From the IMG/VR virus record IMGVR_UViG_3300044833_000066, positions 1-60,246 of that record: DNA of 60,246 nucleotides; one strand, given 5' to 3'. The notes under the pieces are model-generated. The model was not told the origin of the DNA. It did no database searches and saw only the letters and a list, made by a program, of their open reading frames with translations. This DNA comes from a virus. Taxonomy: Duplodnaviria > Caudoviricetes. Made by a program: the position numbers and the translations under genes. Positions 1-60,246 of this stretch are shown here, in pieces; the stretch's first letter is position 1; every line of letters begins with the position of its first letter.

Positions 1-219
1 GGCAGATTCACTCGGCCGCGCGTATGATTTCGTCCAAGACGTGAGACTGTTAACCGGATCACATTTCGCCGCGCTGTTTCCGGAGGCGCTGATCCAGCGG
101 GAACGGTTGCTGGGCTTGGTAAAATCGTTCACCGCGATCTACACGCCCGAGATGTGCCTCAAAGCCAGCGCCACGCCCGGCGATCCGCTCAACGCGCCCA
201 CAGACCTGGTGCTCGCCTG

Positions 220-441
220 ATGGCCGGGATCGATGAGCCGCCCGACGGGGCGGTGGTGACCGACGAAGCGCTGGCTGATGCCCTGCGGGTTTTGGCGCTG
301 CGCTTTCGCCACGAACTCTGGGCGTACCGCGACGTGCTGGCACAGCTGACGGCCGACCAGATTTACCTCTACAGCACCGCGCTGGGCGCGATCGACAACC
401 TGGTGGCGTCACTCCCGGAGGCACACTGTGGCCAGGCCTAG
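220..441 (+). CDS. hypothetical protein
   Basis: Internal ATG of ORF 154..441; overlaps next ORF. Confidence 0.5.
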   Translation: MAGIDEPPDGAVVTDEALADALRVLALRFRHELWAYRDVLAQLTADQIYLYSTALGAIDNLVASLPEAHCGQA

Positions 442-661
442 CAAACACGCCCAGCTGACCGACGCGCAGAAATTGGCCTACGCGCTGCTGCTGTACGCCC
501 GCGGTTCGAAGTGGTCGTATGACGACACCGCCGAATGGGAGGCGCTGACCGGCAGCAAATCTGCCACGATGCAGACGTTGTGCTCGCTGGCGCGCACCGT
601 GGCCGGGCCAGGTGCGAAGGAATTCGCGCCGATTTTCAGGCCGTCCCGCCACTCGGGATGA
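428..661 (+). CDS. hypothetical protein
   Basis: GGAGG upstream of GTG; protein-like composition. Confidence 0.6.
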   Translation: MARPSKHAQLTDAQKLAYALLLYARGSKWSYDDTAEWEALTGSKSATMQTLCSLARTVAGPGAKEFAPIFRPSRHSG

Positions 662-721
662 CACCTGCGGCGCAAATATCCCAAGGGTAGCTAATTAGAC
701 GCGCCCGGTTTCCCCGTTCTG

Positions 722-1288
722 TCAAGCGATTCGTTTTGGTCGCCGCCCGTGGTAGTGCTCATCGAGCGCGGTCAACGCCCGCCGCAGCCGGTCGGTGGCA
801 GATCCACTGCGCAGCCGATTTGCCACCTCGTATGCAGCGATCGACCCATTTTGGAAAACCACCCACCAAAAAACCGTCCCGTCATGCAGCCCCAGCACCA
901 GCGCCGCATGGTTGATTCGGGTGATCGCCGAGACCTGCCGCTCCGGCAGACCAGCCCGCGGACCCGCCACGCTGCCCCCGCCGCCGGACCAATCGCCGCC
1001 GGTCGACCCCGACGCGATCGAGCAGTCCTCCAAGAATTGCTCGGCCGCGTCCACGTGGCGTTTGCTGATCACCCGGCGGGATTGCAGATCGATCAGCACG
1101 TCACGCCGCCTGGCGCCGCGTACCAGCCGCCTATGGTCGGCGACGGTCGGATCATCCCGGGTTTCGATGTCGACCGCCACAGCCCCGCCCCAGGACCGCA
1201 GGCGGCCGTCTTTGCCCAGCCGCAGCGACGGCCCGTAATCGCTGCCCGCCTCCGCCACCACGCCAGGCGCGCCCCGGCGACGCTTCAT
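722..1288 (-). CDS. DUF6456-like protein, possible late-gene regulator (Q position)
   Basis: RRVISKRHVDAAEQF...LRRALTALDEHY pattern; last gene of early operon; ATGA-coupled to radical SAM gene. Confidence 0.55.
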   Translation of the reverse strand: MKRRRGAPGVVAEAGSDYGPSLRLGKDGRLRSWGGAVAVDIETRDDPTVADHRRLVRGARRRDVLIDLQSRRVISKRHVDAAEQFLEDCSIASGSTGGDWSGGGGSVAGPRAGLPERQVSAITRINHAALVLGLHDGTVFWWVVFQNGSIAAYEVANRLRSGSATDRLRRALTALDEHYHGRRPKRIA

Positions 1289-2154
1289 GGCATCACGGCG
1301 TCGAACAGCTGCGGCGCCACATCCGCGACCATACGCCCATGGATAATTGCCGGCCGCGCCCACCGCCGCTGGAAAGCCCGCCACTCCGGCCCCGGCGCAT
1401 AGCGGTCCTGCGAGTGCAACTCAGGCCGCCACAGCATCGCCATGGGCGTCAGCCCGATCGCCAGCATCTGGCCCAGCCGGTTCTCGGCCAGGGTGAACGT
1501 ATCCTTCGGGAACCCGACCAGCACATAGACCCGCAGGCGGTGCGATTCGCGGGTGAAGCCAGCTGCCAGCATCCGACGCGCCGCACTCTCAAGCGTCTCG
1601 AACGCATCGCCGGGATCGTAGGCCCAGAACATCGTCGGCCGCGGCGACAGACCCGCCAGCAGCCCGACCTGATAGTCCTCGAGCGAAAGCGCCTCGAGCC
1701 CGCCGGTAAACTCCACGCGTCGCTTCTGTTGGCGCAGCATCGCGAACACCGCCTCGACATGCGGCCGTGGGCACGCGAGCAGATTGTCATCCAGGACATT
1801 CCACCCCGGCACGATCGGGAGCAGCTCCGGCTTCGGCCATTTCTTCCAGACGCTGCAGAACCAACACCGCCGCGGGCAGCCGCGCGAGGTGATCGTAAAG
1901 CCCGGCCGCACGTACCGGCCCGGGATGAATTCGAGGCTATCATCGCCGTAAGCGACGCCGCCCAGCCGCACCGGAGCGACATGGCGCCATTGTTCGGCCA
2001 GTTGCTCGGCCACCGGTTTGTCCCATGTAAAACTGACCGAGATGTGGACCTCGTCGGCTTCGGCGAACATATCCGGCGGCCCGACATATGCCAGCGCATC
2101 ATCCGGCGTAGCCTTCGTGCGCCTCGGAAATACGCGGATCAATTTGGTCGTCAT
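1285..2154 (-). CDS. radical SAM protein
   Basis: TSRGCPRRCWFC (CxxxCxxC) and LDDNLLA motifs; ATGA-coupled start. Confidence 0.85.
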   Translation of the reverse strand: MTTKLIRVFPRRTKATPDDALAYVGPPDMFAEADEVHISVSFTWDKPVAEQLAEQWRHVAPVRLGGVAYGDDSLEFIPGRYVRPGFTITSRGCPRRCWFCSVWKKWPKPELLPIVPGWNVLDDNLLACPRPHVEAVFAMLRQQKRRVEFTGGLEALSLEDYQVGLLAGLSPRPTMFWAYDPGDAFETLESAARRMLAAGFTRESHRLRVYVLVGFPKDTFTLAENRLGQMLAIGLTPMAMLWRPELHSQDRYAPGPEWRAFQRRWARPAIIHGRMVADVAPQLFDAVMP

Positions 2155-2417
2155 CGCACCCGTCGCTGCGGCTTGGCCGGCGCTCCCCCGCCCCAGCGCG
2201 CCGCTGCGTCCGCCAGGCAGAGATCGACATCCGCCACCGCCGCGGACACCAGCCGGCGGTGCCTGACGGTGCTGCCATCCGGGCGGACCCGCACGACCGT
2301 GCGGTAGACCGCATCGGAGCCCGGGCAGCAGACACAGGCCGGCTTGCCGCACAGCACGCATTGACGCGCCAGGGACCGCGCGGCCAGGTCAACCATGCTC
2401 GGCCCCCTGCGCGTCAT
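2151..2417 (-). CDS. hypothetical Cys-rich protein
   Basis: ATGA-coupled at both ends; CVLC...CVCC. Confidence 0.55.
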   Translation of the reverse strand: MTRRGPSMVDLAARSLARQCVLCGKPACVCCPGSDAVYRTVVRVRPDGSTVRHRRLVSAAVADVDLCLADAAARWGGGAPAKPQRRVR

Positions 2418-3490
2418 GCCCGCCACGCGAACAACGGCACGACCTTGTCGGCCTGCTGGGGCGGCGGATCATCCCACGACAGCGCCGGACGCAACGAGTC
2501 GCCGCCGATTCCTGGGTTCGCTTCCGGTTCCACTTTCGTCTCCGTTTCGTCCACCGCCTGCTCGGCAGCCTGACGTTCCATCACCGCCTTGAGTGCGGGA
2601 TTATTCTCGCGCACCGCGGCGAGCTGCTCTGCCGACAGCGCGCCAGGTTTGCGCCCGTGCACGGCCTCGAACCGCACGACGAACCCATGCGGCGCCGCCC
2701 CGGGCACGGACGCACCAGACGGGCGGTCGACCTTGACGATGCCAGCGTCGGCCGCCATCTCCGCCCGCTGCTGCTGCGTGGGTTGGCGATTAGGTCCGAC
2801 CACATCGGAGCCGGAAACGGTGTCTGACACCGACAAAGGAACGAGGCCGGCGAGATGGGGAGACTTCCTCTCGACGGCCGCGCGCAACGCTTTCAACCAG
2901 TAGTTTGCTTGTGGATGCGGCGGCTCGAGGATGTTGCGCACCGACACGAGGATCGCCTTCGGATCGGTGTAGTCGTCCTCTGCCTCGCCCTGCTCATTGG
3001 CGATCCACCCAAGGCGTGCCGCGATTGCGCCCGCCGTGTGGTTGTTGCGCACGAGCCAGTTAAATCCCACTGGAGCCACCTTGCGGACAATGGATAACCG
3101 CCCCGCGAGATCCGAATCGCTCGCCTTGCCGCCGGCGACCCCGCGTAACCACGAGTCGACCTGATTACGATCTGCTGGCGTCAACGGAGCATCTGCCGGC
3201 GCGGCAATTTCTAACCCAGGCAGCGCTATGAGTGCTGGTTGGTTTTTGCTCCACCATTTTTCCAGAAATTTGCCAAGGATGCCGACCGACGGCAGCGACA
3301 TCAGGCCACACTCGATTGCAACGAACGCCGCCGATGCTTGGCAGAACATCCGCGTATCGGGGTATTTTTCCCCCACCATCACCGCGCGGGTTTTGATGAC
3401 GGCTTCTGGATCAGAACCGCTGGGAAGCCCAGTGCCCTGCGCTACCCAGTTCAGCCACTCAGTTACGGCAACAAGATGAGTTGGCGTCAT
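2414..3490 (-). CDS. hypothetical protein (position of helicase loader / P-like gene)
   Basis: 358-aa ORF coupled directly downstream of the replication initiator. Confidence 0.7.
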   Translation of the reverse strand: MTPTHLVAVTEWLNWVAQGTGLPSGSDPEAVIKTRAVMVGEKYPDTRMFCQASAAFVAIECGLMSLPSVGILGKFLEKWWSKNQPALIALPGLEIAAPADAPLTPADRNQVDSWLRGVAGGKASDSDLAGRLSIVRKVAPVGFNWLVRNNHTAGAIAARLGWIANEQGEAEDDYTDPKAILVSVRNILEPPHPQANYWLKALRAAVERKSPHLAGLVPLSVSDTVSGSDVVGPNRQPTQQQRAEMAADAGIVKVDRPSGASVPGAAPHGFVVRFEAVHGRKPGALSAEQLAAVRENNPALKAVMERQAAEQAVDETETKVEPEANPGIGGDSLRPALSWDDPPPQQADKVVPLFAWRA

Positions 3491-4434
3491 TGGCCGATCC
3501 TCCGCGTGTTGTCGACAGGCTCGGGGTCGAATGTCGGCGTCATCGGACGAAGCCCCAGCTTCTGCTCAAACGCAGCGTGACTGCCCGTACGCGCGCGTCG
3601 CACCGCCGGACGGTTGTCGTACGATCCTTCCAACAGCTTCGTCAGGGTTTTGGGCTGCAGCAGGAAATCAAATCCCGCCACCCATCCACGGTCATTTTCC
3701 CCGGCGCAAAAAGCTGACGCGCGAACCTTTTCGATCGCCTCGAGCATCCCATCGACCCCGACCGATGCGATCCGCAGTTCGAGCTTTTTGCGCCTGTCCC
3801 TGGTCAGCCCGCGCACGGCTGGCAAACCCCGGTCGACAGCCATCGCGTTCCATGCATCCGCCATGTCGCGCTCGATCGCGGCTTTCTCAGCGGCTCGCAA
3901 AACGACGACGTTTGACCCCGCTGCGGGAGTGGTCGCGTGCGCGCACGCGCTACCTCCCGCTAGGGAGGTTCTTTCTTCTCTTTCTTCTCTATCTTTCCTT
4001 TCTGAAGGATTCCCCCTCGAATCCGCACCCCCTCCCCCAGGGTCGGTTTCGGGGGTGGCCCGCGAAATCGAGGGTGTATATTCGGCTTCCGACCCCTGCG
4101 GATTCGAGGGGGTATAAATGGCGTCTTCCGACCCCTGCGAATTCGAGGGGGTAGGCTGGATCGACACGACAGGTAAACGATAAAGATTGCTGGTTTGACG
4201 CCCGTTCGACAGCGTACGAGGCTCAATTTCGAGCAAATCTGCCGCAACCAGTTGTTTGAGCGCTTTGCGGACCGCCAGATCGGTGTGTTGCGTGCGCTGG
4301 CAGATCGTCGGGATCGACGGAAAGCAATCGCCACCCTCCTGGCTGGCGCAATTTGCCAGATAAACGAGGACGGACTTGGCGACACCTGACGAGCAGTTTT
4401 GCTCCCACGCCCAGTTGAGTGCGGTGAAGCTCAT
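3487..4434 (-). CDS. phage replication initiator (N-terminal HTH_36-type wHTH, lambda O-like)
   Basis: MSFTALNWAW...KSVLVYLAN...CFPSIPTI...QTSNLYRL N-terminus; WVAGFDFLL...KLLEGSYDN C-terminus; internal iterons. Confidence 0.85.
   Translation of the reverse strand: MSFTALNWAWEQNCSSGVAKSVLVYLANCASQEGGDCFPSIPTICQRTQHTDLAVRKALKQLVAADLLEIEPRTLSNGRQTSNLYRLPVVSIQPTPSNSQGSEDAIYTPSNPQGSEAEYTPSISRATPETDPGGGGADSRGNPSERKDREEREERTSLAGGSACAHATTPAAGSNVVVLRAAEKAAIERDMADAWNAMAVDRGLPAVRGLTRDRRKKLELRIASVGVDGMLEAIEKVRASAFCAGENDRGWVAGFDFLLQPKTLTKLLEGSYDNRPAVRRARTGSHAAFEQKLGLRPMTPTFDPEPVDNTRRIGQ
3969..4153. repeat. putative replication origin: iterons plus AT-rich pyrimidine tract inside initiator gene
   Basis: CTTCCGACCCCTGCG(G/A)ATTCGAGGGGGTA at 4086-4114 and 4125-4153, partial copy 4061-4080, inverted copy 4012-4027, T/C tract 3969-4003. 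Confidence 0.75.
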
Positions 4435-4691
4435 GGCCGCGGCCCCCCGCGCACGAGAGATGACCGCGAGCTTACAAAATTGTGTGGATTCACAGGGCAT
4501 ACCTCCGGCTTGACGGGCCAGAGGCGATTTATTAGAAGGAGGGCAGCGATCTCTCCTTCGTTTGACCGCCTCCGGCCAGACGATTTCGGTTCTGCAGCCC
4601 TCATGCGCACACATGAGGGCTGAACTGTATTTAGCCTGCGAATCGCAATATCGACAAGTCGCAGTAAAACGCGTGAACCGGGCCCGTTCAT
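4431..4691 (-). CDS. hypothetical protein
   Basis: ATGA overlaps with both neighbours. Confidence 0.45.
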   Translation of the reverse strand: MNGPGSRVLLRLVDIAIRRLNTVQPSCVRMRAAEPKSSGRRRSNEGEIAALLLINRLWPVKPEVCPVNPHNFVSSRSSLVRGGPRP

Positions 4692-5227
4692 GACACCCGC
4701 CCCGCCGCAAACAGCGGCCCGGCGACACGCCGCGAGCCGCGCAGCTGGCCGACATACCAAAGCCAGGTCATGACCGCATCGGCGGCGTTATCGTCGGGAA
4801 CCTTGAGACCGATGCCGCGGCAATAGCGCACGACCACCCCCTTGACGGTGCCCTTGCTGAACCGCGCTTGCCCGAGGATCGCGAGCCGCACGATGTCGCT
4901 CGACACCTCCTCGATCGGCACCGACGCCCGCCAGGCTTCGGCATAGGCGATGCCCCGCAATGTCAGCTGCTGGCACATCACCCGCATGGTGCTAACCCCG
5001 AGCAGAGCCCCGAACGACAGTGGCGCCTCGAGGATCACGCGCGACGGCGAGAGGGCGTCCATAATGGCGGCCATTTCATTTTCAAACGCGGCATAGCGCG
5101 CGCCCTCCCCGCCGATGAGCGGGAGATGCCAGGTGCCGAAGCTCGGCGCGTTATCCGTCACGTGGCCGTACGCGGTGCCCGTCACGGACGACAGATCGAG
5201 GGCTAGGACGCCCCCAGGAACCGCCAC
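4688..5227 (-). CDS. RuvC-like Holliday junction resolvase
   Basis: VLALDLS..TG, VILEAP and DDNAADA acidic motifs of the RuvC fold. Confidence 0.8.
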   Translation of the reverse strand: MAVPGGVLALDLSSVTGTAYGHVTDNAPSFGTWHLPLIGGEGARYAAFENEMAAIMDALSPSRVILEAPLSFGALLGVSTMRVMCQQLTLRGIAYAEAWRASVPIEEVSSDIVRLAILGQARFSKGTVKGVVVRYCRGIGLKVPDDNAADAVMTWLWYVGQLRGSRRVAGPLFAAGRVS

Positions 5228-5233
5228 GACACC

Positions 5234-5881
5234 CTAGTGGGCCGTGGCCGAATCCCTGACCTTGTCGCGCGGTGCCCGCACCGCGCCGTTCTTCCGCCCC
5301 GGGCCCCGGGTGCGCTTTTTCGCCGCACCGTTCGCCGCCACCCCGAGATCGCCCTGCTGCTGCGCCGACCGCTGCGGCCGTGCCCGCGATGCCGATGCCT
5401 GGCTGGCGTTCTGCCCCAACTCCCGCGCGATCGACGCCTGTCCCTTGCGCCAGTCGACCAGCCACGCCACCGCCAGCGGCGCGCCCGCCTCGTACGGGCA
5501 CTCCTCAGCCGGCGTGCCGTGCCGACCCGCCCGGTAGCCCTTGTCGCCGGCGGTCCACGCGTCGTCGGCCTGGCGCGTTTGCGCGGTGACCGCGGTGTCC
5601 CAATCGAACAGCGAATCGCGATCGACCTCGATTCGCTTGATCGACATCAGCCGCAGCCGGTCGCGCAAATCGCGCTGCACCTCCTCGGGATCCAGTTTGC
5701 TCGCTGCGACCGTGGCGATCATCGCCTTGATCGGCATGCCGTCCGCCTTGGCGCGCTTGACGATGTTGCGCAGCACGCCGTTTTCCTCGGCGCAGACGCG
5801 TTTCTGGGTCTGATATTGCCGCATCCAGTCGGCGGCGGAATCAGAATTGATCATCGTCTCCATGGCTTGATCGAGCGGCAT
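5234..5881 (-). CDS. GapR(DUF2312)-like domain fused to RMF-like domain and basic tail
   Basis: KRAKADGMPIKAM...KLDPEE; GYRAGRHG...CPY...AWLVDWRKG. Confidence 0.55.
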   Translation of the reverse strand: MPLDQAMETMINSDSAADWMRQYQTQKRVCAEENGVLRNIVKRAKADGMPIKAMIATVAASKLDPEEVQRDLRDRLRLMSIKRIEVDRDSLFDWDTAVTAQTRQADDAWTAGDKGYRAGRHGTPAEECPYEAGAPLAVAWLVDWRKGQASIARELGQNASQASASRARPQRSAQQQGDLGVAANGAAKKRTRGPGRKNGAVRAPRDKVRDSATAH

Positions 5882-6008
5882 TATTTGGCCCTCTAGTAAA
5901 AATTTTGATTTTCATCGCGAATCCTGTGCAACTTGCACATCAGCCTGGAAGGCCCGTATCATCGAACCGACCATGTCATGCAGGAGCAGGAAGGCGCGGT
6001 TAAGCCGC

Positions 6009-6260
6009 CTAGCGTCGGCGCGCCGCCGCGACCTGCCTGAAGGAGTCATACGAGATACCAGCCACACCCGCCCGGCGCGCGCTCTCGGCCAGCGCCTCCC
6101 AATGACGCTCGGCAATCACGTCCCGCCGATGCCAGGACCGCACCGTCTCAATCGAGACGCCGAGATCCAGGGCGATTTGGGCAAAGTCAGGCCACCGCTC
6201 GAGCAGCGATCGGTGGGTCGCGATTGGCGCCGCCGGCGCCATTGCCACGGATGTCATCAT
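6009..6260 (-). CDS. Cro-like HTH repressor
   Basis: IALDLGVSIETVRSWHRRDVI HTH; divergent from CI; start uncertain. Confidence 0.75.
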   Translation of the reverse strand: MMTSVAMAPAAPIATHRSLLERWPDFAQIALDLGVSIETVRSWHRRDVIAERHWEALAESARRAGVAGISYDSFRQVAAARRR

Positions 6261-6358
6261 CTGCACAGACTGTTCAGCTTGCACGCAATCCGTCAAGAGA
6301 CAACCACTCTCGGTTGTGAAGATTCTTTGTGACCCATTCGACCAGGAGCACGCACCCG
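6261..6358. promoter_or_regulatory. CI/Cro divergent control region
   Basis: Short intergenic region; minus-strand TTGACG (6291-6296) -35-like hexamer; AGGAG SD before CI. Confidence 0.55.
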
Positions 6359-6982
6359 ATGTTTATGGCCTCCGCCCCAGCCAGGCGACTGCGACAGGCT
6401 CGCGAACTAGCTGGCTTTCCGAGCGCGTCCGCGTTCGCCAGACACTGTGGCATCAAGACCGTGACTTATCAGCACCATGAGAACGGACTTCGCGACATTA
6501 CCGCGGAAAACGCAGCGTTGTACTCCAGGTTTTTGGGGTTGCCTGCAGGAACGTTGCTATTCGGCGAGCGTTTGCATTCCGCGCCCACTGTCCGTATATT
6601 TGGCTACATCGGACACGGGGGGGAAATCGAGCCCTTGAAACAAAGCGCACCCGCCCAAGAAACCGTCGTCCCCGAAGTTGACGGGTTGATGGCTTTGGTT
6701 GTGTCGGGAAACGATATCGGCGAGAAATACAGCAACGGCGACGTCTTATTCTACCAGCAGCTGCGCCCCGGCCGGTATGACCTGACCGACCTTGACAACA
6801 TCGAATGCGTCATCAAGCTGGACGACGGCGTCGTGCTGGTCGGCCAAATGATCACTGATCGGGGCGGCCAAACCACGGTGACCAGCTTCAACGGCCGCAC
6901 CATCCGCGAGGCCCTGGTGTTCGCCGCCAGCCCGGTGGAATTCGTTCGCCGGCATTTGCCCGCGCGCATTACCAACCACTAA
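6359..6982 (+). CDS. CI-like repressor (XRE HTH + degenerate S24-like domain)
   Basis: RLRQARELAGF..ASAFARHCGI...YQHHENG HTH; C-terminal ALVVSGND...GDVLFY S24-like fold. Confidence 0.85.
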   Translation: MFMASAPARRLRQARELAGFPSASAFARHCGIKTVTYQHHENGLRDITAENAALYSRFLGLPAGTLLFGERLHSAPTVRIFGYIGHGGEIEPLKQSAPAQETVVPEVDGLMALVVSGNDIGEKYSNGDVLFYQQLRPGRYDLTDLDNIECVIKLDDGVVLVGQMITDRGGQTTVTSFNGRTIREALVFAASPVEFVRRHLPARITNH

Positions 6983-7004
6983 GCAACGCCGACGCCGACC
7001 TAAG

Positions 7005-7040
7005 CGCCGCGCCGCGGGAACCCCGCGCGCGGCGTTTTTG
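7005..7040 (+). terminator. rho-independent terminator after CI
   Basis: GC-rich hairpin CGCCGCGC...GCGCGGCG followed by TTTTT. Confidence 0.7.
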
Positions 7041-7185
7041 CGTCCGATTTCTCTACAAATCTGACCTGTCTTTGCGTTTTGCACATTGCATCGCCGGCCA
7101 AAATGCCCCTCAATACAAACGCGACACGCACATAACCCGCGCCGCGCACTCTAACGCACGAGGACACCCAACCAAGGACCACAGC

Positions 7186-7374
7186 ATGACCTATCTTGCC
7201 GCCCGGCTCCGCAGCATCGCGGACAATCCCGACTACTTCACCCTGGCCCAGATTCCCGAGATCGCGTCGCAGGTCGAACGCCTGGAACGGTTCATCGACC
7301 AGCTGGCCAACGAGGCGCCGACCGACCCCCTCCTGCCCCACCAGGTGCCTGTACAGACGAGGCCACGCCCATGA
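7186..7374 (+). CDS. hypothetical protein
   Basis: AAGGA SD; first gene of rightward early operon. Confidence 0.6.
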   Translation: MTYLAARLRSIADNPDYFTLAQIPEIASQVERLERFIDQLANEAPTDPLLPHQVPVQTRPRP

Positions 7375-7417
7375 CTGACATTTCCATGCGTTCACGCATC
7401 GTGAAGGAAATGTCGAC

Positions 7418-7957
7418 ATGAACGAAGTTCGACCGCCCTCGTCATTCACGCTGCAGCGGGTGATGTCCGCCGCGATGTCGACGCTGGATGTGCTGCGCAA
7501 CGAGCACGGCCAGATCATCGAGGAAGACGACGTGCTGGCCTCGCTCGCCGAGGAAGGCATCGACCTCGCCACGGTGCTCGACCGGCTCATCGCGGCCGCC
7601 CTGGAGGCCAAAGCGATGGCCGCCGCCGCCGGCCAGCGCGTCAGCGATCTGCAGAGCCGCAAGGCCCGCTTCCAGCGCCAGGAGGAAACCTACCGCGCCA
7701 CGCTGCAGGCGGTCATGGCAGAGGTGGGACTGCGCAAACACAAGGCCGCCGAAGCCAGCCTGACGATCACAGATAGCCGCCCGAGCGCGATCGTCACCGA
7801 CCTCGACGCCCTGATCGCGCTGATGCCGTCGCTGGTCAGAGAGACCACCACCCTGGCACCCGACAAGGCCGCGATCCTGGCGGAACTGGCCCTCGGCCCG
7901 GTGCCCGGCGCGCTGCCGTCCCCGCCGTCGACCACTTTAACGATACGCCCGCGATGA
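7418..7957 (+). CDS. Gp157-like (Gam-like coiled-coil) protein
   Basis: RKARFQRQEE coiled coil, PDKAAI, TLTIR C-terminus; adjacent to ERF. Confidence 0.75.
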   Translation: MNEVRPPSSFTLQRVMSAAMSTLDVLRNEHGQIIEEDDVLASLAEEGIDLATVLDRLIAAALEAKAMAAAAGQRVSDLQSRKARFQRQEETYRATLQAVMAEVGLRKHKAAEASLTITDSRPSAIVTDLDALIALMPSLVRETTTLAPDKAAILAELALGPVPGALPSPPSTTLTIRPR

Positions 7958-9648
7958 GCGACCTCCAGGTCGCCCCACACCCAGACGAGGAGTCATCCCG
8001 CATGAACGAAATCACCACCACCGCCCCCGCCGAGACCGCCGTATCGGTGATCTCGCCAACCTCGGTGCTGGCCGCGATCCTCAACTACGCGACCAACCCG
8101 GCCGTCGATGTCGCCAAGCTCGAAGTCCTCGTGCGCATGCAGCACGAGCAGGAAGACCGCCAGCGCGCCCAGCGCCTCGAGGACGAAGGCCGCGACGCCA
8201 AACTGGCGTACACCCAGGCGATGAACCGCGTGCAGGCAGAAATGCCGACGATCGTGCGCGATGCGGTCAACCCGGAAACCCGCAGCCGCTATGCAAGGCT
8301 AGAGGCCATCCTCGAAGTCCTGACGCCGATCTACACCACACACGGGTTTACCCTGAGTTTCAGCGAAACGGAGCCGGACGACCAAAACGAAATCCGCCTG
8401 GAGTGCTTCGTCGAACACACTAGAGGGCATACCAAGAACTATCATTTGCAAATGCCGGTCGACAACGTCGGCATTAAGGGAAGCCTTAACAAAACCCAGA
8501 TCCACGGCCGTGCATCGGCAATCCAATATTTGCGCCGCTATTTGACCACCCTCATTTTCAACGTCGTCATCGGCAACGAAGACGACGACGGCAACGCCGC
8601 CGGCGGCCGACAGACAGCAGACCGGCAGCCACCGCCGCGCCGCGCCGCCGCCCGGCAAAGCCCCTGGCTCACCGACGTCATCCTCAAGCTGTCGGAGCAG
8701 GAGAACGCCTGGGACTGGCTGCAAGTCCTGATCCAATCGCTCGGCCGCGCACCGACGGCCGCCGACGCGCGCCTCCTGATGGCCCTGGACGGCGTCCGCA
8801 CCACGCTCGCCACCGCCCCAGATGACGCCAAGACCAAGGTTGAGAAAGCCCTGCAGGCCGCCCTGCTGCGCTTCGCGCCGGCGCCGGCAGGAGAGACCAC
8901 ACAAAAGGCAGCCGACACGCGCAAAGAGCGCCCAGCCGCCCCGGCGTTTGAAACCTATCTGATCGACCAGCGCGGCGAGCCGCGGGGCCTGCTTTACGAC
9001 AACCCCATCGCGTTCGCCCGCGACCTGGTGGTGCTGTGGAATGAGAGCGAGGGCAACATCGCCCTGCTCGAGCACAATGCCGACGCCATCGAAGACGCAC
9101 GCCGCGATATCGACGCCGCGGAAATCCTGTCCGATATCCGCATCCGGCCGGCCGAGCCGCAGATCGTACGCGTCGAGCCGCCGCTCGACAAAGGCAAGTC
9201 CTCCTGGCCGCTCTACAAACAGGCCATCGCCGAGGCCCTGCCAGCGGTCAGCGCCAGCATGTTCGACGCCTGGCTCGAGGCGCAGAAGGCGGTCATTAAA
9301 GCCTGCCCGATGGCGCCGCGCCTCATCGTCATCAAGGCCATCGCCGCGCGCGCCGCCGCGATCGACGCCCATCCACCGCTGTGGCTCGGCCAACTGATGG
9401 TCGGCAACAAGCTGCCGAATGCCGGTGGCGCGACCGTCGCATCATCCGCCGACGACCGCGCGCTGGCGAACCTGCTGATCGACCTCGAGACGATGACGAC
9501 GAAGTTTGCGTTCGCTGAATTCTCGAAGGCCCATGCGGTGCAGACCCTGATGGTGCGACTGCGCCGGGAGAACCGGCCGCTGTTCGAGCGGGCTGACCAG
9601 GCGTTCGGTGAAAAAGCCCACCAACTAGGGGCCGGAGCAGCGCAATGA
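7954..9648 (+). CDS. ERF-family single-strand annealing protein with long C-terminal extension
   Basis: SRYARLE, HGFTLSF, GRASAIQYLRRY, NEDDDGNAA motifs. Confidence 0.85.
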   Translation: MSDLQVAPHPDEESSRMNEITTTAPAETAVSVISPTSVLAAILNYATNPAVDVAKLEVLVRMQHEQEDRQRAQRLEDEGRDAKLAYTQAMNRVQAEMPTIVRDAVNPETRSRYARLEAILEVLTPIYTTHGFTLSFSETEPDDQNEIRLECFVEHTRGHTKNYHLQMPVDNVGIKGSLNKTQIHGRASAIQYLRRYLTTLIFNVVIGNEDDDGNAAGGRQTADRQPPPRRAAARQSPWLTDVILKLSEQENAWDWLQVLIQSLGRAPTAADARLLMALDGVRTTLATAPDDAKTKVEKALQAALLRFAPAPAGETTQKAADTRKERPAAPAFETYLIDQRGEPRGLLYDNPIAFARDLVVLWNESEGNIALLEHNADAIEDARRDIDAAEILSDIRIRPAEPQIVRVEPPLDKGKSSWPLYKQAIAEALPAVSASMFDAWLEAQKAVIKACPMAPRLIVIKAIAARAAAIDAHPPLWLGQLMVGNKLPNAGGATVASSADDRALANLLIDLETMTTKFAFAEFSKAHAVQTLMVRLRRENRPLFERADQAFGEKAHQLGAGAAQ

Positions 9649-9977
9649 ACACCGCCGCCATGACTCACCTGTGGGCGTTTTCGGCGTTAATCGCGGCCGA
9701 CGCCGAAGCCGGCCGGCTGCATCCCCGGCACCTGCAGATCCTCGGCGCGCTCTGCGCCGAGGCCGCGCCGGTATCGGTTTCCAGCCTCGCCGCCGCACTC
9801 GACATCGACCAAGGCGCCCTGTCGCGCCACGCCCTGCGTCTGGCCGACCGCGGCCTTCTTACCCGCGCCGAAAGCCCCGCCGACCGACGCATTACCCTGC
9901 TCGCCCCGACCCCGGCAGGACGCGCCCTGAACGACCGCATGCTGGCAGCCCACGCCGCCACCGCGCCGGCCGCCTGA
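9645..9977 (+). CDS. MarR-family wHTH regulator
   Basis: LSRHALRLADRGLLTR..SPADRR...LAPTPAG. Confidence 0.85.
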   Translation: MNTAAMTHLWAFSALIAADAEAGRLHPRHLQILGALCAEAAPVSVSSLAAALDIDQGALSRHALRLADRGLLTRAESPADRRITLLAPTPAGRALNDRMLAAHAATAPAA

Positions 9978-9978
9978 G

Positions 9979-10233
9979 ATGAAGCAAATCCGCCTGCGGG
10001 TAACCATCACCGCTGAAGACGCCGCCACCATCGACGCCGTCCAGACCCGCCTGACCGAACTGCTCGACGCCACCGGCACCGAGCACCTGCCGCGCCCGAA
10101 CGGAGACGCCAACGGCGAAGACCTGGCCGGTCCCATCAAAGGCCCGCGCGTGTTCTGGATGACCGCCGACGTCAAGCAGGGTAACGATCGCGCGCCAGAA
10201 ACAGCCACGCGGAAACGGGGAACCAAACCATGA
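9979..10233 (+). CDS. hypothetical protein
   Basis: Tightly packed in operon. Confidence 0.6.
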   Translation: MKQIRLRVTITAEDAATIDAVQTRLTELLDATGTEHLPRPNGDANGEDLAGPIKGPRVFWMTADVKQGNDRAPETATRKRGTKP

Positions 10234-10556
10234 TCATCAAGGCTGTGGAAATCAGGGATCGGCATACTTTCATCCCGGCGATCGCCGTCCGCATGATCGC
10301 GGCCAACGATGCGCAGGGTTACCTGATGCGTCACGTCGGCTTTCACGGCGACGGCGTCGTGCTGATGCGGCTCAATGACCAGGAAGCGCACAGCGACCCC
10401 TACGACTGGCGCAGCGGCTCCCGCACCATGCCGCAGGCGCACCTGTGGCTCTTGGAACATTTCGATGAGATCGAGGACGGCAGCGTCATTGATGTAGAGC
10501 ATATTTTAGGCGAATCCAGCGCTCCCAAGACGTCAGAAGCGAGGGGATGGGAATGA
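10230..10556 (+). CDS. hypothetical phage protein
   Basis: ATGA-coupled, globular composition. Confidence 0.7.
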   Translation: MIIKAVEIRDRHTFIPAIAVRMIAANDAQGYLMRHVGFHGDGVVLMRLNDQEAHSDPYDWRSGSRTMPQAHLWLLEHFDEIEDGSVIDVEHILGESSAPKTSEARGWE

Positions 10557-10819
10557 ACATCAACGACCAGAACATCCAGACAACGATCGCGGGAGAATGG
10601 GCCTCGTGGGAAGCGGAGTGCGTCACGGACCAGCACTCGCCGAAGCAGCGAAGTGAGATGCGGCGCGCGTTCTACTCGGGTGTGGCATCGCTGATGGCCA
10701 TGGTGACGACATGCCTAGATCCCAGCGACGATCTAACAGACGCGGACCTCAGCCGTGTGGAAAGCTGGTATGAGGAACTGCGTCGCTTCGGCGCAGATAT
10801 GCTAGCTGGGCGATCGTGA
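10547..10819 (+). CDS. hypothetical phage protein
   Basis: EMRRAFYSG motif common in phage small proteins. Confidence 0.65.
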   Translation: MGMNINDQNIQTTIAGEWASWEAECVTDQHSPKQRSEMRRAFYSGVASLMAMVTTCLDPSDDLTDADLSRVESWYEELRRFGADMLAGRS

Positions 10820-10842
10820 ATGCTACGATGTAAGGGTGGAAG

Positions 10843-11007
10843 ATGATGACTGACCCGAAGCCAGTAATCCAGACCAGCGTCACCGACGAAGGCGAGGTGC
10901 TGGTGACGCTGCCGGATGGCCGTATGGTCTTCATGGGATTCTGGGAAGCGACCAAGTTTGTGTGGCGCGCGATCTTCAAAGGCTACGATGTAAAGGTGGA
11001 AGAATGA
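10843..11007 (+). CDS. hypothetical 54-aa protein (not in ORF track)
   Basis: MMTDPKPVIQ...GYDVKVEE*; coupled to next gene; flanked by direct repeat. Confidence 0.55.
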   Translation: MMTDPKPVIQTSVTDEGEVLVTLPDGRMVFMGFWEATKFVWRAIFKGYDVKVEE

Positions 11008-11300
11008 TGTCTGACGATAACACCGCCGAGGCTCGCTTGATCGCTTCCGATCCGACGCCCGGACAATTCATCCGGGAACTCCACTGCTGGATCGCGACTT
11101 ACCCGGACGGCACCGAGGGAATCATGGCGAGCGGCTTCGAAGGTTTAGGCATGATGCCCCTCTTCTCGTCGCGTCGCGCCACAGCCGAGATGCTGGAACC
11201 CAGCGCACGGCGCATCCAGCAAACAGCGATGCACCAGGCAAATCAGATCGTCAGCATCCGGCTCGTTACTTTTAGCACGACCGAAGGCCCCCGCCAGTGA
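11004..11300 (+). CDS. hypothetical protein
   Basis: ATGA-coupled. Confidence 0.65.
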   Translation: MMSDDNTAEARLIASDPTPGQFIRELHCWIATYPDGTEGIMASGFEGLGMMPLFSSRRATAEMLEPSARRIQQTAMHQANQIVSIRLVTFSTTEGPRQ

Positions 11301-11506
11301 GCGACACAACCAGGGAACAATGGATCGGCAACACCCGCGTGGATGATCTTGTCACGGTGCGCCAGGACGACGACGGCGCCTGGATCGCCGTCCATGCCTG
11401 CGGCTGGCCGGCGGTGCGAAACTGTCCGTGCTGCGGCAAACTGTTTCCGACCGCGCGCGCGGCACAGATCGTGGCCGACCTGGTCTATCCACGCGTCCGC
11501 AACTGA
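11297..11506 (+). CDS. hypothetical protein with CPCC motif
   Basis: GTGA-coupled. Confidence 0.6.
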   Translation: MSDTTREQWIGNTRVDDLVTVRQDDDGAWIAVHACGWPAVRNCPCCGKLFPTARAAQIVADLVYPRVRN

Positions 11507-11781
11507 TCTGCCGGCTCGACCTCAGCCGATGGTTTGTCGTGCGCAACGGCGGCCCCTATGCGGCGCTCGACCTCAGCGTGATCGCCAAGCACCGCCAGTG
11601 CATCGAGCAGACCCACGGCGCCACACTGGAAGCGATCAACGCAGCCGGCGGCCTCGACTGGATCGAACTATGGTGCGCGCTGCACGACCGCCCGGTGTGG
11701 CCGCTGCCGCCGATCAGCACCGATGACGCCCGGGCGGCGGTGCTCGCCGCGGTCACCGCCGCCCGCGCCCCGAAGAAATAA
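11428..11781 (+). CDS. hypothetical protein (start uncertain)
   Basis: C-terminal THGATLEAINAAGGL region looks coding. Confidence 0.5.
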   Translation: MLRQTVSDRARGTDRGRPGLSTRPQLICRLDLSRWFVVRNGGPYAALDLSVIAKHRQCIEQTHGATLEAINAAGGLDWIELWCALHDRPVWPLPPISTDDARAAVLAAVTAARAPKK

Positions 11782-11870
11782 CGAAGGCCGAAGCCGCCGA
11801 CGTGCTACAAACGAAATATTCGGCCAGCCGGAGTCGCTGGCCGTCTGTTGGACGTTTCCCCCCTTACCTG

Positions 11871-11905
11871 CCCGGCCGCGTCACCCGACGCGCCGGGGTT
11901 TTTTG
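11871..11905 (+). terminator. rho-independent terminator
   Basis: CCCGGC(C)GCGTC-ACCC-GACGCGCCGGGG hairpin + TTTTTT. Confidence 0.7.
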
Positions 11906-11927
11906 CGTGACCGCTAGAAGCGCGCGG

Positions 11928-12206
11928 TCATCGCGACCACTCCCCGCCGTGCCCAGGATACTCGGCGAGAAACCCCGAGGTGAACGCCAGCACGTCGGCC
12001 AAGCGAACCGGCAGTTCGGGAAGCCGGCCCAGGTCATGCGCGGTGCCGGGTATGGCTTTCCGGCATATTTGCAACGCCTGCTCGCGGGTGTACTGGCCAG
12101 CCTCGGATATGCTAACGACGTATCCGCACCTGCCCGGTCCCCACCACCGCGCGTGTTCATGACTCCAAATCAGATATATGTCCGCCAATTCTAGCTCGTC
12201 AGTCAT
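11928..12206 (-). CDS. hypothetical phage protein
   Basis: YLIWSHEH..WW....GY......AGQY pattern; GGGGA SD. Confidence 0.7.
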   Translation of the reverse strand: MTDELELADIYLIWSHEHARWWGPGRCGYVVSISEAGQYTREQALQICRKAIPGTAHDLGRLPELPVRLADVLAFTSGFLAEYPGHGGEWSR

Positions 12207-12283
12207 GTCCCCAACCTTTCGATGAAGTCCCGCTGTCTATGCGGCTCAACAAGTAGCGTGCGAGGGCAAATGACACGAATCGT

Positions 12284-12337
12284 TTGACAACAGCAAACCG
12301 ATAGGCAAACCCTCCGGGCAAACCAGAGGGGAAAACC
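12284..12337 (+). promoter_or_regulatory. promoter (TTGACA) overlapped by phased GCAAACC repeats
   Basis: TTGACA at 12284; GCAAACC at 12293, 12305, 12318 and GAAAACC at 12331 (12-13 bp period). Confidence 0.65.
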
Positions 12338-12799
12338 ATGGCAGACCCGGCAGACCTGGCTTCTTGGACAATTAAGAAAGTCCCGCGAGAGACCAAGCAG
12401 AAGGCGCTGAAAGCGGCCAACGCCGCCGACCAGACGATGGGAGAGTGGATGATCGAGACGGTCGACCGCGTGACCGACCCGCATACGGCAAACCAAGTCA
12501 TCCCGCCCGGCAGACCAGAGCCGCCAGCACAGCCGGCACAGCCCGCCCTGCCGGAGATCGACCTCGCCGGCATGGCCGCGCTGCTGAACGCCACCCTCGC
12601 CGCCCTGGCCGCCAAAGAGGCACCCAAAGGCCTCGGCCGAGACGCCGCGATCACCCTCCAGCGCTACATGCGGGCAGCCCGCGGCCTGCCCCCGCCCAAG
12701 CGCAGGCAAACCAAAGCCGAAAACGGGCAAACTATCGCCGAAAATGGGCAAACCCTGCTAATGATAGGGCCGCAGCTGCCCCCCGGAGGAAACCCATGA
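12338..12799 (+). CDS. ribbon-helix-helix DNA-binding protein
   Basis: SWTIKKVPRETKQKALKAANAADQTMGEWM resembles the WSVKG...GMTLGEWL RHH-like segment; C-terminal GQTxAEN repeats. Confidence 0.6.
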   Translation: MADPADLASWTIKKVPRETKQKALKAANAADQTMGEWMIETVDRVTDPHTANQVIPPGRPEPPAQPAQPALPEIDLAGMAALLNATLAALAAKEAPKGLGRDAAITLQRYMRAARGLPPPKRRQTKAENGQTIAENGQTLLMIGPQLPPGGNP

Positions 12800-13063
12800 T
12801 ATCACAGCAACGCTTCGCCCTGGCGCATCCGGTCTGGCAATCTGGAAACCGGCGATGGCTATCAGCCGTATCTGGACCAGGATCTGCTGGATCTGATCGC
12901 CAAGTTATAGCTTGGCCGACAAGGCATTGAGAAGCCACGACGATTGCCCGATTTCGCGCTCATTTCTCAGAAGTGGAACGGGGTTTGATCCGCCGGCGAC
13001 TTGCCGCCACCTCGTTGCAACAGCGTTTTTCGTTTTGGATCAATTGGTTAGATCGTGTCTGCC

Positions 13064-13091
13064 GCCCCGTATAATGAACATTATGTTAATC
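13064..13091 (+). other. XerC/XerD dif-like recombination site
   Basis: GCCCCGTATAA-TGAACA-TTATGTTAATC, 11-6-11 architecture, 20/28 identical to E. coli dif; intergenic AT-rich island. Confidence 0.8.
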
Positions 13092-13113
13092 CGATTTTTG
13101 AGAGCGCGGAGAC

Positions 13114-13128
13114 GAACCGAGCGTGAAC
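13114..13128 (+). promoter_or_regulatory. possible alphaproteobacterial LexA box
   Basis: GAAC-CGAGCGT-GAAC matches GAAC-N7-GAAC, intergenic, about 60 bp upstream of ORF 13188; could occur by chance. Confidence 0.35.
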
Positions 13129-13187
13129 GCTGCGGAATTGCGCAGTTACGAAATTATGCACAATCATGCCAGATGGAGGATTGAACC

Positions 13188-13592
13188 ATGGCCGCCCTAC
13201 TCATCGGTGAACCCGAACGCCAGAAGATCGCCGAGCTGATCGCCGTCGCCGCGGCCGGTGTGATGAGCCCGCAGCGGGCGCTGGACGCGGCCAACGAAGA
13301 CCTGGCGGGCTATCGCGACATGATGGGCCGGATGCTGTCGATCGAGTTGCCGGTCGGCTATTACGTGACCTATTCGCATGAGCGTCAGCCGAGCGGGCTC
13401 TGCCACCACATCAGCGTCAGTGTCGATCGCCCGGGCAAGATGCCGTCGGTCGAGGCCGTCAACATGATCCTTGAAGCGTTCGGCATGCAGCCGGTGCTCA
13501 AGGCGGTTCCCGGCAAACGGGTCTGGATCGAGGACGTCGAGCCCGGCCAGAAAGCGATTAATATCGTTCAGCCTGTGGATCAGCCCCGCTAA
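13188..13592 (+). CDS. hypothetical protein
   Basis: GGAGG SD; HHISVS...MPS motif seen in phage proteins. Confidence 0.75.
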   Translation: MAALLIGEPERQKIAELIAVAAAGVMSPQRALDAANEDLAGYRDMMGRMLSIELPVGYYVTYSHERQPSGLCHHISVSVDRPGKMPSVEAVNMILEAFGMQPVLKAVPGKRVWIEDVEPGQKAINIVQPVDQPR

Positions 13593-13830
13593 CGTCGCTT
13601 GAAAAGACATAATCCGTCTCAATCGCGACACCGAAATATCTACGCACTGCGCGGCTTTCCATGAGCGCTCCTGTTAGCACCCGCACGGGGCCGGGGATGT
13701 CGCGTTCCCCCGCCTCCCAGCGGCGCACAGTGCGACCGCTCTCGACGCCAATCAGACGCGCGAAGCCCTCGGCACTGAGGCCGAGGGCGCTGCGGGCGGA
13801 ACGCAAATCGGAGGGTCCGAAGTGGCTCAA
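13558..13830 (-). CDS. XRE-family HTH regulator (antitoxin-like)
   Basis: LRSARSALGLSAEGFARLIGV..GRTVRRWEAGERDIPGP. Confidence 0.85.
   Translation of the reverse strand: MSHFGPSDLRSARSALGLSAEGFARLIGVESGRTVRRWEAGERDIPGPVRVLTGALMESRAVRRYFGVAIETDYVFSSDVSGADPQAERY
13577..13617 (+). repeat. 41-bp direct repeat, copy 1
   Basis: GGATCAGCCCCGCTAACGTCGCTTGAAAAGACATAATCCGT identical to 14088-14128. Confidence 0.95.
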
Positions 13831-13860
13831 TTTGCGTACGCGCTGGTCGTAATCGAGACC

Positions 13861-13986
13861 CTAGCGGGCCGCCTTGGGCCAGTTCGCCACCAGCCAGCGG
13901 GCGGCATGTTGAATATCAGCTTCGCTGAATTCTCCCTTCGGCAGGGAAGCCCGAAGTTCGGCGGCTACTGCGTTGATCTTTTCCAT
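13861..13986 (-). CDS. 41-aa hypothetical protein
   Basis: AAGGA SD, MEKINAVAAEL...WPKAAR*, downstream of promoter 14021-14049. Confidence 0.6.
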   Translation of the reverse strand: MEKINAVAAELRASLPKGEFSEADIQHAARWLVANWPKAAR

Positions 13987-14020
13987 GGTGGCGTTCCTTG
14001 TTGTCCGTTTAGGCAATCGA

Positions 14021-14049
14021 GACATAGGGCCAATGGCCCTATATGTCAA
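14021..14049 (-). promoter_or_regulatory. sigma70-type promoter with palindromic operator
   Basis: TTGACA-17 bp-TATGTC on minus strand; perfect inverted repeat ATAGGGCCA-A-TGGCCCTAT (14024-14042) across the spacer. Confidence 0.75.
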
Positions 14050-14087
14050 CGCCTTCGCCCACACTTTTTCCCGGATAGCCGCCGAGC

Positions 14088-14128
14088 GGATCAGCCCCGC
14101 TAACGTCGCTTGAAAAGACATAATCCGT
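14088..14128 (+). repeat. 41-bp direct repeat, copy 2
   Basis: Identical to 13577-13617. Confidence 0.95.
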
Positions 14129-14195
14129 ATCTCGACTCGGATCTGATCGCCAGGCTATAAAGTTCACACAAAAAACGAATGGGGGACTATCAACA

Positions 14196-14588
14196 ATGTC
14201 AGTCGCGCTTTCCGACGTGCAAGACGCCGAGCGATTCCTGGCTCTCGCGGCGACCGCCGAACAGGTGGCGATCCTGTGGCGCCAGCGCGCCGCGGCCGTG
14301 CTTGGCGTCGCCACAACCGCTCCCGCCAGCGCGCCCCCGCCGCCGACGCCGAGACCGACCCGCGGGCCGAAACGGATCCCAACCGACCGGATCCTGGCGA
14401 TGTTCGAACTCGGCAAGTCGCCGAAAGGTGCCTCCCGCGAGCAGCTGATGATCGCCGCCGGCTGGGAGAGGTTGCCCTACCCATCGACGCTGCGGCTGTT
14501 AGCCAAGCGGCGCGGCCTGGATATGAAGGTGTTGACCGGTTCCGGGCGGGAACTCCGGTACCGCTTCATCGAGACAACCCATGGCTGA
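14196..14588 (+). CDS. hypothetical protein with C-terminal wHTH-like domain
   Basis: PKGASREQLMIAAGW resembles PEGATSAELFETTGW of 53562 ORF. Confidence 0.6.
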   Translation: MSVALSDVQDAERFLALAATAEQVAILWRQRAAAVLGVATTAPASAPPPPTPRPTRGPKRIPTDRILAMFELGKSPKGASREQLMIAAGWERLPYPSTLRLLAKRRGLDMKVLTGSGRELRYRFIETTHG

Positions 14589-14892
14589 CAAACGCGGAGA
14601 AGCCTATGCCTTCGTGGCCATGCTGGTGATCGAGACCGACGATCCACGGTTGAGCGAAGCCAAACTGGCCGCCATGGGTTCGGTGAGCAGCGTCGCCGCG
14701 ATCCGGCACGCGGTGCTGCAGCACCTGCCCCAGGACGTCAAACGCCTGGTGGCGGTACTCCCCGTCGAGCATGCGCGGATGCTCATGATGCTGCACGAAG
14801 CGGTGGGCAAAGACATCGCCGATGAATTGAACGTCGAGAAACCGCTGTTCCAACGACCGCCAGCGGACTACGTCCCGCCGACGCAGGGGTGA
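14581..14892 (+). CDS. hypothetical protein
   Basis: Overlap-coupled ORF. Confidence 0.65.
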   Translation: MADKRGEAYAFVAMLVIETDDPRLSEAKLAAMGSVSSVAAIRHAVLQHLPQDVKRLVAVLPVEHARMLMMLHEAVGKDIADELNVEKPLFQRPPADYVPPTQG

Positions 14893-14938
14893 GGGTGCGG
14901 GATTAGTTTCTTTGAAGCGCTAGCCAAGGAATTGAGCG

Positions 14939-15127
14939 ATGACGAAAGAGCGGTTCTGTTGGTATTGCGGCGACTCGCTGGGCGAAATCGATAGCCGCTT
15001 CTACGAGAAAGGCGACACGTGCGGAAAGTCTGAGTGCGAACGTGAGGCCCGCGCGATGCAACGCGAGGAACGCGACGACGCGCACCGTGATCTGGACGAG
15101 AGAATGGGATGGGAACGATCGACATGA
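14939..15127 (+). CDS. small Cys-rich protein
   Basis: CWYC...CGKSEC; AAGGA SD. Confidence 0.65.
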   Translation: MTKERFCWYCGDSLGEIDSRFYEKGDTCGKSECEREARAMQREERDDAHRDLDERMGWERST

Positions 15128-15363
15128 AGTTGACACTCGAACAGACCGAACAATTCTTCATGGCCGGCGATGTCATGTGCCGGGCCTGGACCGGCACCGA
15201 TGCCGGCGGAAACCCCTGCGTCGCCCTGATCTCACTCGTCCAGTTCATCGGCAACGGCCAGTTTGACCCCGAATGCGTGGTGTCGATCCCGGCGCCGACG
15301 CGCGAATCCGCCGAGCAATGGGCGCATACCGTCCTCAGCGGCAACGTGGACTTTCCGAAATGA
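15124..15363 (+). CDS. hypothetical protein
   Basis: ATGA-coupled. Confidence 0.65.
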   Translation: MKLTLEQTEQFFMAGDVMCRAWTGTDAGGNPCVALISLVQFIGNGQFDPECVVSIPAPTRESAEQWAHTVLSGNVDFPK

Positions 15364-15680
15364 CCGAAGCGCCGACGCAGCCCGCAATCGACCCTTACGC
15401 GGTTCTCTTCGATGCCTGCCGGCGCACCAAACTGAAGCCGCGCGAAACGACGCTGATGCGGGACTGTCTTTTCGCGCGCCGAACCGTTGAGAACGGCCAT
15501 CTTCTGATCACGCCTCGCCGCGTGGCCGCCGCGCGCCGGCTGATGGAAAAGGGCTACCTGTTGCAAGCGCCAGATCAACCCCGCCCGTTCGATCCCGTGA
15601 ACTTCGGCCTAGTCGTCGTGGCCCGTACAGAACACTTTGATAAGCTGATCGCCGACGCCAACGTGGCCGGAGCCGACTGA
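15360..15680 (+). CDS. hypothetical protein
   Basis: ATGA-coupled. Confidence 0.6.
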   Translation: MTEAPTQPAIDPYAVLFDACRRTKLKPRETTLMRDCLFARRTVENGHLLITPRRVAAARRLMEKGYLLQAPDQPRPFDPVNFGLVVVARTEHFDKLIADANVAGAD

Positions 15681-15807
15681 TGACGCCAAAGCCCCAGCCA
15701 TTACCGCCATGCGTGCGCTTTCCGCGCCGGAAATGCCCCGGCGCATGCCAATACGTGCTGCCGGCCGGCGCATGCCTTCACGCATTGCAGCAGCTGGAGC
15801 CCGACGG

Positions 15808-15981
15808 ATGACGGACGCACACATCCTCCACGACAACGCCAAGCGCCAGCTCGAAACCGCCGCCCTCTCCCTACAGCGCCGCCTTTATCTGCTTGCCGCC
15901 GGACATCTCGAATGCGCTATCTCCATCCTCCGCATGCTCCACGAACAGCAGCAAACCGAGCATGTGGTGGAAAGACCATGA
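15808..15981 (+). CDS. hypothetical protein
   Basis: GGAG SD; coupled to next gene. Confidence 0.5.
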   Translation: MTDAHILHDNAKRQLETAALSLQRRLYLLAAGHLECAISILRMLHEQQQTEHVVERP

Positions 15982-16208
15982 AGGAAGTCCCGACCAAATC
16001 CGATACCACCGAGGACGATGGCTATGTGCGGGCTATCCGCAAGGACCACCTCTCACTGCGTGACATCGACATCGACGCCTTCGCTGATGGTGTTCTAGCG
16101 CATCGTGGCGGTTCTCAATTCCACGAGAATCCGCATGGAACCGACGCACTCACTCTGCGCAGGCTGTCGTGGAGCATGGGCTGGAACGAGAGGGCTTTGC
16201 AGCAATGA
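15978..16208 (+). CDS. RMF-like small protein
   Basis: AFADGVLAHRGG....NPH...WSMGW motif. Confidence 0.5.
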   Translation: MKEVPTKSDTTEDDGYVRAIRKDHLSLRDIDIDAFADGVLAHRGGSQFHENPHGTDALTLRRLSWSMGWNERALQQ

Positions 16209-16240
16209 ACAGCGAACACCAGACCACCTGCGCATAGACA

Positions 16241-16435
16241 GTGACCGGCGCGGCCGATCCCAAGACCTGGTATCTCGTCACCTGCACGGACTGCGGCAAA
16301 CCGCTGAAGGTCCTCGGTGCGCCACCGGCAAAACCAATCTGCCTGCACTGTGATATCATCAGGGCCGCCCCGGAGGAGATGCGCGAGAGTATCCGCGATG
16401 CATTGCGCCCGCTGCCCGAGGACCTCGCCCGCTGA
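16241..16435 (+). CDS. small zinc-finger-like protein
   Basis: CTDC...CLHC. Confidence 0.5.
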   Translation: MTGAADPKTWYLVTCTDCGKPLKVLGAPPAKPICLHCDIIRAAPEEMRESIRDALRPLPEDLAR

Positions 16436-16805
16436 CAAGCGGACGAAATTGCTTTACCCGATCTGAGCCGGGATTGCCCTATTTCTGGCAAAGCCGCGGC
16501 AATCCTAGCTTCACGTTTCCCCCGCAGACTTGGCTACATACCCGCCTTAGCTGCGCGATGAATTTACGATCTCTCTCCATATCCGGTCGCGCATCTCCTC
16601 CTGGATCTCGTAGGCGCCGCCGCCGGTCGCATCAGGATGCAGGCACGGCTCCCAAGAGCTTGTTGCGACGAAAGCTGATAGCCCGCAGTTTCTGCACCAC
16701 TGCTGCACCGTTCGTCCCAGACAGAAATCCGCAAAGCGATGTCCTCCGAAGTCAGGGGTGAACATCCCACAATCCTACCTGTTGAACAGGCTGGAGCTTT
16801 AACAC

Positions 16806-16836
16806 AAAAATAGCCTCCGCCCCGAAGGACGGAGGC
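16806..16836 (-). terminator. rho-independent terminator of the late operon
   Basis: Minus strand GCCTCCGTCC-TTCG-GGGCGGAGGC-TATTTTT. Confidence 0.85.
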
Positions 16837-16860
16837 CAAACGCCCGCGCGGGTGGACACC

Positions 16861-17031
16861 TCAGCGGAACAGCAGAAACAGCCCCAGAATCAGCACGATC
16901 AAGCCCACCCCGCCAAAACCGTACCCGTAGTAGCCATTGCCGCCGGAGTACCAACCTGCGGAATGCTCCCAGTAGCCGCCCACGGCGAACAGCAGCAGCA
17001 ACACAATGACAATCAGGACGACCGGACTCAT
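16861..17031 (-). CDS. DUF3309-like small membrane protein (56 aa, not in ORF track)
   Basis: MSPVVLIVIVLLLLFAVGGYWEHS...GYGFGGVGLIVLILGLFLLFR, two TM segments. Confidence 0.75.
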   Translation of the reverse strand: MSPVVLIVIVLLLLFAVGGYWEHSAGWYSGGNGYYGYGFGGVGLIVLILGLFLLFR

Positions 17032-17041
17032 GGCGACCCCC

Positions 17042-17458
17042 TTATGCAGCCGGCGCCGTGCTGGCGGCAGGCGTGGCGGCGCTGACGATGAGGCTCTCGG
17101 CGACCCCGGCCAACCCCTCGACCCCGGCGATGATCCCAGCCGCCCCGGGCATGACGACGGAAACGACGTTGCCGGCCAACCCGAGCAGCGCAGAGAGGCT
17201 GCCCATGGACGGCACGGTGGGATCCGCCGCGGCGATCGTCTTCAGCCCGGCGGCGATGTCCGCCTCGACCACCCCGGCACCCGTGACCCCGACCCGCTCG
17301 AGCGCGGCGTTGGCGACCCCCGCACCCATCGCCAGCAGCGGCGCCACGGCGGGATCGCTGCCCCAGCCGACGATCTCGGTGCCGGTGCTCAGCACCTGGT
17401 GGTAGACCGACGCCGCCCCGTGTTCGATCGCGGCCAGGAAATCCGAGAAACTGCTCAT
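17042..17458 (-). CDS. hydrophobic lysis-region protein
   Basis: ATGA-coupled to lysozyme; Ala/Val/Gly-rich. Confidence 0.65.
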   Translation of the reverse strand: MSSFSDFLAAIEHGAASVYHQVLSTGTEIVGWGSDPAVAPLLAMGAGVANAALERVGVTGAGVVEADIAAGLKTIAAADPTVPSMGSLSALLGLAGNVVSVVMPGAAGIIAGVEGLAGVAESLIVSAATPAASTAPAA

Positions 17459-17895
17459 GTTTGGTCTCCGATTGTGATGGATGTTAACCGCGCGATCATG
17501 CGCGGGCCGCGGGTACCGACCTGACGGTACCAAAGACTGTCAGCCAATTCCCCCGCCGCGCGCGCCCAGGACTGCGCTTGCATCGCGGCGAGAAATCTTC
17601 CGAACCCGGAAAACGTGGTCCAACCCATGTTGAAGCAGAGGTTGATCATCACCCGCTGCTGCGCCGGCGGCAGAGCGCGCCACCAGGGGATCTTGGCATC
17701 GAGCACGGCGCAGGCCTCGGCGACGTCGTTGCCGAACAAATAATCGATCTCTGCCCCCGACAGGCCCACACCGGTCAAGTTGCGGCCAATCCCGATGCTC
17801 AAGAATCCCCGGCTGTCGCTGTAGGGGAACGCCTTCCGCCCCTCATCGAGCGTCAGAGCGGCGCGCAGAGCGGCGGCATCGAACGTGTCGGTCAC
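17455..17895 (-). CDS. endolysin, GH24 (T4-like) lysozyme
   Basis: DEGRKAFPYSDSRGFLSIGIGRNL, NLCFNMG, DSLWYRQVGTRG; GTG start overlapping GH26 stop. Confidence 0.9.
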   Translation of the reverse strand: MTDTFDAAALRAALTLDEGRKAFPYSDSRGFLSIGIGRNLTGVGLSGAEIDYLFGNDVAEACAVLDAKIPWWRALPPAQQRVMINLCFNMGWTTFSGFGRFLAAMQAQSWARAAGELADSLWYRQVGTRGPRMIARLTSITIGDQT

Positions 17896-19319
17896 GGCCT
17901 GAGACCAGTGAGCCCTGCGCGAATCACCCCCAGCGTCACCACCACCGCATCGAGTTGCGCCTGCAACGTCAGATGCGTGACCGCCGGCGGCACCGGCACC
18001 GGCACCGGCGTCGGCGTTGGCGCGGGTGTCGGGGTAGGCGTAGGCGTCGGTGTGGGCGTTGGTGGTGCCGGATCGGCCGTCGGCAGGGTCGCGAACGGCC
18101 CGACCCAGGCCCCGGCGACATTCGACCACCAGGCGAGGCTGGTGGCGTCCTGGCCATAGATAACCCCCACAACGGCGGCCAGCTCAGCCGTGCCCGCCCC
18201 GCCGGCGACAACCGCACCGTTGAGCAGCACGTCCCCGGCCGCCGTCAGCGTCCAGGCCCGGCCCGCCGCATCGGTGACCGAGCCACCCGAGGTCCGGGTT
18301 AGAACGCCCGGCGTTGGGGTCGGTACAGGCGTGGGCGCTGGGGCTGGCGTGGGGGTCGGCGTAGGCGTGGGGCCGGTCCCGACGCTGGCGGAGAAATCCC
18401 CGCGGTTGGCAACGCGCGGGTCGTCCAAGGATGCCTGGGTGCCCTGCATGAGTTCCATGCCCCAGGGCGCCCACCATTGCTGCCACCATACCGCCTGCGG
18501 CATCTGGGCCTTGAGCGCAGCATTCAGCACACCCTGATTGAAGCCGCTATCCGCCGCGCCGGCACCGCCGCTGCCAAATTCAGACAAACAGACCGGCTTG
18601 CCCAAGGTCATCAGGATTTCATAATCCGGCGCGGCCGATGCGGGATCGGATGCGTAGAAGTCGAGCCCGGTCAGATCGACATAGGCATCGCCCGGGTAAC
18701 GATCGAGAGCGGGCATCCCGCTCATGCCGGCGTTGACGCTCCAGACCCACAGCAGGTTTTTGAGCGCTTTGGTTTTCGTGAAATAGTCGTGCACGAACTT
18801 CCACAGCGCGATGAACTGCGCGGCGGACAACACGCCAGCACCCCACCAGAACCAGTTGCCGTTCAGTTCATGCAGAATGCGCAGCATGACGGGCACGCCG
18901 GCAGCATCGAGTTCGGCCAGCCCCACCGCAACGCTGTCGAGCATGCGCAGCAGGGCGGTGTTCGTCGCCGTGCCGGGCGTGAGCAGGCCCGCCACGTCCA
19001 GTTTCGACGTGTCGCCGGAATAACCACCCGAGGTCGGGTTCGGCAGCGACAGGATCAAGGTGATCAGGCCGCCGTTTTTGGCGTAATCCAGCGCCGCGGC
19101 GTTGAATGTCGTGTCGGCGGTGGGCGAGGTGGAGCCGAACCACCAGTAATCGCCACCAATACCACCCAACCAGTTCCCGGTGTTGGACTGGATCTGCGCG
19201 ATGGCGCCACCCGGCTGAGTCTGTTTCAACCCCTGGATTTCGGTGAACTGGAAACTCAAGACCTGCTTGCCCTGGATGCGCTTGAACAGCGCCAGGACGC
19301 TCGCCGGTGTGGTGCTCAT
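17892..19319 (-). CDS. GH26 glycoside hydrolase (beta-mannanase-like) with Pro-Thr linkers
   Basis: LRILHELNGNWFWWG (acid/base E), YPGDAYVDLTGLDFY, GKPVCLSEFG (nucleophile E); two PT-repeat linkers. Confidence 0.9.
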   Translation of the reverse strand: MSTTPASVLALFKRIQGKQVLSFQFTEIQGLKQTQPGGAIAQIQSNTGNWLGGIGGDYWWFGSTSPTADTTFNAAALDYAKNGGLITLILSLPNPTSGGYSGDTSKLDVAGLLTPGTATNTALLRMLDSVAVGLAELDAAGVPVMLRILHELNGNWFWWGAGVLSAAQFIALWKFVHDYFTKTKALKNLLWVWSVNAGMSGMPALDRYPGDAYVDLTGLDFYASDPASAAPDYEILMTLGKPVCLSEFGSGGAGAADSGFNQGVLNAALKAQMPQAVWWQQWWAPWGMELMQGTQASLDDPRVANRGDFSASVGTGPTPTPTPTPAPAPTPVPTPTPGVLTRTSGGSVTDAAGRAWTLTAAGDVLLNGAVVAGGAGTAELAAVVGVIYGQDATSLAWWSNVAGAWVGPFATLPTADPAPPTPTPTPTPTPTPAPTPTPVPVPVPPAVTHLTLQAQLDAVVVTLGVIRAGLTGLRP

Positions 19320-19344
19320 ATGAATATTACCTAATGCTAAATGT

Positions 19345-20037
19345 TTATTTTGGTGGCGGCGCGATCGCGTCGAGGTGGCGCGACATGCTGTCCAAGCGCG
19401 CGACCAGATCGTCCACCCGCTTACTATCGATCCCGAGCGCCGGCGGCGTCGGCGGTGACACTGAGTGAAAAATCCCATACCCGCCAACAACGATCGCAAC
19501 AACCAGGGCTGCGACGGCAAGCATTGTCGCCTGATTACTCGCGCGCCCGGACCCTGCCCCCTCGCCGCGATCCAGCCGACGGTTGATGTCGGCGATTTTG
19601 TCGTCGGTGGCTTTGGTGTTACTTGCGAGTTGCGCCAATATCCCTTTGATCTGATCCGCCGTGGCCGCCTCGCTCTTGCCGATCGCTGCGGAATTCGCGG
19701 CGTTCTGCGCCCCGGCCGCCTCTTTCTGCGCTTGCAATGCGGCATTGACAGCGGTCACCGACGCCGCTTCAGACGCCGCCACACGCACGTCTCGCTCGCG
19801 AAACCGCGTCTCCACGCTGGTAAACTTTTCCCCGTGCAGACCGCGCAGATGGTCGATCTGCTTGTCCGTGTCAGTCGGCACTCGCGCGACATTGGACGCA
19901 AGCAGCTGTGCCGCTCTGTCCATCCCATCGAGCCGGATCTCGATGATTGACCGCAGCGATGCTAGTTCACGGTGCAGCTGCTCGGTCGTGAGGACGCTAG
20001 GATCGGGGACCGGGATGTTGTGCGGCTGGTCCGGCAC
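19345..20037 (-). CDS. coiled-coil protein with C-terminal TM segment
   Basis: Heptad-rich; MLAVAALVVAIVVGGYGIF TM. Confidence 0.75.
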   Translation of the reverse strand: MPDQPHNIPVPDPSVLTTEQLHRELASLRSIIEIRLDGMDRAAQLLASNVARVPTDTDKQIDHLRGLHGEKFTSVETRFRERDVRVAASEAASVTAVNAALQAQKEAAGAQNAANSAAIGKSEAATADQIKGILAQLASNTKATDDKIADINRRLDRGEGAGSGRASNQATMLAVAALVVAIVVGGYGIFHSVSPPTPPALGIDSKRVDDLVARLDSMSRHLDAIAPPPK

Positions 20038-20049
20038 AGGGAAACCTAT

Positions 20050-20418
20050 TCAGCGCAGACCATAGCCGCTGAACGGGTGTGCGCTATCCGACGAGATCAC
20101 CGACACCGGCCCGATGGAGCGCGCCAACTGATAGATAACTCCCGGCGCGATGCAGGTTGTGCTGCCCGCCGACGTAGTGCCAGAAGCGACGCCCGCCTCA
20201 TTGATGCAGAGGGTGATGGTTGCCGTCGTTGGATTTTGAATCCACCCGCCGGCGGTATGCTCCCCCGGCCCGAGCGCCACCACCGCGGTGCCGCCCGTGG
20301 TCACGGTCGAGATGTCGAGTGGATTGATTGTCAGCGGCGCGAAGGTTGTTTCGGTCGCAGCACGCGCCGTCGAGCCCAGCGCCAGCAGCGCCAGGCCGGT
20401 CACAAAGATGCGGTTCAT
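20050..20418 (-). CDS. secreted/virion hypothetical protein
   Basis: Sec-type signal peptide MNRIFVTGLALLALGSTARA; AAGGA SD. Confidence 0.75.
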   Translation of the reverse strand: MNRIFVTGLALLALGSTARAATETTFAPLTINPLDISTVTTGGTAVVALGPGEHTAGGWIQNPTTATITLCINEAGVASGTTSAGSTTCIAPGVIYQLARSIGPVSVISSDSAHPFSGYGLR

Positions 20419-20436
20419 GGGAAAGTCCTTTCGGGA

Positions 20437-23400
20437 TTACGGGCCAGGCGTCGGATACTTGCTCAAGTCGGGATGGCGGTGCTGCTCGACCAGCTTTAAA
20501 TTGCGATTTCGCTCGATCTGCTTCGTGATCAGCGGGATGGTGATGGTAGAGAGCCCATGCGTCACCGGCGCGAGAGCGACCCCAGCAGCGCCCAACAGCC
20601 CCTTGCGGCCCATCTCCATCATCAGTTGCGTGGTATCCGAACCGCGCGTCCGAGCTAGTTCCTGATCCGACGCCGAACGCGCGAGACGTTCGTGCAGCAG
20701 CATCAAATGATCCCATGTCGCCTGCGGGATATCCTTGGCCGGCGCATACGCGTTCGGCCCATGCCGCTCGAGCCAGAGGTTTTTCATGAACGTGTCGAAT
20801 TTGCCGAAGGTAATCACCCGGTCGGAGCCGTTGGTGATCTTCAACGCGCCTTCCGCCAGGCGTTGCCCGGCATTGATCGCCATCGATGCGTTCCGGTAGT
20901 TGTTCATCATCTCCCGGTACGCCTGTGCGCCGCCCATAATGACGCTATCGGTCAGCTTCAGCAGCGTCCCGAACTCACCGCGCACTTGCGCCAGCTTATC
21001 ATTCGTCGCCATCTCCTTCACCGTGCGCTGCATCTCCTGACGGATGCCATAGAGTTCGTGGGCGCCCAGGACGATCGGATCGCCATTGCCATCAGTCAGA
21101 AGTTTGACAAATGGCGCAAAAGCATCGCGCAGGTAGGAATTATACTTCTGGACCGGATCGTCGAAGATACCGTCAAAGTGCTGCACGAGCGGCTCTGTGC
21201 TGACCGGCGGCCCGTTCGGATCAGCGCCAAAGACCCGCCGTTCGTCCGCTTGCCATTGCGTCTGGCGCGTATCTGCCATAGTGCCGAGATTTTCAAATGA
21301 CGGCGTTACTTCATCAATATGACGATGATACACCTCGTTATTGGCTTTTTCATCCTCATTGAACCCCTCGCGGAATTCCATCCGCAAGCCCTTCGCTTCC
21401 CGCGAGAGCGACGGCGACTGTTCAATTTCCGCCTTCGTCTGGGGAGCACCCGGAATGATGTCCCGCGCGTCGCCAGGCTGCGGCGTTCGCATCAGGTCCG
21501 CCAACTCCATATCGGCCTGCTGGCCCCGGATCTCGCGCGCAGTGCGGCCGAATGCACCGGTCGGCGTGATAGCGGCGCCAGCCGGTGCGAGCGCAGGGGC
21601 GAGCGACGCGCCCGCAGAGACAGCGGCAGCCGGCGCCGGCGGTGGCGCAGATTGGACCTTACCGGCAACGGTGGCCGGCGCGACCGGCGCCGAGGCCTCA
21701 GCGATTGGCGTCTTGGCGTGGGCGGCCGCGGTCACCGTCGCCACGATATCAGCCGGCGCGATCGGCGGCTCGGCGTCGCCAAACAGCCCCGCAGCAGTCG
21801 AAGTCTTGCCGGCTTCGATGGCATAGCGCCGCAGGATATCGGCCACCAACGACCGCGACGCCGCCCCGGTCAGCGCCGGATTGGCAAACGCCCGCAGGAA
21901 GCCCGCAGTGACCGGATCGAGCGGGTTTAACACATCGCCCTGCCCCAGCGCGTCGCCGATGGTCTGCCCCTTCTCGCGCGCCTGGCGAACCATGTCGACC
22001 GCACGCGTCAGCTGCGCCGCGACGTTCATCTCGGGCGGCACCCGCCCGGCGGTAATCTCGGCCTGCAGCTGCGCCCAGGCCGGCGCCGCATCGGTCAGCG
22101 CCCCGGTCAGCGCCTTCGTCGTATCGTCGGTGCTTTCCAGCGAGCGCGAGAGCGTGCCCTTGTCGGCATAGGCCACCGACAACATCGCACCCTGCAGGCG
22201 ACGCACGCCATCTGCCGAGATAGCGCCATCCGCCCCCATAGCGGCGTTGCGCTCGCTTTCCGGCAGCGTGGCGACCCATGCCCGCACGAAACTCCGATTG
22301 CCGGCCGCAGTAGAACCGCCGGTCAGCAGCGGATTGTATTGCGCCAGCAGATCGGGCGTCAGGCTTTGCGCGTCGATCGCCGCCTGCTCAGTCCCCGACA
22401 TCCGCTGCGCGGTCGGGACATTGCTATCGACGGCGATTTGCCGCGCCTGCTCCGGCGGCATCGCATCAAGCCGCCGGATCAGCACCGGCTCGGTCATTCC
22501 CGAGGTATCGAAGCCATAGCGCTCGACCATCGCCCGATACGGATCGCCGTTGCCCATCGCATAGGCCTGCCGGATGGCCGCAGCGCGACCATTGCCGGCG
22601 AGCACCACGCCATCGGCGGAGACCGAGGGAGCGCCCTGGTCGGGCCCCACCGATGCATGCAACTGATCCGGATCGAGCGTGTTCGCTATTTTGAAGATTT
22701 GCCCGCTGGACGCCACACGCCCTGCGCGGTCACGCGGTTGCAGATCCCCGCTGGCCGGAATGAGGTCTGCCGCCTCAGCGACGTCGAAGCGATACGGCAC
22801 CTTCATGCCTGACGCCGTCGTCATCACCGGGTTGACTCCGGCACTGTCGGACGCCGCCGCCGCCGGCGGTTTGAACAAGTCGCCAAAGGACGGCACCGAG
22901 GACTCTGCCGCTGCCGCAGGCGCAGCGCCTGACGCCCCGCCAGACGGCGCCTGGGACGCCTGCGTGGCCGCTGCGATGGCGCTGTCGACGTCAGGTGCCC
23001 CCAGCACGTCCGAGATGCTCGCGGCAGCCCGCGTCGGACCCGGCCGAACGGCAGCACCGACCGCAGACGTTGCGCCATGCACGATCAGCCCGGTAAGGAA
23101 CCCGTCGATCGCAGCGTCGCCCGATCCCGCGAACACAGCCCGACCCGGATCATAGGTCTGCGAAGCGACGTAGTTCGACGCGATCGAGCCGAGCGAGTTA
23201 CCTGCCGCCATTTCGCCGCCGCGCTGGATATAATTCACCGCCACATTGGCAACCGTCTTCAGGAAACCAGTACGCAGGACCACCGGGATCAGCGGCAGCA
23301 CCTTGCTGAGTGGCACCGAATTCGCTGCCATATTCACCAGCGCCGCTTTGTCTCCCGCCGCGGCAGCCTCCGCCGGAGTCTTCCCCTTGGCGATCTCGCC

Positions 23401-24027
23401 GTCATAGGTATCGTTATAGCCCTGTGAGCCAGCCACCGCCGCGGCGGCTAGCATGCCGCCCACCGGCCCACCAACGGCGGTGCCAGCGGCACCAGCAGCC
23501 ATCGCAGGCAGCACGCCGCCGACCTGGCGGAGCACGCTGGTCTGGCGGCCCTCGAGATCCGGCCTGACCGGCATCGCCCCGGGCGCCCATGCCTGCATCG
23601 CTTCACCGGCGTTGACCACCGCGTTCGGCTGGCGCTTGGATATTTCGACATTCGCGGCGGTAAAGTCCGCCCGCGCCTCGGCGCGCTGGGCGGGCGAAAA
23701 ATACTGATAGCCGATGGTGTCGTGACCGTCGGGCACACCCTTACCCGCATCGATCGCATCCATCACCGCGAGTTGGCGCTGCACGCCTTCTGCGGCGGCG
23801 GCGACCGGCTGCCGACCGACGCCGGCGATCGCCGCGCCGGTGCCTTTGACCACCCCCTGACCGAACGCGTTCACGTCAGCGTTGGTCTGGGACTGGAACC
23901 CGACATCGGCATCGGACAGCAGCTTTGGCGCAGCGCCGAAGCCGACATCCGCATCAGAGAGCAGCGCCGGCCCAGGTGCGCCTGTGGTTGGCCCCGGCGC
24001 CGATGCAGTGGTTGCGTCGAGCGGCAT
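20437..24027 (-). CDS. large internal virion/ejection protein with DdrB-like ParB domain
   Basis: LQPRDR...IANTLDP...GAPSV..DGVVLAGNGR motif; last and largest gene of ejection cluster. Confidence 0.75.
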   Translation of the reverse strand: MPLDATTASAPGPTTGAPGPALLSDADVGFGAAPKLLSDADVGFQSQTNADVNAFGQGVVKGTGAAIAGVGRQPVAAAAEGVQRQLAVMDAIDAGKGVPDGHDTIGYQYFSPAQRAEARADFTAANVEISKRQPNAVVNAGEAMQAWAPGAMPVRPDLEGRQTSVLRQVGGVLPAMAAGAAGTAVGGPVGGMLAAAAVAGSQGYNDTYDGEIAKGKTPAEAAAAGDKAALVNMAANSVPLSKVLPLIPVVLRTGFLKTVANVAVNYIQRGGEMAAGNSLGSIASNYVASQTYDPGRAVFAGSGDAAIDGFLTGLIVHGATSAVGAAVRPGPTRAAASISDVLGAPDVDSAIAAATQASQAPSGGASGAAPAAAAESSVPSFGDLFKPPAAAASDSAGVNPVMTTASGMKVPYRFDVAEAADLIPASGDLQPRDRAGRVASSGQIFKIANTLDPDQLHASVGPDQGAPSVSADGVVLAGNGRAAAIRQAYAMGNGDPYRAMVERYGFDTSGMTEPVLIRRLDAMPPEQARQIAVDSNVPTAQRMSGTEQAAIDAQSLTPDLLAQYNPLLTGGSTAAGNRSFVRAWVATLPESERNAAMGADGAISADGVRRLQGAMLSVAYADKGTLSRSLESTDDTTKALTGALTDAAPAWAQLQAEITAGRVPPEMNVAAQLTRAVDMVRQAREKGQTIGDALGQGDVLNPLDPVTAGFLRAFANPALTGAASRSLVADILRRYAIEAGKTSTAAGLFGDAEPPIAPADIVATVTAAAHAKTPIAEASAPVAPATVAGKVQSAPPPAPAAAVSAGASLAPALAPAGAAITPTGAFGRTAREIRGQQADMELADLMRTPQPGDARDIIPGAPQTKAEIEQSPSLSREAKGLRMEFREGFNEDEKANNEVYHRHIDEVTPSFENLGTMADTRQTQWQADERRVFGADPNGPPVSTEPLVQHFDGIFDDPVQKYNSYLRDAFAPFVKLLTDGNGDPIVLGAHELYGIRQEMQRTVKEMATNDKLAQVRGEFGTLLKLTDSVIMGGAQAYREMMNNYRNASMAINAGQRLAEGALKITNGSDRVITFGKFDTFMKNLWLERHGPNAYAPAKDIPQATWDHLMLLHERLARSASDQELARTRGSDTTQLMMEMGRKGLLGAAGVALAPVTHGLSTITIPLITKQIERNRNLKLVEQHRHPDLSKYPTPGP

Positions 24028-25622
24028 TACTGCACCTCCCAACCATTCCCGCGCCAGATTCCAGCCTTGCCGTTCGGCAGCGGATAAGACTTGCCGACTT
24101 CACGCGCGGCAGGATCAGCCGGCGCGACGACCGGCGCAGCAGTAACCGGCTTCCAGTTGCCCGGCGCGTTCTTATCGCCGCCGGTGAAACTAGCCCCGTT
24201 TCGCACTTCGCCGATGAACGGCTGGCGGGTGAGTGGCTCGGGAGCCTGCGGAGCGATCAGTCTTTGGTAAGACGCGAATGCATCCGCATTCAATAAACCC
24301 AGCCCGGTTATTTTGGTCTTTTGCCCAGGCGTCCCATTGTTGATCTGATCTGCCACCGCTGTCAGGCGTCCGCGCAGCAGCACCGACAACTCTTTCATGG
24401 CGGTATTCTGTTGAACGGGCGATCCATTTACAGGGAAATTCTTTTCCCAACTGTCGAGGTCAGATTGAGTGCCCCCGCCAGAGCCGGCGTAAACCTTGCG
24501 CGCCTCCGATGCCAGCGCCGAAACCGTCTCTTGCAAAGAGAGCGGACGCGGCGATCCGGTCGCGTCCAGGACCGTGTTCCCAATCCAATTGAACGCCGGA
24601 ATCCTGCCGTTGTTGAGCGCGGCCGCATTTTCACGAAACTCACTCGCGTGCTGCATCACGGTATTTGCAGCGGTGATGCCGACGCCGAGCGGCCCATTGG
24701 CAACGCTCTCGCGCGTTCTGAGTGCAATCGGGTAATCGCCCGCATTATAACCTGGATTCATTTCCATAACGCGCGCCATGGTGTTGGCCGCACCGGGCGC
24801 CCTTAACCCCGTCCCGGTAATTGCCTCGGTTTGATAATTCGCAATGGCCGTTGCATTTGCTTCAATCGTCTTCGGACTAATCATCGTCCCCTTGGCGACC
24901 GCCATTCTGTTTTCAACCTCGGCCGCCCTTTGCCCTGCCGTCAGGTATTTGGTCGTCGGATCGGTAGCGACATCCTGAGCGATGGCATAACGCGATGACT
25001 CCTCAGAACCCGCCATCGGAAACCCGAGGGCTTTTCTCACCAGCGGATTGTCCATCGGGGAGACCGATGCTGCGCCCGATACCGCGCCGCCGGCAGCGGA
25101 GCCTGTCGTCTGCGGTGAAGCGCCACCCAATGGCGGCACGACGCTGCCGTCCGCTGCAACCCCGCCGCCCGCCCGCGGCCCTGGCAATGCCGCCGAGCCG
25201 CCGGCCGCCCCGCCAGACGCCGGCGCCGCATCGCCAGGTAATGGGACGCCGAGAGCCCGGAGCAGCTTGATGGTTTCGGGTGGCGCATTAATGGTCGCCT
25301 GCGTGCGCGCCATCGCACCCGCCTCGGTCGCCGCCGTGTTGGCAGCGGTGCCGGCGATGGTCGCGAGGTTGCGCGTATTGGCGCCCGTCTGTTCGGTTGC
25401 AACATTCGCGGCCGTAGCGGTCTGTGCCTTTTCAGCCGCCGCCGCCGCGATCACGCCGCCCGACGCCTGCAGCCCGGTCTCGCGCGTCGTCGCCAGCTGA
25501 TCAGCTAGCACCGCCGATTGATTGGCGAGGGTCGCCTTCTGCTGCTCCAACCCTGCCTGGCCGGCGAACGCCGAAACGCCTGCACCGAGGGACGAGAGAC
25601 CGTTCATCAGCGAAAAAGCCAT
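24027..25622 (-). CDS. putative ejection (DNA transfer) protein
   Basis: Ala/Gly-rich amphipathic N-terminus; position in podovirus internal-protein cluster. Confidence 0.65.
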   Translation of the reverse strand: MAFSLMNGLSSLGAGVSAFAGQAGLEQQKATLANQSAVLADQLATTRETGLQASGGVIAAAAAEKAQTATAANVATEQTGANTRNLATIAGTAANTAATEAGAMARTQATINAPPETIKLLRALGVPLPGDAAPASGGAAGGSAALPGPRAGGGVAADGSVVPPLGGASPQTTGSAAGGAVSGAASVSPMDNPLVRKALGFPMAGSEESSRYAIAQDVATDPTTKYLTAGQRAAEVENRMAVAKGTMISPKTIEANATAIANYQTEAITGTGLRAPGAANTMARVMEMNPGYNAGDYPIALRTRESVANGPLGVGITAANTVMQHASEFRENAAALNNGRIPAFNWIGNTVLDATGSPRPLSLQETVSALASEARKVYAGSGGGTQSDLDSWEKNFPVNGSPVQQNTAMKELSVLLRGRLTAVADQINNGTPGQKTKITGLGLLNADAFASYQRLIAPQAPEPLTRQPFIGEVRNGASFTGGDKNAPGNWKPVTAAPVVAPADPAAREVGKSYPLPNGKAGIWRGNGWEVQ

Positions 25623-25771
25623 CAGGCCGCTCCTGGCTTTTCTTTCGCAGCCGCTTCAATGGCGCGAGCAAGGAGTCGCTCTATCTCTGGCGCCACCTTG
25701 CCTGCCGGATCAGCGCGGCTTGCAAGCATCCGCGCCATGTAGAACAACAGATCACGTTCAGCTTCGTTCAT
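25622..25771 (-). CDS. 49-aa hypothetical protein
   Basis: GGAGG SD; stop overlaps next ATG. Confidence 0.5.
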   Translation of the reverse strand: MNEAERDLLFYMARMLASRADPAGKVAPEIERLLARAIEAAAKEKPGAA

Positions 25772-25800
25772 CACGACAAACAGCCTCCAATGGAGCTGAT

Positions 25801-26001
25801 ATGCAGCCAGTGTCTCATGCCATATACCACGAACACACGGCCGCAATTCGGCAACTCCAAGCCGAGATGGACGACTTGCGAAGACGGCAACAACAAGCCG
25901 AAGAATCGCGAATATCGCGGCAAACAGATATCATAGTGGCGGTGGCAATCGTCTTGTCTGTCGGCAGCTTGGCTATCACCATCTGGCGGTACTTATGGTA
26001 A
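25801..26001 (+). CDS. small coiled-coil + TM protein (moron-like)
   Basis: GGAG SD; MQPVSH...IIVAVAIVLSVGSLAITIWRYLW; antisense to late operon. Confidence 0.6.
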   Translation: MQPVSHAIYHEHTAAIRQLQAEMDDLRRRQQQAEESRISRQTDIIVAVAIVLSVGSLAITIWRYLW

Positions 26002-26577
26002 TCATGCCGCTCCCATGTGCTGACGGACATTGGCGACGTAGTTCGGATCGCCGCCGCCATTGAAACTTTTGAGCGCCGCATCAACCGCAGCCGGGTCGTT
26101 GAAGTTCACGTTGCCGGCTTTGGCTCGCATGTAATCTGCCGCGAATCCGATATTCACCGCTGGATCCTTCAGCGTTGCCGGATCGATGCCTGGAAGGCCG
26201 TAGCCCGGATTGGCCGCGGTTGATGGCTTGACCTGGTGAATGCCGATTTCCCCGGCCGAACCGACAGCGTCAGCATTAAACCCGCTCTCCTGTTTGCCCT
26301 GCGCAATCAGCACATCGACCGGGATGCCGGTACGCTTGGCCGCCGCCTGGTAGATGGGCAGGAGGTCGGGTGGCACGTTCGCGGGCGTTGCGGACGCGAG
26401 CGCCGCCTGCGCCGCTTGTGCCGGAGCGGACGGCGCCGGCGGTGTGGACTCTGGTGACGCCGCCGGCGCGCTGCTCAACAATGGCGCTCGGACCTGCGCC
26501 GCGGCATCCTTTGCCGCGTTGTCGGCGAAGGCGTTGAGACCGGAGCCCAGCGCCGAGAAGCCGTTAATCAAACTCAC
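26002..26577 (-). CDS. virion-associated lytic transglycosylase (SLT)
   Basis: QESGFNADAVGSAGEIGIHQV, DPAVNI, FNGG motifs. Confidence 0.9.
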   Translation of the reverse strand: MSLINGFSALGSGLNAFADNAAKDAAAQVRAPLLSSAPAASPESTPPAPSAPAQAAQAALASATPANVPPDLLPIYQAAAKRTGIPVDVLIAQGKQESGFNADAVGSAGEIGIHQVKPSTAANPGYGLPGIDPATLKDPAVNIGFAADYMRAKAGNVNFNDPAAVDAALKSFNGGGDPNYVANVRQHMGAA

Positions 26578-27185
26578 GGCGCGCCACTACCGCCGCCGTC
26601 AACCAGCCCAGGCGGTCCGCCCGGCAGCGGCGTCGGCTGGCTCGCATCAGGGCTCTTTACGAAGCCCGCCTTGCGATTGATTAACTCCATTTTACCTGGG
26701 TCTTGCGTGATCTTATGAACGTTCGTCGCCGCGGTTTGCAGCATTTTCGGCGTGATGCCGAGTTTATGGAACAACGTGTTTGTAAAAATCGTCGTCGCGC
26801 GGTCTAGGTCGGGCTCAGCGATTTTGGCGATCCTGGCCCGATCGATGAAGTCCAGGCCGTGGAACATCAGAGTCATGCCCGCCGGGACGCCTGCCTTCAT
26901 AGGCATGACGCCTTTGCTTTCTTTCCGCATGATCAGCAGCAGCGCAACCGCGCCGGTGGCGCAATCGGAAACAGGATCTCGGCTGTTGCGCAGCTTCCCC
27001 ATGAAGCCGTCTGGCCCTTTATCGAGCGCAATATGTAATCCCGCCACGACGATCTTCATATAATTCTGATGCGTGGCCGGATCGGCGATGTTGGCCTCGA
27101 GTTTTTCCTCAGCTTGCTCGAGCAGTGGGTTGTTAATGCCGCTTTTTGACGGGGTTGTTGTTGGGCCGTTGATGATGCCGCTCAT
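26574..27185 (-). CDS. putative internal virion protein
   Basis: Coupled ORF in ejection cluster. Confidence 0.65.
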   Translation of the reverse strand: MSGIINGPTTTPSKSGINNPLLEQAEEKLEANIADPATHQNYMKIVVAGLHIALDKGPDGFMGKLRNSRDPVSDCATGAVALLLIMRKESKGVMPMKAGVPAGMTLMFHGLDFIDRARIAKIAEPDLDRATTIFTNTLFHKLGITPKMLQTAATNVHKITQDPGKMELINRKAGFVKSPDASQPTPLPGGPPGLVDGGGSGAP

Positions 27186-28282
27186 GCCGGCGCTCCCGTT
27201 ATCGGCGCCTGCTTCGGCGCCTGATTGATAAATCCGGGTGTGGCCGTCGGCGGAACAAGCGTTGCGGGTGCCCCTGTTACCGGTGCGGAGGACGCCACCG
27301 CCTTCGGCATCGCGAGGTTCGTTGTCTGCTGGCTGGTTAGCGCCGCGGCCGCGTTGTTCGCCGCAGCCTGCGCGTTCAGCGCGGTGACCTGAGCTGGGGT
27401 CAGGGTGCTGGTCAGGCCTGAGAGCAGCGATCCCCCAGCCTGCAGGGCGCCGAACGCAACGACGGGATTCTTGCCAGCGTAGGCGACGAGCTTGTCGAGC
27501 ATGCCGGACACGCCGGAAGAACTATCCGGAAGGCTGATTTCATTGCCGGACGCGTCGAGGCCTTTGGTGATGACTTGGCCGGTGGTTGGATCGGTGGCGC
27601 CGAGATTAGCTGGTGCCTGCGGCGGTAATGGGGTGCCAGGCGTCGTATCAGCATTTAGGAGATCACCCGTCCCAGGTCCGCTTTGCCCTGGCAGCACCGG
27701 CGGCGATGCCGATCCGGCGCCCGTTGTTCCCGGCGCAACCGCGTCGGCTACGTTGGTGGTGGGCGTGGTCGATGTGCTGGCCAACGATAGCTGATCGTTC
27801 AGGTTGGCCGTGTCCTGGGCGGCCATCTCGGTTCCCGCTGGCGCCGCCCCAGGGGTGCCAGCCAAAGCAGCGCCGGGATCGGCGGACGTCCCGGTGACGG
27901 AGCCAAGCCCGTTCGACAAGGACCCAACGACATCCGGCGCTGCGGCACTGCTCGCCGCATCCCCGCCGGCCGACGCCGCAACATCCCAGGTTCCGGACTC
28001 GACACCCCCGGACGCTGCGGCAGACCCTGCGTCGGAGACGGCGAGCGTATCGGATGCACCGGACGCGGCGGTATCGCTCAGCACCGCCGCGCCGCCAATC
28101 GCGCTGGACGCGAGCGCGCCTATGCCACCGACCGCGCCCAACACCATGCCGACGGTCGACAGCGTCTTGTTCTTCGTGATCGTGCCGACAACGCTCATCA
28201 CCGCGCCCACTACGGCGACCGTCTCCAGGACGGTCGTCACGCTGATAGCGGTGGCGACACCGACGGCGACCATGAGACCCAT
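27182..28282 (-). CDS. putative ejection protein with hydrophobic N-terminus
   Basis: Two N-terminal hydrophobic segments; Ala/Gly/Ser-rich; follows GNAT-like gene. Confidence 0.65.
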   Translation of the reverse strand: MGLMVAVGVATAISVTTVLETVAVVGAVMSVVGTITKNKTLSTVGMVLGAVGGIGALASSAIGGAAVLSDTAASGASDTLAVSDAGSAAASGGVESGTWDVAASAGGDAASSAAAPDVVGSLSNGLGSVTGTSADPGAALAGTPGAAPAGTEMAAQDTANLNDQLSLASTSTTPTTNVADAVAPGTTGAGSASPPVLPGQSGPGTGDLLNADTTPGTPLPPQAPANLGATDPTTGQVITKGLDASGNEISLPDSSSGVSGMLDKLVAYAGKNPVVAFGALQAGGSLLSGLTSTLTPAQVTALNAQAAANNAAAALTSQQTTNLAMPKAVASSAPVTGAPATLVPPTATPGFINQAPKQAPITGAPA

Positions 28283-29415
28283 TAGTGTGCCTTCGCTAAA
28301 TCGAGGTGGTACAACTGCCCTGCCTCCTCGAAACCAAGCCGCCGATAGGCAATGCCAAGGCGCGGTCCGGAACCGAGCGTGCCGGCGCGGCCAACAACCT
28401 CCGTCACGCCCTTGCGTCGTAACGCTTCGATTGACGCCCGCTGCAGTTTCATTCCGAGACCAGGGCAGTCCGGCGATGCAAAAACCGGCATATGCTGCGC
28501 CATAAGCGCGTTCGGATCATCCAGCGTCGGGCTGATGACGGCCATGAGATAGCCAAACATGCGGCCGTTTGAGCGCGCCGTAATGATCTGCATTGCCCCA
28601 GCGTCATCCAGCCGGCGCCCGAGCGGGATGTTCTTACGAGCCCAATCATCGATGTCCTGCCCGGTCTGCGCCATGTGCTCGCGAAACAGCGGCACGGCGT
28701 CGCGATACCAGTGGTCGAACGGCTCATCCTGGAAGGTGAATCCCTCCGGCGGTTGTGTGATCGGCGCCATGTCGGCAAGGATCCGGTGCTTGGCCGCGCG
28801 CGCCAGCTTCTGCAACTGCGGCAGGAATGCCTGGGCATAGCGGATCTGCGCGGTGAGATTGCCCGACACCTGTTGGACGTTCCACGATGCCCACCAATCC
28901 CGATCATGCGGATAGGGAAGGCAGTGCTCGAATACCTGAGCGCAGGTGCTTTCGTGCGCGAGGTCGTCGAACCGCACCGACAGCACGTCGGGGATACGCG
29001 CCTCGACCTGGTCCAGTTTGCGATCCGCGGCCCGAAGCAGCCTCGCGATGGTGACAGGTTCGCAGTTAGGCGTTTCGGCACGTTGTCGTGCCGACAACGA
29101 AACGCCGAAGTCCGGAACGGCGCGGGTCACGCTGGCGAGCACGTCGGCGACGCTGCGCCGCACGGTCACAATGCGAATGCCCGGCTGGTAGCGTCGGAGC
29201 AGCCGCCAGAACGGCGCCGCCGCCGTCTCGACCGTGCCGACGTTCGGCTGAGTGAACCACGTCTGCACATCGTCCAAGGACCGCATGTGCTGCAGCTCGT
29301 CGTGGCCACAGTGCCAGTCGCCATACGACAGGAACCTCGACAACCAATAGGTGCGGCTGCGTGGCAGTGCCAGAACGATAAAAGGCGGCATCTCGATCAC
29401 AGCGGTGGCGTTCAT
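28282..29415 (-). CDS. sulfotransferase-like P-loop domain fused to GNAT-like domain
   Basis: FIVLALPRSRTYWLS and LSVRFDDL N-terminal; PGLGMKL...YRRLGF C-terminal. Confidence 0.65.
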   Translation of the reverse strand: MNATAVIEMPPFIVLALPRSRTYWLSRFLSYGDWHCGHDELQHMRSLDDVQTWFTQPNVGTVETAAAPFWRLLRRYQPGIRIVTVRRSVADVLASVTRAVPDFGVSLSARQRAETPNCEPVTIARLLRAADRKLDQVEARIPDVLSVRFDDLAHESTCAQVFEHCLPYPHDRDWWASWNVQQVSGNLTAQIRYAQAFLPQLQKLARAAKHRILADMAPITQPPEGFTFQDEPFDHWYRDAVPLFREHMAQTGQDIDDWARKNIPLGRRLDDAGAMQIITARSNGRMFGYLMAVISPTLDDPNALMAQHMPVFASPDCPGLGMKLQRASIEALRRKGVTEVVGRAGTLGSGPRLGIAYRRLGFEEAGQLYHLDLAKAH

Positions 29416-30897
29416 TTAGGCTGCGGTGAAGAAGGTCTGACCGGAAGCCGGAGGTGCCGCTGCCGGGGGTGTCGCCGCCGGGGAGGCAGCGCCCCCGGCG
29501 GCGCCCGGACTTCCAAACACCAGCGTCGAACTGGCCTGCTGGTTCGCCGCGATGCTGTTGAGCGCGGCGAGACCGTCCTGCAGCTGCTTGACGCCGTTGT
29601 TTAGCGCCGTGGTCTGCTGGTCGGTCGACAGGTTCGGGTTGGTCATGATCGTGGACAGGTTCGTCAGCGCCTGGTTGTAAAGCGTACTTGCCGATGCCGA
29701 TGTCTGCAGCAAAGTCTTGTTGTTATTGGTCAGGTTGGTGATCTGCGTGTTGATCACCCCGTTGGCCTGGATGTTCGCCAGCGATGATGCGTTCTGCAGG
29801 TTCTGCACCGTGATCGCGTTGGCGTTGTTCATTGACGCGATGACCTGCGCCGATTGGGTCTGCTGCTGCTCGACAGTCAGGCTCGTGTTCGCCTGGATGC
29901 CGGCGATCACCTGGGCTGAGGTGTTGTTGACCGCAGCGAGGGCCGCCGTCGCCTGTGCCGCCCGGTCCTGGACCGACAACTGGGTATTGGCGCTCAATTG
30001 CCCCAGGTAGGTTTGCAGCCCGGTCTGCTGGGTCTGCACCGCCAAGGTCGTCGCGTCCTGCTTGTCCTGATTGGACAGGCTGGTGTTGGCCTGGATGTTG
30101 GCGATGACCGTCGATGTGGCCGACGCCTTGTCCTGCACCGACAGCGCGGTGTTGGCCTGGAGCTGGGCAATCGCCTGCGACGATGCGTTGTTGACCGTGG
30201 CAAGGTCTTTCGCCCCGGCGATGGACTGCGCGGCCTGCTCTGCGGTGTTGCCCGCGGCGGCGTTGAACTGGCTGGTCTGGGTGCCAAGCTGGGCATTTTG
30301 CAGGCTCGCCGTGTTGGTGGCCGCCGCCTCCGCCGCCAATGCGGTATTCTGCGCCGTGGTCGTGTTCGTCGCCGCGGTGTTGTAGGTCGCCGCGTCGGCG
30401 GTAGCGATTGGCGTCGCCGCACTGTAAAGCGCCGACTGATCGGCCGTGATGCCCTGGCTGGAGTTGATAAGACCCCGCTGGTTCATCAGGTTGTTCGCGT
30501 TCGCCGTGGCCTGCTGCATCAGCGGCGAGCCGTTGGCGATGATATTGGAGATCTGCCCGGACACCGTCTGATTCGGGGAAACCGTAAAGCTATTCGGCGT
30601 AGACCCGGTGGCGGTCGCATTCGACGCGGTCGCGGTTTGCGGCGTGTAGGGCGTGACCGAGGCCCCGCCGACGGTTTGCCCGGTGGTGGCAGCGGTCGTC
30701 GGCGACCCTTGGTTGTTATTCAGGGTTCCGTTCGCCTGCGCGGCAGCGATGGCGGCAGTCCGACCTGACTGCGATGGATCGAAGTTAGGACCATACGCGG
30801 CCGTGTTGTTGATCAACCCGGTGGGCGCGCCGGCGCCAGCCCCGACGGGCGGCGGGATGGTTGGCGCGTTGACGCCAGGGGTAACGCTACCGGACAT
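29416..30897 (-). CDS. internal virion protein, Ala/Asn/Gln/Thr-rich
   Basis: MNQRGLINSS motif; repeats IQANTxLSVQD. Confidence 0.65.
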   Translation of the reverse strand: MSGSVTPGVNAPTIPPPVGAGAGAPTGLINNTAAYGPNFDPSQSGRTAAIAAAQANGTLNNNQGSPTTAATTGQTVGGASVTPYTPQTATASNATATGSTPNSFTVSPNQTVSGQISNIIANGSPLMQQATANANNLMNQRGLINSSQGITADQSALYSAATPIATADAATYNTAATNTTTAQNTALAAEAAATNTASLQNAQLGTQTSQFNAAAGNTAEQAAQSIAGAKDLATVNNASSQAIAQLQANTALSVQDKASATSTVIANIQANTSLSNQDKQDATTLAVQTQQTGLQTYLGQLSANTQLSVQDRAAQATAALAAVNNTSAQVIAGIQANTSLTVEQQQTQSAQVIASMNNANAITVQNLQNASSLANIQANGVINTQITNLTNNNKTLLQTSASASTLYNQALTNLSTIMTNPNLSTDQQTTALNNGVKQLQDGLAALNSIAANQQASSTLVFGSPGAAGGAASPAATPPAAAPPASGQTFFTAA

Positions 30898-30927
30898 CGA
30901 AGCCCCCCTGCGGGATAGAGCGGTCCA

Positions 30928-31389
30928 TTACCGGATGTCTTTCGACAGCAGCAGCCCACGCCACGTCGCGCCGGCGTCGATGGTGTAGAACCCGAGCAGA
31001 TCCACACCGCTGGCCGTCAAAGCCGGCGCAGCCGCGCCGGCCCACTTGACGCCCGGCCACCAGGTGATCCCGAACGCCCCACCGTTGGTCAGTTCCAAAA
31101 TGAACGCCGCCGAGACCCCCGCCAACGGTACGTTCGACACCGTAAAGGTCGAGATCGCGGCCATGGTTTTGGTGAAGATGGTTGCTGCGTTGCAATCTAT
31201 ATTGAGCGCCGGCATGGCGATGGCGGTTTCGTGCAAGCCGGTGATCGTGGGGTTATCCGACCTCACCAACGTGCTGTTGGCGCCGTCAAATCCCGCGCCG
31301 ATGGCGGCGAACTCGCTTCGCACCAGCGACGACAGGCCCTCGGCGCCGCTCGCGGGATTGCCGGTCGGGTTATAGTACGGGTTGGTCAT
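30928..31389 (-). CDS. short tail-fibre/adaptor protein
   Basis: MTNPYYN...VRSEFAAIGAGFD tail-anchor N-terminus; C-terminal domain paralogous to 39156 ORF. Confidence 0.7.
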   Translation of the reverse strand: MTNPYYNPTGNPASGAEGLSSLVRSEFAAIGAGFDGANSTLVRSDNPTITGLHETAIAMPALNIDCNAATIFTKTMAAISTFTVSNVPLAGVSAAFILELTNGGAFGITWWPGVKWAGAAAPALTASGVDLLGFYTIDAGATWRGLLLSKDIR

Positions 31390-33638
31390 ACCCGCATCCC
31401 CCGCCGCATCGAATAGTGATGGATTATGGAGTTCACAGTATAGGCCCCAATGTAATTGGTTCCGGATGTAATGGTGACCCGGACGTTCTCTGCCGTGCCG
31501 GTTTCGTCAATGTCGGTTGGCGTCAGGCCCGAGCCATCCCAGACGAAGGCGTCCCAGACGAATTGATCCCAGTGCGGGATGGCGCCGAGGTTGAGCACGG
31601 CCGTCACCGCCGGTAGCTGTGCGATCTGGTCGCTGTTGTAGCCAAGCTGATAGCCGTATTGAATCTCGGCGTAGCTATCGCCTTGCACCTCGATCGACGC
31701 CGCGCGAAACCGCTTTAGGATGCGCGGCGACTTGATGGGATCCCATGCCGTGACGAAGTAGGCGGGGACGACGGCGCCATCGAAACTCGTGCCTATGTCA
31801 AGCTGATAGACGTACCCGCCCTCGCCGCCGGCATAGGTCGCTTCGGTGTCGGTGATCAGTTTAGTGGTATCGACGCAGGAAAATATGTCGGGAAACAGCA
31901 TTGTCCCCGAGCCGAGATATTGCTGGTTGAGGACCGTGACATACAGCGCATATCCATCGGCGAAGAATAGCCGATATTGGCTTTTCGATCGGTTGACCGC
32001 CGACGTCACCAGATTGCCGCGCTCGCGCGCGATGAACGGCAGGATGTTTTTGGTCAAAGTCGAGGGTAGGAAGTTGCCCCAGTTCAGCGTGGTCTTCAGG
32101 GTGACCACGCCGAGGTCATCGAGGAAGAACGTATCGAACAGGTTCTGGGTTGAGTACGGCACCGCGCCGATGCCGGAATTGAAGGTTACGAGATTAAACG
32201 TGGTCGGATCAGTGCCGTACAGGAACGCCGCATTACTGGCCAGGTACACGCCAAGCGTCGCCGTGGTCTGGGAGCCCGGCAAGGTGATCATGCCGGTAAC
32301 GGTATCGCCGGTGGCGATCTCGCCGCCACCATCGATGGCGTCCCACTTGAACGGATTGGCCGCGCCGCAAAAGATCAGCGACGACGCCTGGGCGAGAAAC
32401 AGGAAATTCTTGTGGAACCGGATATGGATCGGCGCGTTCGGCGACAGCCCGGTGGCGATCGGCGCCAGAGTCACGCCATCGAATTCAAACGGCGGATTGA
32501 CCCCATCGCAGCCGTAGATCCGTTTCGTGGTCAGTTGGCCGGAGAAGTTGCATTTCTCGAATTCAAACCGACCGCCCGCCGCCAGCGTGATCGGCGTCTG
32601 CACCCCCACCAGCGTCAGCGTCGCGCCGCTGGTGGTGTGCGCCGCACCGGCAGCGAAATTGCCGCCTGCCGGTGCGGCAACGACGAACTGGCCGATAGCC
32701 GATCCCGACAAGGCCGACCAGCCACCTGACTGCCACATCACCCGCATGATGGTGGCTGTCACGCCGCCCTGGATCAGCGTTTCGCCATCGAACGGCTCGA
32801 CGGTGCCCCCGCCGGTGAAGCTAACCAGGTCGAAGTACGGCACCAGCACCCATCCTGCCGCGCTGGCCCGGTAGAGCAACGCCGCGGTGCCGGCGAGATT
32901 GGCGCGGAAAGCATAGAGTTGGTCGACGCCTGCAAACGCCATGGCAACAACGCCCAGCACCGGACCGCTGCCAGGAACCGCCAGGATCAGCGCCCGGTAA
33001 ACATCAGCCGCGGCGGCGGTATAGATCGCCTTGGTTTTTGCATCGATCGAGACCGACAGCGGGGTAGCAAAGCCAATCGCGATCGGGCCTGGTATCGTCA
33101 ACGGACTGGATTGATCGAAAACGCCGGTGACCTGGGTCACCACGAGATACGGCACCGGCGCGGTCACCACGGCAATGATGGTGCCCCGCGCACCAGCCAG
33201 CGCGCTGGTAAAGTCAGAGTTAAAATCCGTGTTGAAATCGGCCGTGCCAAGAAAGCCGACGGCGACCTGGGTGACGATCTGGCCGATGGCGGGGACGGTC
33301 GAAAACGGCGTCCCGGTAATATCGGTGCCGAAGTCTTTTTCGACGAACTCATCGGTGAAATCGCTTGAAAAGCCACGCACCTGGACGATGCTATAGACCG
33401 CGGCGGACGGCGATGCGCGGCCGTCAATCCGCTCATATCCCTCAACCCGAGAATAGCCGCCGAACTGTGCCACCTCGAAGTTGAGCGCATCGCGCAGTGC
33501 CCCGGGTTGCAGCCGCAGCGAGGGCGTCGTGAGATCGAGGCCGCCGGGAAAGGCGACGCCTTGCGCGTTCGTCCCGCCACCGAGCTGGGTCTGTGTGTAC
33601 TTGACGGCGGGCCACGACTGCTTGGAAACAGCGTTCAT
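31386..33638 (-). CDS. tail nozzle / tail tubular protein B-like
   Basis: GGLDLTTP...PG...ALNFE...GGYSRVEGYER N-terminus, 750 aa, synteny. Confidence 0.75.
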   Translation of the reverse strand: MNAVSKQSWPAVKYTQTQLGGGTNAQGVAFPGGLDLTTPSLRLQPGALRDALNFEVAQFGGYSRVEGYERIDGRASPSAAVYSIVQVRGFSSDFTDEFVEKDFGTDITGTPFSTVPAIGQIVTQVAVGFLGTADFNTDFNSDFTSALAGARGTIIAVVTAPVPYLVVTQVTGVFDQSSPLTIPGPIAIGFATPLSVSIDAKTKAIYTAAAADVYRALILAVPGSGPVLGVVAMAFAGVDQLYAFRANLAGTAALLYRASAAGWVLVPYFDLVSFTGGGTVEPFDGETLIQGGVTATIMRVMWQSGGWSALSGSAIGQFVVAAPAGGNFAAGAAHTTSGATLTLVGVQTPITLAAGGRFEFEKCNFSGQLTTKRIYGCDGVNPPFEFDGVTLAPIATGLSPNAPIHIRFHKNFLFLAQASSLIFCGAANPFKWDAIDGGGEIATGDTVTGMITLPGSQTTATLGVYLASNAAFLYGTDPTTFNLVTFNSGIGAVPYSTQNLFDTFFLDDLGVVTLKTTLNWGNFLPSTLTKNILPFIARERGNLVTSAVNRSKSQYRLFFADGYALYVTVLNQQYLGSGTMLFPDIFSCVDTTKLITDTEATYAGGEGGYVYQLDIGTSFDGAVVPAYFVTAWDPIKSPRILKRFRAASIEVQGDSYAEIQYGYQLGYNSDQIAQLPAVTAVLNLGAIPHWDQFVWDAFVWDGSGLTPTDIDETGTAENVRVTITSGTNYIGAYTVNSIIHHYSMRRGMRV

Positions 33639-33644
33639 CGTCCC

Positions 33645-35051
33645 TCACGCGCCAAAAAAGAAGTTACCAGACCCGGACAACTTTGCGAAAGCACCCGACG
33701 TAACCGCGCTGTCGGCCATACTCGCAACGAATGCGGCGACGGAAGAAGAAGCGTCAGATGTGACGGCTGCATCGCTCAGGCCGCCGGTATAGGCGCCGGG
33801 CACCGATCCGGTGAAGCTGCCGGCTGTCGCCGCGGTATCAGCAATCGACGCAGTGAACGCCGCCAGGGCAGAGAATACGTCCGCCGACGACGCCGTGTCG
33901 CTCAGGCTGCCGGTGTAGGCGCCAGCCGCCAGGCCGGTGAAGCTGTCCGATGTCGCGGCGGTATCGGTAACCGATCCAGTGAACGCAGATGTCGCACTGA
34001 AGTTGTCGCTGGAAGCCGCGGTGTCGCCGAACGTGCCTGCCGACGTCATGTTGCTGCCGCTGGGCAGGCCGGTGATGCTATCCGAAGATGCGACGGTATC
34101 AGTAACCGACCCGGTGAACGCTGCAGTCTCGGTGAAGCTGTCAGATGTCGCGGCGGTATCGGCAACGCTGGCGGCCGACGCCATAACTCCGGATTGGCTG
34201 GTGCTGGAAGCCGCGCTGTCGCTGATGCTGCCGGTAAATGCGCCGGTGGCCGCCGGCACGCTGTAAGTGCGCCGCACGATCGGGCGCAGCATCGCGAACG
34301 GTGCTGCGGAAAGCTGGGCAACCTGCCCCGCCGAGAGGGTGGATTTGAAGATCGCGACCTGAAGGATCGAGCCGGTCCAGTTCGAGCCGGTCCCCGGATC
34401 GGCGACGTCGTAGCCAATCGAGCAGACAGTGCTTGCGTCTGTAAACGCATTGCCGCCGCTCCATGCGGTGCTTAGCGTGAGTGCGCCGTTTTGGTATTGC
34501 CGAACATTGGCGTTGTCATAGGTGGCGATCAGCGTGCGGATTGTGCCGTCGTTTATCGTTATACCGTCGCCGGTATCTATCAGGGTGCCACCGTCACTCC
34601 GCATGATGGCGCTGAATGCCACGCCATGGCCGTCCTGTTGGCCGATCTTTACAATATCGTTCCCACTGGCGGCCCGTTCGCAATAGATCGTGTTACCGTC
34701 CTGGTTTCCTCCGGTCGTCGTCTGGATTGTCGCAACGATCGTCCAGGCAGTGAGGCCGCCCAGGATATGGCCGCCAGCGACCGTCCACCCGAACAGGCCA
34801 GCGGGTGACCCAGGCCAGGACCCGGCAGGGCCTCGCGGGGTCATCGTCGGCACAGGGACGCCGCCAGAGCCGGCCACCGCTCCGCCATAGCGGCCGGTCA
34901 GATCGACCGGCGCCCCGCCGTTAAGCAGCCAATATCCCGCGAGACTGCTCGATGCCGCGTTTCCGCTATCGATCTCAACCGGCCAGGTCGGAACAGCGGT
35001 CGGCGACCACTGGCGCGGGAACGCGAGCGACGAGCGGCGAAGGATTGCCAC
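33645..35051 (-). CDS. LamG/ConA-like receptor-binding protein with Ser/Thr/Ala repeat stalk
   Basis: LAGYWLLN, INDG..TLIATYD....YQNG, WTGSILQVAIF; FTGSxxDTAAxSDxF repeats. Confidence 0.7.
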   Translation of the reverse strand: MAILRRSSLAFPRQWSPTAVPTWPVEIDSGNAASSSLAGYWLLNGGAPVDLTGRYGGAVAGSGGVPVPTMTPRGPAGSWPGSPAGLFGWTVAGGHILGGLTAWTIVATIQTTTGGNQDGNTIYCERAASGNDIVKIGQQDGHGVAFSAIMRSDGGTLIDTGDGITINDGTIRTLIATYDNANVRQYQNGALTLSTAWSGGNAFTDASTVCSIGYDVADPGTGSNWTGSILQVAIFKSTLSAGQVAQLSAAPFAMLRPIVRRTYSVPAATGAFTGSISDSAASSTSQSGVMASAASVADTAATSDSFTETAAFTGSVTDTVASSDSITGLPSGSNMTSAGTFGDTAASSDNFSATSAFTGSVTDTAATSDSFTGLAAGAYTGSLSDTASSADVFSALAAFTASIADTAATAGSFTGSVPGAYTGGLSDAAVTSDASSSVAAFVASMADSAVTSGAFAKLSGSGNFFFGA

Positions 35052-35057
35052 CTCAGA

Positions 35058-35534
35058 TCACCAATTTGCGACGCACTTTCTTTGCAGCTGGCACGTGCTG
35101 GTATTGGTCGCCGGCAGCGTCACGCCCAGGTTGTTCTGGATCATGATCTTGAACGAATACGGCGGGATCGGCAGATTCAGCACGGAAATCGTGCTGGTGC
35201 TCGTGCTTGCGACGCCCTGATATGTGCCAACCAGATAGTTCGTTGGTGCGGCGCCAGCAGTGGCCCCTGGCGGCGTAGGGTAGTTCGTCGCGTCCACCAA
35301 CGGCAGCAAGTAGATGCTTACGAATGGCGACCCGCTGCCTGTCGTTACCGCGCTCGAAAGCGTCATCGTGAAATCAGCCAAATCGTAACTGATCGTCGTG
35401 CCGTCGGTCGGCGTGTTGTTGATCGCCGCGCCGATCGCATAGGACGTATTTGTCAACCCATTGAGCGACGTGCCGGCGATTGCCGTGTCGAGCGCAAGGC
35501 CGTTGGTGGACTGCGAGAAATGCGTCGTGGTCAT
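35058..35534 (-). CDS. virion structural protein (tail-associated)
   Basis: Thr-rich beta protein in tail cluster. Confidence 0.6.
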   Translation of the reverse strand: MTTTHFSQSTNGLALDTAIAGTSLNGLTNTSYAIGAAINNTPTDGTTISYDLADFTMTLSSAVTTGSGSPFVSIYLLPLVDATNYPTPPGATAGAAPTNYLVGTYQGVASTSTSTISVLNLPIPPYSFKIMIQNNLGVTLPATNTSTCQLQRKCVANW

Positions 35535-35944
35535 GTCAGATTCCCAGCCATGATCAGATCATTCGGCCCGATTGGCGCAGTGTAACCGTTCGCCTGCCAC
35601 CATAGCTGGACCGCACCCTGCGCCAGCGCCGTCAGCGCCGTTATCGTCGGCCCGGCGAGTTTGCCGGCGTAGATCGCCACGAACCAAGCCCCGAGCGTGG
35701 ACGCCGAGCCGCCGATCAGCGTGCCGGGAATGGCACAGACCTGCATCAACTGCGTCTGCTGCACCGCCGTCAGCGTCAGGAACTCGGTGTAATTGATGCA
35801 CGAGAAGATCGCCGCGCCGGTGGTGTTGAACAGCGTCGGCACCGAGCCGGTGACCGTCATGGCGTTGATTTGTGCCAGCTTCTGCACCGTGGTCCCGGCG
35901 GTCAGCAACGGCCATTCGTTGATCAGCGCCGTGTAGTACGCCAT
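35531..35944 (-). CDS. hypothetical tail-cluster protein
   Basis: Coupled ORF. Confidence 0.6.
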   Translation of the reverse strand: MAYYTALINEWPLLTAGTTVQKLAQINAMTVTGSVPTLFNTTGAAIFSCINYTEFLTLTAVQQTQLMQVCAIPGTLIGGSASTLGAWFVAIYAGKLAGPTITALTALAQGAVQLWWQANGYTAPIGPNDLIMAGNLT

Positions 35945-35945
35945 C

Positions 35946-36524
35946 TCAGGTCAGCGTCGTGCTGTAGGACATCGCCAGCGTGTTGGTGGAAACCACCGGC
36001 TGCGGCGTGCCCAGCACCCCGCCCGCATACAGCGTGCCGGATGTATTGAGGTTGGTGACGACGGCGCCGCTCCCGGTCACCAGGAACGCCCCCTGCACGG
36101 TGCCGGTGCCGGTCATGGTGAAGGTGAGCGCCGCCGACAGCGCCTTGACCCCAGCCGATGCGGCCGACCACGCGCAGACGATCCGCGCGGAATAGGTCGG
36201 GGCGTTGGTGGTGCCGGCCTCTAACCACCCGGCGTGCGAGGCCATCGTATCGGCCGCCACGACCGCCGAGAATGAGGTCGAGCTGATCAGCCCCATATAC
36301 GGCCCCACGACCGTATAGGCCGACCCCGCCAGCGTGGTATCGAGCAAGAGGTTCTTGCCGAGCGTGGTCAGCAAGTTGGGGAATTCGTCTTCCCACAGCA
36401 CGTTACCATCGGCATCGCGGCAGACCGCGGTAAAGCGGCCGATCGCGCGCACCACATCGCCTTGCGCGGCGCCGGCTGCCATCTGCCCGATGAGCCGGTC
36501 AGCGGTCGAATGTCCGTCTCGCAT
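35946..36524 (-). CDS. tail-associated structural protein
   Basis: WEDEFPNLLTTLGKN, ADTMASHAGWLE motifs seen in phage tail proteins. Confidence 0.65.
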   Translation of the reverse strand: MRDGHSTADRLIGQMAAGAAQGDVVRAIGRFTAVCRDADGNVLWEDEFPNLLTTLGKNLLLDTTLAGSAYTVVGPYMGLISSTSFSAVVAADTMASHAGWLEAGTTNAPTYSARIVCAWSAASAGVKALSAALTFTMTGTGTVQGAFLVTGSGAVVTNLNTSGTLYAGGVLGTPQPVVSTNTLAMSYSTTLT

Positions 36525-36528
36525 TGCG

Positions 36529-36954
36529 TTAAACTCCAAATCCGTGACTGACCGCGGCCAGCATCCAAGTGGTGCCGCCGGAGTTGATGAATTGCAGCAG
36601 ATCCCGCGCATTCGCAGCGGTCGACGCGGTGTAACTCGGCAGATCGGTGCCGAACACGATGCCGGTGCCCAGCGTAACGATGCGCGATCCGGTGGCGTCC
36701 TGCTTGATCTCAACGCGCAACATCTGCCCGGCGTATCCGGTGCCGATCGTCAGCGTGGTATTGGCGGACATGGCAACGACGACCGAGTTTGCAGCGGCCG
36801 GCGCGATGGCCGTGGTTCCGGTGGTCGCCGCGACCGTCAGTTGGGCCGAGAGCGCGGCCAGAGCGGCGTTCACCGCAGCATTGATCGCCGACGGGGTAAG
36901 CTCCGGGGCGCCAGGGACGGTCGACGGCCCGAACAGGTTGATGACCGGGATCAT
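36529..36954 (-). CDS. tail-fibre adaptor-like protein
   Basis: LRVEIKQDATGSRIVT...STAANARDLLQF domain related to fibre C-termini. Confidence 0.6.
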   Translation of the reverse strand: MIPVINLFGPSTVPGAPELTPSAINAAVNAALAALSAQLTVAATTGTTAIAPAAANSVVVAMSANTTLTIGTGYAGQMLRVEIKQDATGSRIVTLGTGIVFGTDLPSYTASTAANARDLLQFINSGGTTWMLAAVSHGFGV

Positions 36955-37682
36955 GCCAACGCGCCCCCGAAGCCTATCCGGGGCGCCCGCAGCGCCATCA
37001 GCTGCGCCAACATGCGGGTGCTTTCCGATGCACCGCGCTGCTCGACCTCGGGCGCGCTTTCGTACCCGGCGTACTTGATCATCGCCTGATACACGATCAG
37101 CATGTGAAACCGCGTCGGCATGCCGACCGGAACGTCGGTGTCAGCGACCATCTCGGATGGCGCGACGAAATAGTCGGCGGTAACGGTGTAGAGCCCATTC
37201 GGCGGCGGACCGAGATTGAGCGACTGATCCGGCCCGACCGCAACCACCACCGGCCGCGTCTGTACCGACCGCTGGGCGCCGAACATATAGCTGTCGCGCC
37301 ACGTATCGAACGGCACTTCGTCGAGATAATCCTCACCCTGGAACCCCATCGCAGTCGGGAACGCGCGGAACGTCTCGCGGTCCCACTTGCCGAACGCATC
37401 GACCGCTACGCCGACCGTGCCGGCGCCGGTGCCGAGCGGATAGCTGGCCTGGCCGGCGATGGTCGCGACGGTCACGCCGCCGCCGAGCAGCACGCTCGAG
37501 CGCATCCAATCCCAGTCGTCGTGCGACATCTGAACGTCCGACCACGCGTCCTGGACCCAGCCCACCACGCGCCCGAGGCTGCCGGTGGCGCCCACGACGG
37601 TGGACAACGCGGTCTGGATCGCGCTGCCGCTGGCAACGCCGCATTCCACGCACGCCCGCTGGCATAACTGAAGGTAGTTCAT
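36951..37682 (-). CDS. head-tail adaptor (tail tubular protein A-like)
   Basis: MNYLQLCQRA N-terminus, WDWM, P..FHMLIVY.A. Confidence 0.75.
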   Translation of the reverse strand: MNYLQLCQRACVECGVASGSAIQTALSTVVGATGSLGRVVGWVQDAWSDVQMSHDDWDWMRSSVLLGGGVTVATIAGQASYPLGTGAGTVGVAVDAFGKWDRETFRAFPTAMGFQGEDYLDEVPFDTWRDSYMFGAQRSVQTRPVVVAVGPDQSLNLGPPPNGLYTVTADYFVAPSEMVADTDVPVGMPTRFHMLIVYQAMIKYAGYESAPEVEQRGASESTRMLAQLMALRAPRIGFGGALA

Positions 37683-38182
37683 GGGTTCGCCGGCCAGCCG
37701 CCTGTCACGACGATCGCATCCGCGGCGGCAGCGGTTGCGGCGTTCGCGATCGAGGCTTTGAGCGTGCGGTAGTTGTTGGTGATGGTGGCCAGAAACGTGC
37801 CGACCTGCGCGGCGGTGACAGCGGCGTTAGTTCCGGATCGAATGAAAGACGCGAGATCGAAATTGGCGCTGAACAGTGTATCGAGCGCGGCCTGCTTAGT
37901 CGCCTTGTGCGTCGCTAGTTCAACCACCAATTCGGGTGCCGACAGCGCAACCTGCGTCCAGACCTGCGTCCATGCGCCGGCGACCTGCGTTGGCGCGGCT
38001 TCGACGATCTTCTGTCCGATAACAGCGGCCGGCGGCGCGGTCGGGGTGACGATATCAGCGCCGACGGCATCAGCGGCAACCGCATCGATCGTGACGGGGA
38101 GGGAAACGCCGGGGTTAATCTGGCGAAGGTCGAAGTCGGACAGCGGGTAGCGGCCGTCAGCGCGGTTGCGGAAGACGGTCAT
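37679..38182 (-). CDS. tail fibre assembly/chaperone-like protein
   Basis: YP....LRQINPGVSLP, WTQVW; follows receptor-binding gene. Confidence 0.55.
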   Translation of the reverse strand: MTVFRNRADGRYPLSDFDLRQINPGVSLPVTIDAVAADAVGADIVTPTAPPAAVIGQKIVEAAPTQVAGAWTQVWTQVALSAPELVVELATHKATKQAALDTLFSANFDLASFIRSGTNAAVTAAQVGTFLATITNNYRTLKASIANAATAAAADAIVVTGGWPANP

Positions 38183-39156
38183 GGTGAACTCGCCCCTATG
38201 GTGCTGGATGCCGCAGACGTAATAACCGCGAATATGCCGCCGCCGTAGGCAATGCTCTGCCATGATGTTGCTGAGGGCAGCGTTCTGGCGGTCCATGTGA
38301 TGCCGTCCGGTGACGAGGCAGCAACGGTCGTCGATGCGCCAGATCCGCCGGCAATTGCGACAAAGACCCCGTTGCCATACGTGATTGCAAGCCAGAGTGC
38401 GGAGGTGGGCAACACCCGAGCGGTCCATGCGATACCGTCCGGAGACGTCGCGGCGATCGTGCTGGGGTTGCTGGCGCTATTTTCCGCTACGGCAACAAAG
38501 ACGCCGTTGCCGTAAGCCACGCTTTGCCACATGGCCGAAGTTGGCAGCGTCCTGGCGGTCCAGGTGATACCGTCCGGTGAGGAAGCCGCAACAGTAGTAG
38601 TGCTGCTTCCTACGCCTTGCGTGAGAGCGACGAACAGCGAATTGCCAGCAACGGTGCCATAGGTAACAGACCCGTAGCCGAAGATCGGCGCCGTCGGCAG
38701 CGTGCGCAAGGTCCACGTTATGCCGTCTGGGGAGGTGGCTGCATTGCTGCTACCATTATCGACAGCAACAAAGATGCCGTTGCCAAACGTGAGCGACGAC
38801 CAACCAGAGGAAGGCGAAGGCATGGTCCGGGTGGTCCAGGTCACGCCATCCGGTGAGGTCGCTGCTGCGGTGCTTTGCGATGTGGCGACCAAGACGCCGT
38901 TTCCATACGCAATGGCCACCCAACTGCTGCTGGTCGGCATAGTCCGCGCGGTCCAGGTAATGCCATCGGGTGATGTGGCCGCCTGGGTCGTGGATCCGGC
39001 AAATCCGCCAAGTATGAGGAATTTGCCGGCGCCATAGCCCGCCGCGGCCCAACCGGCGCTCATTGCCGGAATTACCCGTTGGGTGAACGTCCCGGTGAAT
39101 GGAGCAAAGACGGCCCCGCCTGCCGCCGCCGCCATAAGGATCGAACGCGCGCTCAT
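38179..39156 (-). CDS. beta-propeller (BNR-like repeat) receptor-binding protein
   Basis: About six SPDGITWTARTLP...W..xYGNGVFVA repeats. Confidence 0.75.
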   Translation of the reverse strand: MSARSILMAAAAGGAVFAPFTGTFTQRVIPAMSAGWAAAGYGAGKFLILGGFAGSTTQAATSPDGITWTARTMPTSSSWVAIAYGNGVLVATSQSTAAATSPDGVTWTTRTMPSPSSGWSSLTFGNGIFVAVDNGSSNAATSPDGITWTLRTLPTAPIFGYGSVTYGTVAGNSLFVALTQGVGSSTTTVAASSPDGITWTARTLPTSAMWQSVAYGNGVFVAVAENSASNPSTIAATSPDGIAWTARVLPTSALWLAITYGNGVFVAIAGGSGASTTVAASSPDGITWTARTLPSATSWQSIAYGGGIFAVITSAASSTIGASSP

Positions 39157-40301
39157 CAGGCCATCCCCTTGCCAAGCAGCAGCCCGCGCCATGTCGTGCC
39201 GCCGTCGAGCGTGTAAAAGCCGAGCACGTCAATCCCGGATGCGGTCAGCGTTGGCGCCGATGCCGCTGCCCATTTCATCCCCGACCACCAGGTGATCGCG
39301 AACGCCCCGCCGTTCGTCAGTTCAAGAATCACCGAAGCGGATACACCGGCCGCCGGCACGTTGGAGACGGTGAACGTCGAGCCCACGGTTAATGTCTTGG
39401 TGAAGAAACTTCCGGCCTGCATGTCGAGATTGAGCGCCGCCATCGCGACACGGGTCTCAAACACCCCGGCGCTGAACGTCGGATTAGCCAGCGGTGCGCG
39501 GGATGTATCGGATGCATGCACGTGATCCGCCCGCGCCGCCGTGGTGCCGACGCCAACCGCAACCGTCCCATTCATCGCCGGGTTGGTCGATGATAGTACT
39601 ACGCCCGCGCCGGGGACCGATATCACCCCGGCGGCGATCGTTACCGATGTGCCGTCTACCTTGACCCCGCCCGACACCGTAGTCGATGCGGTTGGCAGGC
39701 TGTAAGCCGCAGCGGTGATCGCTGCCGCGACTTGCGCCGCGGTCTGATAACCGGTCGGGTTGGCCGCGGCATACCGCGTCGTATCGGTCGGGTGGATATG
39801 GTCCGCGCGGGCAAACGTCGTGCCGACGCCGATTGTAGCCGTGCCATCGATCAGCGGGGTTGTGCTGGAAGCCACGGGAAGTGCCGCCGCGACTTGCGCC
39901 GCGGTCTGATAGCCGGTTGGATTGGTCTGCAGGTAGTAGGTTGCCGCCGCCGTCGATGCCGCGAGCGCCCCGGTTATCCGGCTGTCGTTGCCGACCGCCG
40001 CTGTGGTTCCGGTGGTGCCGTAAGCGACCGAGATCGCCCCCGCCGTGTTGGTAAGCGTCGTGCCGTCCGGCTTGACGCCACCCAGGATGGAGTTCGTGCC
40101 CGTCGGAAGCGTGTAGGCTCCGGCGGCGATCAATGCGGCAACTTGCGCCGCAGTCTGATAGCCCGAGGGATTGGTCTGCAAATAGTAGGTTGCCGCCACC
40201 GCAGCTATGACCGTATCGAAAACGCCCTCGACATCGGACAGCTTGGCCGCCGGCAGACCTGCCGCGTTGACGCCGGTCTCCGGAATGACCGTGGTCGGCA
40301 T
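39156..40301 (-). CDS. tail fibre shaft protein with internal repeats
   Basis: Three NPxGYQTAAQVAA repeats, two ARADH repeats, LGGVK repeats; C-terminal domain shared with 30928 ORF. Confidence 0.75.
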   Translation of the reverse strand: MPTTVIPETGVNAAGLPAAKLSDVEGVFDTVIAAVAATYYLQTNPSGYQTAAQVAALIAAGAYTLPTGTNSILGGVKPDGTTLTNTAGAISVAYGTTGTTAAVGNDSRITGALAASTAAATYYLQTNPTGYQTAAQVAAALPVASSTTPLIDGTATIGVGTTFARADHIHPTDTTRYAAANPTGYQTAAQVAAAITAAAYSLPTASTTVSGGVKVDGTSVTIAAGVISVPGAGVVLSSTNPAMNGTVAVGVGTTAARADHVHASDTSRAPLANPTFSAGVFETRVAMAALNLDMQAGSFFTKTLTVGSTFTVSNVPAAGVSASVILELTNGGAFAITWWSGMKWAAASAPTLTASGIDVLGFYTLDGGTTWRGLLLGKGMA

Positions 40302-40792
40302 CAGAGGTTCCGGCGGCGGAGTTCAGTCACCCAGGCCGCGCCGCGCGGGTTGCGGTCCTCGATAATCGAGAACGAATGCACCGGCGAGGTAAACCGCTGC
40401 ACCACGTTGTTCGGCCGCTCGCTGTCCATCTCCCGGATCTCGGTATGCACGGTGTCAACCTTGGCCCGGATGATGACCTCCAGCACCTTGCGCTTGACCA
40501 CCAGCACGCGGCCAACGGGCAAATAACCGATCTCGTCCCAGCGGTTGTTTTGGAACACTTCGGCCGGCTTGCCATTGACCCAGATCGGAAACGCCATCGC
40601 CGCGTTCTTGTCCGACGACGGCTCGAGCCTGACTGTGACCGCCTCCTCCATGAACGCTAGTTCGTCGAGATAACCGGTGTCGCCGATCTTTTCGCCGATG
40701 ACGACGTCGCCCGCGTAGGTCGACGGATCGACGATCGGCGCCCGCTGCTCGACCTTGGGCAGCGTGTCTGAATGCAGTTCTTGGCGAGCCAT
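40301..40792 (-). CDS. conserved head-region protein
   Basis: AGGAGGA SD; LAFMEE, VNG, EDRNPRGAAW motifs. Confidence 0.7.
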   Translation of the reverse strand: MARQELHSDTLPKVEQRAPIVDPSTYAGDVVIGEKIGDTGYLDELAFMEEAVTVRLEPSSDKNAAMAFPIWVNGKPAEVFQNNRWDEIGYLPVGRVLVVKRKVLEVIIRAKVDTVHTEIREMDSERPNNVVQRFTSPVHSFSIIEDRNPRGAAWVTELRRRNL

Positions 40793-40848
40793 TCCAGTCC
40801 TCCTGGCAGGGTGGGCGAGGCCGCTCGATGCTGCCCCGCGCGCGCGTA

Positions 40849-41352
40849 TCAGCTGGACTGCGGTCGAGCCGGCAGCTGCCCAACGTTCTGGAACGTCGAC
40901 GCCGACACGCCCGACGCCGTCCACGAGCCGGTGCCAGGGATCCACGCCGCAGCCGAGGGCGCGGTCCTGACGATGGTGTATGCGAGCGGGAGGAAGTTGT
41001 TCGGCAGATCCGGAAACTGCGGATCATTGATCAGCGCACCCACGGTCGTGGTCACGCCCGTGAGCGTTGCAATGATCGGCCCCTGCACGAGCTGGAGCAC
41101 CCCCGCCTGGGTTTGCCCGAACACCAGCGCACAGGTCTGGTTCGGTTGCAGCGCGTTGAACGCAAGCCCGGTGCTGGCGTCCGTGGTCGGACTGGCGGCG
41201 TTGGTCTGGGCGGCCAGCGTGGTGACGAACTTGCCGTTGATCAGCCCTGCCGTTGTCACCGTGGAGGTGAACGTCGAGGTCGTGCCGGCGACGGCGGCGG
41301 CATTGACAAGGTTAAGCGTGACCGATGGATCAAAGTCAGTGGCGTATGCCAT
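40849..41352 (-). CDS. capsid decoration/cement protein
   Basis: Downstream of MCP; AAGGAG SD; similar to adjacent ORF. Confidence 0.6.
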   Translation of the reverse strand: MAYATDFDPSVTLNLVNAAAVAGTTSTFTSTVTTAGLINGKFVTTLAAQTNAASPTTDASTGLAFNALQPNQTCALVFGQTQAGVLQLVQGPIIATLTGVTTTVGALINDPQFPDLPNNFLPLAYTIVRTAPSAAAWIPGTGSWTASGVSASTFQNVGQLPARPQSS

Positions 41353-41411
41353 TTTGAATTCTCCTTAGACCGCGTTTCGGCGGTGATAACGCGCGTTAAC
41401 GAAACGCGGAC

Positions 41412-41912
41412 TTAAACCAGCACGGTCGGGTCGAACGCACCCAACGGGCTGACATAAACCGTGGTGGCGGTATCGAGTGGTGTCGTGCCGCCGGTGAACG
41501 TCGATGCGTTGGTGATGATCAGAAACCCGACCAGCGCCTTCCCGTCCGGCGGCTGCGGAAACACCACGCCGCCGAGCGTCGCCGCCTGCGTTCCCGCCGC
41601 CGCCGTCAGGACACCAGCGATGTCCACGAAGAAGCAGACGACGTTGAAGTTCGCCGCGGTGATCACGATCCCGGTCAGCGCCGGCATCGCCGTGCCGGCC
41701 GCGACCTTGACCAAGACACCTTGCACAGACGCATAGAAGTCCGCCGCGCCGATCTTGGGGAACGCCGCACCAGCGCCATTGATCACCAGCCCGGCGGAGG
41801 TCAGCGGCTGCGACGAATAGCGGTCCACCAGCGACTTGAGGATCCGCCGCAACGCCGTGCGCGACTGACTATCGGTAATCCCGGCCAGAAGCCGGGTCAT
41901 GGTATCAAGCAT
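41412..41912 (-). CDS. capsid decoration/cement protein
   Basis: Immediately downstream of MCP; FP.PP....VG motif. Confidence 0.6.
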   Translation of the reverse strand: MLDTMTRLLAGITDSQSRTALRRILKSLVDRYSSQPLTSAGLVINGAGAAFPKIGAADFYASVQGVLVKVAAGTAMPALTGIVITAANFNVVCFFVDIAGVLTAAAGTQAATLGGVVFPQPPDGKALVGFLIITNASTFTGGTTPLDTATTVYVSPLGAFDPTVLV

Positions 41913-41938
41913 TGGAATTCTCCTTTACTTGCTACCGA

Positions 41939-43009
41939 TCAGACCAGGACTTTGCTGCCGACGTAGCCGACCGCCATCCACCCCTGGTTCTCGATCATGA
42001 CCGCCTTCCACCAGGCCGTGCCGGCATAGCCGCGCTGGCCCAGCGGGTCGGATTTGGACTTTTCGCCCGGCGGCAGGAACGTGGGCGACAGGCTGTCCTT
42101 GCCGCGCAACGCGATCTGCCCCCATGCATCCTGCGCCGTCACGAGGAACGGATAGACGTCGATCGAGACGCCGGTGGTGGAATAGAGCCCGGTCGCACCG
42201 ATGGCCGCGCCGCCGTCCTGGATCGATGGCAGGTCCGGCGAGGTGACGAACCGGAACCGCTCGCACTTGCCGATTTCATTCGCGATCGGCGAGCCGGTGG
42301 CATACGCCTCGGTCGGCACGAAATTCGGCAGGTCGCGAATGTCCGGCTCCAAATCCGTATGGCAGTAAACGGTATATCCCTCGGCGACGGGATCGGTGGC
42401 GAAGTTCGGGCCCGCCTTCAGCACCTTGTTGACCGGCTTGCCGTGGTTGGCCTGCAGGTTTTTCGCGATCTTGCGCACCATGCCGAGCGTCATCCCGCCG
42501 GCGACTGTAGCGATCGACGTCCCTGCGCCGCCGTAGTAGGGGTTGGTGGACCCGCGCAGCGCGCCCCAGATGATCATCTCGTTGACGAACGTCACCCGCT
42601 CGCCGATCTGCTCGATCATCGCCTTCGGGATGTCGTCCTCATACAGATCATAGGTCTTGTCGGTAAACCCGTAGAGGCAGCCGAACTGCTGCACGACGAC
42701 GGTGATATCCAGCGGCACGATGCTGTCGGGCGCCGGCGTCACGCCCTCCTGGATCTGGTGCGCCTGGGTGATGATGTTGCCGCGGTCGCCGGTTGCGTTC
42801 TGGAAGAACTGGTTTTGCGAGGACGCCGAGGTCGCGGTCGCGCCATACGGCAGCCAGCGGCGAGCTACATATGTGTCGCTGCTGTTACGAGGCATCGGTA
42901 TTTGCCTCCCCGTCTTTCCCAAAACCTCTAGAGGGACAGCATGAGCAAGTATCTCGCCCTTATACTTGTTTATCCGACCGGGTGTCAAAGTGAAGTTCTG
43001 CATCGTCAT
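41939..43009 (-). CDS. major capsid protein (N4 gp56-like)
   Basis: EGVTP, YCHTDLEPDIRDL, SKSDPLGQRGY motifs. Confidence 0.9.
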   Translation of the reverse strand: MTMQNFTLTPGRINKYKGEILAHAVPLEVLGKTGRQIPMPRNSSDTYVARRWLPYGATATSASSQNQFFQNATGDRGNIITQAHQIQEGVTPAPDSIVPLDITVVVQQFGCLYGFTDKTYDLYEDDIPKAMIEQIGERVTFVNEMIIWGALRGSTNPYYGGAGTSIATVAGGMTLGMVRKIAKNLQANHGKPVNKVLKAGPNFATDPVAEGYTVYCHTDLEPDIRDLPNFVPTEAYATGSPIANEIGKCERFRFVTSPDLPSIQDGGAAIGATGLYSTTGVSIDVYPFLVTAQDAWGQIALRGKDSLSPTFLPPGEKSKSDPLGQRGYAGTAWWKAVMIENQGWMAVGYVGSKVLV

Positions 43010-43209
43010 AGTATTGGTTGTCCTGTGACTAGATGGTTTCGTTCATTTACTTAGGTGAGAAACCGCCGTCACAGGGCGCCGGTCGTAGGCCACACGCCGA
43101 AGCGCCATGGTCGTTGCTAGTTTATGTTGATCTGTGTATAGACCGGGTCAGCAGGCGCGCCGCCGCACTGTGCCGATGGGATGCCGAACGAGCCAGAAAA
43201 GCGGTTTCA

Positions 43210-44064
43210 TCAGCGTGACCGAAACCCCTCCTCGAACATGTCATCGTCACTTTTCCCGCCGGCGGCTGCGCCGGCATTGTCGCCCCGAGGTTGCACAGCA
43301 CTGCGGATGCGGTCGGCTCGCGCGATATCGCGTGGCGTCGTCCCGTTTAGCTTCGGCACTGCTTTGGTCTCGTTCTGAAACGTCCTGATCGCCCGACCGA
43401 TGACGGCGGCAGACTCGCTGCCGTTGACCCGGTTTTGATAGGCGACGTCTTTGGTGGAGAGCCATTTCCGAAAGGGATTGTTCGGATCAGGCTGCTCGCG
43501 TGTCACGTCGACCGCGCCGACGATCTTTCTCCATTCAGGATATGCGTCCTCGAGCGCTTCAATCTCACGACGGCTGGTGTAGGACGCCAGCATCGTTTCG
43601 ATTTTTCCGGGATCGACGTCATTGGCGCCGGTGCCGGGAAGGCCGGAGAGCGCAGCCTCGAGTGCCGCCCTGGTTTGTTGCGCAAGTTCCGGAAAGTCGC
43701 GCTCCATCGCGGCGAACGCGTCTTTCGGGATCTCGATCTTCCGACCCGCAGGCGTCTGCGCCTGGAAGCCGTTGACCAGCTTCTGGAGGTTCCCGATGGT
43801 CCCGAACGCCTTGGACAGCTGCTGATCGTACGACGCCGTCTTGGCGGCTGCGGCGCGCACGTCGGCCCAGTCCTTGGCCGTGATCTGGACGTATTCCGGC
43901 GCCGGTGTCGCCTCTGCCCGTGGGGTTGCCGCGGGTTCGGGCTTGTCCGGCTTGCCGGTCGGTTGTGCTGCGGTTTTGCCTTCGACGCCGGTGAAGCCAG
44001 AGCCAAAATCGGCTTGCGCCTGCGCGTCATCGGCCGCTGCTGTGTCGGGTTTTTCGTCAGCCAT
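43210..44064 (-). CDS. scaffolding protein
   Basis: Acidic N-terminus, YPEW, DDDMFEEGF C-terminus; between portal and MCP. Confidence 0.7.
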   Translation of the reverse strand: MADEKPDTAAADDAQAQADFGSGFTGVEGKTAAQPTGKPDKPEPAATPRAEATPAPEYVQITAKDWADVRAAAAKTASYDQQLSKAFGTIGNLQKLVNGFQAQTPAGRKIEIPKDAFAAMERDFPELAQQTRAALEAALSGLPGTGANDVDPGKIETMLASYTSRREIEALEDAYPEWRKIVGAVDVTREQPDPNNPFRKWLSTKDVAYQNRVNGSESAAVIGRAIRTFQNETKAVPKLNGTTPRDIARADRIRSAVQPRGDNAGAAAGGKSDDDMFEEGFRSR

Positions 44065-44094
44065 TGTTGGGTGTTGCTCCGTTACCGCCGCGCC

Positions 44095-44319
44095 TTACGG
44101 TGCGCCGTCATCATCGCCGGTCATGATTGGCCGGTCCGCATCGAGCGCGATGAGACGCTTCAATGCCTTAATTTCGCCGCGTATCGACGCGGTTTCATAC
44201 TCGCTCATGGCCGCGTCATTGCGGACGCGCAGGTCGGCGAGCCGATCCGCGAGATGCCCCACCAGCCGGCGCCAGAGACCCTGCGTCTTCTCGTGCTCGG
44301 TGAGTTGGAAGTCGATCAT
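44095..44319 (-). CDS. conserved small protein after portal
   Basis: LRVRND...TASIRGEIKALK motif; ATGA-coupled. Confidence 0.75.
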   Translation of the reverse strand: MIDFQLTEHEKTQGLWRRLVGHLADRLADLRVRNDAAMSEYETASIRGEIKALKRLIALDADRPIMTGDDDGAP

Positions 44320-46859
44320 TGCGCCGGACCTTGCTCAAACGCGCGCCCATTCCCAGACCGCCCCGGCACCTGGATCGGCGGCCTCGCACCACGCGGCGGC
44401 TGCGCCAGCGCCGGCTTCGGCACCGGATTGTGGTGCTTGTGCAAATCGACTTCGCGATCGGCCGCATTCAGTTCGCGCTGCGCCTGCAGGGTCATCGCCG
44501 TCTTCGCCAATTCTGCCTTGGCCTGGTCGAGCGAGATCCCCCGACGATTTGCGTAGTCCATCATCGCCCGCTGATGCTCCATTTCAAGCGCGTGCGCCTT
44601 GATGGTCAGTTCGCCATGCACGCGGGTCTGCTCGACCTGCACCTTGCCGCCCTCGAGTACATGCGCCGCGGCAGCGATCTGCCCCTCCGCCTGCGTCGTC
44701 TGTTGGTCCGCCGTTTGCTTCATCACCCCGAGCTTGATCTGCGCATCGGCGGCGATCTTGGCGACCGTCACGGCCGGCTGTTCCGGCGGCGGGTTGGCGT
44801 CGATCTTGGCCTGTTCTTCCTCGGAGTACATCACATCGTCTGGGTTAAGCCGCTTCGATTTCAGGAACAACCGCGCCCAGCGTTTCGGGTCTATCCCATA
44901 GATCGGATTGGCCGCCATGTTGCCCATCTGCGCAATGCTCTGGTCCTGGATGGCGCGCTCGACCAGCGCGATGGAGCCGTGCGCATCGATCTGGAATTCG
45001 CCCTTTTCCTCGTTCGGCACGCCCGGATCGAGCAGCAGCCATTCGTAATACTGCCGGATCACCGGCTCGGTGATGTAGTCGTCGAACGCATAGCCGATCG
45101 AGCGCAGCAACTGGTTCGCGTTGTTGTTCTGCAGCTGCGCCGCGCCGAACGTGTCCGGCGTGGTCGCCCCCGACTGGCCCTGCGTGATCAGCGGGATCGA
45201 GGTGGTTTCCTCGGCGAACCGCTCGCCCAGCGTGATGATCTGCATCAACTCATTCGTCACATTCGGGATCGCGACCGCCATGAACGACTGGCGGACATCG
45301 GCCGCGCCCTCGTTGGTTTTGTACCAAATCTTGTCCGGCGTGATCGTCCAGTTTTCGTCCGCCGGACGGATCGCCGCCTCATCGATGACGAACTGCGATC
45401 CCGCGCTCTTGCCTGCGTTGTTCAGCAGCGCCCGCAGCGATGCGTTAGTGACCTTCTGCGGCGTCCGCATCTGCTCGGCGACACCGACGCCAGCCCAGTG
45501 CGACGCCCGCCGCTGCCATGGCATCGAGTGATACGGAAACGAGCCGCTGTCGAGCGGATTGATCGCCGCCCGCACAACCGAATCATTGATCAACGTGACG
45601 ATGACATGGCTCTCGCTGCTGTCGTCGTCGGCCTGCTCCGGCGGCTTGCCCGCCGCCTGGTCGATCGCGGCCATTTCGTCGCGGGTCAACGAGCCGTAGA
45701 AATACCAGACCTCGAAGCGGCCCTTTTGCTCCGCGCCGACGCGCCGATCGCCCTCTGAATTGACCTTATTGGGGCCCTCCTCGAGCACCTTGTCGAGCTG
45801 ATCCTTGATGTAGCCGGGCAGCCTCTTCAGCCCGCGCACCTGCCGCGCCGACATATGGTCGCGCTCAAAGATAAAGTCGCCGTCGTGGATGTTCTCGCCG
45901 CACGCCGGATCCGGAAAGATGTTCCACGGATCGACCCAGATCGCCGCCGGGATGATTTTTTCCCGAATGAGCAGTTCGACACCGCCGGCCTTTTTCTCGA
46001 CGACAGCCATCACTCGCTTTGACTTCGGTGTGGGCGCCTTGAGCACGCCGACGCCGATCCGCGCCGCGTCGGCGATGACCTTGCGAATCTCGGCGCGGTA
46101 TTGCGTCTCCACCATCCAGTCGTAGATCCGTGTTTCCGCCGCCTCGGCCTTTTTGCGCGCCTTCTCGATCGCCTCGACGGCAAAGTCCTTGACCGTCAGC
46201 GGCACCCGTGGCGGCGCAGGAGCCGCTTGCGCCCCGGCTGGACCAGGTGGGGCGGGCGGGCCGCCAGGCGGCGCAGGAGCCGCCCCGGGCGGCGGCGCTG
46301 CAGGCGGTGGCGGTGGCGGTGGTGGCGCAGGCGGCGGAGCAGCCGCAGCCGGTGGCGCCTCGCCAGGCTGCACCGGACGGGTCAGCGGCATGCCCAACCC
46401 GCTATGCACGACCTGGCTGTCGTCCTCCTTCGCCGCCAGCAATTCCGGCACCGGCATTTCGCTGAAGCTGAACGCCTTGTCATCTGCGGGCAAAAGGATC
46501 TCGCCCAACTTGGCGACGCCGGCGTCGACGTACCGCGAGGTCAGCCGCAGGAACACGGTCGAGCGGTGATCGGTATTTTTCGACTTGCGCCCGGTCGTGA
46601 CCGGACCCGTCATCGATGTGGGCTTGGCCCAACGTGCATTGACGAATTCATGCCGGTTGGCGTCGTCGATGCCGAGATAGGCCTCCTCGCACTCGGTCCA
46701 TGTCGACTCAATGCCGGACTGACCGCGCGCCCCCTTGGCCTCCTCACGCTTGGCCGCGATCTCGACGCCGATCGCCGCCAGCACCGACGCCGGCGCATCC
46801 ATGTGCGGCGCGAGGATGTCCCGGACTGAGTCCGGCAGGTCGGAGAGGCTGTCGCTCAT
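44316..46859 (-). CDS. portal protein (P22/N4-like) with Pro-rich insertion
   Basis: AARIGVGVLK, VDPWNIFPDP, WAGVGVAE, C-terminal coiled coil. Confidence 0.85.
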   Translation of the reverse strand: MSDSLSDLPDSVRDILAPHMDAPASVLAAIGVEIAAKREEAKGARGQSGIESTWTECEEAYLGIDDANRHEFVNARWAKPTSMTGPVTTGRKSKNTDHRSTVFLRLTSRYVDAGVAKLGEILLPADDKAFSFSEMPVPELLAAKEDDSQVVHSGLGMPLTRPVQPGEAPPAAAAPPPAPPPPPPPPAAPPPGAAPAPPGGPPAPPGPAGAQAAPAPPRVPLTVKDFAVEAIEKARKKAEAAETRIYDWMVETQYRAEIRKVIADAARIGVGVLKAPTPKSKRVMAVVEKKAGGVELLIREKIIPAAIWVDPWNIFPDPACGENIHDGDFIFERDHMSARQVRGLKRLPGYIKDQLDKVLEEGPNKVNSEGDRRVGAEQKGRFEVWYFYGSLTRDEMAAIDQAAGKPPEQADDDSSESHVIVTLINDSVVRAAINPLDSGSFPYHSMPWQRRASHWAGVGVAEQMRTPQKVTNASLRALLNNAGKSAGSQFVIDEAAIRPADENWTITPDKIWYKTNEGAADVRQSFMAVAIPNVTNELMQIITLGERFAEETTSIPLITQGQSGATTPDTFGAAQLQNNNANQLLRSIGYAFDDYITEPVIRQYYEWLLLDPGVPNEEKGEFQIDAHGSIALVERAIQDQSIAQMGNMAANPIYGIDPKRWARLFLKSKRLNPDDVMYSEEEQAKIDANPPPEQPAVTVAKIAADAQIKLGVMKQTADQQTTQAEGQIAAAAHVLEGGKVQVEQTRVHGELTIKAHALEMEHQRAMMDYANRRGISLDQAKAELAKTAMTLQAQRELNAADREVDLHKHHNPVPKPALAQPPRGARPPIQVPGRSGNGRAFEQGPAQ

Positions 46860-48802
46860 TGGGTCGTTTGGCCTTGGGTTGCCGCCGCCGTGCCGCCCGC
46901 CATAAGACCGGCGATGCCGTATTTCCGCAGGATCGTTATGGTCGCCGGATCGAAGATGACGTGGTTCGACGTGCCGCTGCCGTCAGACCTCGAGCCGCCG
47001 TCGAGGTAGCGAATGCCGGGAATGCCGTTCTTGTTCAGGTGACCCGCGTTCATCGCGGCATCGCTTCCCATAAGGGGCAGCCCTCGCGTGTAAATCTCGC
47101 GGCCGGTCGGGTTTAGGCCCTGCATTTGCGCGGTTGCGTCAACCGCTTTCTGTGCATCTGCCTGTGTTGCGAATGAACGGCCATTCGGCAGTTGCGCGTA
47201 ATCATTTGGCCCGTCGCCCGACCTGCGCCAGACCGAAAACTTGTCCCCGTTCGGCCTTACCTGGTACACGTCGCCAGGCATGGTCACACCAAGGTCAGAC
47301 AGCGCGGCCTGCACGTGCGGCGTCTGTTCCGACAGCGGCTTGTCCCAATCCAGGAAGTGCGCCGGGTCGGCGTTGACGCGGACCTCATACATGTGGCCAG
47401 GAGCCTGGTATTTCGGGATCGGATCGCCGCTTTCGATGTGATCCTGCATCTCAGCCAGCCGATCGATCGCCGCACGCCGATAGTTGTTGCTCGAGAGCGG
47501 CGTGCCGAATTCGCTCTCGGTCGCCTGGATCTTGTCGACCAGCCCCTGGGTTTCCTCTTCAACGGACTTCAGCGCCGCAGCCCGGTCGCCGCCCGCCCGA
47601 TCGAGATAGAACGCCACCCGATGCACAGGATTGTCCGCGTCGTACCGCTCGTCGCCGACCCGCGTCCAGCCGGGATTGACATGCACGTTTTGCGCATTGT
47701 CGAGCACCGCGTTGTAAGCCGCTGCCGTGTTCCGATCTCTGATCGTGGACTTGACCCATGCGCGGATTTCAGGAACCGACTGACCCTGCGCCATATCCCG
47801 CGCGACCAGCCCGGAGACCATATCCACGCTGCCCAACTGACCAGCGGTCAGGTCGTGCGTTTCATGCGTAAGGTCCCGCAAGTGCTCGCCGAACGCTTGC
47901 GCATCCAGCCCCGGCGCCCCGGGCTCGGGCGCGAATGTCGTCTTCCCCGCCAGCGCATTCCGATAGCCCCGCCCGACGTCCTCTCTGTCCGCCGTGTAAT
48001 GGCCCATGCCGAACGCCTGCGCGCCCTCGCCGGTCCCAATGTAGTCGTTACTGAACGCGTTAAAGTCCGCGCCCGAGCCGTGATAGTTGATGAAGCTAGG
48101 CCCCTCAGCCCCCGATGGCGCCGCCGTAGCCTCGGTGCTGATGCTTGACGGGTGAAATGTCACGTAATTGTCGGGCACCCCCTTATTCTTGATGATCGCG
48201 CCATCATGGCCGCCGGCCATTGCCTGCTTGAGCGCGTCCGACAAGTCCGACGTTGAAGCCCCATCAACAATCTTCGGATTTTCGATCTTCAGATATGCGG
48301 GAATCACGTTCGGCTGCGGCTCAGTATCCGCGTAAGTCGGCCTTCCGCTTTCCGCGTAGAAACTCGCGTGATCAGCGTTCGGCGTGAAGAAAGCTGGCCG
48401 TCCTTCGCTGAATGCCAACGCCGGGTCGGCCGTGCCGTGAAACACCCGGAGCGGTTGGCCTGCCGCATCCTTGATCACGCTTTTCCCGAACCACGATGAA
48501 AACCCTGAGTCTACCGGCGCAACGCTGCCCATCAGCACCGACTGCGCCACCTGCCGCGCCGAATCCTCGAGCCCCGCCTGCGTCGGCCAGCCGGTCTCCG
48601 CATCGAGCGTCCCGGCCGCCACGCCAGACGCCCGCTCACGCGCCACGAAATCGCCGTACGCCTTGCTGTTCGCGTCCCACGCATCCGCCAGGCTGGGCGC
48701 CGGCGCGAACGACGCCACGCCGTTCAACAGCGACGCACGGGCCGGCTCGTCTCCACTACCAGGCTCGAACAGCGATGGCGCGGCGTTGATGAGCGACGCC
48801 AT
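46856..48802 (-). CDS. polyvalent protein with two ADP-ribosyltransferase-like (ART-PolyVal type) domains
   Basis: VFHGT...AFFT...ASFYA...NVIPAYLKIENP...GHDGAI; YHGS...GTGEGAQAFGMGHY...GIPGIRYLD. Confidence 0.7.
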   Translation of the reverse strand: MASLINAAPSLFEPGSGDEPARASLLNGVASFAPAPSLADAWDANSKAYGDFVARERASGVAAGTLDAETGWPTQAGLEDSARQVAQSVLMGSVAPVDSGFSSWFGKSVIKDAAGQPLRVFHGTADPALAFSEGRPAFFTPNADHASFYAESGRPTYADTEPQPNVIPAYLKIENPKIVDGASTSDLSDALKQAMAGGHDGAIIKNKGVPDNYVTFHPSSISTEATAAPSGAEGPSFINYHGSGADFNAFSNDYIGTGEGAQAFGMGHYTADREDVGRGYRNALAGKTTFAPEPGAPGLDAQAFGEHLRDLTHETHDLTAGQLGSVDMVSGLVARDMAQGQSVPEIRAWVKSTIRDRNTAAAYNAVLDNAQNVHVNPGWTRVGDERYDADNPVHRVAFYLDRAGGDRAAALKSVEEETQGLVDKIQATESEFGTPLSSNNYRRAAIDRLAEMQDHIESGDPIPKYQAPGHMYEVRVNADPAHFLDWDKPLSEQTPHVQAALSDLGVTMPGDVYQVRPNGDKFSVWRRSGDGPNDYAQLPNGRSFATQADAQKAVDATAQMQGLNPTGREIYTRGLPLMGSDAAMNAGHLNKNGIPGIRYLDGGSRSDGSGTSNHVIFDPATITILRKYGIAGLMAGGTAAATQGQTTQ

Positions 48803-48901
48803 TCCGCCTCCGATAGCGCTGGATTTGCTGGCAAATTGCGCATAATGGTTTGCTCATCGGCACAAAGGGATTTGGTCCCCTGCCAAACGAGGAGTTATCC
48901 C

Positions 48902-49111
48902 ATGGACGAGGAATTACGCGGATATCTTGAAGCGATGGAGGCCCGCTTGATGGCGCGCCTCAACAACAGCGAGGAACGCATCCTGAATCGACTGGCCACG
49001 ATGGAAGACGCGTCCAACACCAAAGGCTTTCTGCTCAACGACGCGGCGATCTACACCCGGCGGTGGCTCGATCTAGAAGCCCGCACCACCAAGCTGGAAG
49101 ACAAGTCCTAA
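48902..49111 (+). CDS. small coiled-coil protein
   Basis: GAGGAG SD within repeated leader. Confidence 0.75.
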   Translation: MDEELRGYLEAMEARLMARLNNSEERILNRLATMEDASNTKGFLLNDAAIYTRRWLDLEARTTKLEDKS

Positions 49112-49144
49112 CCAACCCACCCCACGATTCGAGGAGTTATCCCG

Positions 49145-49363
49145 ATGCTCAAACCCTTCATGATCGCCACAGTCTGCCTCCTGAGCGCCTGCACAACCGA
49201 TGGCTCGGTTGATTGGAAACAGGTGGGCGACGGCGTCCTGCTGGTCGGCGCGGTCGCGATCGGTGCCGCCGCCGCGGTGGCCGCCTCGCAGCCAGCCTAC
49301 ACGCCGCCGGTTACGACAACGTGCAATACCTGGCGGAACTCCACGACCTGCACATCGTACTGA
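49145..49363 (+). CDS. small lipoprotein
   Basis: Lipobox LSAC after signal; repeated leader. Confidence 0.75.
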   Translation: MLKPFMIATVCLLSACTTDGSVDWKQVGDGVLLVGAVAIGAAAAVAASQPAYTPPVTTTCNTWRNSTTCTSY

Positions 49364-49389
49364 TCCACCCCATTCGAGGAGTTATCTCG

Positions 49390-49620
49390 ATGCACATCAT
49401 TATCATTGCTGCCATCTGCGCTTACATCGGCTATTGGCTGGTCAACCACCTAGGCTGCCAATGCGAGGGCGAGACTTACCGGCAGTTCTGTCAGCGCCAC
49501 GCCAGAGACAAAACGCCGCCGATTTCCGATGAACAGGCCCGCAAGGAGGCGTGGGAAAGGATCCACGGCAGATGGGGGCGTGAATGGGCCGCCGCGTTCA
49601 ACAAGAACGAGCCAAACTAA
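49390..49620 (+). CDS. small membrane protein
   Basis: MHIIIIAAICAYIGYWLV TM; repeated leader. Confidence 0.7.
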   Translation: MHIIIIAAICAYIGYWLVNHLGCQCEGETYRQFCQRHARDKTPPISDEQARKEAWERIHGRWGREWAAAFNKNEPN

Positions 49621-49644
49621 CCTGCCAATCGAGGAGTTATCCCG

Positions 49645-49785
49645 ATGCACCTTATCATCATCGCCCTTGCCGGCGTCTGGCTACTCGCCCGCGCCTACAA
49701 CCGACACATGGACAATAAGCGCCAGATTAACGAAGACCTCGTGAGACGGCACCGGGATCTGCTATTGCCTATAGGCTGGCGCTAG
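49645..49785 (+). CDS. 46-aa membrane protein (not in ORF track)
   Basis: MHLIIIALAGVWLLARAY...IGWR*; repeated leader. Confidence 0.7.
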   Translation: MHLIIIALAGVWLLARAYNRHMDNKRQINEDLVRRHRDLLLPIGWR

Positions 49786-49940
49786 TCGCCGGCTTCGACG
49801 GGTGGCTCGGGGATCGGATGCAGATACGCCTGCCCCAGACGCGAACGCGCCTGCCCGCAGGAACCCCAGCCCATTGCAGCGCTCGCAGCACAGGAACGCG
49901 CTCGAGCCCATCACCGGGCCCGGGCGCCGCACCTCAACCA

Positions 49941-51320
49941 TCACCCCAGCAAGCCCATCGTTGGATCGGCGTTCTGGAACGCCGGCACCCTAACCTGCGG
50001 CATATCACCGTCGTTCCGGATGCGATCAACAATCTCGGCGAGCCCACCATATGCGTCGGCTCCATGGCTGTTGATGTCGTGCGCCGGGCCGGATGGCTCG
50101 AGCGTCGTCGCCGGCACCACCCGCTTATAGCGCCGCAACCGATCCAAGAGATTACCCGCACCCAGCAACCGATCCGGCCGCTCGGGCGGCGTTTCATGCT
50201 TGCGCGTGTCGATGTAGACCCGCGGAAACATCATCCGCGCGGCCCTGATCCTCGCCTCGGGATCAGAGCGCGGGATCAGCTGCACCTTGCAACCCAACCC
50301 CTCGAGCACCTTCCGCGCGTTGGTGCCGCTGGTCGGATGGTGCTGCACGGCGTCGTGCGGCAGCCAGTCGGTGCCCCATTTGTAGCCCAGCGGGTCCATC
50401 GCCGCGAGCATCTGCGCGTAGGTCAGCCGGTTGTCCTCGATGTAGTTGATGACGTTCAGCGCGCTCGGATGCGGTTTTTGCACCATGATCGCGGTCATCA
50501 GGTCGTTCCAACCCAGATCCCAGATCCGATGCACCGGCAGCCGCGGATCGTACGGGATCGGCCGCGCCCGACCTTCGGTGACCATCTCGATCACCTCGGT
50601 CGCATAGATCGCCCCAGCGACGACAACGCGCGGCTGGCCGTCCCAGATGTTCGGGTATTCGTCCTTCGAGTGGACCAGGTCGTATTGCCGCAACCGCTCC
50701 TGCTCGGGCGACCACCAGCCGCACGACACCGCATCGCGCCAATTCATCTCGACGACGACAGCGCCCTCGGGCACGTTGACGACGAACCGCTCCCATGCTT
50801 CGTCGCTGTCCATGTCGGGGTTGAAGCTCACCCAACACTCGCTGCCCTTAGTGCGGAACAGCGTCGGCAACAGGATCTGCCATGACCGCTTGCGCACGCT
50901 ATGCGCCTCTTCAACCCAAACGATGTCGAAGCCCTCGTAAGACTTGATCGAATCCACGGTCTGATCCGACAGGCCAGTGAACCCGAACAGCGAGTCCTGC
51001 ACCGTGCCGCGGATGGCGTTCTCGGTGACGCGGTAATACTCGCCGAGATCGAGCGCCTTGATCTGATCGACCAACAGCTGATGCACCGACTGCGCCAGCG
51101 ACTTCTGCACCTCACGCGCGCAGAGGATACGCAACGGCTGATGCACGGCAAGCGTCAGCAGCGCGCGAGCGAACGACCACGATTTGAGGCTGTTACGACC
51201 GCCAAACGCCACCTTGTACGCGTGCTGCTCGAGCAGGAACGCGAGCTTGCGCGGCAACTGCAGCCGGACGAGCTTCTCCGCCGGTTTGGCCGCCGCCCGG
51301 CGTTTGAGCGATGCGCTCAT
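49941..51320 (-). CDS. terL: terminase large subunit (PBSX-like)
   Basis: GGRNSLKS Walker A variant, CAREVQKS, WVEEA Walker B, SFNP, WDLG, SHGADA nuclease motifs. Confidence 0.95.
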   Translation of the reverse strand: MSASLKRRAAAKPAEKLVRLQLPRKLAFLLEQHAYKVAFGGRNSLKSWSFARALLTLAVHQPLRILCAREVQKSLAQSVHQLLVDQIKALDLGEYYRVTENAIRGTVQDSLFGFTGLSDQTVDSIKSYEGFDIVWVEEAHSVRKRSWQILLPTLFRTKGSECWVSFNPDMDSDEAWERFVVNVPEGAVVVEMNWRDAVSCGWWSPEQERLRQYDLVHSKDEYPNIWDGQPRVVVAGAIYATEVIEMVTEGRARPIPYDPRLPVHRIWDLGWNDLMTAIMVQKPHPSALNVINYIEDNRLTYAQMLAAMDPLGYKWGTDWLPHDAVQHHPTSGTNARKVLEGLGCKVQLIPRSDPEARIRAARMMFPRVYIDTRKHETPPERPDRLLGAGNLLDRLRRYKRVVPATTLEPSGPAHDINSHGADAYGGLAEIVDRIRNDGDMPQVRVPAFQNADPTMGLLG

Positions 51321-51481
51321 CCATGCCCCAGGTTTGGCGAGGTCGGCGCCGGATCGCCCGGCTCGGAATCCTCGTCGATGCCGAGCGCCTCCAGCACCTG
51401 ACTCGCGACGTCATCGTCGATCCAGCCGCCAGCCACACGCGCCCGGTAGAGGATGCCGGTGACCAGATCGAGCGCCGTCAT
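51317..51481 (-). CDS. 54-aa protein paralogous to N-terminus of upstream ORF (not in ORF track)
   Basis: MTALDLVTGILYRARVAGGWIDDDVASQVLEALGID; ATGA-coupled both sides. Confidence 0.7.
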   Translation of the reverse strand: MTALDLVTGILYRARVAGGWIDDDVASQVLEALGIDEDSEPGDPAPTSPNLGHG

Positions 51482-51978
51482 CCGCGCCGCGCAGGCCCGG
51501 CCGGTGACGTCGGGGACTTTGGCGCTGCGGTTGGCGTAGATGCGGCTGGGATGTGCGCTAACTGCGACGCCGACGGCGCCGGAACCTTTGGCCCAGATGC
51601 CGGAGCAGCAGCGTGCGATGCCGGAGCGGCGACCGGATGCGCGGCCGGAGCGGCCGCAGCGTGCGCGGCCTTCGCCTGCGCGGCAGCCTCATCAGCATGC
51701 GTCTGAGCCGTGGCAGCGGTCTGCGCGTGCAGCGCCCCGCGCGCCGCCTCGGCCTTGTCCGTCGCCACGCCCGCCGCCGTTTCCGCCACCGCGACATCAG
51801 CCTCGGTGACCACCGCGGGATCGGGCGCCGGCGTCGTCGCGTTCTTGGCGGTGCCCGCCGGATCCAGCGACAGCTGCGTCAGCAGATCGGTCGCGACCGC
51901 CTCGTCAGACCAGCCCCGCGCCTCACGATGCATGGCGAGGACATTTAGCGTACATTCCAGATTGGTCATGGTGCTCAT
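51478..51978 (-). CDS. hypothetical Ala/Pro-rich protein
   Basis: AGGA SD; coupled to downstream ORF. Confidence 0.7.
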   Translation of the reverse strand: MSTMTNLECTLNVLAMHREARGWSDEAVATDLLTQLSLDPAGTAKNATTPAPDPAVVTEADVAVAETAAGVATDKAEAARGALHAQTAATAQTHADEAAAQAKAAHAAAAPAAHPVAAPASHAAAPASGPKVPAPSASQLAHIPAASTPTAAPKSPTSPAGPARRG

Positions 51979-51986
51979 GGCTTTTC

Positions 51987-52445
51987 CTATCCCACTAGTT
52001 GCACGTTTTTCCGCACGTCGTCGGCCATGCGCGGGCCGGTTCGCACAGCCTGCTCGGCCCGCGGTGCCCCCGCCTCGCCGACGAACTCCACCACCACCCG
52101 CATCGGCGTGTCGGCCGGCTTGCCGTCATCGACGACGATGCGCTCGCTCCACCCCATGCGCGCCTGCTGCCACCACTTAATGGCCTGAAAGTCACCGGCC
52201 TTGATCCGCTTGACGTGCTCGATGATGACCATGGTGTTGAGCGACGTCGCGCCGCTATCCAGTTCCGCACGATAGTGCTTTCGAAGCGTGTTCTCGCTGA
52301 TGCTGAGGGACCGCGCCACGTCTTCCTGACCGATGCCGCCGGCGACCATGACAGAGACCATGTCGCGGCCGGTCTTGGTCGGGACGTGCTCCGGCAGGCC
52401 AGGCTTGCGCCGCGGTTCGCCGGGTTGGCGTTTGCGTTTCGGCAT
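51987..52445 (-). CDS. terS: terminase small subunit
   Basis: HTH ISENTLRKHYRAEL, AIKWW..RMGW, upstream of terL. Confidence 0.7.
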   Translation of the reverse strand: MPKRKRQPGEPRRKPGLPEHVPTKTGRDMVSVMVAGGIGQEDVARSLSISENTLRKHYRAELDSGATSLNTMVIIEHVKRIKAGDFQAIKWWQQARMGWSERIVVDDGKPADTPMRVVVEFVGEAGAPRAEQAVRTGPRMADDVRKNVQLVG

Positions 52446-52459
52446 CGGGAGGCTCTCGT

Positions 52460-52609
52460 CTAGCGGTTGATCAGGCCCGGCGCGAACGGCTGCGCGGCCG
52501 GCTTGGGTTTCGCCTGCTGCTTGCGACCCTTGCGCACCGGCTTACGCGCCGGACGCATGGGCGCCACGCCGCCGGCGTACTTGCCGATCCGCGGCGGCGG
52601 CGGCGTCAT
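52460..52609 (-). CDS. 49-aa basic protein (not in ORF track)
   Basis: MTPPPPRIGK...PGLINR*; ATGA-coupled. Confidence 0.5.
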   Translation of the reverse strand: MTPPPPRIGKYAGGVAPMRPARKPVRKGRKQQAKPKPAAQPFAPGLINR

Positions 52610-52869
52610 GGAGGCGCGACGACCAGGACGTACCCGGCATCGAAAGCAGCTTTGGGGCTGATCGACTGATAGCCGTCGTCATAGACCACCCAGAAATCAC
52701 CCACGACAGGCTGATACCGCGCCGTCATGCCATCCGGGAAGATCCGCAGAACACCGTCGCCATTGGCATCTTTGACGTAACAACCGGCCGGGACCACATC
52801 CGTGATCTCGCCCGCCTTGACGATCTTGATCGACTGGTATTCGGCCAGTCCGCCGGTTGGTTCGCTCAT
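52606..52869 (-). CDS. conserved small phage protein (YxDGYxSxSP motif)
   Basis: GDFWVVYDDGYQSISPKAAFDAGY. Confidence 0.75.
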   Translation of the reverse strand: MSEPTGGLAEYQSIKIVKAGEITDVVPAGCYVKDANGDGVLRIFPDGMTARYQPVVGDFWVVYDDGYQSISPKAAFDAGYVLVVAPP

Positions 52870-52873
52870 GGCA

Positions 52874-53434
52874 TCAATACTTCTGCGACGGGCCGGTCGC
52901 CGGCGTCGGCGACTGGCTCGCCGAGAACCCGGCGGCGAGCTGGTCGTCGGCATTGCCCGGCGCGCCCTCGGACGACTTGTCCGCCTGCAGGATGTCGAGC
53001 GCGGCCTTCAACGCAGCCCCGATCGAATCAGCCGGAATCCCCTGCGGAGCGGGAGGCATACCGCCGCCAGCGCCCCCAAGCCCACTAGGAGGACCACCAG
53101 CCCCACCAGGAGGACCACCAGCGCCGGCAGCACCACCAGGAGGGCCGCCAGCACCCATGGCGTCGGCATCGTCGTCGGACATGTCACTGTCATCACCGGA
53201 GTCAGGCTCATCCCCCGCGTAGACGGTGTACGAGCCGTCGCCGCCCTTGCAGATGGTGACGACGACATCATCGCCGCCGCCGCTGTCGGTGTCACCGCCA
53301 GGATCGCCGCCAGCCGACGGATCGCCGCCAGCCGACGGATCACCGCCGGCCGATGGATCGCCGCCCAGCATGCCGCCAGCAGCAGCACCGGGTGGCGCAA
53401 CGGACAGTGCAGCGGGGGAAGGTGCTCTTGCCAT
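52874..53434 (-). CDS. Gly/Asp/Pro-rich low-complexity protein
   Basis: GGAG SD; GGDPSA tandem repeats. Confidence 0.65.
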   Translation of the reverse strand: MARAPSPAALSVAPPGAAAGGMLGGDPSAGGDPSAGGDPSAGGDPGGDTDSGGGDDVVVTICKGGDGSYTVYAGDEPDSGDDSDMSDDDADAMGAGGPPGGAAGAGGPPGGAGGPPSGLGGAGGGMPPAPQGIPADSIGAALKAALDILQADKSSEGAPGNADDQLAAGFSASQSPTPATGPSQKY

Positions 53435-53561
53435 GATGTCTCCGATGATCCGATGGTGAATGGGAATTTCGTTGTGGCACGATAATGTAGTTGCAAACGG
53501 CACAGATGCGCGGCATGTGTGCTTTCGCAGGAAACACCTGCTGCAACGAGGAGTTATCCCG

Positions 53562-54101
53562 ATGACCATCGCACTCGAGAGCCTGACCCCGACCCAGCTG
53601 GCCGCGATCTACAACCACCACAGCGACATCCCGGTGAAGAAGTTTGAGAACCGCCAGAAGGGTGCGCGCCGGCTGGCCGCACTGCTGGCCAAGATCGAGG
53701 TCGACCCGGCCGACGCGATCGCCGCGGTGATCCCCTCCGCGACCGCCGATGCCGCCGCGCGCCAGGCCGCGCTTGATGCCGCCTACAACGCGGGATACGC
53801 CGCCGGCCACGCCGACGCGACCAAAACCGCACCGAAGCCGGCGAAGGCTCGCGAACCTCGGGCGATCGCCACCACCCGCGGGATGCCGACCATGACAGCA
53901 GGCAGGAACGCCCGCGACCTGATCATCGCCGCCTGCCGCCGCCCCGAGGGCGCCACATCGGCCGAGTTGTTCGAGACCACCGGCTGGAAGTACTCCAGCT
54001 GGAGCCATCAGATGAAGCTGATCACCAAGAAGACCGGCACCCCGCACGAGATCCGCCGCGTCGACGGCACCACCCGCTACTTCCTGACCGGGAGGGTCTG
54101 A
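53562..54101 (+). CDS. DUF3489-like wHTH protein
   Basis: CRRPEGATSAELFETTGW; same leader as 48.9-49.8 kb genes. Confidence 0.7.
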   Translation: MTIALESLTPTQLAAIYNHHSDIPVKKFENRQKGARRLAALLAKIEVDPADAIAAVIPSATADAAARQAALDAAYNAGYAAGHADATKTAPKPAKAREPRAIATTRGMPTMTAGRNARDLIIAACRRPEGATSAELFETTGWKYSSWSHQMKLITKKTGTPHEIRRVDGTTRYFLTGRV

Positions 54102-54104
54102 GCC

Positions 54105-54356
54105 ATGGCCCACCTCCCCACCACAGTCATCGAAGCCACCCGAGACTGGGCATTCGGCTACAGCGCCGGCGAGTGGCACCCGACCGCCGAGATTGCCGAT
54201 TTCATCCGCAGCGAACTCGGCTACACCGGCACCACGCCCCAACAGTACGCCGCCCGGTTCGTCGCCCGCGGCGTCGCCAACCGCGACTTTGAGACCCGAC
54301 TGAACGGTCGCGAATGGCAGTGGATCGTCCACCCCCAGCCGACCGGGAGGGCCTGA
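54105..54356 (+). CDS. hypothetical protein
   Basis: GGAGG SD within junction repeat. Confidence 0.7.
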   Translation: MAHLPTTVIEATRDWAFGYSAGEWHPTAEIADFIRSELGYTGTTPQQYAARFVARGVANRDFETRLNGREWQWIVHPQPTGRA

Positions 54357-54359
54357 GCC

Positions 54360-54587
54360 ATGGCAAGCATGAGGATCGACGGCGTGAAGATCCACGCCTC
54401 GGTGACCCAGGAGCGGATCATCGAAGCGGTCGAGCGCCACAACCACAGCCTCGACAACCCAGGCCTCTGCGTGGCTTGCGGAGCGGAGGCTGACGGCGTC
54501 GAGCCCGACGCGGAACGCTACGAGTGCGAGGCCTGCGGCGAGCCCAGCGTCTGGGGTGCCGAGCAGCTGCTGATCATGTTCTTCTGA
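54360..54587 (+). CDS. small zinc-ribbon phage protein
   Basis: CVACG...EPDA...CEACG motif. Confidence 0.8.
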   Translation: MASMRIDGVKIHASVTQERIIEAVERHNHSLDNPGLCVACGAEADGVEPDAERYECEACGEPSVWGAEQLLIMFF

Positions 54588-54793
54588 CCGGGAACGCGTG
54601 AGAGCACGACGATGAGGCAGGCCGCGAAGCGAAACCGCGGCCTGCCCGCGTTCCGCCCCTACGGACGGACGAGGGAACCACCAACCCCACCGGCCGACGT
54701 CGGATTGATCCCAGACGACCGCCAACAGGACTTCGCTGGACTGCTACGAAATTACTTCCTATGTCTGCCCCTACCGACAAGGGGATCGCAAGC

Positions 54794-55033
54794 ATGCCCG
54801 AACCAGTCAGCCTCGAATTGCTTGGACAGATGATGCAGCGCCAGCTTGACGCACAAGGCCTGCTGCGGAGCGACGTGCGACAGATGCGACGCAAACTCGA
54901 CCGCATCGAGCGCGCGATCCTCGCGTTGCAGCGCAGCGACATCGACCGCGCCGAGGCCGACGCCGACACGCAGGAACAGATCTACCAAATGAACCGCCGG
55001 ATCGAGCGCCTGGAAGCCGAGGCCGCGCCATGA
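54794..55033 (+). CDS. small coiled-coil protein
   Basis: Heptad pattern, RRIERLE end; coupled to next gene. Confidence 0.7.
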   Translation: MPEPVSLELLGQMMQRQLDAQGLLRSDVRQMRRKLDRIERAILALQRSDIDRAEADADTQEQIYQMNRRIERLEAEAAP

Positions 55034-55269
55034 GCGACATCCCAGCGGACTACCGCGATCGCCTCGACATCCGGGAGCAGATCGCCAGAATCGACCGGGC
55101 GCGTGAGGAAACGCTGAAATTCACCGCCGAACAGCACAAACTGACGGCCGAGGCAGCGAAGCTAGGGCCAGACCGGCTGCTCGCCCCTTGGCTTGCGATC
55201 GTCGGCCTGATCGGCGGCGTGATCACTGTCGCCTCGACCATTGCCCGCTGGAAGGGATGGGCGCCATGA
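55030..55269 (+). CDS. coiled-coil + C-terminal TM protein
   Basis: PWLAIVGLIGGVITVA TM; ATGA-coupled. Confidence 0.7.
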   Translation: MSDIPADYRDRLDIREQIARIDRAREETLKFTAEQHKLTAEAAKLGPDRLLAPWLAIVGLIGGVITVASTIARWKGWAP

Positions 55270-55484
55270 GCGCCGCATTCCGCGCCGAGCTTGACCGGCT
55301 CGCGCTGTCGCAATCCAGCCTGGCCCACCTCATGCACGAGTTGGGCGACCCGCGCAGCCCGCCGACCATCCTCCGCTCGGTGTCCAATTGGTGCCGCGGC
55401 GTGGTCGCGGTGCCGGGCGAAATGTGGGTGGTTATCAGGCTGCTCGCCGAACGCTCTAACTCCAACGCACGGATGCTCAAATGA
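55266..55484 (+). CDS. XRE-like HTH protein
   Basis: FRAELDRLALSQSSLA...RSVSNWCRG...VPG. Confidence 0.7.
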   Translation: MSAAFRAELDRLALSQSSLAHLMHELGDPRSPPTILRSVSNWCRGVVAVPGEMWVVIRLLAERSNSNARMLK

Positions 55485-55837
55485 CATTCTTCTATTTGGC
55501 GACGCCTTACTCGAAATATCCCGGCGGCCTGCAAGCCGCCTTCGATATGGCCTGCGAACAGACTGCGTTGTTGGTCAATGCAGGCGTTCCCGTCTTTTGC
55601 CCGATCGCACACACGCATCCAGTCGCGATGATTGCTGGAATGGACCCGCTCGATCACACAATCTGGCTCCCGTGCGATCGACCAATGATGGATGCTGCGT
55701 CTGGCATCATTATGGTCAAGGCCGAATCCTGGGAGGAATCCTATGGCATGAAGGTTGAACTTGAAGCCTTCGTTGCAGCGGGCAAGCGCGTTGTGTGGAT
55801 GAAGCCCGGCGAGGTGCCTGCTGAGTTGGCGCGATGA
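55481..55837 (+). CDS. DUF1937 / nucleoside deoxyribosyltransferase-like protein
   Basis: YLATPYS, VFCPIAHTH, WEESYGMKVE motifs. Confidence 0.8.
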   Translation: MTFFYLATPYSKYPGGLQAAFDMACEQTALLVNAGVPVFCPIAHTHPVAMIAGMDPLDHTIWLPCDRPMMDAASGIIMVKAESWEESYGMKVELEAFVAAGKRVVWMKPGEVPAELAR

Positions 55838-55840
55838 CGG

Positions 55841-56731
55841 TCACGCCGCTGCCTTCGCCGACCGCGCCGCCGCCGCCTCGGCGAACGACCGCCCCGACGC
55901 CTCCAGCACCGCCTCGGCGCCGACGAACGCCTGCCAGCGCAGCACACCGACGTCGACGTAGGCCGGCGACAGTTCAATCGCCAGCACGAACCGCCCGGTC
56001 ATTTCACCCGCAATGATCGTCGTGCCCGAGCCGCAGAATGGCTCATACACCGCCTGGCCGACCGCGGAGTTGTTGACGATCGGGCGGCGCATGCACTCGA
56101 CCGGCTTCTGCGTCGAATGGCCGGTGTCGGATTTGATGTGCTCGATCATCCAGACCGTCGACTGCTTGCGGCTGCCGGTCCATTGGCCGGTCGCGCCGAC
56201 CCGCACGGCATAGTCCGCCACCTCATGCTCGGCGACGAACTGCCAATGGTCGTCCTCGCCCTCCTTGACCGCGAGGAACACCGGCTCGTGCTGCCAATGG
56301 TAGTCGCCGCGCGAAATCACCGGACGCGTTTTGACCCAGACGATCTGCGCCCGCAGCTTGAATCCACAACTCAAGATGCTCGAAGCGACGTCCACTCCGT
56401 ACAACGCAGCATGCCAGACATAGGCCACGGTGCCAGGGAACAGCGCCCAGGTGCGGCGCCAGTCTGCCTGGTCGTCATTCTCGAACTTGCCGGTGGCACG
56501 GCCACCGATGGGCGTGCCATCCTGCCTAATTCGCTCGTTACGCCAGTTGGCATCATACTCACCACCATACGGTGGATCGGTCACCATCAGATGCGGTTTG
56601 GCACCGCCCAGCGCTGCTGCGACCGATGCCTCGGTCGTGCTGTCGCCGCAGACCAGCCGGTGACCGCCGACCGGACGCGCCGCGAACGCCTTGCCGCAGC
56701 CGACGCACGTACAGCCGACCTCGCCGGTCAT
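55841..56731 (-). CDS. beta-class DNA methyltransferase B (DPPY, probably m6A)
   Basis: HRLVCGDST, VTDPPY, HSTQKP, EPFCGSGTT; ATGA-coupled. Confidence 0.9.
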   Translation of the reverse strand: MTGEVGCTCVGCGKAFAARPVGGHRLVCGDSTTEASVAAALGGAKPHLMVTDPPYGGEYDANWRNERIRQDGTPIGGRATGKFENDDQADWRRTWALFPGTVAYVWHAALYGVDVASSILSCGFKLRAQIVWVKTRPVISRGDYHWQHEPVFLAVKEGEDDHWQFVAEHEVADYAVRVGATGQWTGSRKQSTVWMIEHIKSDTGHSTQKPVECMRRPIVNNSAVGQAVYEPFCGSGTTIIAGEMTGRFVLAIELSPAYVDVGVLRWQAFVGAEAVLEASGRSFAEAAAARSAKAAA

Positions 56732-57720
56732 TCCGCCGCGACCTGCGCAGCAACCGCCTGGCCGAACGCCACACCGTCTGCCTCGCGCACCGCGACCTGC
56801 CCGGTGAACATCTGCCAACGCTGCACTGCCACGTCGACGTAGATCGCCGCGATCTCCATGCCGAAGCAACTCCGCCCGTTCATTTCCGCCGCGATGACGG
56901 TCGAGCCCGCGCCACAGAACGGCTCATAAAGCACGCCGCCGACGTCGCTATACGCCCGCAGCATCTCTGCCGGCAGCGCGACCGGGAACACCGCCGGATG
57001 CTTGACCTCCATCCCGCGCGCCTTGTGCCGCATGATCCGCACGACGCTATCGGGCCAATGACTGACCTCGTCGTCGGACAGGCTCAACAGCGCCATCATG
57101 AATTCATCGAGCCGCCGGAGAACGCGCACGACGCTATCGGGAATCTTGTGGGTTTGCAGAGACTTCCCCGGGCTGCTTATGCCGCTCATTGTTCCGTCAC
57201 GCCGCCGCATTCCATTGCCGTGGTCATTGAACTGAATTGACGCCGCAAGTTTTGCCTTTGTCTTGCGCGCCCGCTCGGCGACCCTGTTGAAATGGAAGAT
57301 GAACTCGTGCGCAGGCGCGAGGCGCCCGTTCCAGTCACCAGGCAGACCTGCGCCCTGGTCCCACACATACCAGCCGAAGCGCCGCCAGCCCTGCGACCGC
57401 ATCCAATCAATCCACCCGCCCCAGTACGGCATCCACTCGCCGTCGCGATGGATCATCCCGAGATTGACCAGCACCTGGCCGCCAGGACGCATCGGCAGAA
57501 GCGCGAACACACCCTGCATCAACGCATCCCACGAAGCGATCGACGCCGTGTAATCCCGCTGCTGGCCGTACGGTGGCGAGGTAAAGCAGAGATCCGCAGC
57601 GACGCCCGCCATCAGCACGCCGACATCCGCCGGCTTGGTGCTGTCGCCGCACATCACGCGATGGGCCCCGACCGGCTCGGCATCGAACACCGCGCCGCAC
57701 CCAGCACACGCGCACCTCAT
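56728..57720 (-). CDS. beta-class DNA methyltransferase A (SPPY, probably m4C)
   Basis: HRVMCGDST, FTSPPY, HPAVFP, EPFCGAGST; ATGA-coupled. Confidence 0.9.
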   Translation of the reverse strand: MRCACAGCGAVFDAEPVGAHRVMCGDSTKPADVGVLMAGVAADLCFTSPPYGQQRDYTASIASWDALMQGVFALLPMRPGGQVLVNLGMIHRDGEWMPYWGGWIDWMRSQGWRRFGWYVWDQGAGLPGDWNGRLAPAHEFIFHFNRVAERARKTKAKLAASIQFNDHGNGMRRRDGTMSGISSPGKSLQTHKIPDSVVRVLRRLDEFMMALLSLSDDEVSHWPDSVVRIMRHKARGMEVKHPAVFPVALPAEMLRAYSDVGGVLYEPFCGAGSTVIAAEMNGRSCFGMEIAAIYVDVAVQRWQMFTGQVAVREADGVAFGQAVAAQVAAE

Positions 57721-58322
57721 GCCCGCTTGACGCTCTGCACCAGCTGGCAGTGCGGACACGTCACCTTGCCGCCCAGCAGCCAGACGTCGCCAGGCTGCGA
57801 CACCGGAACCTCCGGCACCGGCGGCACATCGTCGGGATCGGTGAGCCCCACCTTGTCGCCAAACAGCCCCGCCAATTCGCCGGCATCAAATCCGATCAGC
57901 GACAGATCAAACCCGTCCTCGCGCAACGCGCCCAACTCCAGCCGGAGCAGATCCTCGTCCCACCCGGCATCGAGCGCCAGCTTGTTGTCGGCAATGACGT
58001 ACGCCCGCCGCTGCGCCGCAGAGAGGTGCGACAACTCCAGCGTAGGAACCGTCTCCATGGCCAGCTTCTGAGCCGCCAGGACTCTGCCGTGCCCCGCCAC
58101 GACCCCGTTTTTGCCATCGGTCAGGATGGGATTGGTAAACCCGAACTCCCGGATCGACGCCGCCAGCTTGTCGATCTGCGCCGGCGAATGCGTGCGCGGG
58201 TTTTTGTCGTACGCGACCAGACTGTCGACCCGCGCCACGACGTACGCCGGGAACCCCGGATCGGCAGGCGCGACGACTGGCGCCGGCGCCTTGGCCCGAC
58301 TCACTGCCGGCTTTTTGGTCAC
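57717..58322 (-). CDS. ParB/Srx-like N-terminal domain protein (MTase-associated type)
   Basis: NPRTHS..QI..LAASIREFGFTNPIL, AGHGR, IADNKLA, GDVWLLG. Confidence 0.9.
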   Translation of the reverse strand: MTKKPAVSRAKAPAPVVAPADPGFPAYVVARVDSLVAYDKNPRTHSPAQIDKLAASIREFGFTNPILTDGKNGVVAGHGRVLAAQKLAMETVPTLELSHLSAAQRRAYVIADNKLALDAGWDEDLLRLELGALREDGFDLSLIGFDAGELAGLFGDKVGLTDPDDVPPVPEVPVSQPGDVWLLGGKVTCPHCQLVQSVKRA

Positions 58323-58338
58323 GCTCAGATCCGCCGCG

Positions 58339-58500
58339 CTAAACCGGCCGGCCCAACGCCGCAGCGAGGCGAGCCGCTTCGGCTGTCATCCAATCTTCAA
58401 TCGCGTTCTGGATTTCCTGCGCCAACTCGGCTTTGAGCCGACGCGACGCCACCTCCGGCAAGAAATGCTCGGCAAGCTCCAGGCATTTTTCATCGTACAT
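58339..58500 (-). CDS. 53-aa hypothetical protein (not in ORF track)
   Basis: MYDEKCLELAEHFL...ELAQEIQNAIEDW. Confidence 0.6.
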   Translation of the reverse strand: MYDEKCLELAEHFLPEVASRRLKAELAQEIQNAIEDWMTAEAARLAAALGRPV

Positions 58501-58516
58501 TGTTGGCGTCTTCCAC

Positions 58517-58645
58517 TCAGAGCCACAGGAAGCGCAGCATGGGCGGCGCCGTGATCGCGAACAGCAGGAGCGGCACCATCGCGGCGATGATCACCCAGAA
58601 CACCGCCCACACCAGATCAGATAGCCGTCTCGTGGCCACGGCCAT
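58517..58645 (-). CDS. 42-aa membrane peptide
   Basis: LVWAVFWVIIAAMVPLLF hydrophobic segment. Confidence 0.4.
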   Translation of the reverse strand: MAVATRRLSDLVWAVFWVIIAAMVPLLLFAITAPPMLRFLWL

Positions 58646-58647
58646 TG

Positions 58648-58869
58648 TCACCCCTGCCCCCACGCTTCAGCCGCGCGCAACGCCGCCGCGGTGTGCTCCG
58701 GCTTCACTTCTGCCACGCGGACATTCTCCCGCACCATGGCCGCGCGAACCGCCGGCGAGGTCTGCAGCACGTCGCCGACGAACACATGACACCGGCCGCA
58801 GTACCTCTTGCCGACGTCATTGAGATTGTAGCTGGCAGAGTTGCAGAACGGACAGGTGAAAGCGGTCAT
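58648..58869 (-). CDS. small zinc-finger protein
   Basis: FTCPFC...YCGRCH; GAGGA SD. Confidence 0.7.
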   Translation of the reverse strand: MTAFTCPFCNSASYNLNDVGKRYCGRCHVFVGDVLQTSPAVRAAMVRENVRVAEVKPEHTAAALRAAEAWGQG

Positions 58870-58903
58870 GACAGATCCTCGCGCGCGCCCGCCAGAGCGC
58901 AAT

Positions 58904-59140
58904 TTAGTCCTCGACCTCTGCTTCGATCGACAAATAGCGCGCCGGTTTGGCCGGCGGATTGCGGATCAACGTGGCGATCGCCCGCAGCCACTCAGCCAGC
59001 GGCGCGTCGACCGGATGCCTGCCGCGCGCCTGCTTGCGGGTGCGCGCCGTATCCCGCCCGGCAAACTCAGCCAGCATCTGCTGCGACCAGCCCAGCAGGT
59101 CGAGAATTTCACGCAGCTCAGTCGGATCCATCTCGGGCAT
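58904..59140 (-). CDS. XRE-like HTH protein
   Basis: ELREILDLLGWSQQMLA...AEWL. Confidence 0.7.
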   Translation of the reverse strand: MPEMDPTELREILDLLGWSQQMLAEFAGRDTARTRKQARGRHPVDAPLAEWLRAIATLIRNPPAKPARYLSIEAEVED

Positions 59141-59174
59141 GGACCGGACCCTAGCCTGCAGGACGCCGCCACGC

Positions 59175-59381
59175 CTAGTGGTACAAATTGCGAAACCACT
59201 GACCCGGGTGCGCCGAGGCCTCGACCGCAGCCCGGCGCGAGGCAAACCCGACCCGACTTTGATGGCCCTCGAGCAAACACCACCGCAGCGCCGGGTTCGC
59301 TGCCTTGAACGCCCGGCACGCGATACCGCCGCGGACGAACCTGACCGCGCCCTCCTCGCCATACCGGTGAAATTTGATCAT
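59175..59381 (-). CDS. hypothetical protein
   Basis: ORF divergent from AT-rich 59410-59505 region. Confidence 0.4.
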   Translation of the reverse strand: MIKFHRYGEEGAVRFVRGGIACRAFKAANPALRWCLLEGHQSRVGFASRRAAVEASAHPGQWFRNLYH

Positions 59382-59430
59382 GGCTGAGATTTCCATGCGT
59401 TCCACGTCGCGACATGCCCGTTACGAAGTC

Positions 59431-59471
59431 TTGACACCACCGTAATCTAATGCATCATCATCGTTAACGAT
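59431..59471 (+). promoter_or_regulatory. putative promoter with palindrome
   Basis: TTGACA at 59431; ATCGTTAACGAT palindrome at 59460-59471. Confidence 0.5.
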
Positions 59472-59505
59472 CTAACCGCCCCGCCCAATAAAAGGAACGT
59501 TTCCA

Positions 59506-59721
59506 GTGAAATACGCCATCGCCAGCGGGTATGGGGAAATTCTCTTTTTAACGACCAACGATACGGTAACCGAGCAGGCGGACGATCCCGCCATCCAGAC
59601 CTTCGATCGCTATGACGCAGCCCTCGACTGGATCAGCCGCCGATCGCGGTCCTCCCGCGTGCTGTGCGCGCTATCGCCGATCGTCTGTCCCTACCCCGCG
59701 ATAGGAGACGACCACCGGTGA
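59506..59721 (+). CDS. hypothetical protein
   Basis: AAGGA SD; coupled to next gene. Confidence 0.5.
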   Translation: MKYAIASGYGEILFLTTNDTVTEQADDPAIQTFDRYDAALDWISRRSRSSRVLCALSPIVCPYPAIGDDHR

Positions 59722-60246
59722 GCGTGCTGCGCAGGCTGACCGACTACAGCGATCCGAACTCCTGGGGATCGCGCATCCGCCGCCGCCGCACCGCGCAGCT
59801 GCGCACGATGATCGAAACCTACTCCCGGCGCCAGCCCGGGCCGGTGCGCATCATCGACATGGGCGGCGAGGCGTCATACTGGCAGATTTTCGGCGATGCG
59901 TGGCTGGAAGCGCACCGGGTCAAAATCGATCTGGTCAACCTCTACGACGAAAAACTGCCGGTAAACCCGAACCCTCTTGTGTATTCGCTGCGCGTGGCGG
60001 ACTGCTGCGACCTGAGCGACATTGCCGACAAGTCGTATGATATTGCCCACAGCAATTCCGTGGTGGAGCATTTGACCAACTGGCGGCAGATGGAGCAGTT
60101 TGCCCGCAACGCCCGCCGGGTGGCGCGGAGCTATTACCATCAGACACCGAATTTTTGGTTTCCGGTCGAGCCGCATTTCGGGTTCGTCGGGTTCCAACTG
60201 CTGCCCGAGAGTATGCGCGCCAACCTGAGTCTGCGCCGGCCGCTGG
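59718..60246 (+). CDS. class I SAM-dependent methyltransferase (partial, runs off window)
   Basis: IIDMGG, YDIAHSNSVVEH, QTPNFWFPVEPHF; AGGAG SD; absent from ORF track because no stop codon. Confidence 0.8.
   Translation, partial: MSVLRRLTDYSDPNSWGSRIRRRRTAQLRTMIETYSRRQPGPVRIIDMGGEASYWQIFGDAWLEAHRVKIDLVNLYDEKLPVNPNPLVYSLRVADCCDLSDIADKSYDIAHSNSVVEHLTNWRQMEQFARNARRVARSYYHQTPNFWFPVEPHFGFVGFQLLPESMRANLSLRRPL

What the first reader, a model, noticed from the sequence alone, without database searches (positions are those of the whole stretch)
13064..13091. Integrase-less temperate tailed phage carrying a XerC/D dif-like site
Seen: GCCCCGTATAA-TGAACA-TTATGTTAATC has the 11-6-11 dif architecture and matches E. 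coli dif (GGTGCGCATAATGTATATTATGTTAAAT) at 20/28 positions, including TTATGTTAA of the XerD arm. It lies in an AT-rich intergenic island. The phage has a CI/Cro switch, but no tyrosine or serine recombinase, transposase or protelomerase is recognisable, including at the usual int/att position (16.4-16.9 kb). Known: Xer hijacking (IMEX) is best described for filamentous phages such as CTX and VGJ, satellites and islands; plasmids use cer/psi/pdif sites. Inference: this roughly 60-kb podovirus either integrates at host dif using host XerCD or persists as a plasmid prophage and uses XerCD for dimer resolution.
Basis: partly seen in the sequence, partly recalled or inferred. Interest (0 to 1): 0.85.

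Follow-up and report, generated by a model that had tools for sequence, protein, structure and literature searches.

The report
Host dif look-alike in integrase-less phage
A 60-kb tailed phage that has no recombinase gene of its own carries one near-copy of the chromosome-dimer resolution site (dif) of its likely host genus, so it probably borrows the host XerC/XerD enzymes, a habit so far described for small non-tailed phages.

Summary
The 28-bp site is at 13064-13091 and is unique in the window. It is a specific look-alike of a host dif, not just of E. coli dif. The capsid gene links this phage lineage to a Rhodopila sp. MAG. In that genus, 29 of 41 genomes hold exactly one copy of a dif-type site. 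The phage site differs from two of them at 2 of 24 bases and breaks only 2 positions that are invariant across all 29.

A weight matrix built from these sites scores the phage site 19.0 bits. The next best place in the window scores -3.0, and none of 300 simulated 60-kb sequences reached 19.

The feared "unsequenced gap" is only about 13 bases: one methyltransferase gene is split across the two contig ends. Six-frame searches find no tyrosine recombinase, serine recombinase, rve transposase or ParA. The genome has a lambda-like layout, with repressor, Cro-like regulator, O-like initiator and ERF.

Not shown: any integrated copy, or any Xer binding. Contigs from two samples carry only the unrecombined site. 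The choice between integration at dif (my favourite) and resolution of episome multimers stays open. One relative with a dif-like site has ParA, and another has a small serine recombinase.

The parts
13064..13074 (+). XerC-arm look-alike, GCCCCGTATAA
   Evidence: 6-8 of 11 identical to the 29 genus dif sites. It agrees at every arm position that is invariant in those sites. The CCGTATAA part is the same as in the dif of G135 and G179.
13075..13080 (+). 6-bp central region, TGAACA
   Evidence: 5 of 6 identical to TGAATA, the central region of 8 of the 29 genus dif sites. The one difference is the fifth base, on the XerD side, which is T in all 29.
13081..13091 (+). XerD-arm look-alike, TTATGTTAATC
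   Evidence: 9 of 11 identical to most genus dif sites and 10 of 11 to L140. The last base is C where all 29 have T.
13013..13035 (+). Terminator-like hairpin and T run just upstream of the site
   Evidence: Only 1 was found against 0.9 expected in shuffles, so it is weak by itself. It does place the site between transcription units.
12338..12799 (+). Upstream gene g21, with a possible ribbon-helix-helix N-terminus
   Evidence: One search gives feature scores of 0.86-0.92, which is a lead only. One search shows BLASTP E 6e-11 and 31% identity to an ORF that lies on the XerC side of plasmid-type dif-like sites in contigs L124 and L119 of the candidate host MAG. Pfam finds nothing.
12705..12754 (+). 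21-bp tandem repeat, 2.4 copies, inside the 3' end of g21, 310-360 bases from the XerC arm
   Evidence: score 72. Function unknown. Recorded because accessory sequences of plasmid Xer sites lie on the XerC side.
13188..13592 (+). Downstream gene g22, function unknown
   Evidence: Searches give no family. Five homologues at 52-59% identity in other contigs have no dif-like site upstream.
6359..6982 (+). CI-like repressor
   Evidence: Pfam HTH_3 at 24.3 bits. phrog_4 transcriptional repressor, E 1.7e-7, covering residues 8-179.
6009..6284 (-). Cro-like regulator, divergent from the repressor
   Evidence: phrog_2856, E 3e-4. Weak.
3487..4755 (-). Lambda O-like replication initiator
   Evidence: phrog_345, E 5.7e-26. 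Pfam HTH_36.
59664..60246 (+). 5' part of a class I SAM methyltransferase gene that runs off the contig end
   Evidence: It aligns to residues 1-176 of the 253-aa homologue P0001 at 81% identity.
2..220 (+). 3' part of the same methyltransferase gene at the contig start, showing that the record closes on itself
   Evidence: positions 2-217 align to residues 182-253 of P0001 at 87.5% identity. Only about 5 codons are missing between the two ends.
57717..58322 (-). ParB_N-like protein beside two DNA methylases. Its homologue in relative G002 lies next to that phage's tyrosine integrase.
   Evidence: In the window the matching upstream place (58339-59396) holds only small ORFs.

Best explanation
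The 28-bp element is a working look-alike of the host chromosome's dif site. In a lysogenic infection the host's own XerC and XerD bind its two arms. With this site the phage does without an integrase. My preferred mode is integration of the circular phage genome into the host dif, as in the VGJ-type elements that exploit Xer (IMEX). XerC would exchange the strands on the side where the central regions agree (TGA). The single mismatch next to the XerD arm would hinder the XerD exchange, so the junction would be finished by replication or another resolvase. Shown here: the site, its specific likeness to the dif of one genus, the lack of any phage recombinase, and the closure of the genome. Inferred: binding, recombination, and integration as the outcome.
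For: 1. Specificity. The capsid protein's only hit among genomes of 185,579 species is a Rhodopila sp. MAG, G006. A chromosomal-looking contig of that MAG carries ATGCCGCATAA TGAATA TTATGTTAAAT.

2. That motif is the genus dif. 29 of 41 genomes of the genus have exactly one match at up to 3 mismatches, and the reversed-pattern control gave 0. The loci are partly syntenic.

3. The phage site is 18-22 of 28 identical to these 29 sites. It departs from invariant positions only at base 16 and base 28.

4. Across 401 genomes of the order, the phage 24-mer matched at up to 3 mismatches in only 5. Four of these belong to this genus, and two (G179, G172) differ at only 2 bases.

5. The weight matrix scores the site 19.0 bits. 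The next best place in the window scores -3.0. The best score in 300 simulated sequences averaged -1.3 (sd 4.2, largest 16.3). Nothing scored above 10 in 837,015 bases of 80 related loci.

6. Likeness to host DNA stops at the core, 13067-13089. The flanks are unrelated, so this is not a captured chromosome piece.

7. No recombinase. PF00589, PF00239 and PF00665 give 0 six-frame matches, and there is none in the 60 ORFs scanned. The contig gap is about 13 bases.

8. No ParA (PF13614) in six frames.

9. Lambda-like temperate layout. Relative G002 has a tyrosine integrase and no dif-like site, with a best score of -1.35.

10. The central region (5 of 6) and XerD arm follow the chromosomal dif. 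They do not follow the plasmid-type sites of the same MAG, which read TTATGGTAA with unrelated central regions.

11. XerD-like and second Xer-like genes are present in 5 of 5 genus genomes tested.

12. The review PMC5357621 (passages read) describes the VGJ attP as one double-stranded dif-like site whose central region differs next to the XerD side, so that only XerC acts. It also names a 57-kb IMEX.
Against: No integrated copy was seen. The capsid gene occurs in 1 of 77 genus genomes, on an unlinked 4,152-base contig. None of the window's proteins lies within 1.5 kb of any of the 29 dif loci. Each of the 29 genomes has one dif match, not two. No early-region DNA of the window is in G006.

Contigs of two samples (X1, probably the source, and X2) cross the site in the unrecombined form with 0 differences. 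These are contigs, not reads, so rare junctions would not show.

The matrix score of 19.0 is far below real dif sites (47.9-56.1). The two departures hit positions that are invariant in the genus, and they might weaken XerD binding or block recombination.

No close relative exists to test conservation. Five g22 homologues lack the site.

Among the other dif-like-site carriers, G203 has a ParA gene and a central region unlike dif (2 of 6), which fits episome resolution better. G001 has a small serine recombinase.

The host link rests on one binned 4-kb contig of an 8.1-Mb MAG, plus the site match itself.

My literature searches found no tailed-phage IMEX.
Confidence: 0.45

Rival explanations
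1. The site is a Xer substrate, but the prophage stays a free circle. Host XerC/XerD recombine two copies of the site on a dimer and so return replicating episomes to monomers, as cer, psi and plasmid dif sites do. The one-base difference from the chromosomal dif would then help to keep the episome out of the chromosome.
For: The record closes on itself and has its own O-like initiator. No integrated copy was found. G203 is a complete circular phage genome that shares the window's repressor module (g8, g9, g11). It has a dif-like site whose arms are 22 of 22 identical to the dif of G144 while the central region is 2 of 6, and it has a ParA gene and neither a tyrosine (PF00589) nor a serine (PF00239) recombinase gene. 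The candidate host MAG has at least 9 small plasmid-like contigs, each with its own dif-like site. So Xer sites on extrachromosomal DNA seem common in this host group. g21, upstream of the site, is related to an ORF upstream of two of those plasmid sites.
Against: No ParA (AAA_31) in six frames. No CbiA, ParM or TubZ family in the 60 ORFs scanned with Pfam. The only ParB_N hit sits beside DNA methylases. The central region and XerD arm copy the chromosomal dif rather than the plasmid-type sites of the same MAG; resolution alone does not require that. GGGNAGGG motifs (1 forward, 7 reverse) do not switch direction at the site, though the host's real motif is unknown. Plasmid prophages described in PMC8026635 (passages read) mostly carry their own Xer-like recombinase and a partition system; this phage has neither.
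Confidence: 0.3
2. The look-alike has no Xer role. It is a promoter -10 box (TATAAT at 13070-13075) with an overlapping palindromic operator, or a chance AT-rich palindrome in an intergenic gap.
For: It holds a perfect TATAAT. It holds a 5-4-5 palindrome, ATAAT GAAC ATTAT. It lies 97 bases ahead of a gene start. In the G205/G206 phages a pattern-matched 'dif-like' site lies between the small and large terminase genes, which shows that such pattern hits need not be Xer sites.
Against: The promoter scan found no site in 12600-13400, so no -35 partner stands at 16-18 bases. There is no second copy or half-site anywhere in the window, whereas operators usually recur. The TATAA is itself part of the dif of G135 and G179. 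The test against the host genus could have failed and did not: 2 of 24 mismatches to two genomes, and 4 of the 5 hits in 401 genomes fall in the predicted genus. None of 300 simulations reached the score.
Confidence: 0.15
3. The site is a Xer substrate that serves another exchange. It could be a landing place in the phage for small Xer-exploiting elements or satellites. Or it could drive co-integration with the dif-like sites of host plasmids.
For: The candidate host MAG holds many plasmid-like contigs with dif-like sites. Many small IMG/VR contigs carry such sites.
Against: The phage central region differs from all 9 plasmid-type central regions listed. No inserted element is seen beside the site in the window, or in the contigs of X1 and X2.
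Confidence: 0.1

Closest known systems
attP of VGJ-type IMEX (filamentous Vibrio phages)
   Same: One double-stranded dif-like site with both arms. No phage integrase. The central region agrees with the host dif on the XerC side and differs next to the XerD arm (PMC5357621, passages read).
   Different: Here the carrier is a 60-kb tailed double-stranded DNA phage of a likely alphaproteobacterial host. The central region differs at 1 base rather than 4. Integration has not been seen.
dif-type double jelly-roll prophages and inoviruses of Vibrio; gokushovirus prophages at dif
   Same: Phages that lack an integrase and present a dif-like attP (PMC12715192, passages read; PMC9865509 and PMC7062461, search listing only).
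   Different: Those are small non-tailed phages. Their attP is flanked by rstR and xafT genes. No DUF3653 (XafT) match occurs in 0 of 5 records tested, including the window.
Gonococcal genetic island
   Same: A 57-kb element that sits at dif through Xer, so size is no bar (PMC5357621 and PMC2731167, passages read).
   Different: It is not a virus, and it is always seen integrated.
Plasmid Xer sites (cer, psi, plasmid dif) and plasmid prophages
   Same: A core Xer site used to resolve multimers of a free replicon (PMC5357621; PMC8026635).
   Different: cer has an 8-bp central region and about 180 bases of accessory DNA. The plasmid prophages described there mostly carry their own Xer-like recombinase plus ParA or ParM. 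The window has none of these.
Chromosomal dif of the Rhodopila-group genus (found here)
   Same: 11-6-11 layout. 18-22 of 28 bases identical to the 29 sites, and 22 of 24 to G179 and G172.
   Different: Base 16 is C instead of T and base 28 is C instead of T. The flanks are unrelated.

Membership tests
XerC/XerD core recombination site (dif type) | Two 11-bp arms with partial dyad symmetry around a 6-8 bp central region | tested here: met
   11-6-11 layout. The inner arm bases TATAA and TTATG form the dyad.
XerC/XerD core recombination site (dif type) | The arms match the XerC and XerD binding arms of the host's own dif | tested here: met
   All arm positions invariant in the 29 genus dif sites are kept except base 28. 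The host assignment itself is inferred.
XerC/XerD core recombination site (dif type) | The host encodes XerC and XerD | tested here: met
   5 of 5 genus genomes have a full-length XerD-like match at 299-310 bits (curated cut-off 329.6, so just under it). Each also has at least one further Xer-like match: 218-230 bits in four of them, 192 bits at best in G006.
XerC/XerD core recombination site (dif type) | Bound and cut by XerC/XerD | not testable with these tools
   Needs gel-shift and recombination assays.
IMEX (integrative mobile element exploiting Xer) | No integrase or other recombinase of its own | tested here: met
   (six-frame searches). (60 ORFs). Closure of the record.
IMEX (integrative mobile element exploiting Xer) | Central region agrees with the host dif where the first strand exchange takes place | tested here: met
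   TGAACA against TGAATA. The three bases on the XerC side are identical.
IMEX (integrative mobile element exploiting Xer) | Found inserted at the host dif, flanked by dif and a hybrid site | tested here: inconclusive
   None seen. One dif match per genome in 29 of 41. No phage genes at the 29 dif loci. Capsid gene in 1 of 77 genomes. Contigs of 2 samples show the free form. The sample is small and mostly MAGs.
IMEX (integrative mobile element exploiting Xer) | Xer activation factor (XafT, DUF3653), needed by the TLC type only | tested here: not met
   0 of 5 records. Not required for the XerC-first route.
Plasmid prophage with a Xer multimer-resolution site | Partition system (ParA, ParM or TubZ with a centromere-binding protein) | tested here: not met
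   no AAA_31 in six frames of the window. No such family in the 60 ORFs scanned. g21 as a ribbon-helix-helix protein is only a lead.
Plasmid prophage with a Xer multimer-resolution site | Own replication initiator | tested here: met
   lambda O-like initiator at 3487-4755. Integrating lambdoid phages have this too.
Plasmid prophage with a Xer multimer-resolution site | Accessory sequences beside the XerC arm | not testable with these tools
   Accessory proteins of this host group are unknown. A 21-bp repeat at 12705-12754 is noted.
Sigma-70 promoter with operator | A -35 hexamer 16-18 bases upstream of the -10 | tested here: not met
   0 promoter-like sites in 12600-13400.
Sigma-70 promoter with operator | Repeated operator copies | tested here: not met
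   no second copy and no second half-site in the window.

The most novel reading that the evidence does not exclude
A lineage of temperate tailed phages of peat and soil Acetobacteraceae has replaced the integrase/attP module with a bare copy of the host's dif. These phages lysogenise by host XerC/XerD alone. That would make them the first tailed-phage IMEX, at the size of the largest known IMEX. The same trick would have been taken up independently, at different genome places, by at least three unrelated early-gene modules (window, G001, G203).
Probability: 0.35. Interest if true: 0.85.

Novelty: new variant of a known kind. Interest (0 to 1): 0.72.

Why it matters
Tailed phages are taken to lysogenise with their own integrase or transposase, or as plasmids with their own partition and resolution genes. 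A 60-kb tailed phage that relies on a 28-bp copy of the host dif would show otherwise: Xer hijacking would not be limited to small filamentous, microvirus-like and jelly-roll phages. Prophage finders that look for integrases would miss such phages. A dif look-alike could also serve as a precise host-genus predictor for uncultured phages. Here it pointed to the same genus as an independent capsid-to-MAG link.

Tried and rejected
**Close relatives of the site region**
- Megablast of 10000-20000 against 50,697 phage records gave no match.
- ERF protein: 0 relatives in IMG/VR and 1 homologue at E 1e-20 or better in the protein collection.
- The g22 scans gave 2 loci in IMG/VR and 3 in metagenome contigs. 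Two of these five appear to be one sequence (identical scan results). All are 52-59% identical and none has a site.
- So conservation in near relatives could not be tested.

**Junction search**
- The right half-site plus flank had 0 exact matches in metagenome contigs.
- Laid runs were Logan contigs only, so starts, ends and rare junctions could not be seen.

**IMG/VR pattern scan**
- I do not count them as support. The match is by design, and my rough estimate of chance hits in so large a collection is of the same order for AT-rich contigs.
- One recurrent site (G205/G206) lies between the terminase genes of a tailed phage that showed no tyrosine integrase (the only recombinase family searched in it).

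**Other dead ends**
- KOPS-like motifs showed no switch of direction at the site.
- No XafT. No tRNA genes. The 16.4-16.9 kb gap holds only a hairpin.
- g6 (2414-3490): no PDB relative. The single-sequence AlphaFold model has pLDDT 40.6 and is unusable; no fold search was run.
- g22: Atlas structure hits are all under TM 0.5.
- I first took G001 to be recombinase-free because only PF00589 had been searched. Searches then showed a 211-aa resolvase-family serine recombinase 1.4 kb from its dif-like site, and I corrected my reading.

**Tools and files that were closed**
- Supplementary tables were closed, for example the dif lists cited from Kono et al. 2011. I therefore derived the genus dif from genomes myself.
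- No protelomerase family search was run.

Full report
**What is there.** The window is a whole IMG/VR virus record of 60,246 bases, classed linear with an estimated completeness of 95%. At 13064-13091 the + strand reads GCCCCGTATAA TGAACA TTATGTTAATC. It occurs once in the window even at 3 mismatches, and 100 shuffles gave none. No half-site recurs. It lies in a 257-base gap with GC 0.51, against 0.64 for the genome. A terminator-like hairpin at 13013-13035 precedes it, and gene g22 starts at 13188.

**The genome is closed and has no recombinase.**
- The ORF that runs off the 3' end (59664-60245) is a class I SAM methyltransferase.
- Its best homologue, P0001 (253 aa), aligns by residues 1-176 to the contig's end. 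Residues 182-253 align to positions 2-217 at the contig's start, at 81% and 87.5% identity.
- So the two ends adjoin on a circular or circularly permuted molecule. About 13 bases are missing, and no integrase can hide there.
- Six-frame family searches found no tyrosine recombinase, serine recombinase or rve transposase. The controls rang in 14, 13 and 8 of 14 known genomes.
- Pfam scans of 60 ORF translations, including every ORF of 280 aa or more, and PHROGs scans of 30 found none either.

**Kind of phage.** The structural genes are on the - strand from 17 to 51 kb: major head 41939-43009, portal 44316-46859, large terminase 49941-51320. The early region is lambda-like:
- a repressor (6359-6982) facing a Cro-like gene (6009-6284);
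- behind the latter, a RuvC-like gene and an O-like initiator;
- behind the repressor, Gp157, ERF and a run of small genes to 16.4 kb.

The site lies on the repressor-ERF strand, about 3.4 kb beyond ERF.

**Host and its dif.** This test could have failed.
- The capsid protein has many relatives in IMG/VR: 145 stretches, of which 80 were kept. Among genomes of 185,579 species it has one hit, a 4,152-base contig of a Rhodopila sp. MAG, G006.
- A contig of that MAG with housekeeping-looking ORFs (my reading of the translations) carries ATGCCGCATAA TGAATA TTATGTTAAAT.
- In the genus of G006, 29 of 41 genomes hold exactly one match at up to 3 mismatches. The reversed pattern gave none. This is the behaviour of a chromosomal dif.
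- The looser core pattern is rare elsewhere in the family: 4 of 121 genomes.
- The phage site is 18-22 of 28 identical to the 29 sites. Against their invariant positions it departs only at base 16 (C for T, fifth base of the central region) and base 28 (C for T).
- In 401 genomes of the order, the phage 24-mer matched at up to 3 mismatches in 5 genomes. Four are of this genus, and G179 and G172 have 2 mismatches each.
- A weight matrix of the 29 sites scores the phage site 19.0 bits, against -3.0 for the next best place. None of 300 simulated sequences reached 19 (largest 16.3).
- Real dif sites score 47.9-56.1, so the phage site is a diverged copy, not a perfect one.
- Likeness to host DNA is confined to 13067-13089.
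- XerD-like and second Xer-like genes are present in 5 of 5 genus genomes tested.

**Relatives.** Only the structural module is shared with the long related records G001-G005.
- G002 has a tyrosine integrase next to a homologue of the window's ParB_N-like gene, and no dif-like site.
- G001 is a complete circle with a 127-base overlap. It has a strong dif-like site of its own, ATGCCGCAGAA GATATA TTGTGTAAAGT, at 31.9 bits, where two transcription units converge. It also has a 211-aa resolvase-family serine recombinase 1.4 kb away.
- G203 came from the pattern scan, so it is post hoc. It is a complete circle that shares the window's g8-g9-repressor module. It has a site whose arms equal the dif of G144 at 22 of 22 bases while the central region matches at only 2 of 6. 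It has a ParA gene and neither a tyrosine nor a serine recombinase gene.
- G003, G004 and G005 have neither a tyrosine integrase nor a dif-like site, but they are incomplete.

**Integration or episome.**
- Against integration: no inserted copy anywhere; only the intact site in contigs of two samples; and the G203 case, which looks like a phage-plasmid.
- I put integration at 0.45, episome resolution at 0.30, no Xer role at 0.15 and other Xer uses at 0.10.

**The promoter rival.** The TATAAT is part of the dif variant of G135 and G179. No -35 partner was found, and there is no second operator copy.

**Comparison with what is known.** Elements that exploit Xer are described for inoviruses, jelly-roll phages, microviruses, satellites and genomic islands. 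Four searches for a tailed-phage case found none; the library lacks most subscription journals. Plasmid prophages described in PMC8026635 mostly encode their own Xer-like recombinase and partition proteins. Either way, a tailed phage that depends on host Xer through a bare dif copy would be a new variant of a known kind.

Noticed in passing
window 59664-60246 and 2-220: One class I SAM methyltransferase gene is split over the two ends of the record. The IMG/VR 'linear, 95% complete' record is therefore a closed genome missing about 13 bases.
   Followed up: yes
G006 contigs L119, L121, L123-L128 (for example L124 minus strand 896, L125 plus strand 447): The candidate host MAG holds 8 small contigs that each carry a dif-like site, consensus CAGCCGCATAA-N6-TTATGGTAAAT (L119 reads TTATGTTAA). 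The 6-bp central regions vary, while 30 or more bases of flank are conserved on both sides. A looser ninth site on L120 has unlike flanks. By my reading of the translations, some of these contigs also carry RepA-, ParA-, BrnT- and DUF29-like ORFs. They look like plasmid Xer sites or modules bounded by them.
   Followed up: partly
G203 (L282) 14973-15000; ParA at G203 22955-23596: A complete 56.6-kb circular phage genome has a site whose two arms are identical to a real genus dif (G144) while 4 of its 6 central bases differ. It also has a ParA gene and neither a tyrosine nor a serine recombinase gene. This is a candidate phage-plasmid that uses host Xer.
   Followed up: partly
G001 (L092) 4331-4358 minus strand; 5750-6382 minus strand: A complete 62.9-kb relative has a 31.9-bit dif-like site with a degraded XerD arm where two transcription units converge. 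A small resolvase-family serine recombinase lies 1.4 kb away.
   Followed up: partly
G206 (L287) 3440-3467; G205 20590: A common group of 35-38 kb tailed phages (about 56% GC, some 25 IMG/VR contigs) has GAACCGCATAA GGCCCA TTATGTAAAAA in the gap between the small and large terminase genes. Whether this is a Xer site, a packaging signal or chance is open.
   Followed up: partly
window 12338-12799 and 12705-12754: g21 is related (E 6e-11) to an ORF upstream of two plasmid-type dif-like sites of G006 and may start with a ribbon-helix-helix fold. Its 3' end holds a 21-bp tandem repeat of 2.4 copies, about 310-360 bases from the XerC arm.
   Followed up: partly
window 13139-13160 minus strand: A lone XerC-arm-like GCATAA half-site in inverted orientation lies about 55 bases beyond the main site. 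It is the second-best matrix score in the window (-3.0) and is probably chance.
   Followed up: no
window 5234-5881: A 215-aa early protein carries a ribosome modulation factor (RMF) domain at 33.2 bits, above the cut-off of 27.9. G203 has a homologue.
   Followed up: no
window 20437-24042, 46856-48802, 17892-19745: The structural module holds a 1,201-aa ORF with a ddrB-ParB domain and a 648-aa protein beside the portal with an ART-PolyVal ADP-ribosyltransferase domain. It also holds a 617-aa protein with a glycosyl hydrolase family 26 domain, a likely depolymerase.
   Followed up: no
window 13395-13611, seen in run X2: In an independent sample, one contig (1,252 bases) of a related strain is identical over 12837-13395, which includes the site, but has 21 other letters in place of 215 bases inside g22. 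Another contig of that run differs at many bases around 11.97-12.13 kb.
   Followed up: no

What the first reader, a model, noticed from the sequence alone, without database searches (positions are those of the whole stretch)
55841..58322. Split ParB-methyltransferase with a putative intermolecular zinc clasp and two swappable catalytic subunits
Known: phage ParB-MTase fusions typically read ...GDVWLLG-x-HRLxCGDST... as one chain. Seen: here the ParB ORF stops just after GDVWLLG with an added CPHC knuckle (GKVTCPHCQLVQSVKRA*). Two downstream ATGA-coupled MTase genes each begin with a matching knuckle right before the resumed motif: MRCACAGCGAVFDAEPVGAHRVMCGDST and MTGEVGCTCVGCGKAFAARPVGGHRLVCGDST. 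One carries SPPY (usually m4C) and the other DPPY (usually m6A). Inference: two Cys from each chain bind one Zn and rebuild the fusion non-covalently, so a single ParB module could dock alternative methyltransferases as a plug-in anti-restriction system.
Basis: partly seen in the sequence, partly recalled or inferred. Interest (0 to 1): 0.8.

Follow-up and report, generated by a model that had tools for sequence, protein, structure and literature searches.

The report
Split phage ParB–methyltransferase with cysteine plugs
A phage carries a DNA-methylating enzyme that is normally one protein but here is cut into one ParB adaptor and two methyltransferases whose cut ends carry matching cysteine motifs, a conserved arrangement that probably lets one adaptor plug into several exchangeable enzymes.

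Summary
On the minus strand lie a 201-aa ParB (57717-58322), an SPPY methyltransferase (56728-57720) and a DPPY methyltransferase (55841-56731), joined by ATGA overlaps. The break sits exactly at the joint of the common single-chain ParB-methyltransferase fusion.

It is a conserved family, not an error. A search from the ParB tail motif gave 9 split loci and one re-fused gene. A reciprocal search from the methyltransferase head gave 21 loci; 19 of the 19 with enough upstream DNA have the CPxC-tailed ParB. Most operons have two head-bearing methyltransferases, one has three. Among 120 relatives of the DPPY enzyme, 8 of 8 complete stand-alone proteins carry the head and 0 of 111 with the fusion-type joint do.

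A complex model docks the ParB tail on the DPPY enzyme (ipSAE 0.88, best control 0.00). It re-forms the GDVWLL/HRLVC strand pair.

Two near-identical contigs differ only in one catalytic body, between the conserved head and C-terminal module.

Zinc binding itself is inferred, not shown, and some ParB relatives carry tail knuckles without partner knuckles. Verdict: a new variant of a known kind.

The parts
57717..58322 (-). Stand-alone ParB/Srx-fold protein, 201 aa, GTG start (P0001)
   Evidence: ORF and translation. PHROG ParB families at 1e-49 and 2e-48, and fusion family phrog_498 at 4e-54. The AF2 model core matches ParB/Noc/KorB N-domains (Foldseek prob 1.00, E 4e-5). It is 81% identical to the N-half of the fused protein P0167.
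57918..58241 (-). ParB/Srx (ParB-CTPase-like) core, residues 28-135, with NPRTH and AGHGR motifs
   Evidence: pLDDT is 86-95 in these blocks. N41, R43, H45, G77, H78 and R80 are invariant in 10 stand-alone relatives.
57720..57860 (-). ParB linker plus tail, residues 155-201: the predicted docking peptide
   Evidence: Residues 155-157, 159-161, 163-170, 173-192, 194 and 196-201 touch MTase B in the model. Alone, the linker is of low confidence (pLDDT 57-60).
57771..57791 (-). GDVWLLG strand (residues 178-184), the last element shared with fusions
   Evidence: Best-supported contacts pair ParB 178-183 with MTase B 24-28. Homology to the fused P0167 ends here.
57747..57758 (-). CPHC knuckle of the ParB tail (C189, C192)
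   Evidence: Both Cys are invariant in 10 of 10 stand-alone ParBs. CPxC is present in all 19 tails found from the MTase side. A hairpin E186-188/E195-197 surrounds it in the model.
57717..57720 (-). ATGA overlap of the ParB stop and the MTase A start
   Evidence: Read. Other loci use overlaps of -8, -4 and -1 or gaps of +16 and +333 nt.
56728..57720 (-). MTase A, 330 aa, beta-class N6/N4 DNA methyltransferase with SPPY (P0002)
   Evidence: PF01555 at 77.6 bits against a cut-off of 26.7. phrog_498 positions 199-441. A fused relative is AcaML1 Gp24.
57697..57714 (-). MTase A head knuckle CACAGC (C3, C5, C8)
   Evidence: Translation. The same head is present in 39 of 40 MTases of split operons.
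57568..57579 (-). MTase A motif IV, SPPY (residues 48-51)
   Evidence: Translation.
56728..56731 (-). ATGA overlap of the MTase A stop and the MTase B start
   Evidence: Read.
55841..56731 (-). MTase B, 296 aa, beta-class N6/N4 DNA methyltransferase with DPPY (P0003)
   Evidence: PF01555 at 70.8 bits. phrog_498 at 1.2e-69. Residues 21-296 are 70% identical to the C-half of the fused P0167.
56696..56713 (-). MTase B head knuckle CTCVGC (C7, C9, C12)
   Evidence: Translation. Residues 3 and 5-12 are in the modelled interface. Eight of 8 complete stand-alone relatives carry it.
56567..56578 (-). MTase B motif IV, DPPY (residues 52-55)
   Evidence: Translation.
55862..55966 (-). MTase B C-terminal module (residues 256-290, PAYVDVGVLRWQAFVG...), the second part of the predicted ParB-docking surface
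   Evidence: Residues 256-266, 268-272, 274-278, 280-283, 285-287 and 290 touch the ParB tail. Identity between L089 and L093 resumes at the equivalent motif after the swapped body.

Best explanation
This is a three-gene phage DNA-methylation operon. It is a split version of the common single-chain ParB-N6/N4 methyltransferase fusion. The ParB/Srx-fold protein ends in a proline-rich linker, the strand GDVWLLG and a CPxC knuckle. Each of the two beta-class methyltransferases (A with SPPY, B with DPPY) begins with a CxCxxCG-xx-F knuckle directly before the strand HR(L/V)xCGD. I propose that the ParB tail docks non-covalently on either enzyme. GDVWLL pairs antiparallel with HRLVC, as in the fusions. 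The linker lies over the conserved C-terminal YVDV..RWQ.F module of the enzyme. The two knuckles meet at the seam and probably share one zinc ion, two Cys from each chain. One ParB adaptor can therefore serve two or three enzymes. New catalytic bodies can be recombined in between the constant head and the constant C-terminal module. Shown by sequence: the split, its conservation, and the co-occurrence of tail and head. Supported by a model only: the docking. Inferred: metal binding (my odds about 0.5 for a shared 2+2 site), and the role, which is to methylate phage DNA, perhaps during packaging, against host restriction.
For: (1) The break is at the fusion joint. phrog_498 positions 39-201 match ParB and 199-447 match the MTases. 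The fused protein P0167 is 81% identical to ParB residues 22-185 and 70% identical to MTase B residues 21-296, and similarity stops at G184 and G22.
(2) The tail is conserved. Four stand-alone ParB clusters found without any motif filter end in GDxWLLGxxVxCPxC plus 9-14 residues. C189 and C192 are invariant in 10 of 10.
(3) Tail and head co-occur. A DNA pattern for the tail found 10 loci. Nine are split, with next genes starting [C/H]xCxxCG..F.A.P...HR; one (L088) is a single ORF with both knuckles. The reciprocal pattern for the head gave 120 matches in 108 loci, of which 21 are real MTase heads. Of these, 19 of the 19 with enough upstream DNA have a CPxC-tailed ParB; L225 and L301 are too short to judge. 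Two bacterial MAG loci show the same pairing.
(4) The dichotomy is clean. Of 120 MTase B relatives, 8 carry the head and all 8 start 19-25 residues before HR. The 111 with the fusion-type joint carry none; one fragment lacks the region.
(5) One ParB serves several enzymes. Every locus of the first set with enough downstream DNA has two head-bearing MTases (7 of 7 with the window). L311 has three. Overall 39 of 40 MTases in 22 architectures have the CxxC head.
(6) The complementary case exists. Class-2 ParBs carry four Cys (CxxC..CxC) in their own tail, and the two MTases that follow them have no Cys head (L008, L028).
(7) The first head ligand is Cys, or His in L090, L091 and L321, or Val in L321. 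MAFFT places it on the conserved Val of the tail. This fits two equivalent CxxC knuckles.
(8) The complex model (MTase B + ParB 150-201 + Zn) scores ipSAE 0.88/0.87/0.88, against a best of 3 controls of 0.00. That mark was reached by 58 of 80 solved complexes and 2 of 110 mismatched pairs. The runs agree in at least 92% of contacts and the partner pLDDT is at least 82. The best pairs are MTase 24-28 with ParB 178-183. The interface includes MTase 3 and 5-12 and ParB 185-192.
(9) No solved complex of this kind was found by sequence.
(10) L089 and L093 are identical through ParB, MTase 1 and the first 33 codons of MTase 2. They then differ over the body (DPPY versus SPPY) and become alike again at ..YVDVA..RWQ.FTG.
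(11) Heads are better conserved than bodies among paralogues: median 58-61% against about 40% identity.
Against: No call shows metal binding.
One search lists no Cys-Cys pair and does not score the zinc.
That model may score high because it has learned single-chain fusions, so the pass may show likeness to the fusion rather than binding of these copies. My own unpaired alignments were used and a ligand rode along, so the calibration holds only roughly.
Only MTase B was modelled; MTase A was not.
Most heads have three Cys/His, giving five candidate ligands for a four-ligand site.
The L312 tail has three Cys.
Class-3 ParBs end in (C)xCPxCGHEF, yet their neighbours (Dcm-like C5 MTase, Mom-like protein) have no Cys head in 6 of 6 loci. 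A ParB tail knuckle therefore need not have a partner knuckle.
One MTase in a split operon (L213, first gene) lacks the head.
Heads are no more alike within an operon than between operons (61% against 58%), so there is no co-evolution signal beyond presence and absence.
The tail xVxCPxC aligns with HRLVCGD(C/S) of fusions, so part of it may be a remnant of the old first strand.
Zinc-ribbon Pfam models match only at E 0.3.
The AF2 model of the re-fused junction fragment was of low confidence (pLDDT 57.8).
Many of the loci are related, so the counts are not independent events.
Confidence: 0.7

Rival explanations
1. The chains do dock, through the GDVWLL strand and the linker. The cysteine motifs are not a shared site. 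The ParB CPxC knuckle pairs with a second ParB (a 2+2 zinc hook that dimerises the adaptor) or touches DNA. The MTase head closes its own small metal site or serves another purpose.
For: Class-3 ParBs carry a C-terminal knuckle next to enzymes without any Cys head (6 of 6 loci). Heads have three ligands of their own in most cases. The strongest modelled contacts are strand-strand and Trp181 packing, not the knuckles. ParB proteins generally act as dimers (established knowledge of the family; the solved ParB dimers among the matches).
Against: The head appears only where the ParB has the two-Cys tail, and is absent where the ParB tail has four Cys. The first head ligand can be Val, which leaves only two. 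Both knuckles are in the modelled interface. In L088 both lie in one chain, 19 residues apart.
Confidence: 0.2
2. There is no stable complex. The fusion simply broke apart and the two activities now work independently. The ParB tail is a decaying remnant of the old first strand (HRLVCGDC), and the heads are a lineage-specific N-terminal extension of the enzymes.
For: The tail aligns with HR..CGD(C/S) of fusions. Stand-alone ParBs beside unrelated modification enzymes exist. A ParB beside separate modification genes is a known locus type (passages of PMC6536676).
Against: A remnant would not keep Cys, Pro and Cys invariant in ParBs that are only 27-32% identical overall (note that those rows were found with a pattern that required these residues) and in 19 of 19 tails found from the MTase side. 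Heads are better conserved than catalytic bodies. The complex model scored 0.88 against 0.00 in controls.
Confidence: 0.07
3. The split is not real at the protein level. Either a sequencing error or pseudogene, or programmed frameshifting at the ATGA overlaps, gives a single fusion protein.
For: L088 shows that a single chain with both knuckles can exist.
Against: The split is present in 28 loci from different samples. The junctions vary (overlaps of -8, -4 and -1; gaps of +16 and +333 nt), which puts the MTase in different frames relative to ParB. I saw no heptanucleotide of the X-XXY-YYZ kind at the window's junctions (reading). Each MTase keeps its own ATG directly at the head.
Confidence: 0.03

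Closest known systems
Single-chain ParB-N6/N4 DNA methyltransferase fusions of phages and prophages. Examples: PHROG 498; Aurantimonas phage AmM-1 gp67; Acidithiobacillus phage AcaML1 Gp24/Gp25. B. cereus Bce_0392 'ParB-methylase' is known to me only from a passage of PMC5512222. The fusions are surveyed in PMC12704722 (passages).
   Same: Same ParB/Srx domain, same linker (..TDPDD.P..P..PVS..GD.W.LG), same beta-class methyltransferase with the HR..CGD first strand and the C-terminal YVDV..RWQ.FTG module. P0167 is 81% and 70% identical to the two halves.
   Different: Here the chain is cut between GDVWLLG and HR. Each new end has gained a Cys knuckle. One ParB stands before two enzymes, where AcaML1 has two complete fusions in tandem. 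None of the 111 relatives with the fusion-type joint has the knuckles.
The 'ParB-Tls locus' of phages: a ParB-like gene, DNA-modification genes and the terminase large subunit. I know it only from passages of PMC6536676 and PMC4738411. The original paper they cite (which I recall to be Iyer et al. 2013) is not held.
   Same: A ParB gene followed by DNA-modification genes, upstream of terminase genes. In the window the TerS-like gene is at 51987-52445 and TerL at 49941-51320 on the same strand. In L089 the next ORF starts MRGRKPLPSHLK...; that this is a small terminase subunit is my recollection, not a tested result. The cited idea that ParB directs modification enzymes to phage DNA during packaging fits my reading.
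   Different: Those passages give no physical link between a stand-alone ParB and its enzymes. Here a specific tail/head docking pair is proposed. In the window a 3.4-kb block on the other strand separates the operon from the terminase genes.
Intermolecular zinc sites built from two Cys of each chain: the CD4/CD8-Lck 'zinc clasp' and the Rad50 'zinc hook'. These are recalled from general knowledge; no call tested them.
   Same: Short CxxC-type motifs at chain ends that would be incomplete alone and complete as a pair. They are used to hold two proteins together.
   Different: The organisms and folds are unrelated. Here the site would sit at the seam of a former single chain beside a re-formed beta-hairpin, and metal binding is not shown.
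Solved beta-class N6/N4 methyltransferases: 2zie (putative modification methylase), 8urk/9c3u, and CcrM 6pbd.
   Same: Distant sequence matches over the C-terminal SAM-binding part (E 5.6e-9 to 1e-6).
   Different: The matches cover only residues 114-267 of MTase B. No matched stretch includes the Cys head, and no solved chain matched the ParB at E 0.01 or better.

Membership tests
ParB/Srx superfamily (ParB N-terminal domain, PF02195; ParB-CTPase fold) | Pfam PF02195 match above the gathering score | tested here: not met
   23.4 bits against a cut-off of 26.3 for P0001. The stand-alone relatives P0070 and P0092 pass, at 26.5 and 30.7 bits.
ParB/Srx superfamily (ParB N-terminal domain, PF02195; ParB-CTPase fold) | Fold of the ParB N-domain | tested here: met
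   The AF2 model (core pLDDT 86-95) matches ParB, Noc, KorB, pNOB8 ParB and sulfiredoxin chains. Foldseek probability is 1.00, best E 4e-5, and 22 chains match at E 0.001 or better.
ParB/Srx superfamily (ParB N-terminal domain, PF02195; ParB-CTPase fold) | Conserved Arg-containing GxxR motif and the N.R.H box | tested here: met
   AGHGR (G77, H78, R80) and N41, R43, H45 are invariant in 10 stand-alone relatives. That these are the equivalents of ParB box II and box I is my reading.
ParB/Srx superfamily (ParB N-terminal domain, PF02195; ParB-CTPase fold) | NTP binding/hydrolysis or nicking activity | not testable with these tools
   Biochemistry is needed. Passages report nicking by the ParB domain of Bce_0392 (PMC5512222) and varied NTP binding by ParB-fold fusions (PMC12704722).
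Beta-class N6/N4 DNA methyltransferases (PF01555) | Pfam match above the gathering score | tested here: met
   77.6 and 70.8 bits against 26.7. There are exactly two such genes in the record.
Beta-class N6/N4 DNA methyltransferases (PF01555) | Motif IV (D/S)PPY near the N-terminus and motif I F.G.G near the C-terminus | tested here: met
   SPPY at 48-51 with EPFCGAGST in MTase A; DPPY at 52-55 with EPFCGSGTT in MTase B. The motif order as the mark of the beta class is recalled knowledge.
Beta-class N6/N4 DNA methyltransferases (PF01555) | Methyl transfer, target base (m4C or m6A) and target sequence | not testable with these tools
   The SPPY=m4C / DPPY=m6A rule is a recalled heuristic. NCBIfam gives only sub-threshold matches to adenine MTases.
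Single-chain ParB-MTase fusion (PHROG 498) | Both halves match the family profile, end to end | tested here: met
   ParB matches positions 39-201 (4e-54), MTase A 199-441 (3.5e-39) and MTase B 199-447 (1.2e-69).
Single-chain ParB-MTase fusion (PHROG 498) | One polypeptide | tested here: not met
   A stop codon follows ParB residue 201 and each MTase has its own ATG. The split is conserved in 28 loci.
Phage ParB-Tls DNA-modification locus | ParB gene, then modification genes, then terminase genes | tested here: inconclusive
   The order ParB, MTase A, MTase B..., TerS-like (51987-52445), TerL (49941-51320) lies on one strand, but is interrupted by a 3.4-kb block on the other strand. The defining paper could not be read.
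Zinc ribbon / intermolecular zinc clasp | Two CxxC knuckles, each at the turn of a beta-hairpin | tested here: inconclusive
   Both CxxC motifs are present. A hairpin surrounds the ParB knuckle at moderate confidence. A hairpin surrounds the head knuckle only in a low-confidence fragment model.
Zinc ribbon / intermolecular zinc clasp | Match to a curated zinc-ribbon family | tested here: not met
   The best matches are Zn_ribbon_3 at E 0.3 and Zn_ribbon_4 at E 0.33, far below their cut-offs.
Zinc ribbon / intermolecular zinc clasp | The two knuckles meet and bind one metal ion | not testable with these tools
   One search places both knuckles in the interface but reports no Cys-Cys pair and does not score the zinc. 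Metal analysis or a structure is needed.

The most novel reading that the evidence does not exclude
The CPxC tail and the CxxCG head are the two halves of an intermolecular zinc ribbon that works as a standard plug. One ParB adaptor, probably NTP-gated and DNA-bound, picks up any enzyme that carries the head. Phages change their methylation repertoire by recombining catalytic bodies between the constant head and the constant C-terminal docking module. That would be a natural, portable split-protein docking system for DNA-modification enzymes. It would also give the first physical mechanism for how ParB proteins of ParB-Tls loci recruit their enzymes.
Probability: 0.4. Interest if true: 0.75.

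Novelty: new variant of a known kind. Interest (0 to 1): 0.65.

Why it matters
ParB-methyltransferase fusions are among the commonest DNA-modification genes of temperate phages. What the ParB part does for the enzyme is not known; the passages of PMC12704722 only suggest an anti-defence role.

A natural split version with a defined docking pair gives a clean way to ask that question, because the enzyme can be assayed with and without its ParB.

If the shared zinc site is real, it is a compact intermolecular zinc ribbon that holds former halves of one protein together. It would explain how one adaptor serves several enzymes, and how phages swap methylation specificities as cassettes in the arms race with restriction systems.

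Head and tail are each about 20-45 residues long, so they could also serve as a small docking pair in protein engineering.

My searches of the held literature listed no paper on split forms or cysteine motifs at this joint. The paper that defined ParB-Tls loci and all supplementary files could not be read, so prior mention cannot be excluded.

Tried and rejected
Searches and models that led nowhere:
- Homologue search restricted to residues 1-40 of MTase B: 5 candidates, none significant. It spent one capped search.
- Tail pattern GD[VI]WLLG..V.CP.C in genome contigs: 0 loci. The GDLW variant then found 2.
- Fold of the naturally re-fused junction. MAFFT laid the MTase rows over the ParB half (A5, A6), or laid the head knuckles on the tail knuckle (A7), so those alignments were not used. 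With heads only (A8) the 81-residue fragment of L088 gave mean pLDDT 57.8. That is too low to search folds with, so no fold search was run on it.
- Pfam at a lax threshold on the L088 junction and on class-2 ParBs: only chance-level zinc-ribbon matches.
- Head-versus-body identity within and between operons: no within-operon homogenisation of heads (61% against 58%). I therefore dropped the idea that heads co-evolve with their own ParB tail. An impression that the residue before the head Phe (Arg or Glu) goes with the tail type (RLTDV or PLE.AI.K), from reading, was not tested and may be shared ancestry.

Ideas considered and set aside:
- Recoding, pseudogene or assembly error, because of the junction variety across loci.
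- An Fe-S cluster instead of zinc. No call bears on this directly; the Cys/His/Val variation at the first head position fits a zinc knuckle better.

Other limits:
- The count script missed one head (P0158 has DPLY instead of DPPY) and counted a truncated fusion as short. One search gives the cleaner tally: 7 heads by script plus P0158; 110 fusion joints plus P0252; P0159 lacks the region. Its Fisher p of 2.4e-9 has no correction for relatedness.
- The paper that defined ParB-Tls loci is not held.
- Supplementary files were not opened. The SI of PMC12704722 may say which N6N4 fusions bound which nucleotide.

Full report
WHAT IS THERE. The window is a phage record of 60,246 bases, estimated 95% complete. 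It has a large terminase subunit (49941-51320), a portal/adaptor protein (44316-46859), a major head protein (41939-43009) and tail fibre genes, all on the minus strand.

At 58322-55841 on that strand lie three tightly coupled genes:
- A 201-aa ParB (P0001). It ends GDVWLLGGKVTCPHCQLVQSVKRA.
- A 330-aa methyltransferase A (P0002). It starts MRCACAGCG..HRVMCGDST and has SPPY.
- A 296-aa methyltransferase B (P0003). It starts MTGEVGCTCVGCGK..HRLVCGDST and has DPPY.

Both junctions are ATGA overlaps. Both enzymes are N6_N4 methyltransferases well above Pfam's threshold, and they are the only two in the record. The ParB misses Pfam's threshold narrowly. It matches phage ParB families at 1e-49, and its model has the ParB/Noc/KorB N-domain fold.

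THE BREAK IS AT THE OLD JOINT. In the profile of the single-chain fusion family phrog_498, ParB covers positions 39-201 and both enzymes begin at position 199. A fused protein from the databases, P0167 (455 aa), is 81% identical to ParB residues 22-185 and 70% identical to MTase B residues 21-296. Similarity stops at G184 on one side and at G22 on the other. So the 16-residue ParB tail after GDVWLLG, the whole of MTase A, and the 21-residue head of MTase B are extra relative to a close fused relative. Fused phage proteins read GD.W.LG.HR..CGD without any cysteine insert, as do 78 of the 80 best ParB relatives in viral contigs.

IT IS A CONSERVED FAMILY. A profile-free search of 1.84 billion representatives with ParB found stand-alone proteins of three kinds among the best 150:
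- Class 1, like the window: GD.WLLG..V.CP.C plus 9-14 residues. Members: P0007, P0016, P0019, P0041.
- Class 2: a complete four-Cys motif (CxxC..CxC) in the ParB tail.
- Class 3: no GD.W.LG, but a C-terminal CPxCG(H/L/F)EF.

The two tail Cys are invariant in 10 of 10 aligned proteins of classes 1 and 2 plus the variant P0129.

A DNA pattern for the class-1 tail found 1 viral and 9 metagenome loci. Nine are split. Their next genes start [C/H]xCxxCG..F.A.P...HR(L/V/I).CGD.

The reciprocal test started from the head motif and placed no condition on ParB. It gave 120 matches in 108 viral loci. Twenty-one are real methyltransferase heads. Of these, 19 of the 19 with enough upstream DNA have a ParB ending GD.W.LG..V.CP.C just upstream; the other two loci are cut too short to judge. 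These tails read GDLW, so they are not the loci found by the first pattern. Two more loci come from bacterial MAGs of two different phyla.

Pooled, there are 28 loci and 22 distinct architectures with 40 methyltransferases. Thirty-nine have the CxxC head; the exception is the first gene of L213.

Among the 120 best relatives of MTase B, the 8 that carry the head are complete stand-alone proteins starting 19-25 residues before HR. The 111 with the fusion-type joint have none, and one fragment lacks the region. The two class-2 ParBs in hand, with four Cys in their own tail, are followed by methyltransferases that start directly at ..HRLMCGDST without Cys.

ONE ADAPTOR, SEVERAL ENZYMES. Every locus of the first set with enough downstream DNA has two head-bearing enzymes behind one ParB (7 of 7 with the window). 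The second set shows the same, and L311 has three. By contrast, phage AcaML1 has two complete fusions in tandem. Sharing one ParB gives a plain rationale for the split.

CASSETTE EXCHANGE. L089 and L093 are identical in DNA from the middle of ParB, through the first enzyme, and through the first 33 codons of the second (knuckle plus HRLVCGDSTDAGA). They then have unrelated bodies (DPPY against SPPY). They become alike again at ..PIYVDVA..RWQ.FTG and stay so downstream. L088 shares its DNA with L090 up to ..CPRCKRLT. It then carries a different cassette that happens to stay in frame. The result is the only single ORF with both knuckles among 319 loci and 276 proteins; it has 19 residues between the tail CxxC and the first Cys of the head. 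Among paralogous enzymes the head is better conserved than the body (58-61% against about 40%).

DOCKING MODEL. One complex job was available. I used MTase B (full length, alignment A3 of 59 rows) with ParB residues 150-201 (alignment A2 of 13 rows) and one zinc.
- Score: ipSAE 0.88, 0.87 and 0.88 in three runs. The best of 3 controls scored 0.00.
- Calibration: that mark was reached by 58 of 80 solved complexes and by 2 of 110 mismatched pairs.
- Consistency: the runs agree in at least 92% of their contacts, and the partner's pLDDT is at least 82.
- Best contacts: MTase 28/26/24 pair with ParB 179/181/183. This is an antiparallel strand pair, GDVWLL against HRLVC, the hairpin that is covalent in the fusions.
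- Trp181 packs on residues 259, 263 and 276.
- Nearly the whole ParB peptide (155-201) touches the head (3, 5-12, 14, 16, 18-29) and the C-terminal module (256-290).

The modelled docking surface is thus exactly the two parts that stay constant in the L089/L093 exchange.

Caveats for this model:
- The tool says a pass supports binding but does not show it.
- My own alignments and a riding ligand make the calibration rough.
- Halves of a split gene tend to pass by likeness to the single-chain form.
- No solved complex of this kind exists by sequence, so any 'memory' would be of fusions, not of a structure.
- The output names no Cys-Cys pair and does not score the zinc.
- MTase A was not modelled.

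IS THERE A SHARED ZINC SITE? In favour:
- Cys-Pro-x-Cys in the tail and CxxCG in the head are essentially invariant.
- The head occurs only with the two-Cys tail and is absent when the tail has four Cys.
- The extra head position two residues before the CxxC is Cys, His or Val. MAFFT places it on the conserved Val of the tail. The two knuckles therefore look like the two equivalent halves of a ribbon, with two ligands each.
- Both knuckles lie in the modelled interface.
- One natural protein holds both in a single chain.

Against, or open:
- No measurement exists.
- Curated zinc-ribbon models do not match.
- The fragment model was poor.
- Class-3 ParBs end in (C)xCPxCGHEF, while their neighbours (a Dcm-like C5 methyltransferase in L130 and L140; a protein I take to be Mom-like in L102, L139, L162 and L169, from recalled resemblance only) have no Cys head.

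So a ParB tail knuckle can exist without a partner knuckle. It could pair with a second ParB instead. I put a shared 2+2 site at about even odds, and docking of some kind at about 0.7-0.75.

FUNCTION. The operon lies upstream of the terminase genes on the same strand, separated from them by a block on the other strand. Passages in two papers describe phage 'ParB-Tls loci', in which a ParB-like gene, modification genes and the large terminase subunit lie together. They describe the idea that ParB directs the modification enzymes to phage DNA during packaging, and they note that ParB may be fused to the methyltransferase (PMC6536676; PMC4738411). A 2025 survey reports that ParB-fold fusions to N6N4 methyltransferases are enriched in phages and prophages and suggests an anti-defence role (PMC12704722, passages). 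One passage reports nicking activity for the ParB domain of a B. cereus ParB-methylase (PMC5512222). Methylation of phage DNA against host restriction is therefore the likely role. The SPPY=m4C / DPPY=m6A assignment is a recalled rule of thumb and was not tested.

NOVELTY. The fusion, and the presence of stand-alone ParBs beside modification genes, are known. I found nothing in the held literature on the conserved cut at the joint, the complementary cysteine tail and head, the one-ParB-to-several-enzymes architecture, or the exchange of bodies between constant docking modules. The evidence is four full-text searches (listings and abstracts) and passages of five papers. The defining ParB-Tls paper and all supplements could not be read, so prior mention cannot be excluded. 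I rate it a new variant of a known kind, of fair interest (0.65). It turns the open question of what ParB does for these enzymes into a simple with-or-without experiment.

Noticed in passing
L089:7700-10100 (minus strand) against L093:40-2400: Two metagenome contigs are identical through ParB, the first MTase and the first 33 codons of the second MTase. They then carry unrelated catalytic bodies (DPPY against SPPY) and become alike again at the C-terminal YVDVA..RWQ.FTG motif. This is a natural cassette swap.
   Followed up: yes
L088:11163-12707: This is the only single ORF (514 aa) holding both the CPRC tail knuckle and the CTCAHCG head knuckle, 19 residues apart. Its DNA is identical to the split locus L090 up to ..RLT, after which a different cassette continues in frame with its own internal ATG.
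   Followed up: yes
L102, L130, L139, L140, L162, L169 (viral contigs): A third class of stand-alone ParB (163-235 aa) ends in (C)xCPxCGHEF ten residues before the stop. It is followed by a Dcm-like C5 MTase or by a protein starting ..LKLDWC.HEAA.YA...WHYS. I take the latter to be Mom-like from memory. None of these neighbours has a Cys head, and some are followed by what look like terminase genes (not checked).
   Followed up: partly
Proteins P0052, P0073, P0091, P0113, P0133, P0056: Several ParB relatives stop shortly after HR..CGDS..., at a run of Gly (GGG/GGGG) where fusions read G..AD/PH. This could be a poly-G slippage or phase-variation site in fused genes, or it could be assembly error.
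   Followed up: no
window 55481-55837 (+): A nucleoside 2-deoxyribosyltransferase-like gene (phrog_355, 4.9e-12) converges on MTase B with three bases between the two stops. It is another nucleotide/DNA-modification gene at this locus.
   Followed up: partly
window 52874-53569 (-): A Gly/Pro/Asp-rich ORF contains the repeat GGDPSAGGDPSAGGDPSAGGDPGGD and has long overlapping ORFs on both strands. It has no PHROG match.
   Followed up: no
window 59664-60245 (+), open at the window end: A partial ORF reads ..IIDMGGEASYW..DIAHSNSVVEHL. It looks like a class-I SAM methyltransferase from memory, but has no NCBIfam match.
   Followed up: partly
Protein P0158; L213 first MTase: P0158 is a head-bearing stand-alone relative of MTase B with DPLY in place of DPPY. 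The first MTase of L213 lies in a split operon but has no Cys head. Both may be decaying copies.
   Followed up: no
L312:1666-1800: A variant pair. The ParB tail reads GDLFLIPSKTVPPRTVVTCPHCDCEQEV, with a longer spacer and three Cys. The head reads CKCEACGKPFEAEPVDRSIHRLKCGD.
   Followed up: no
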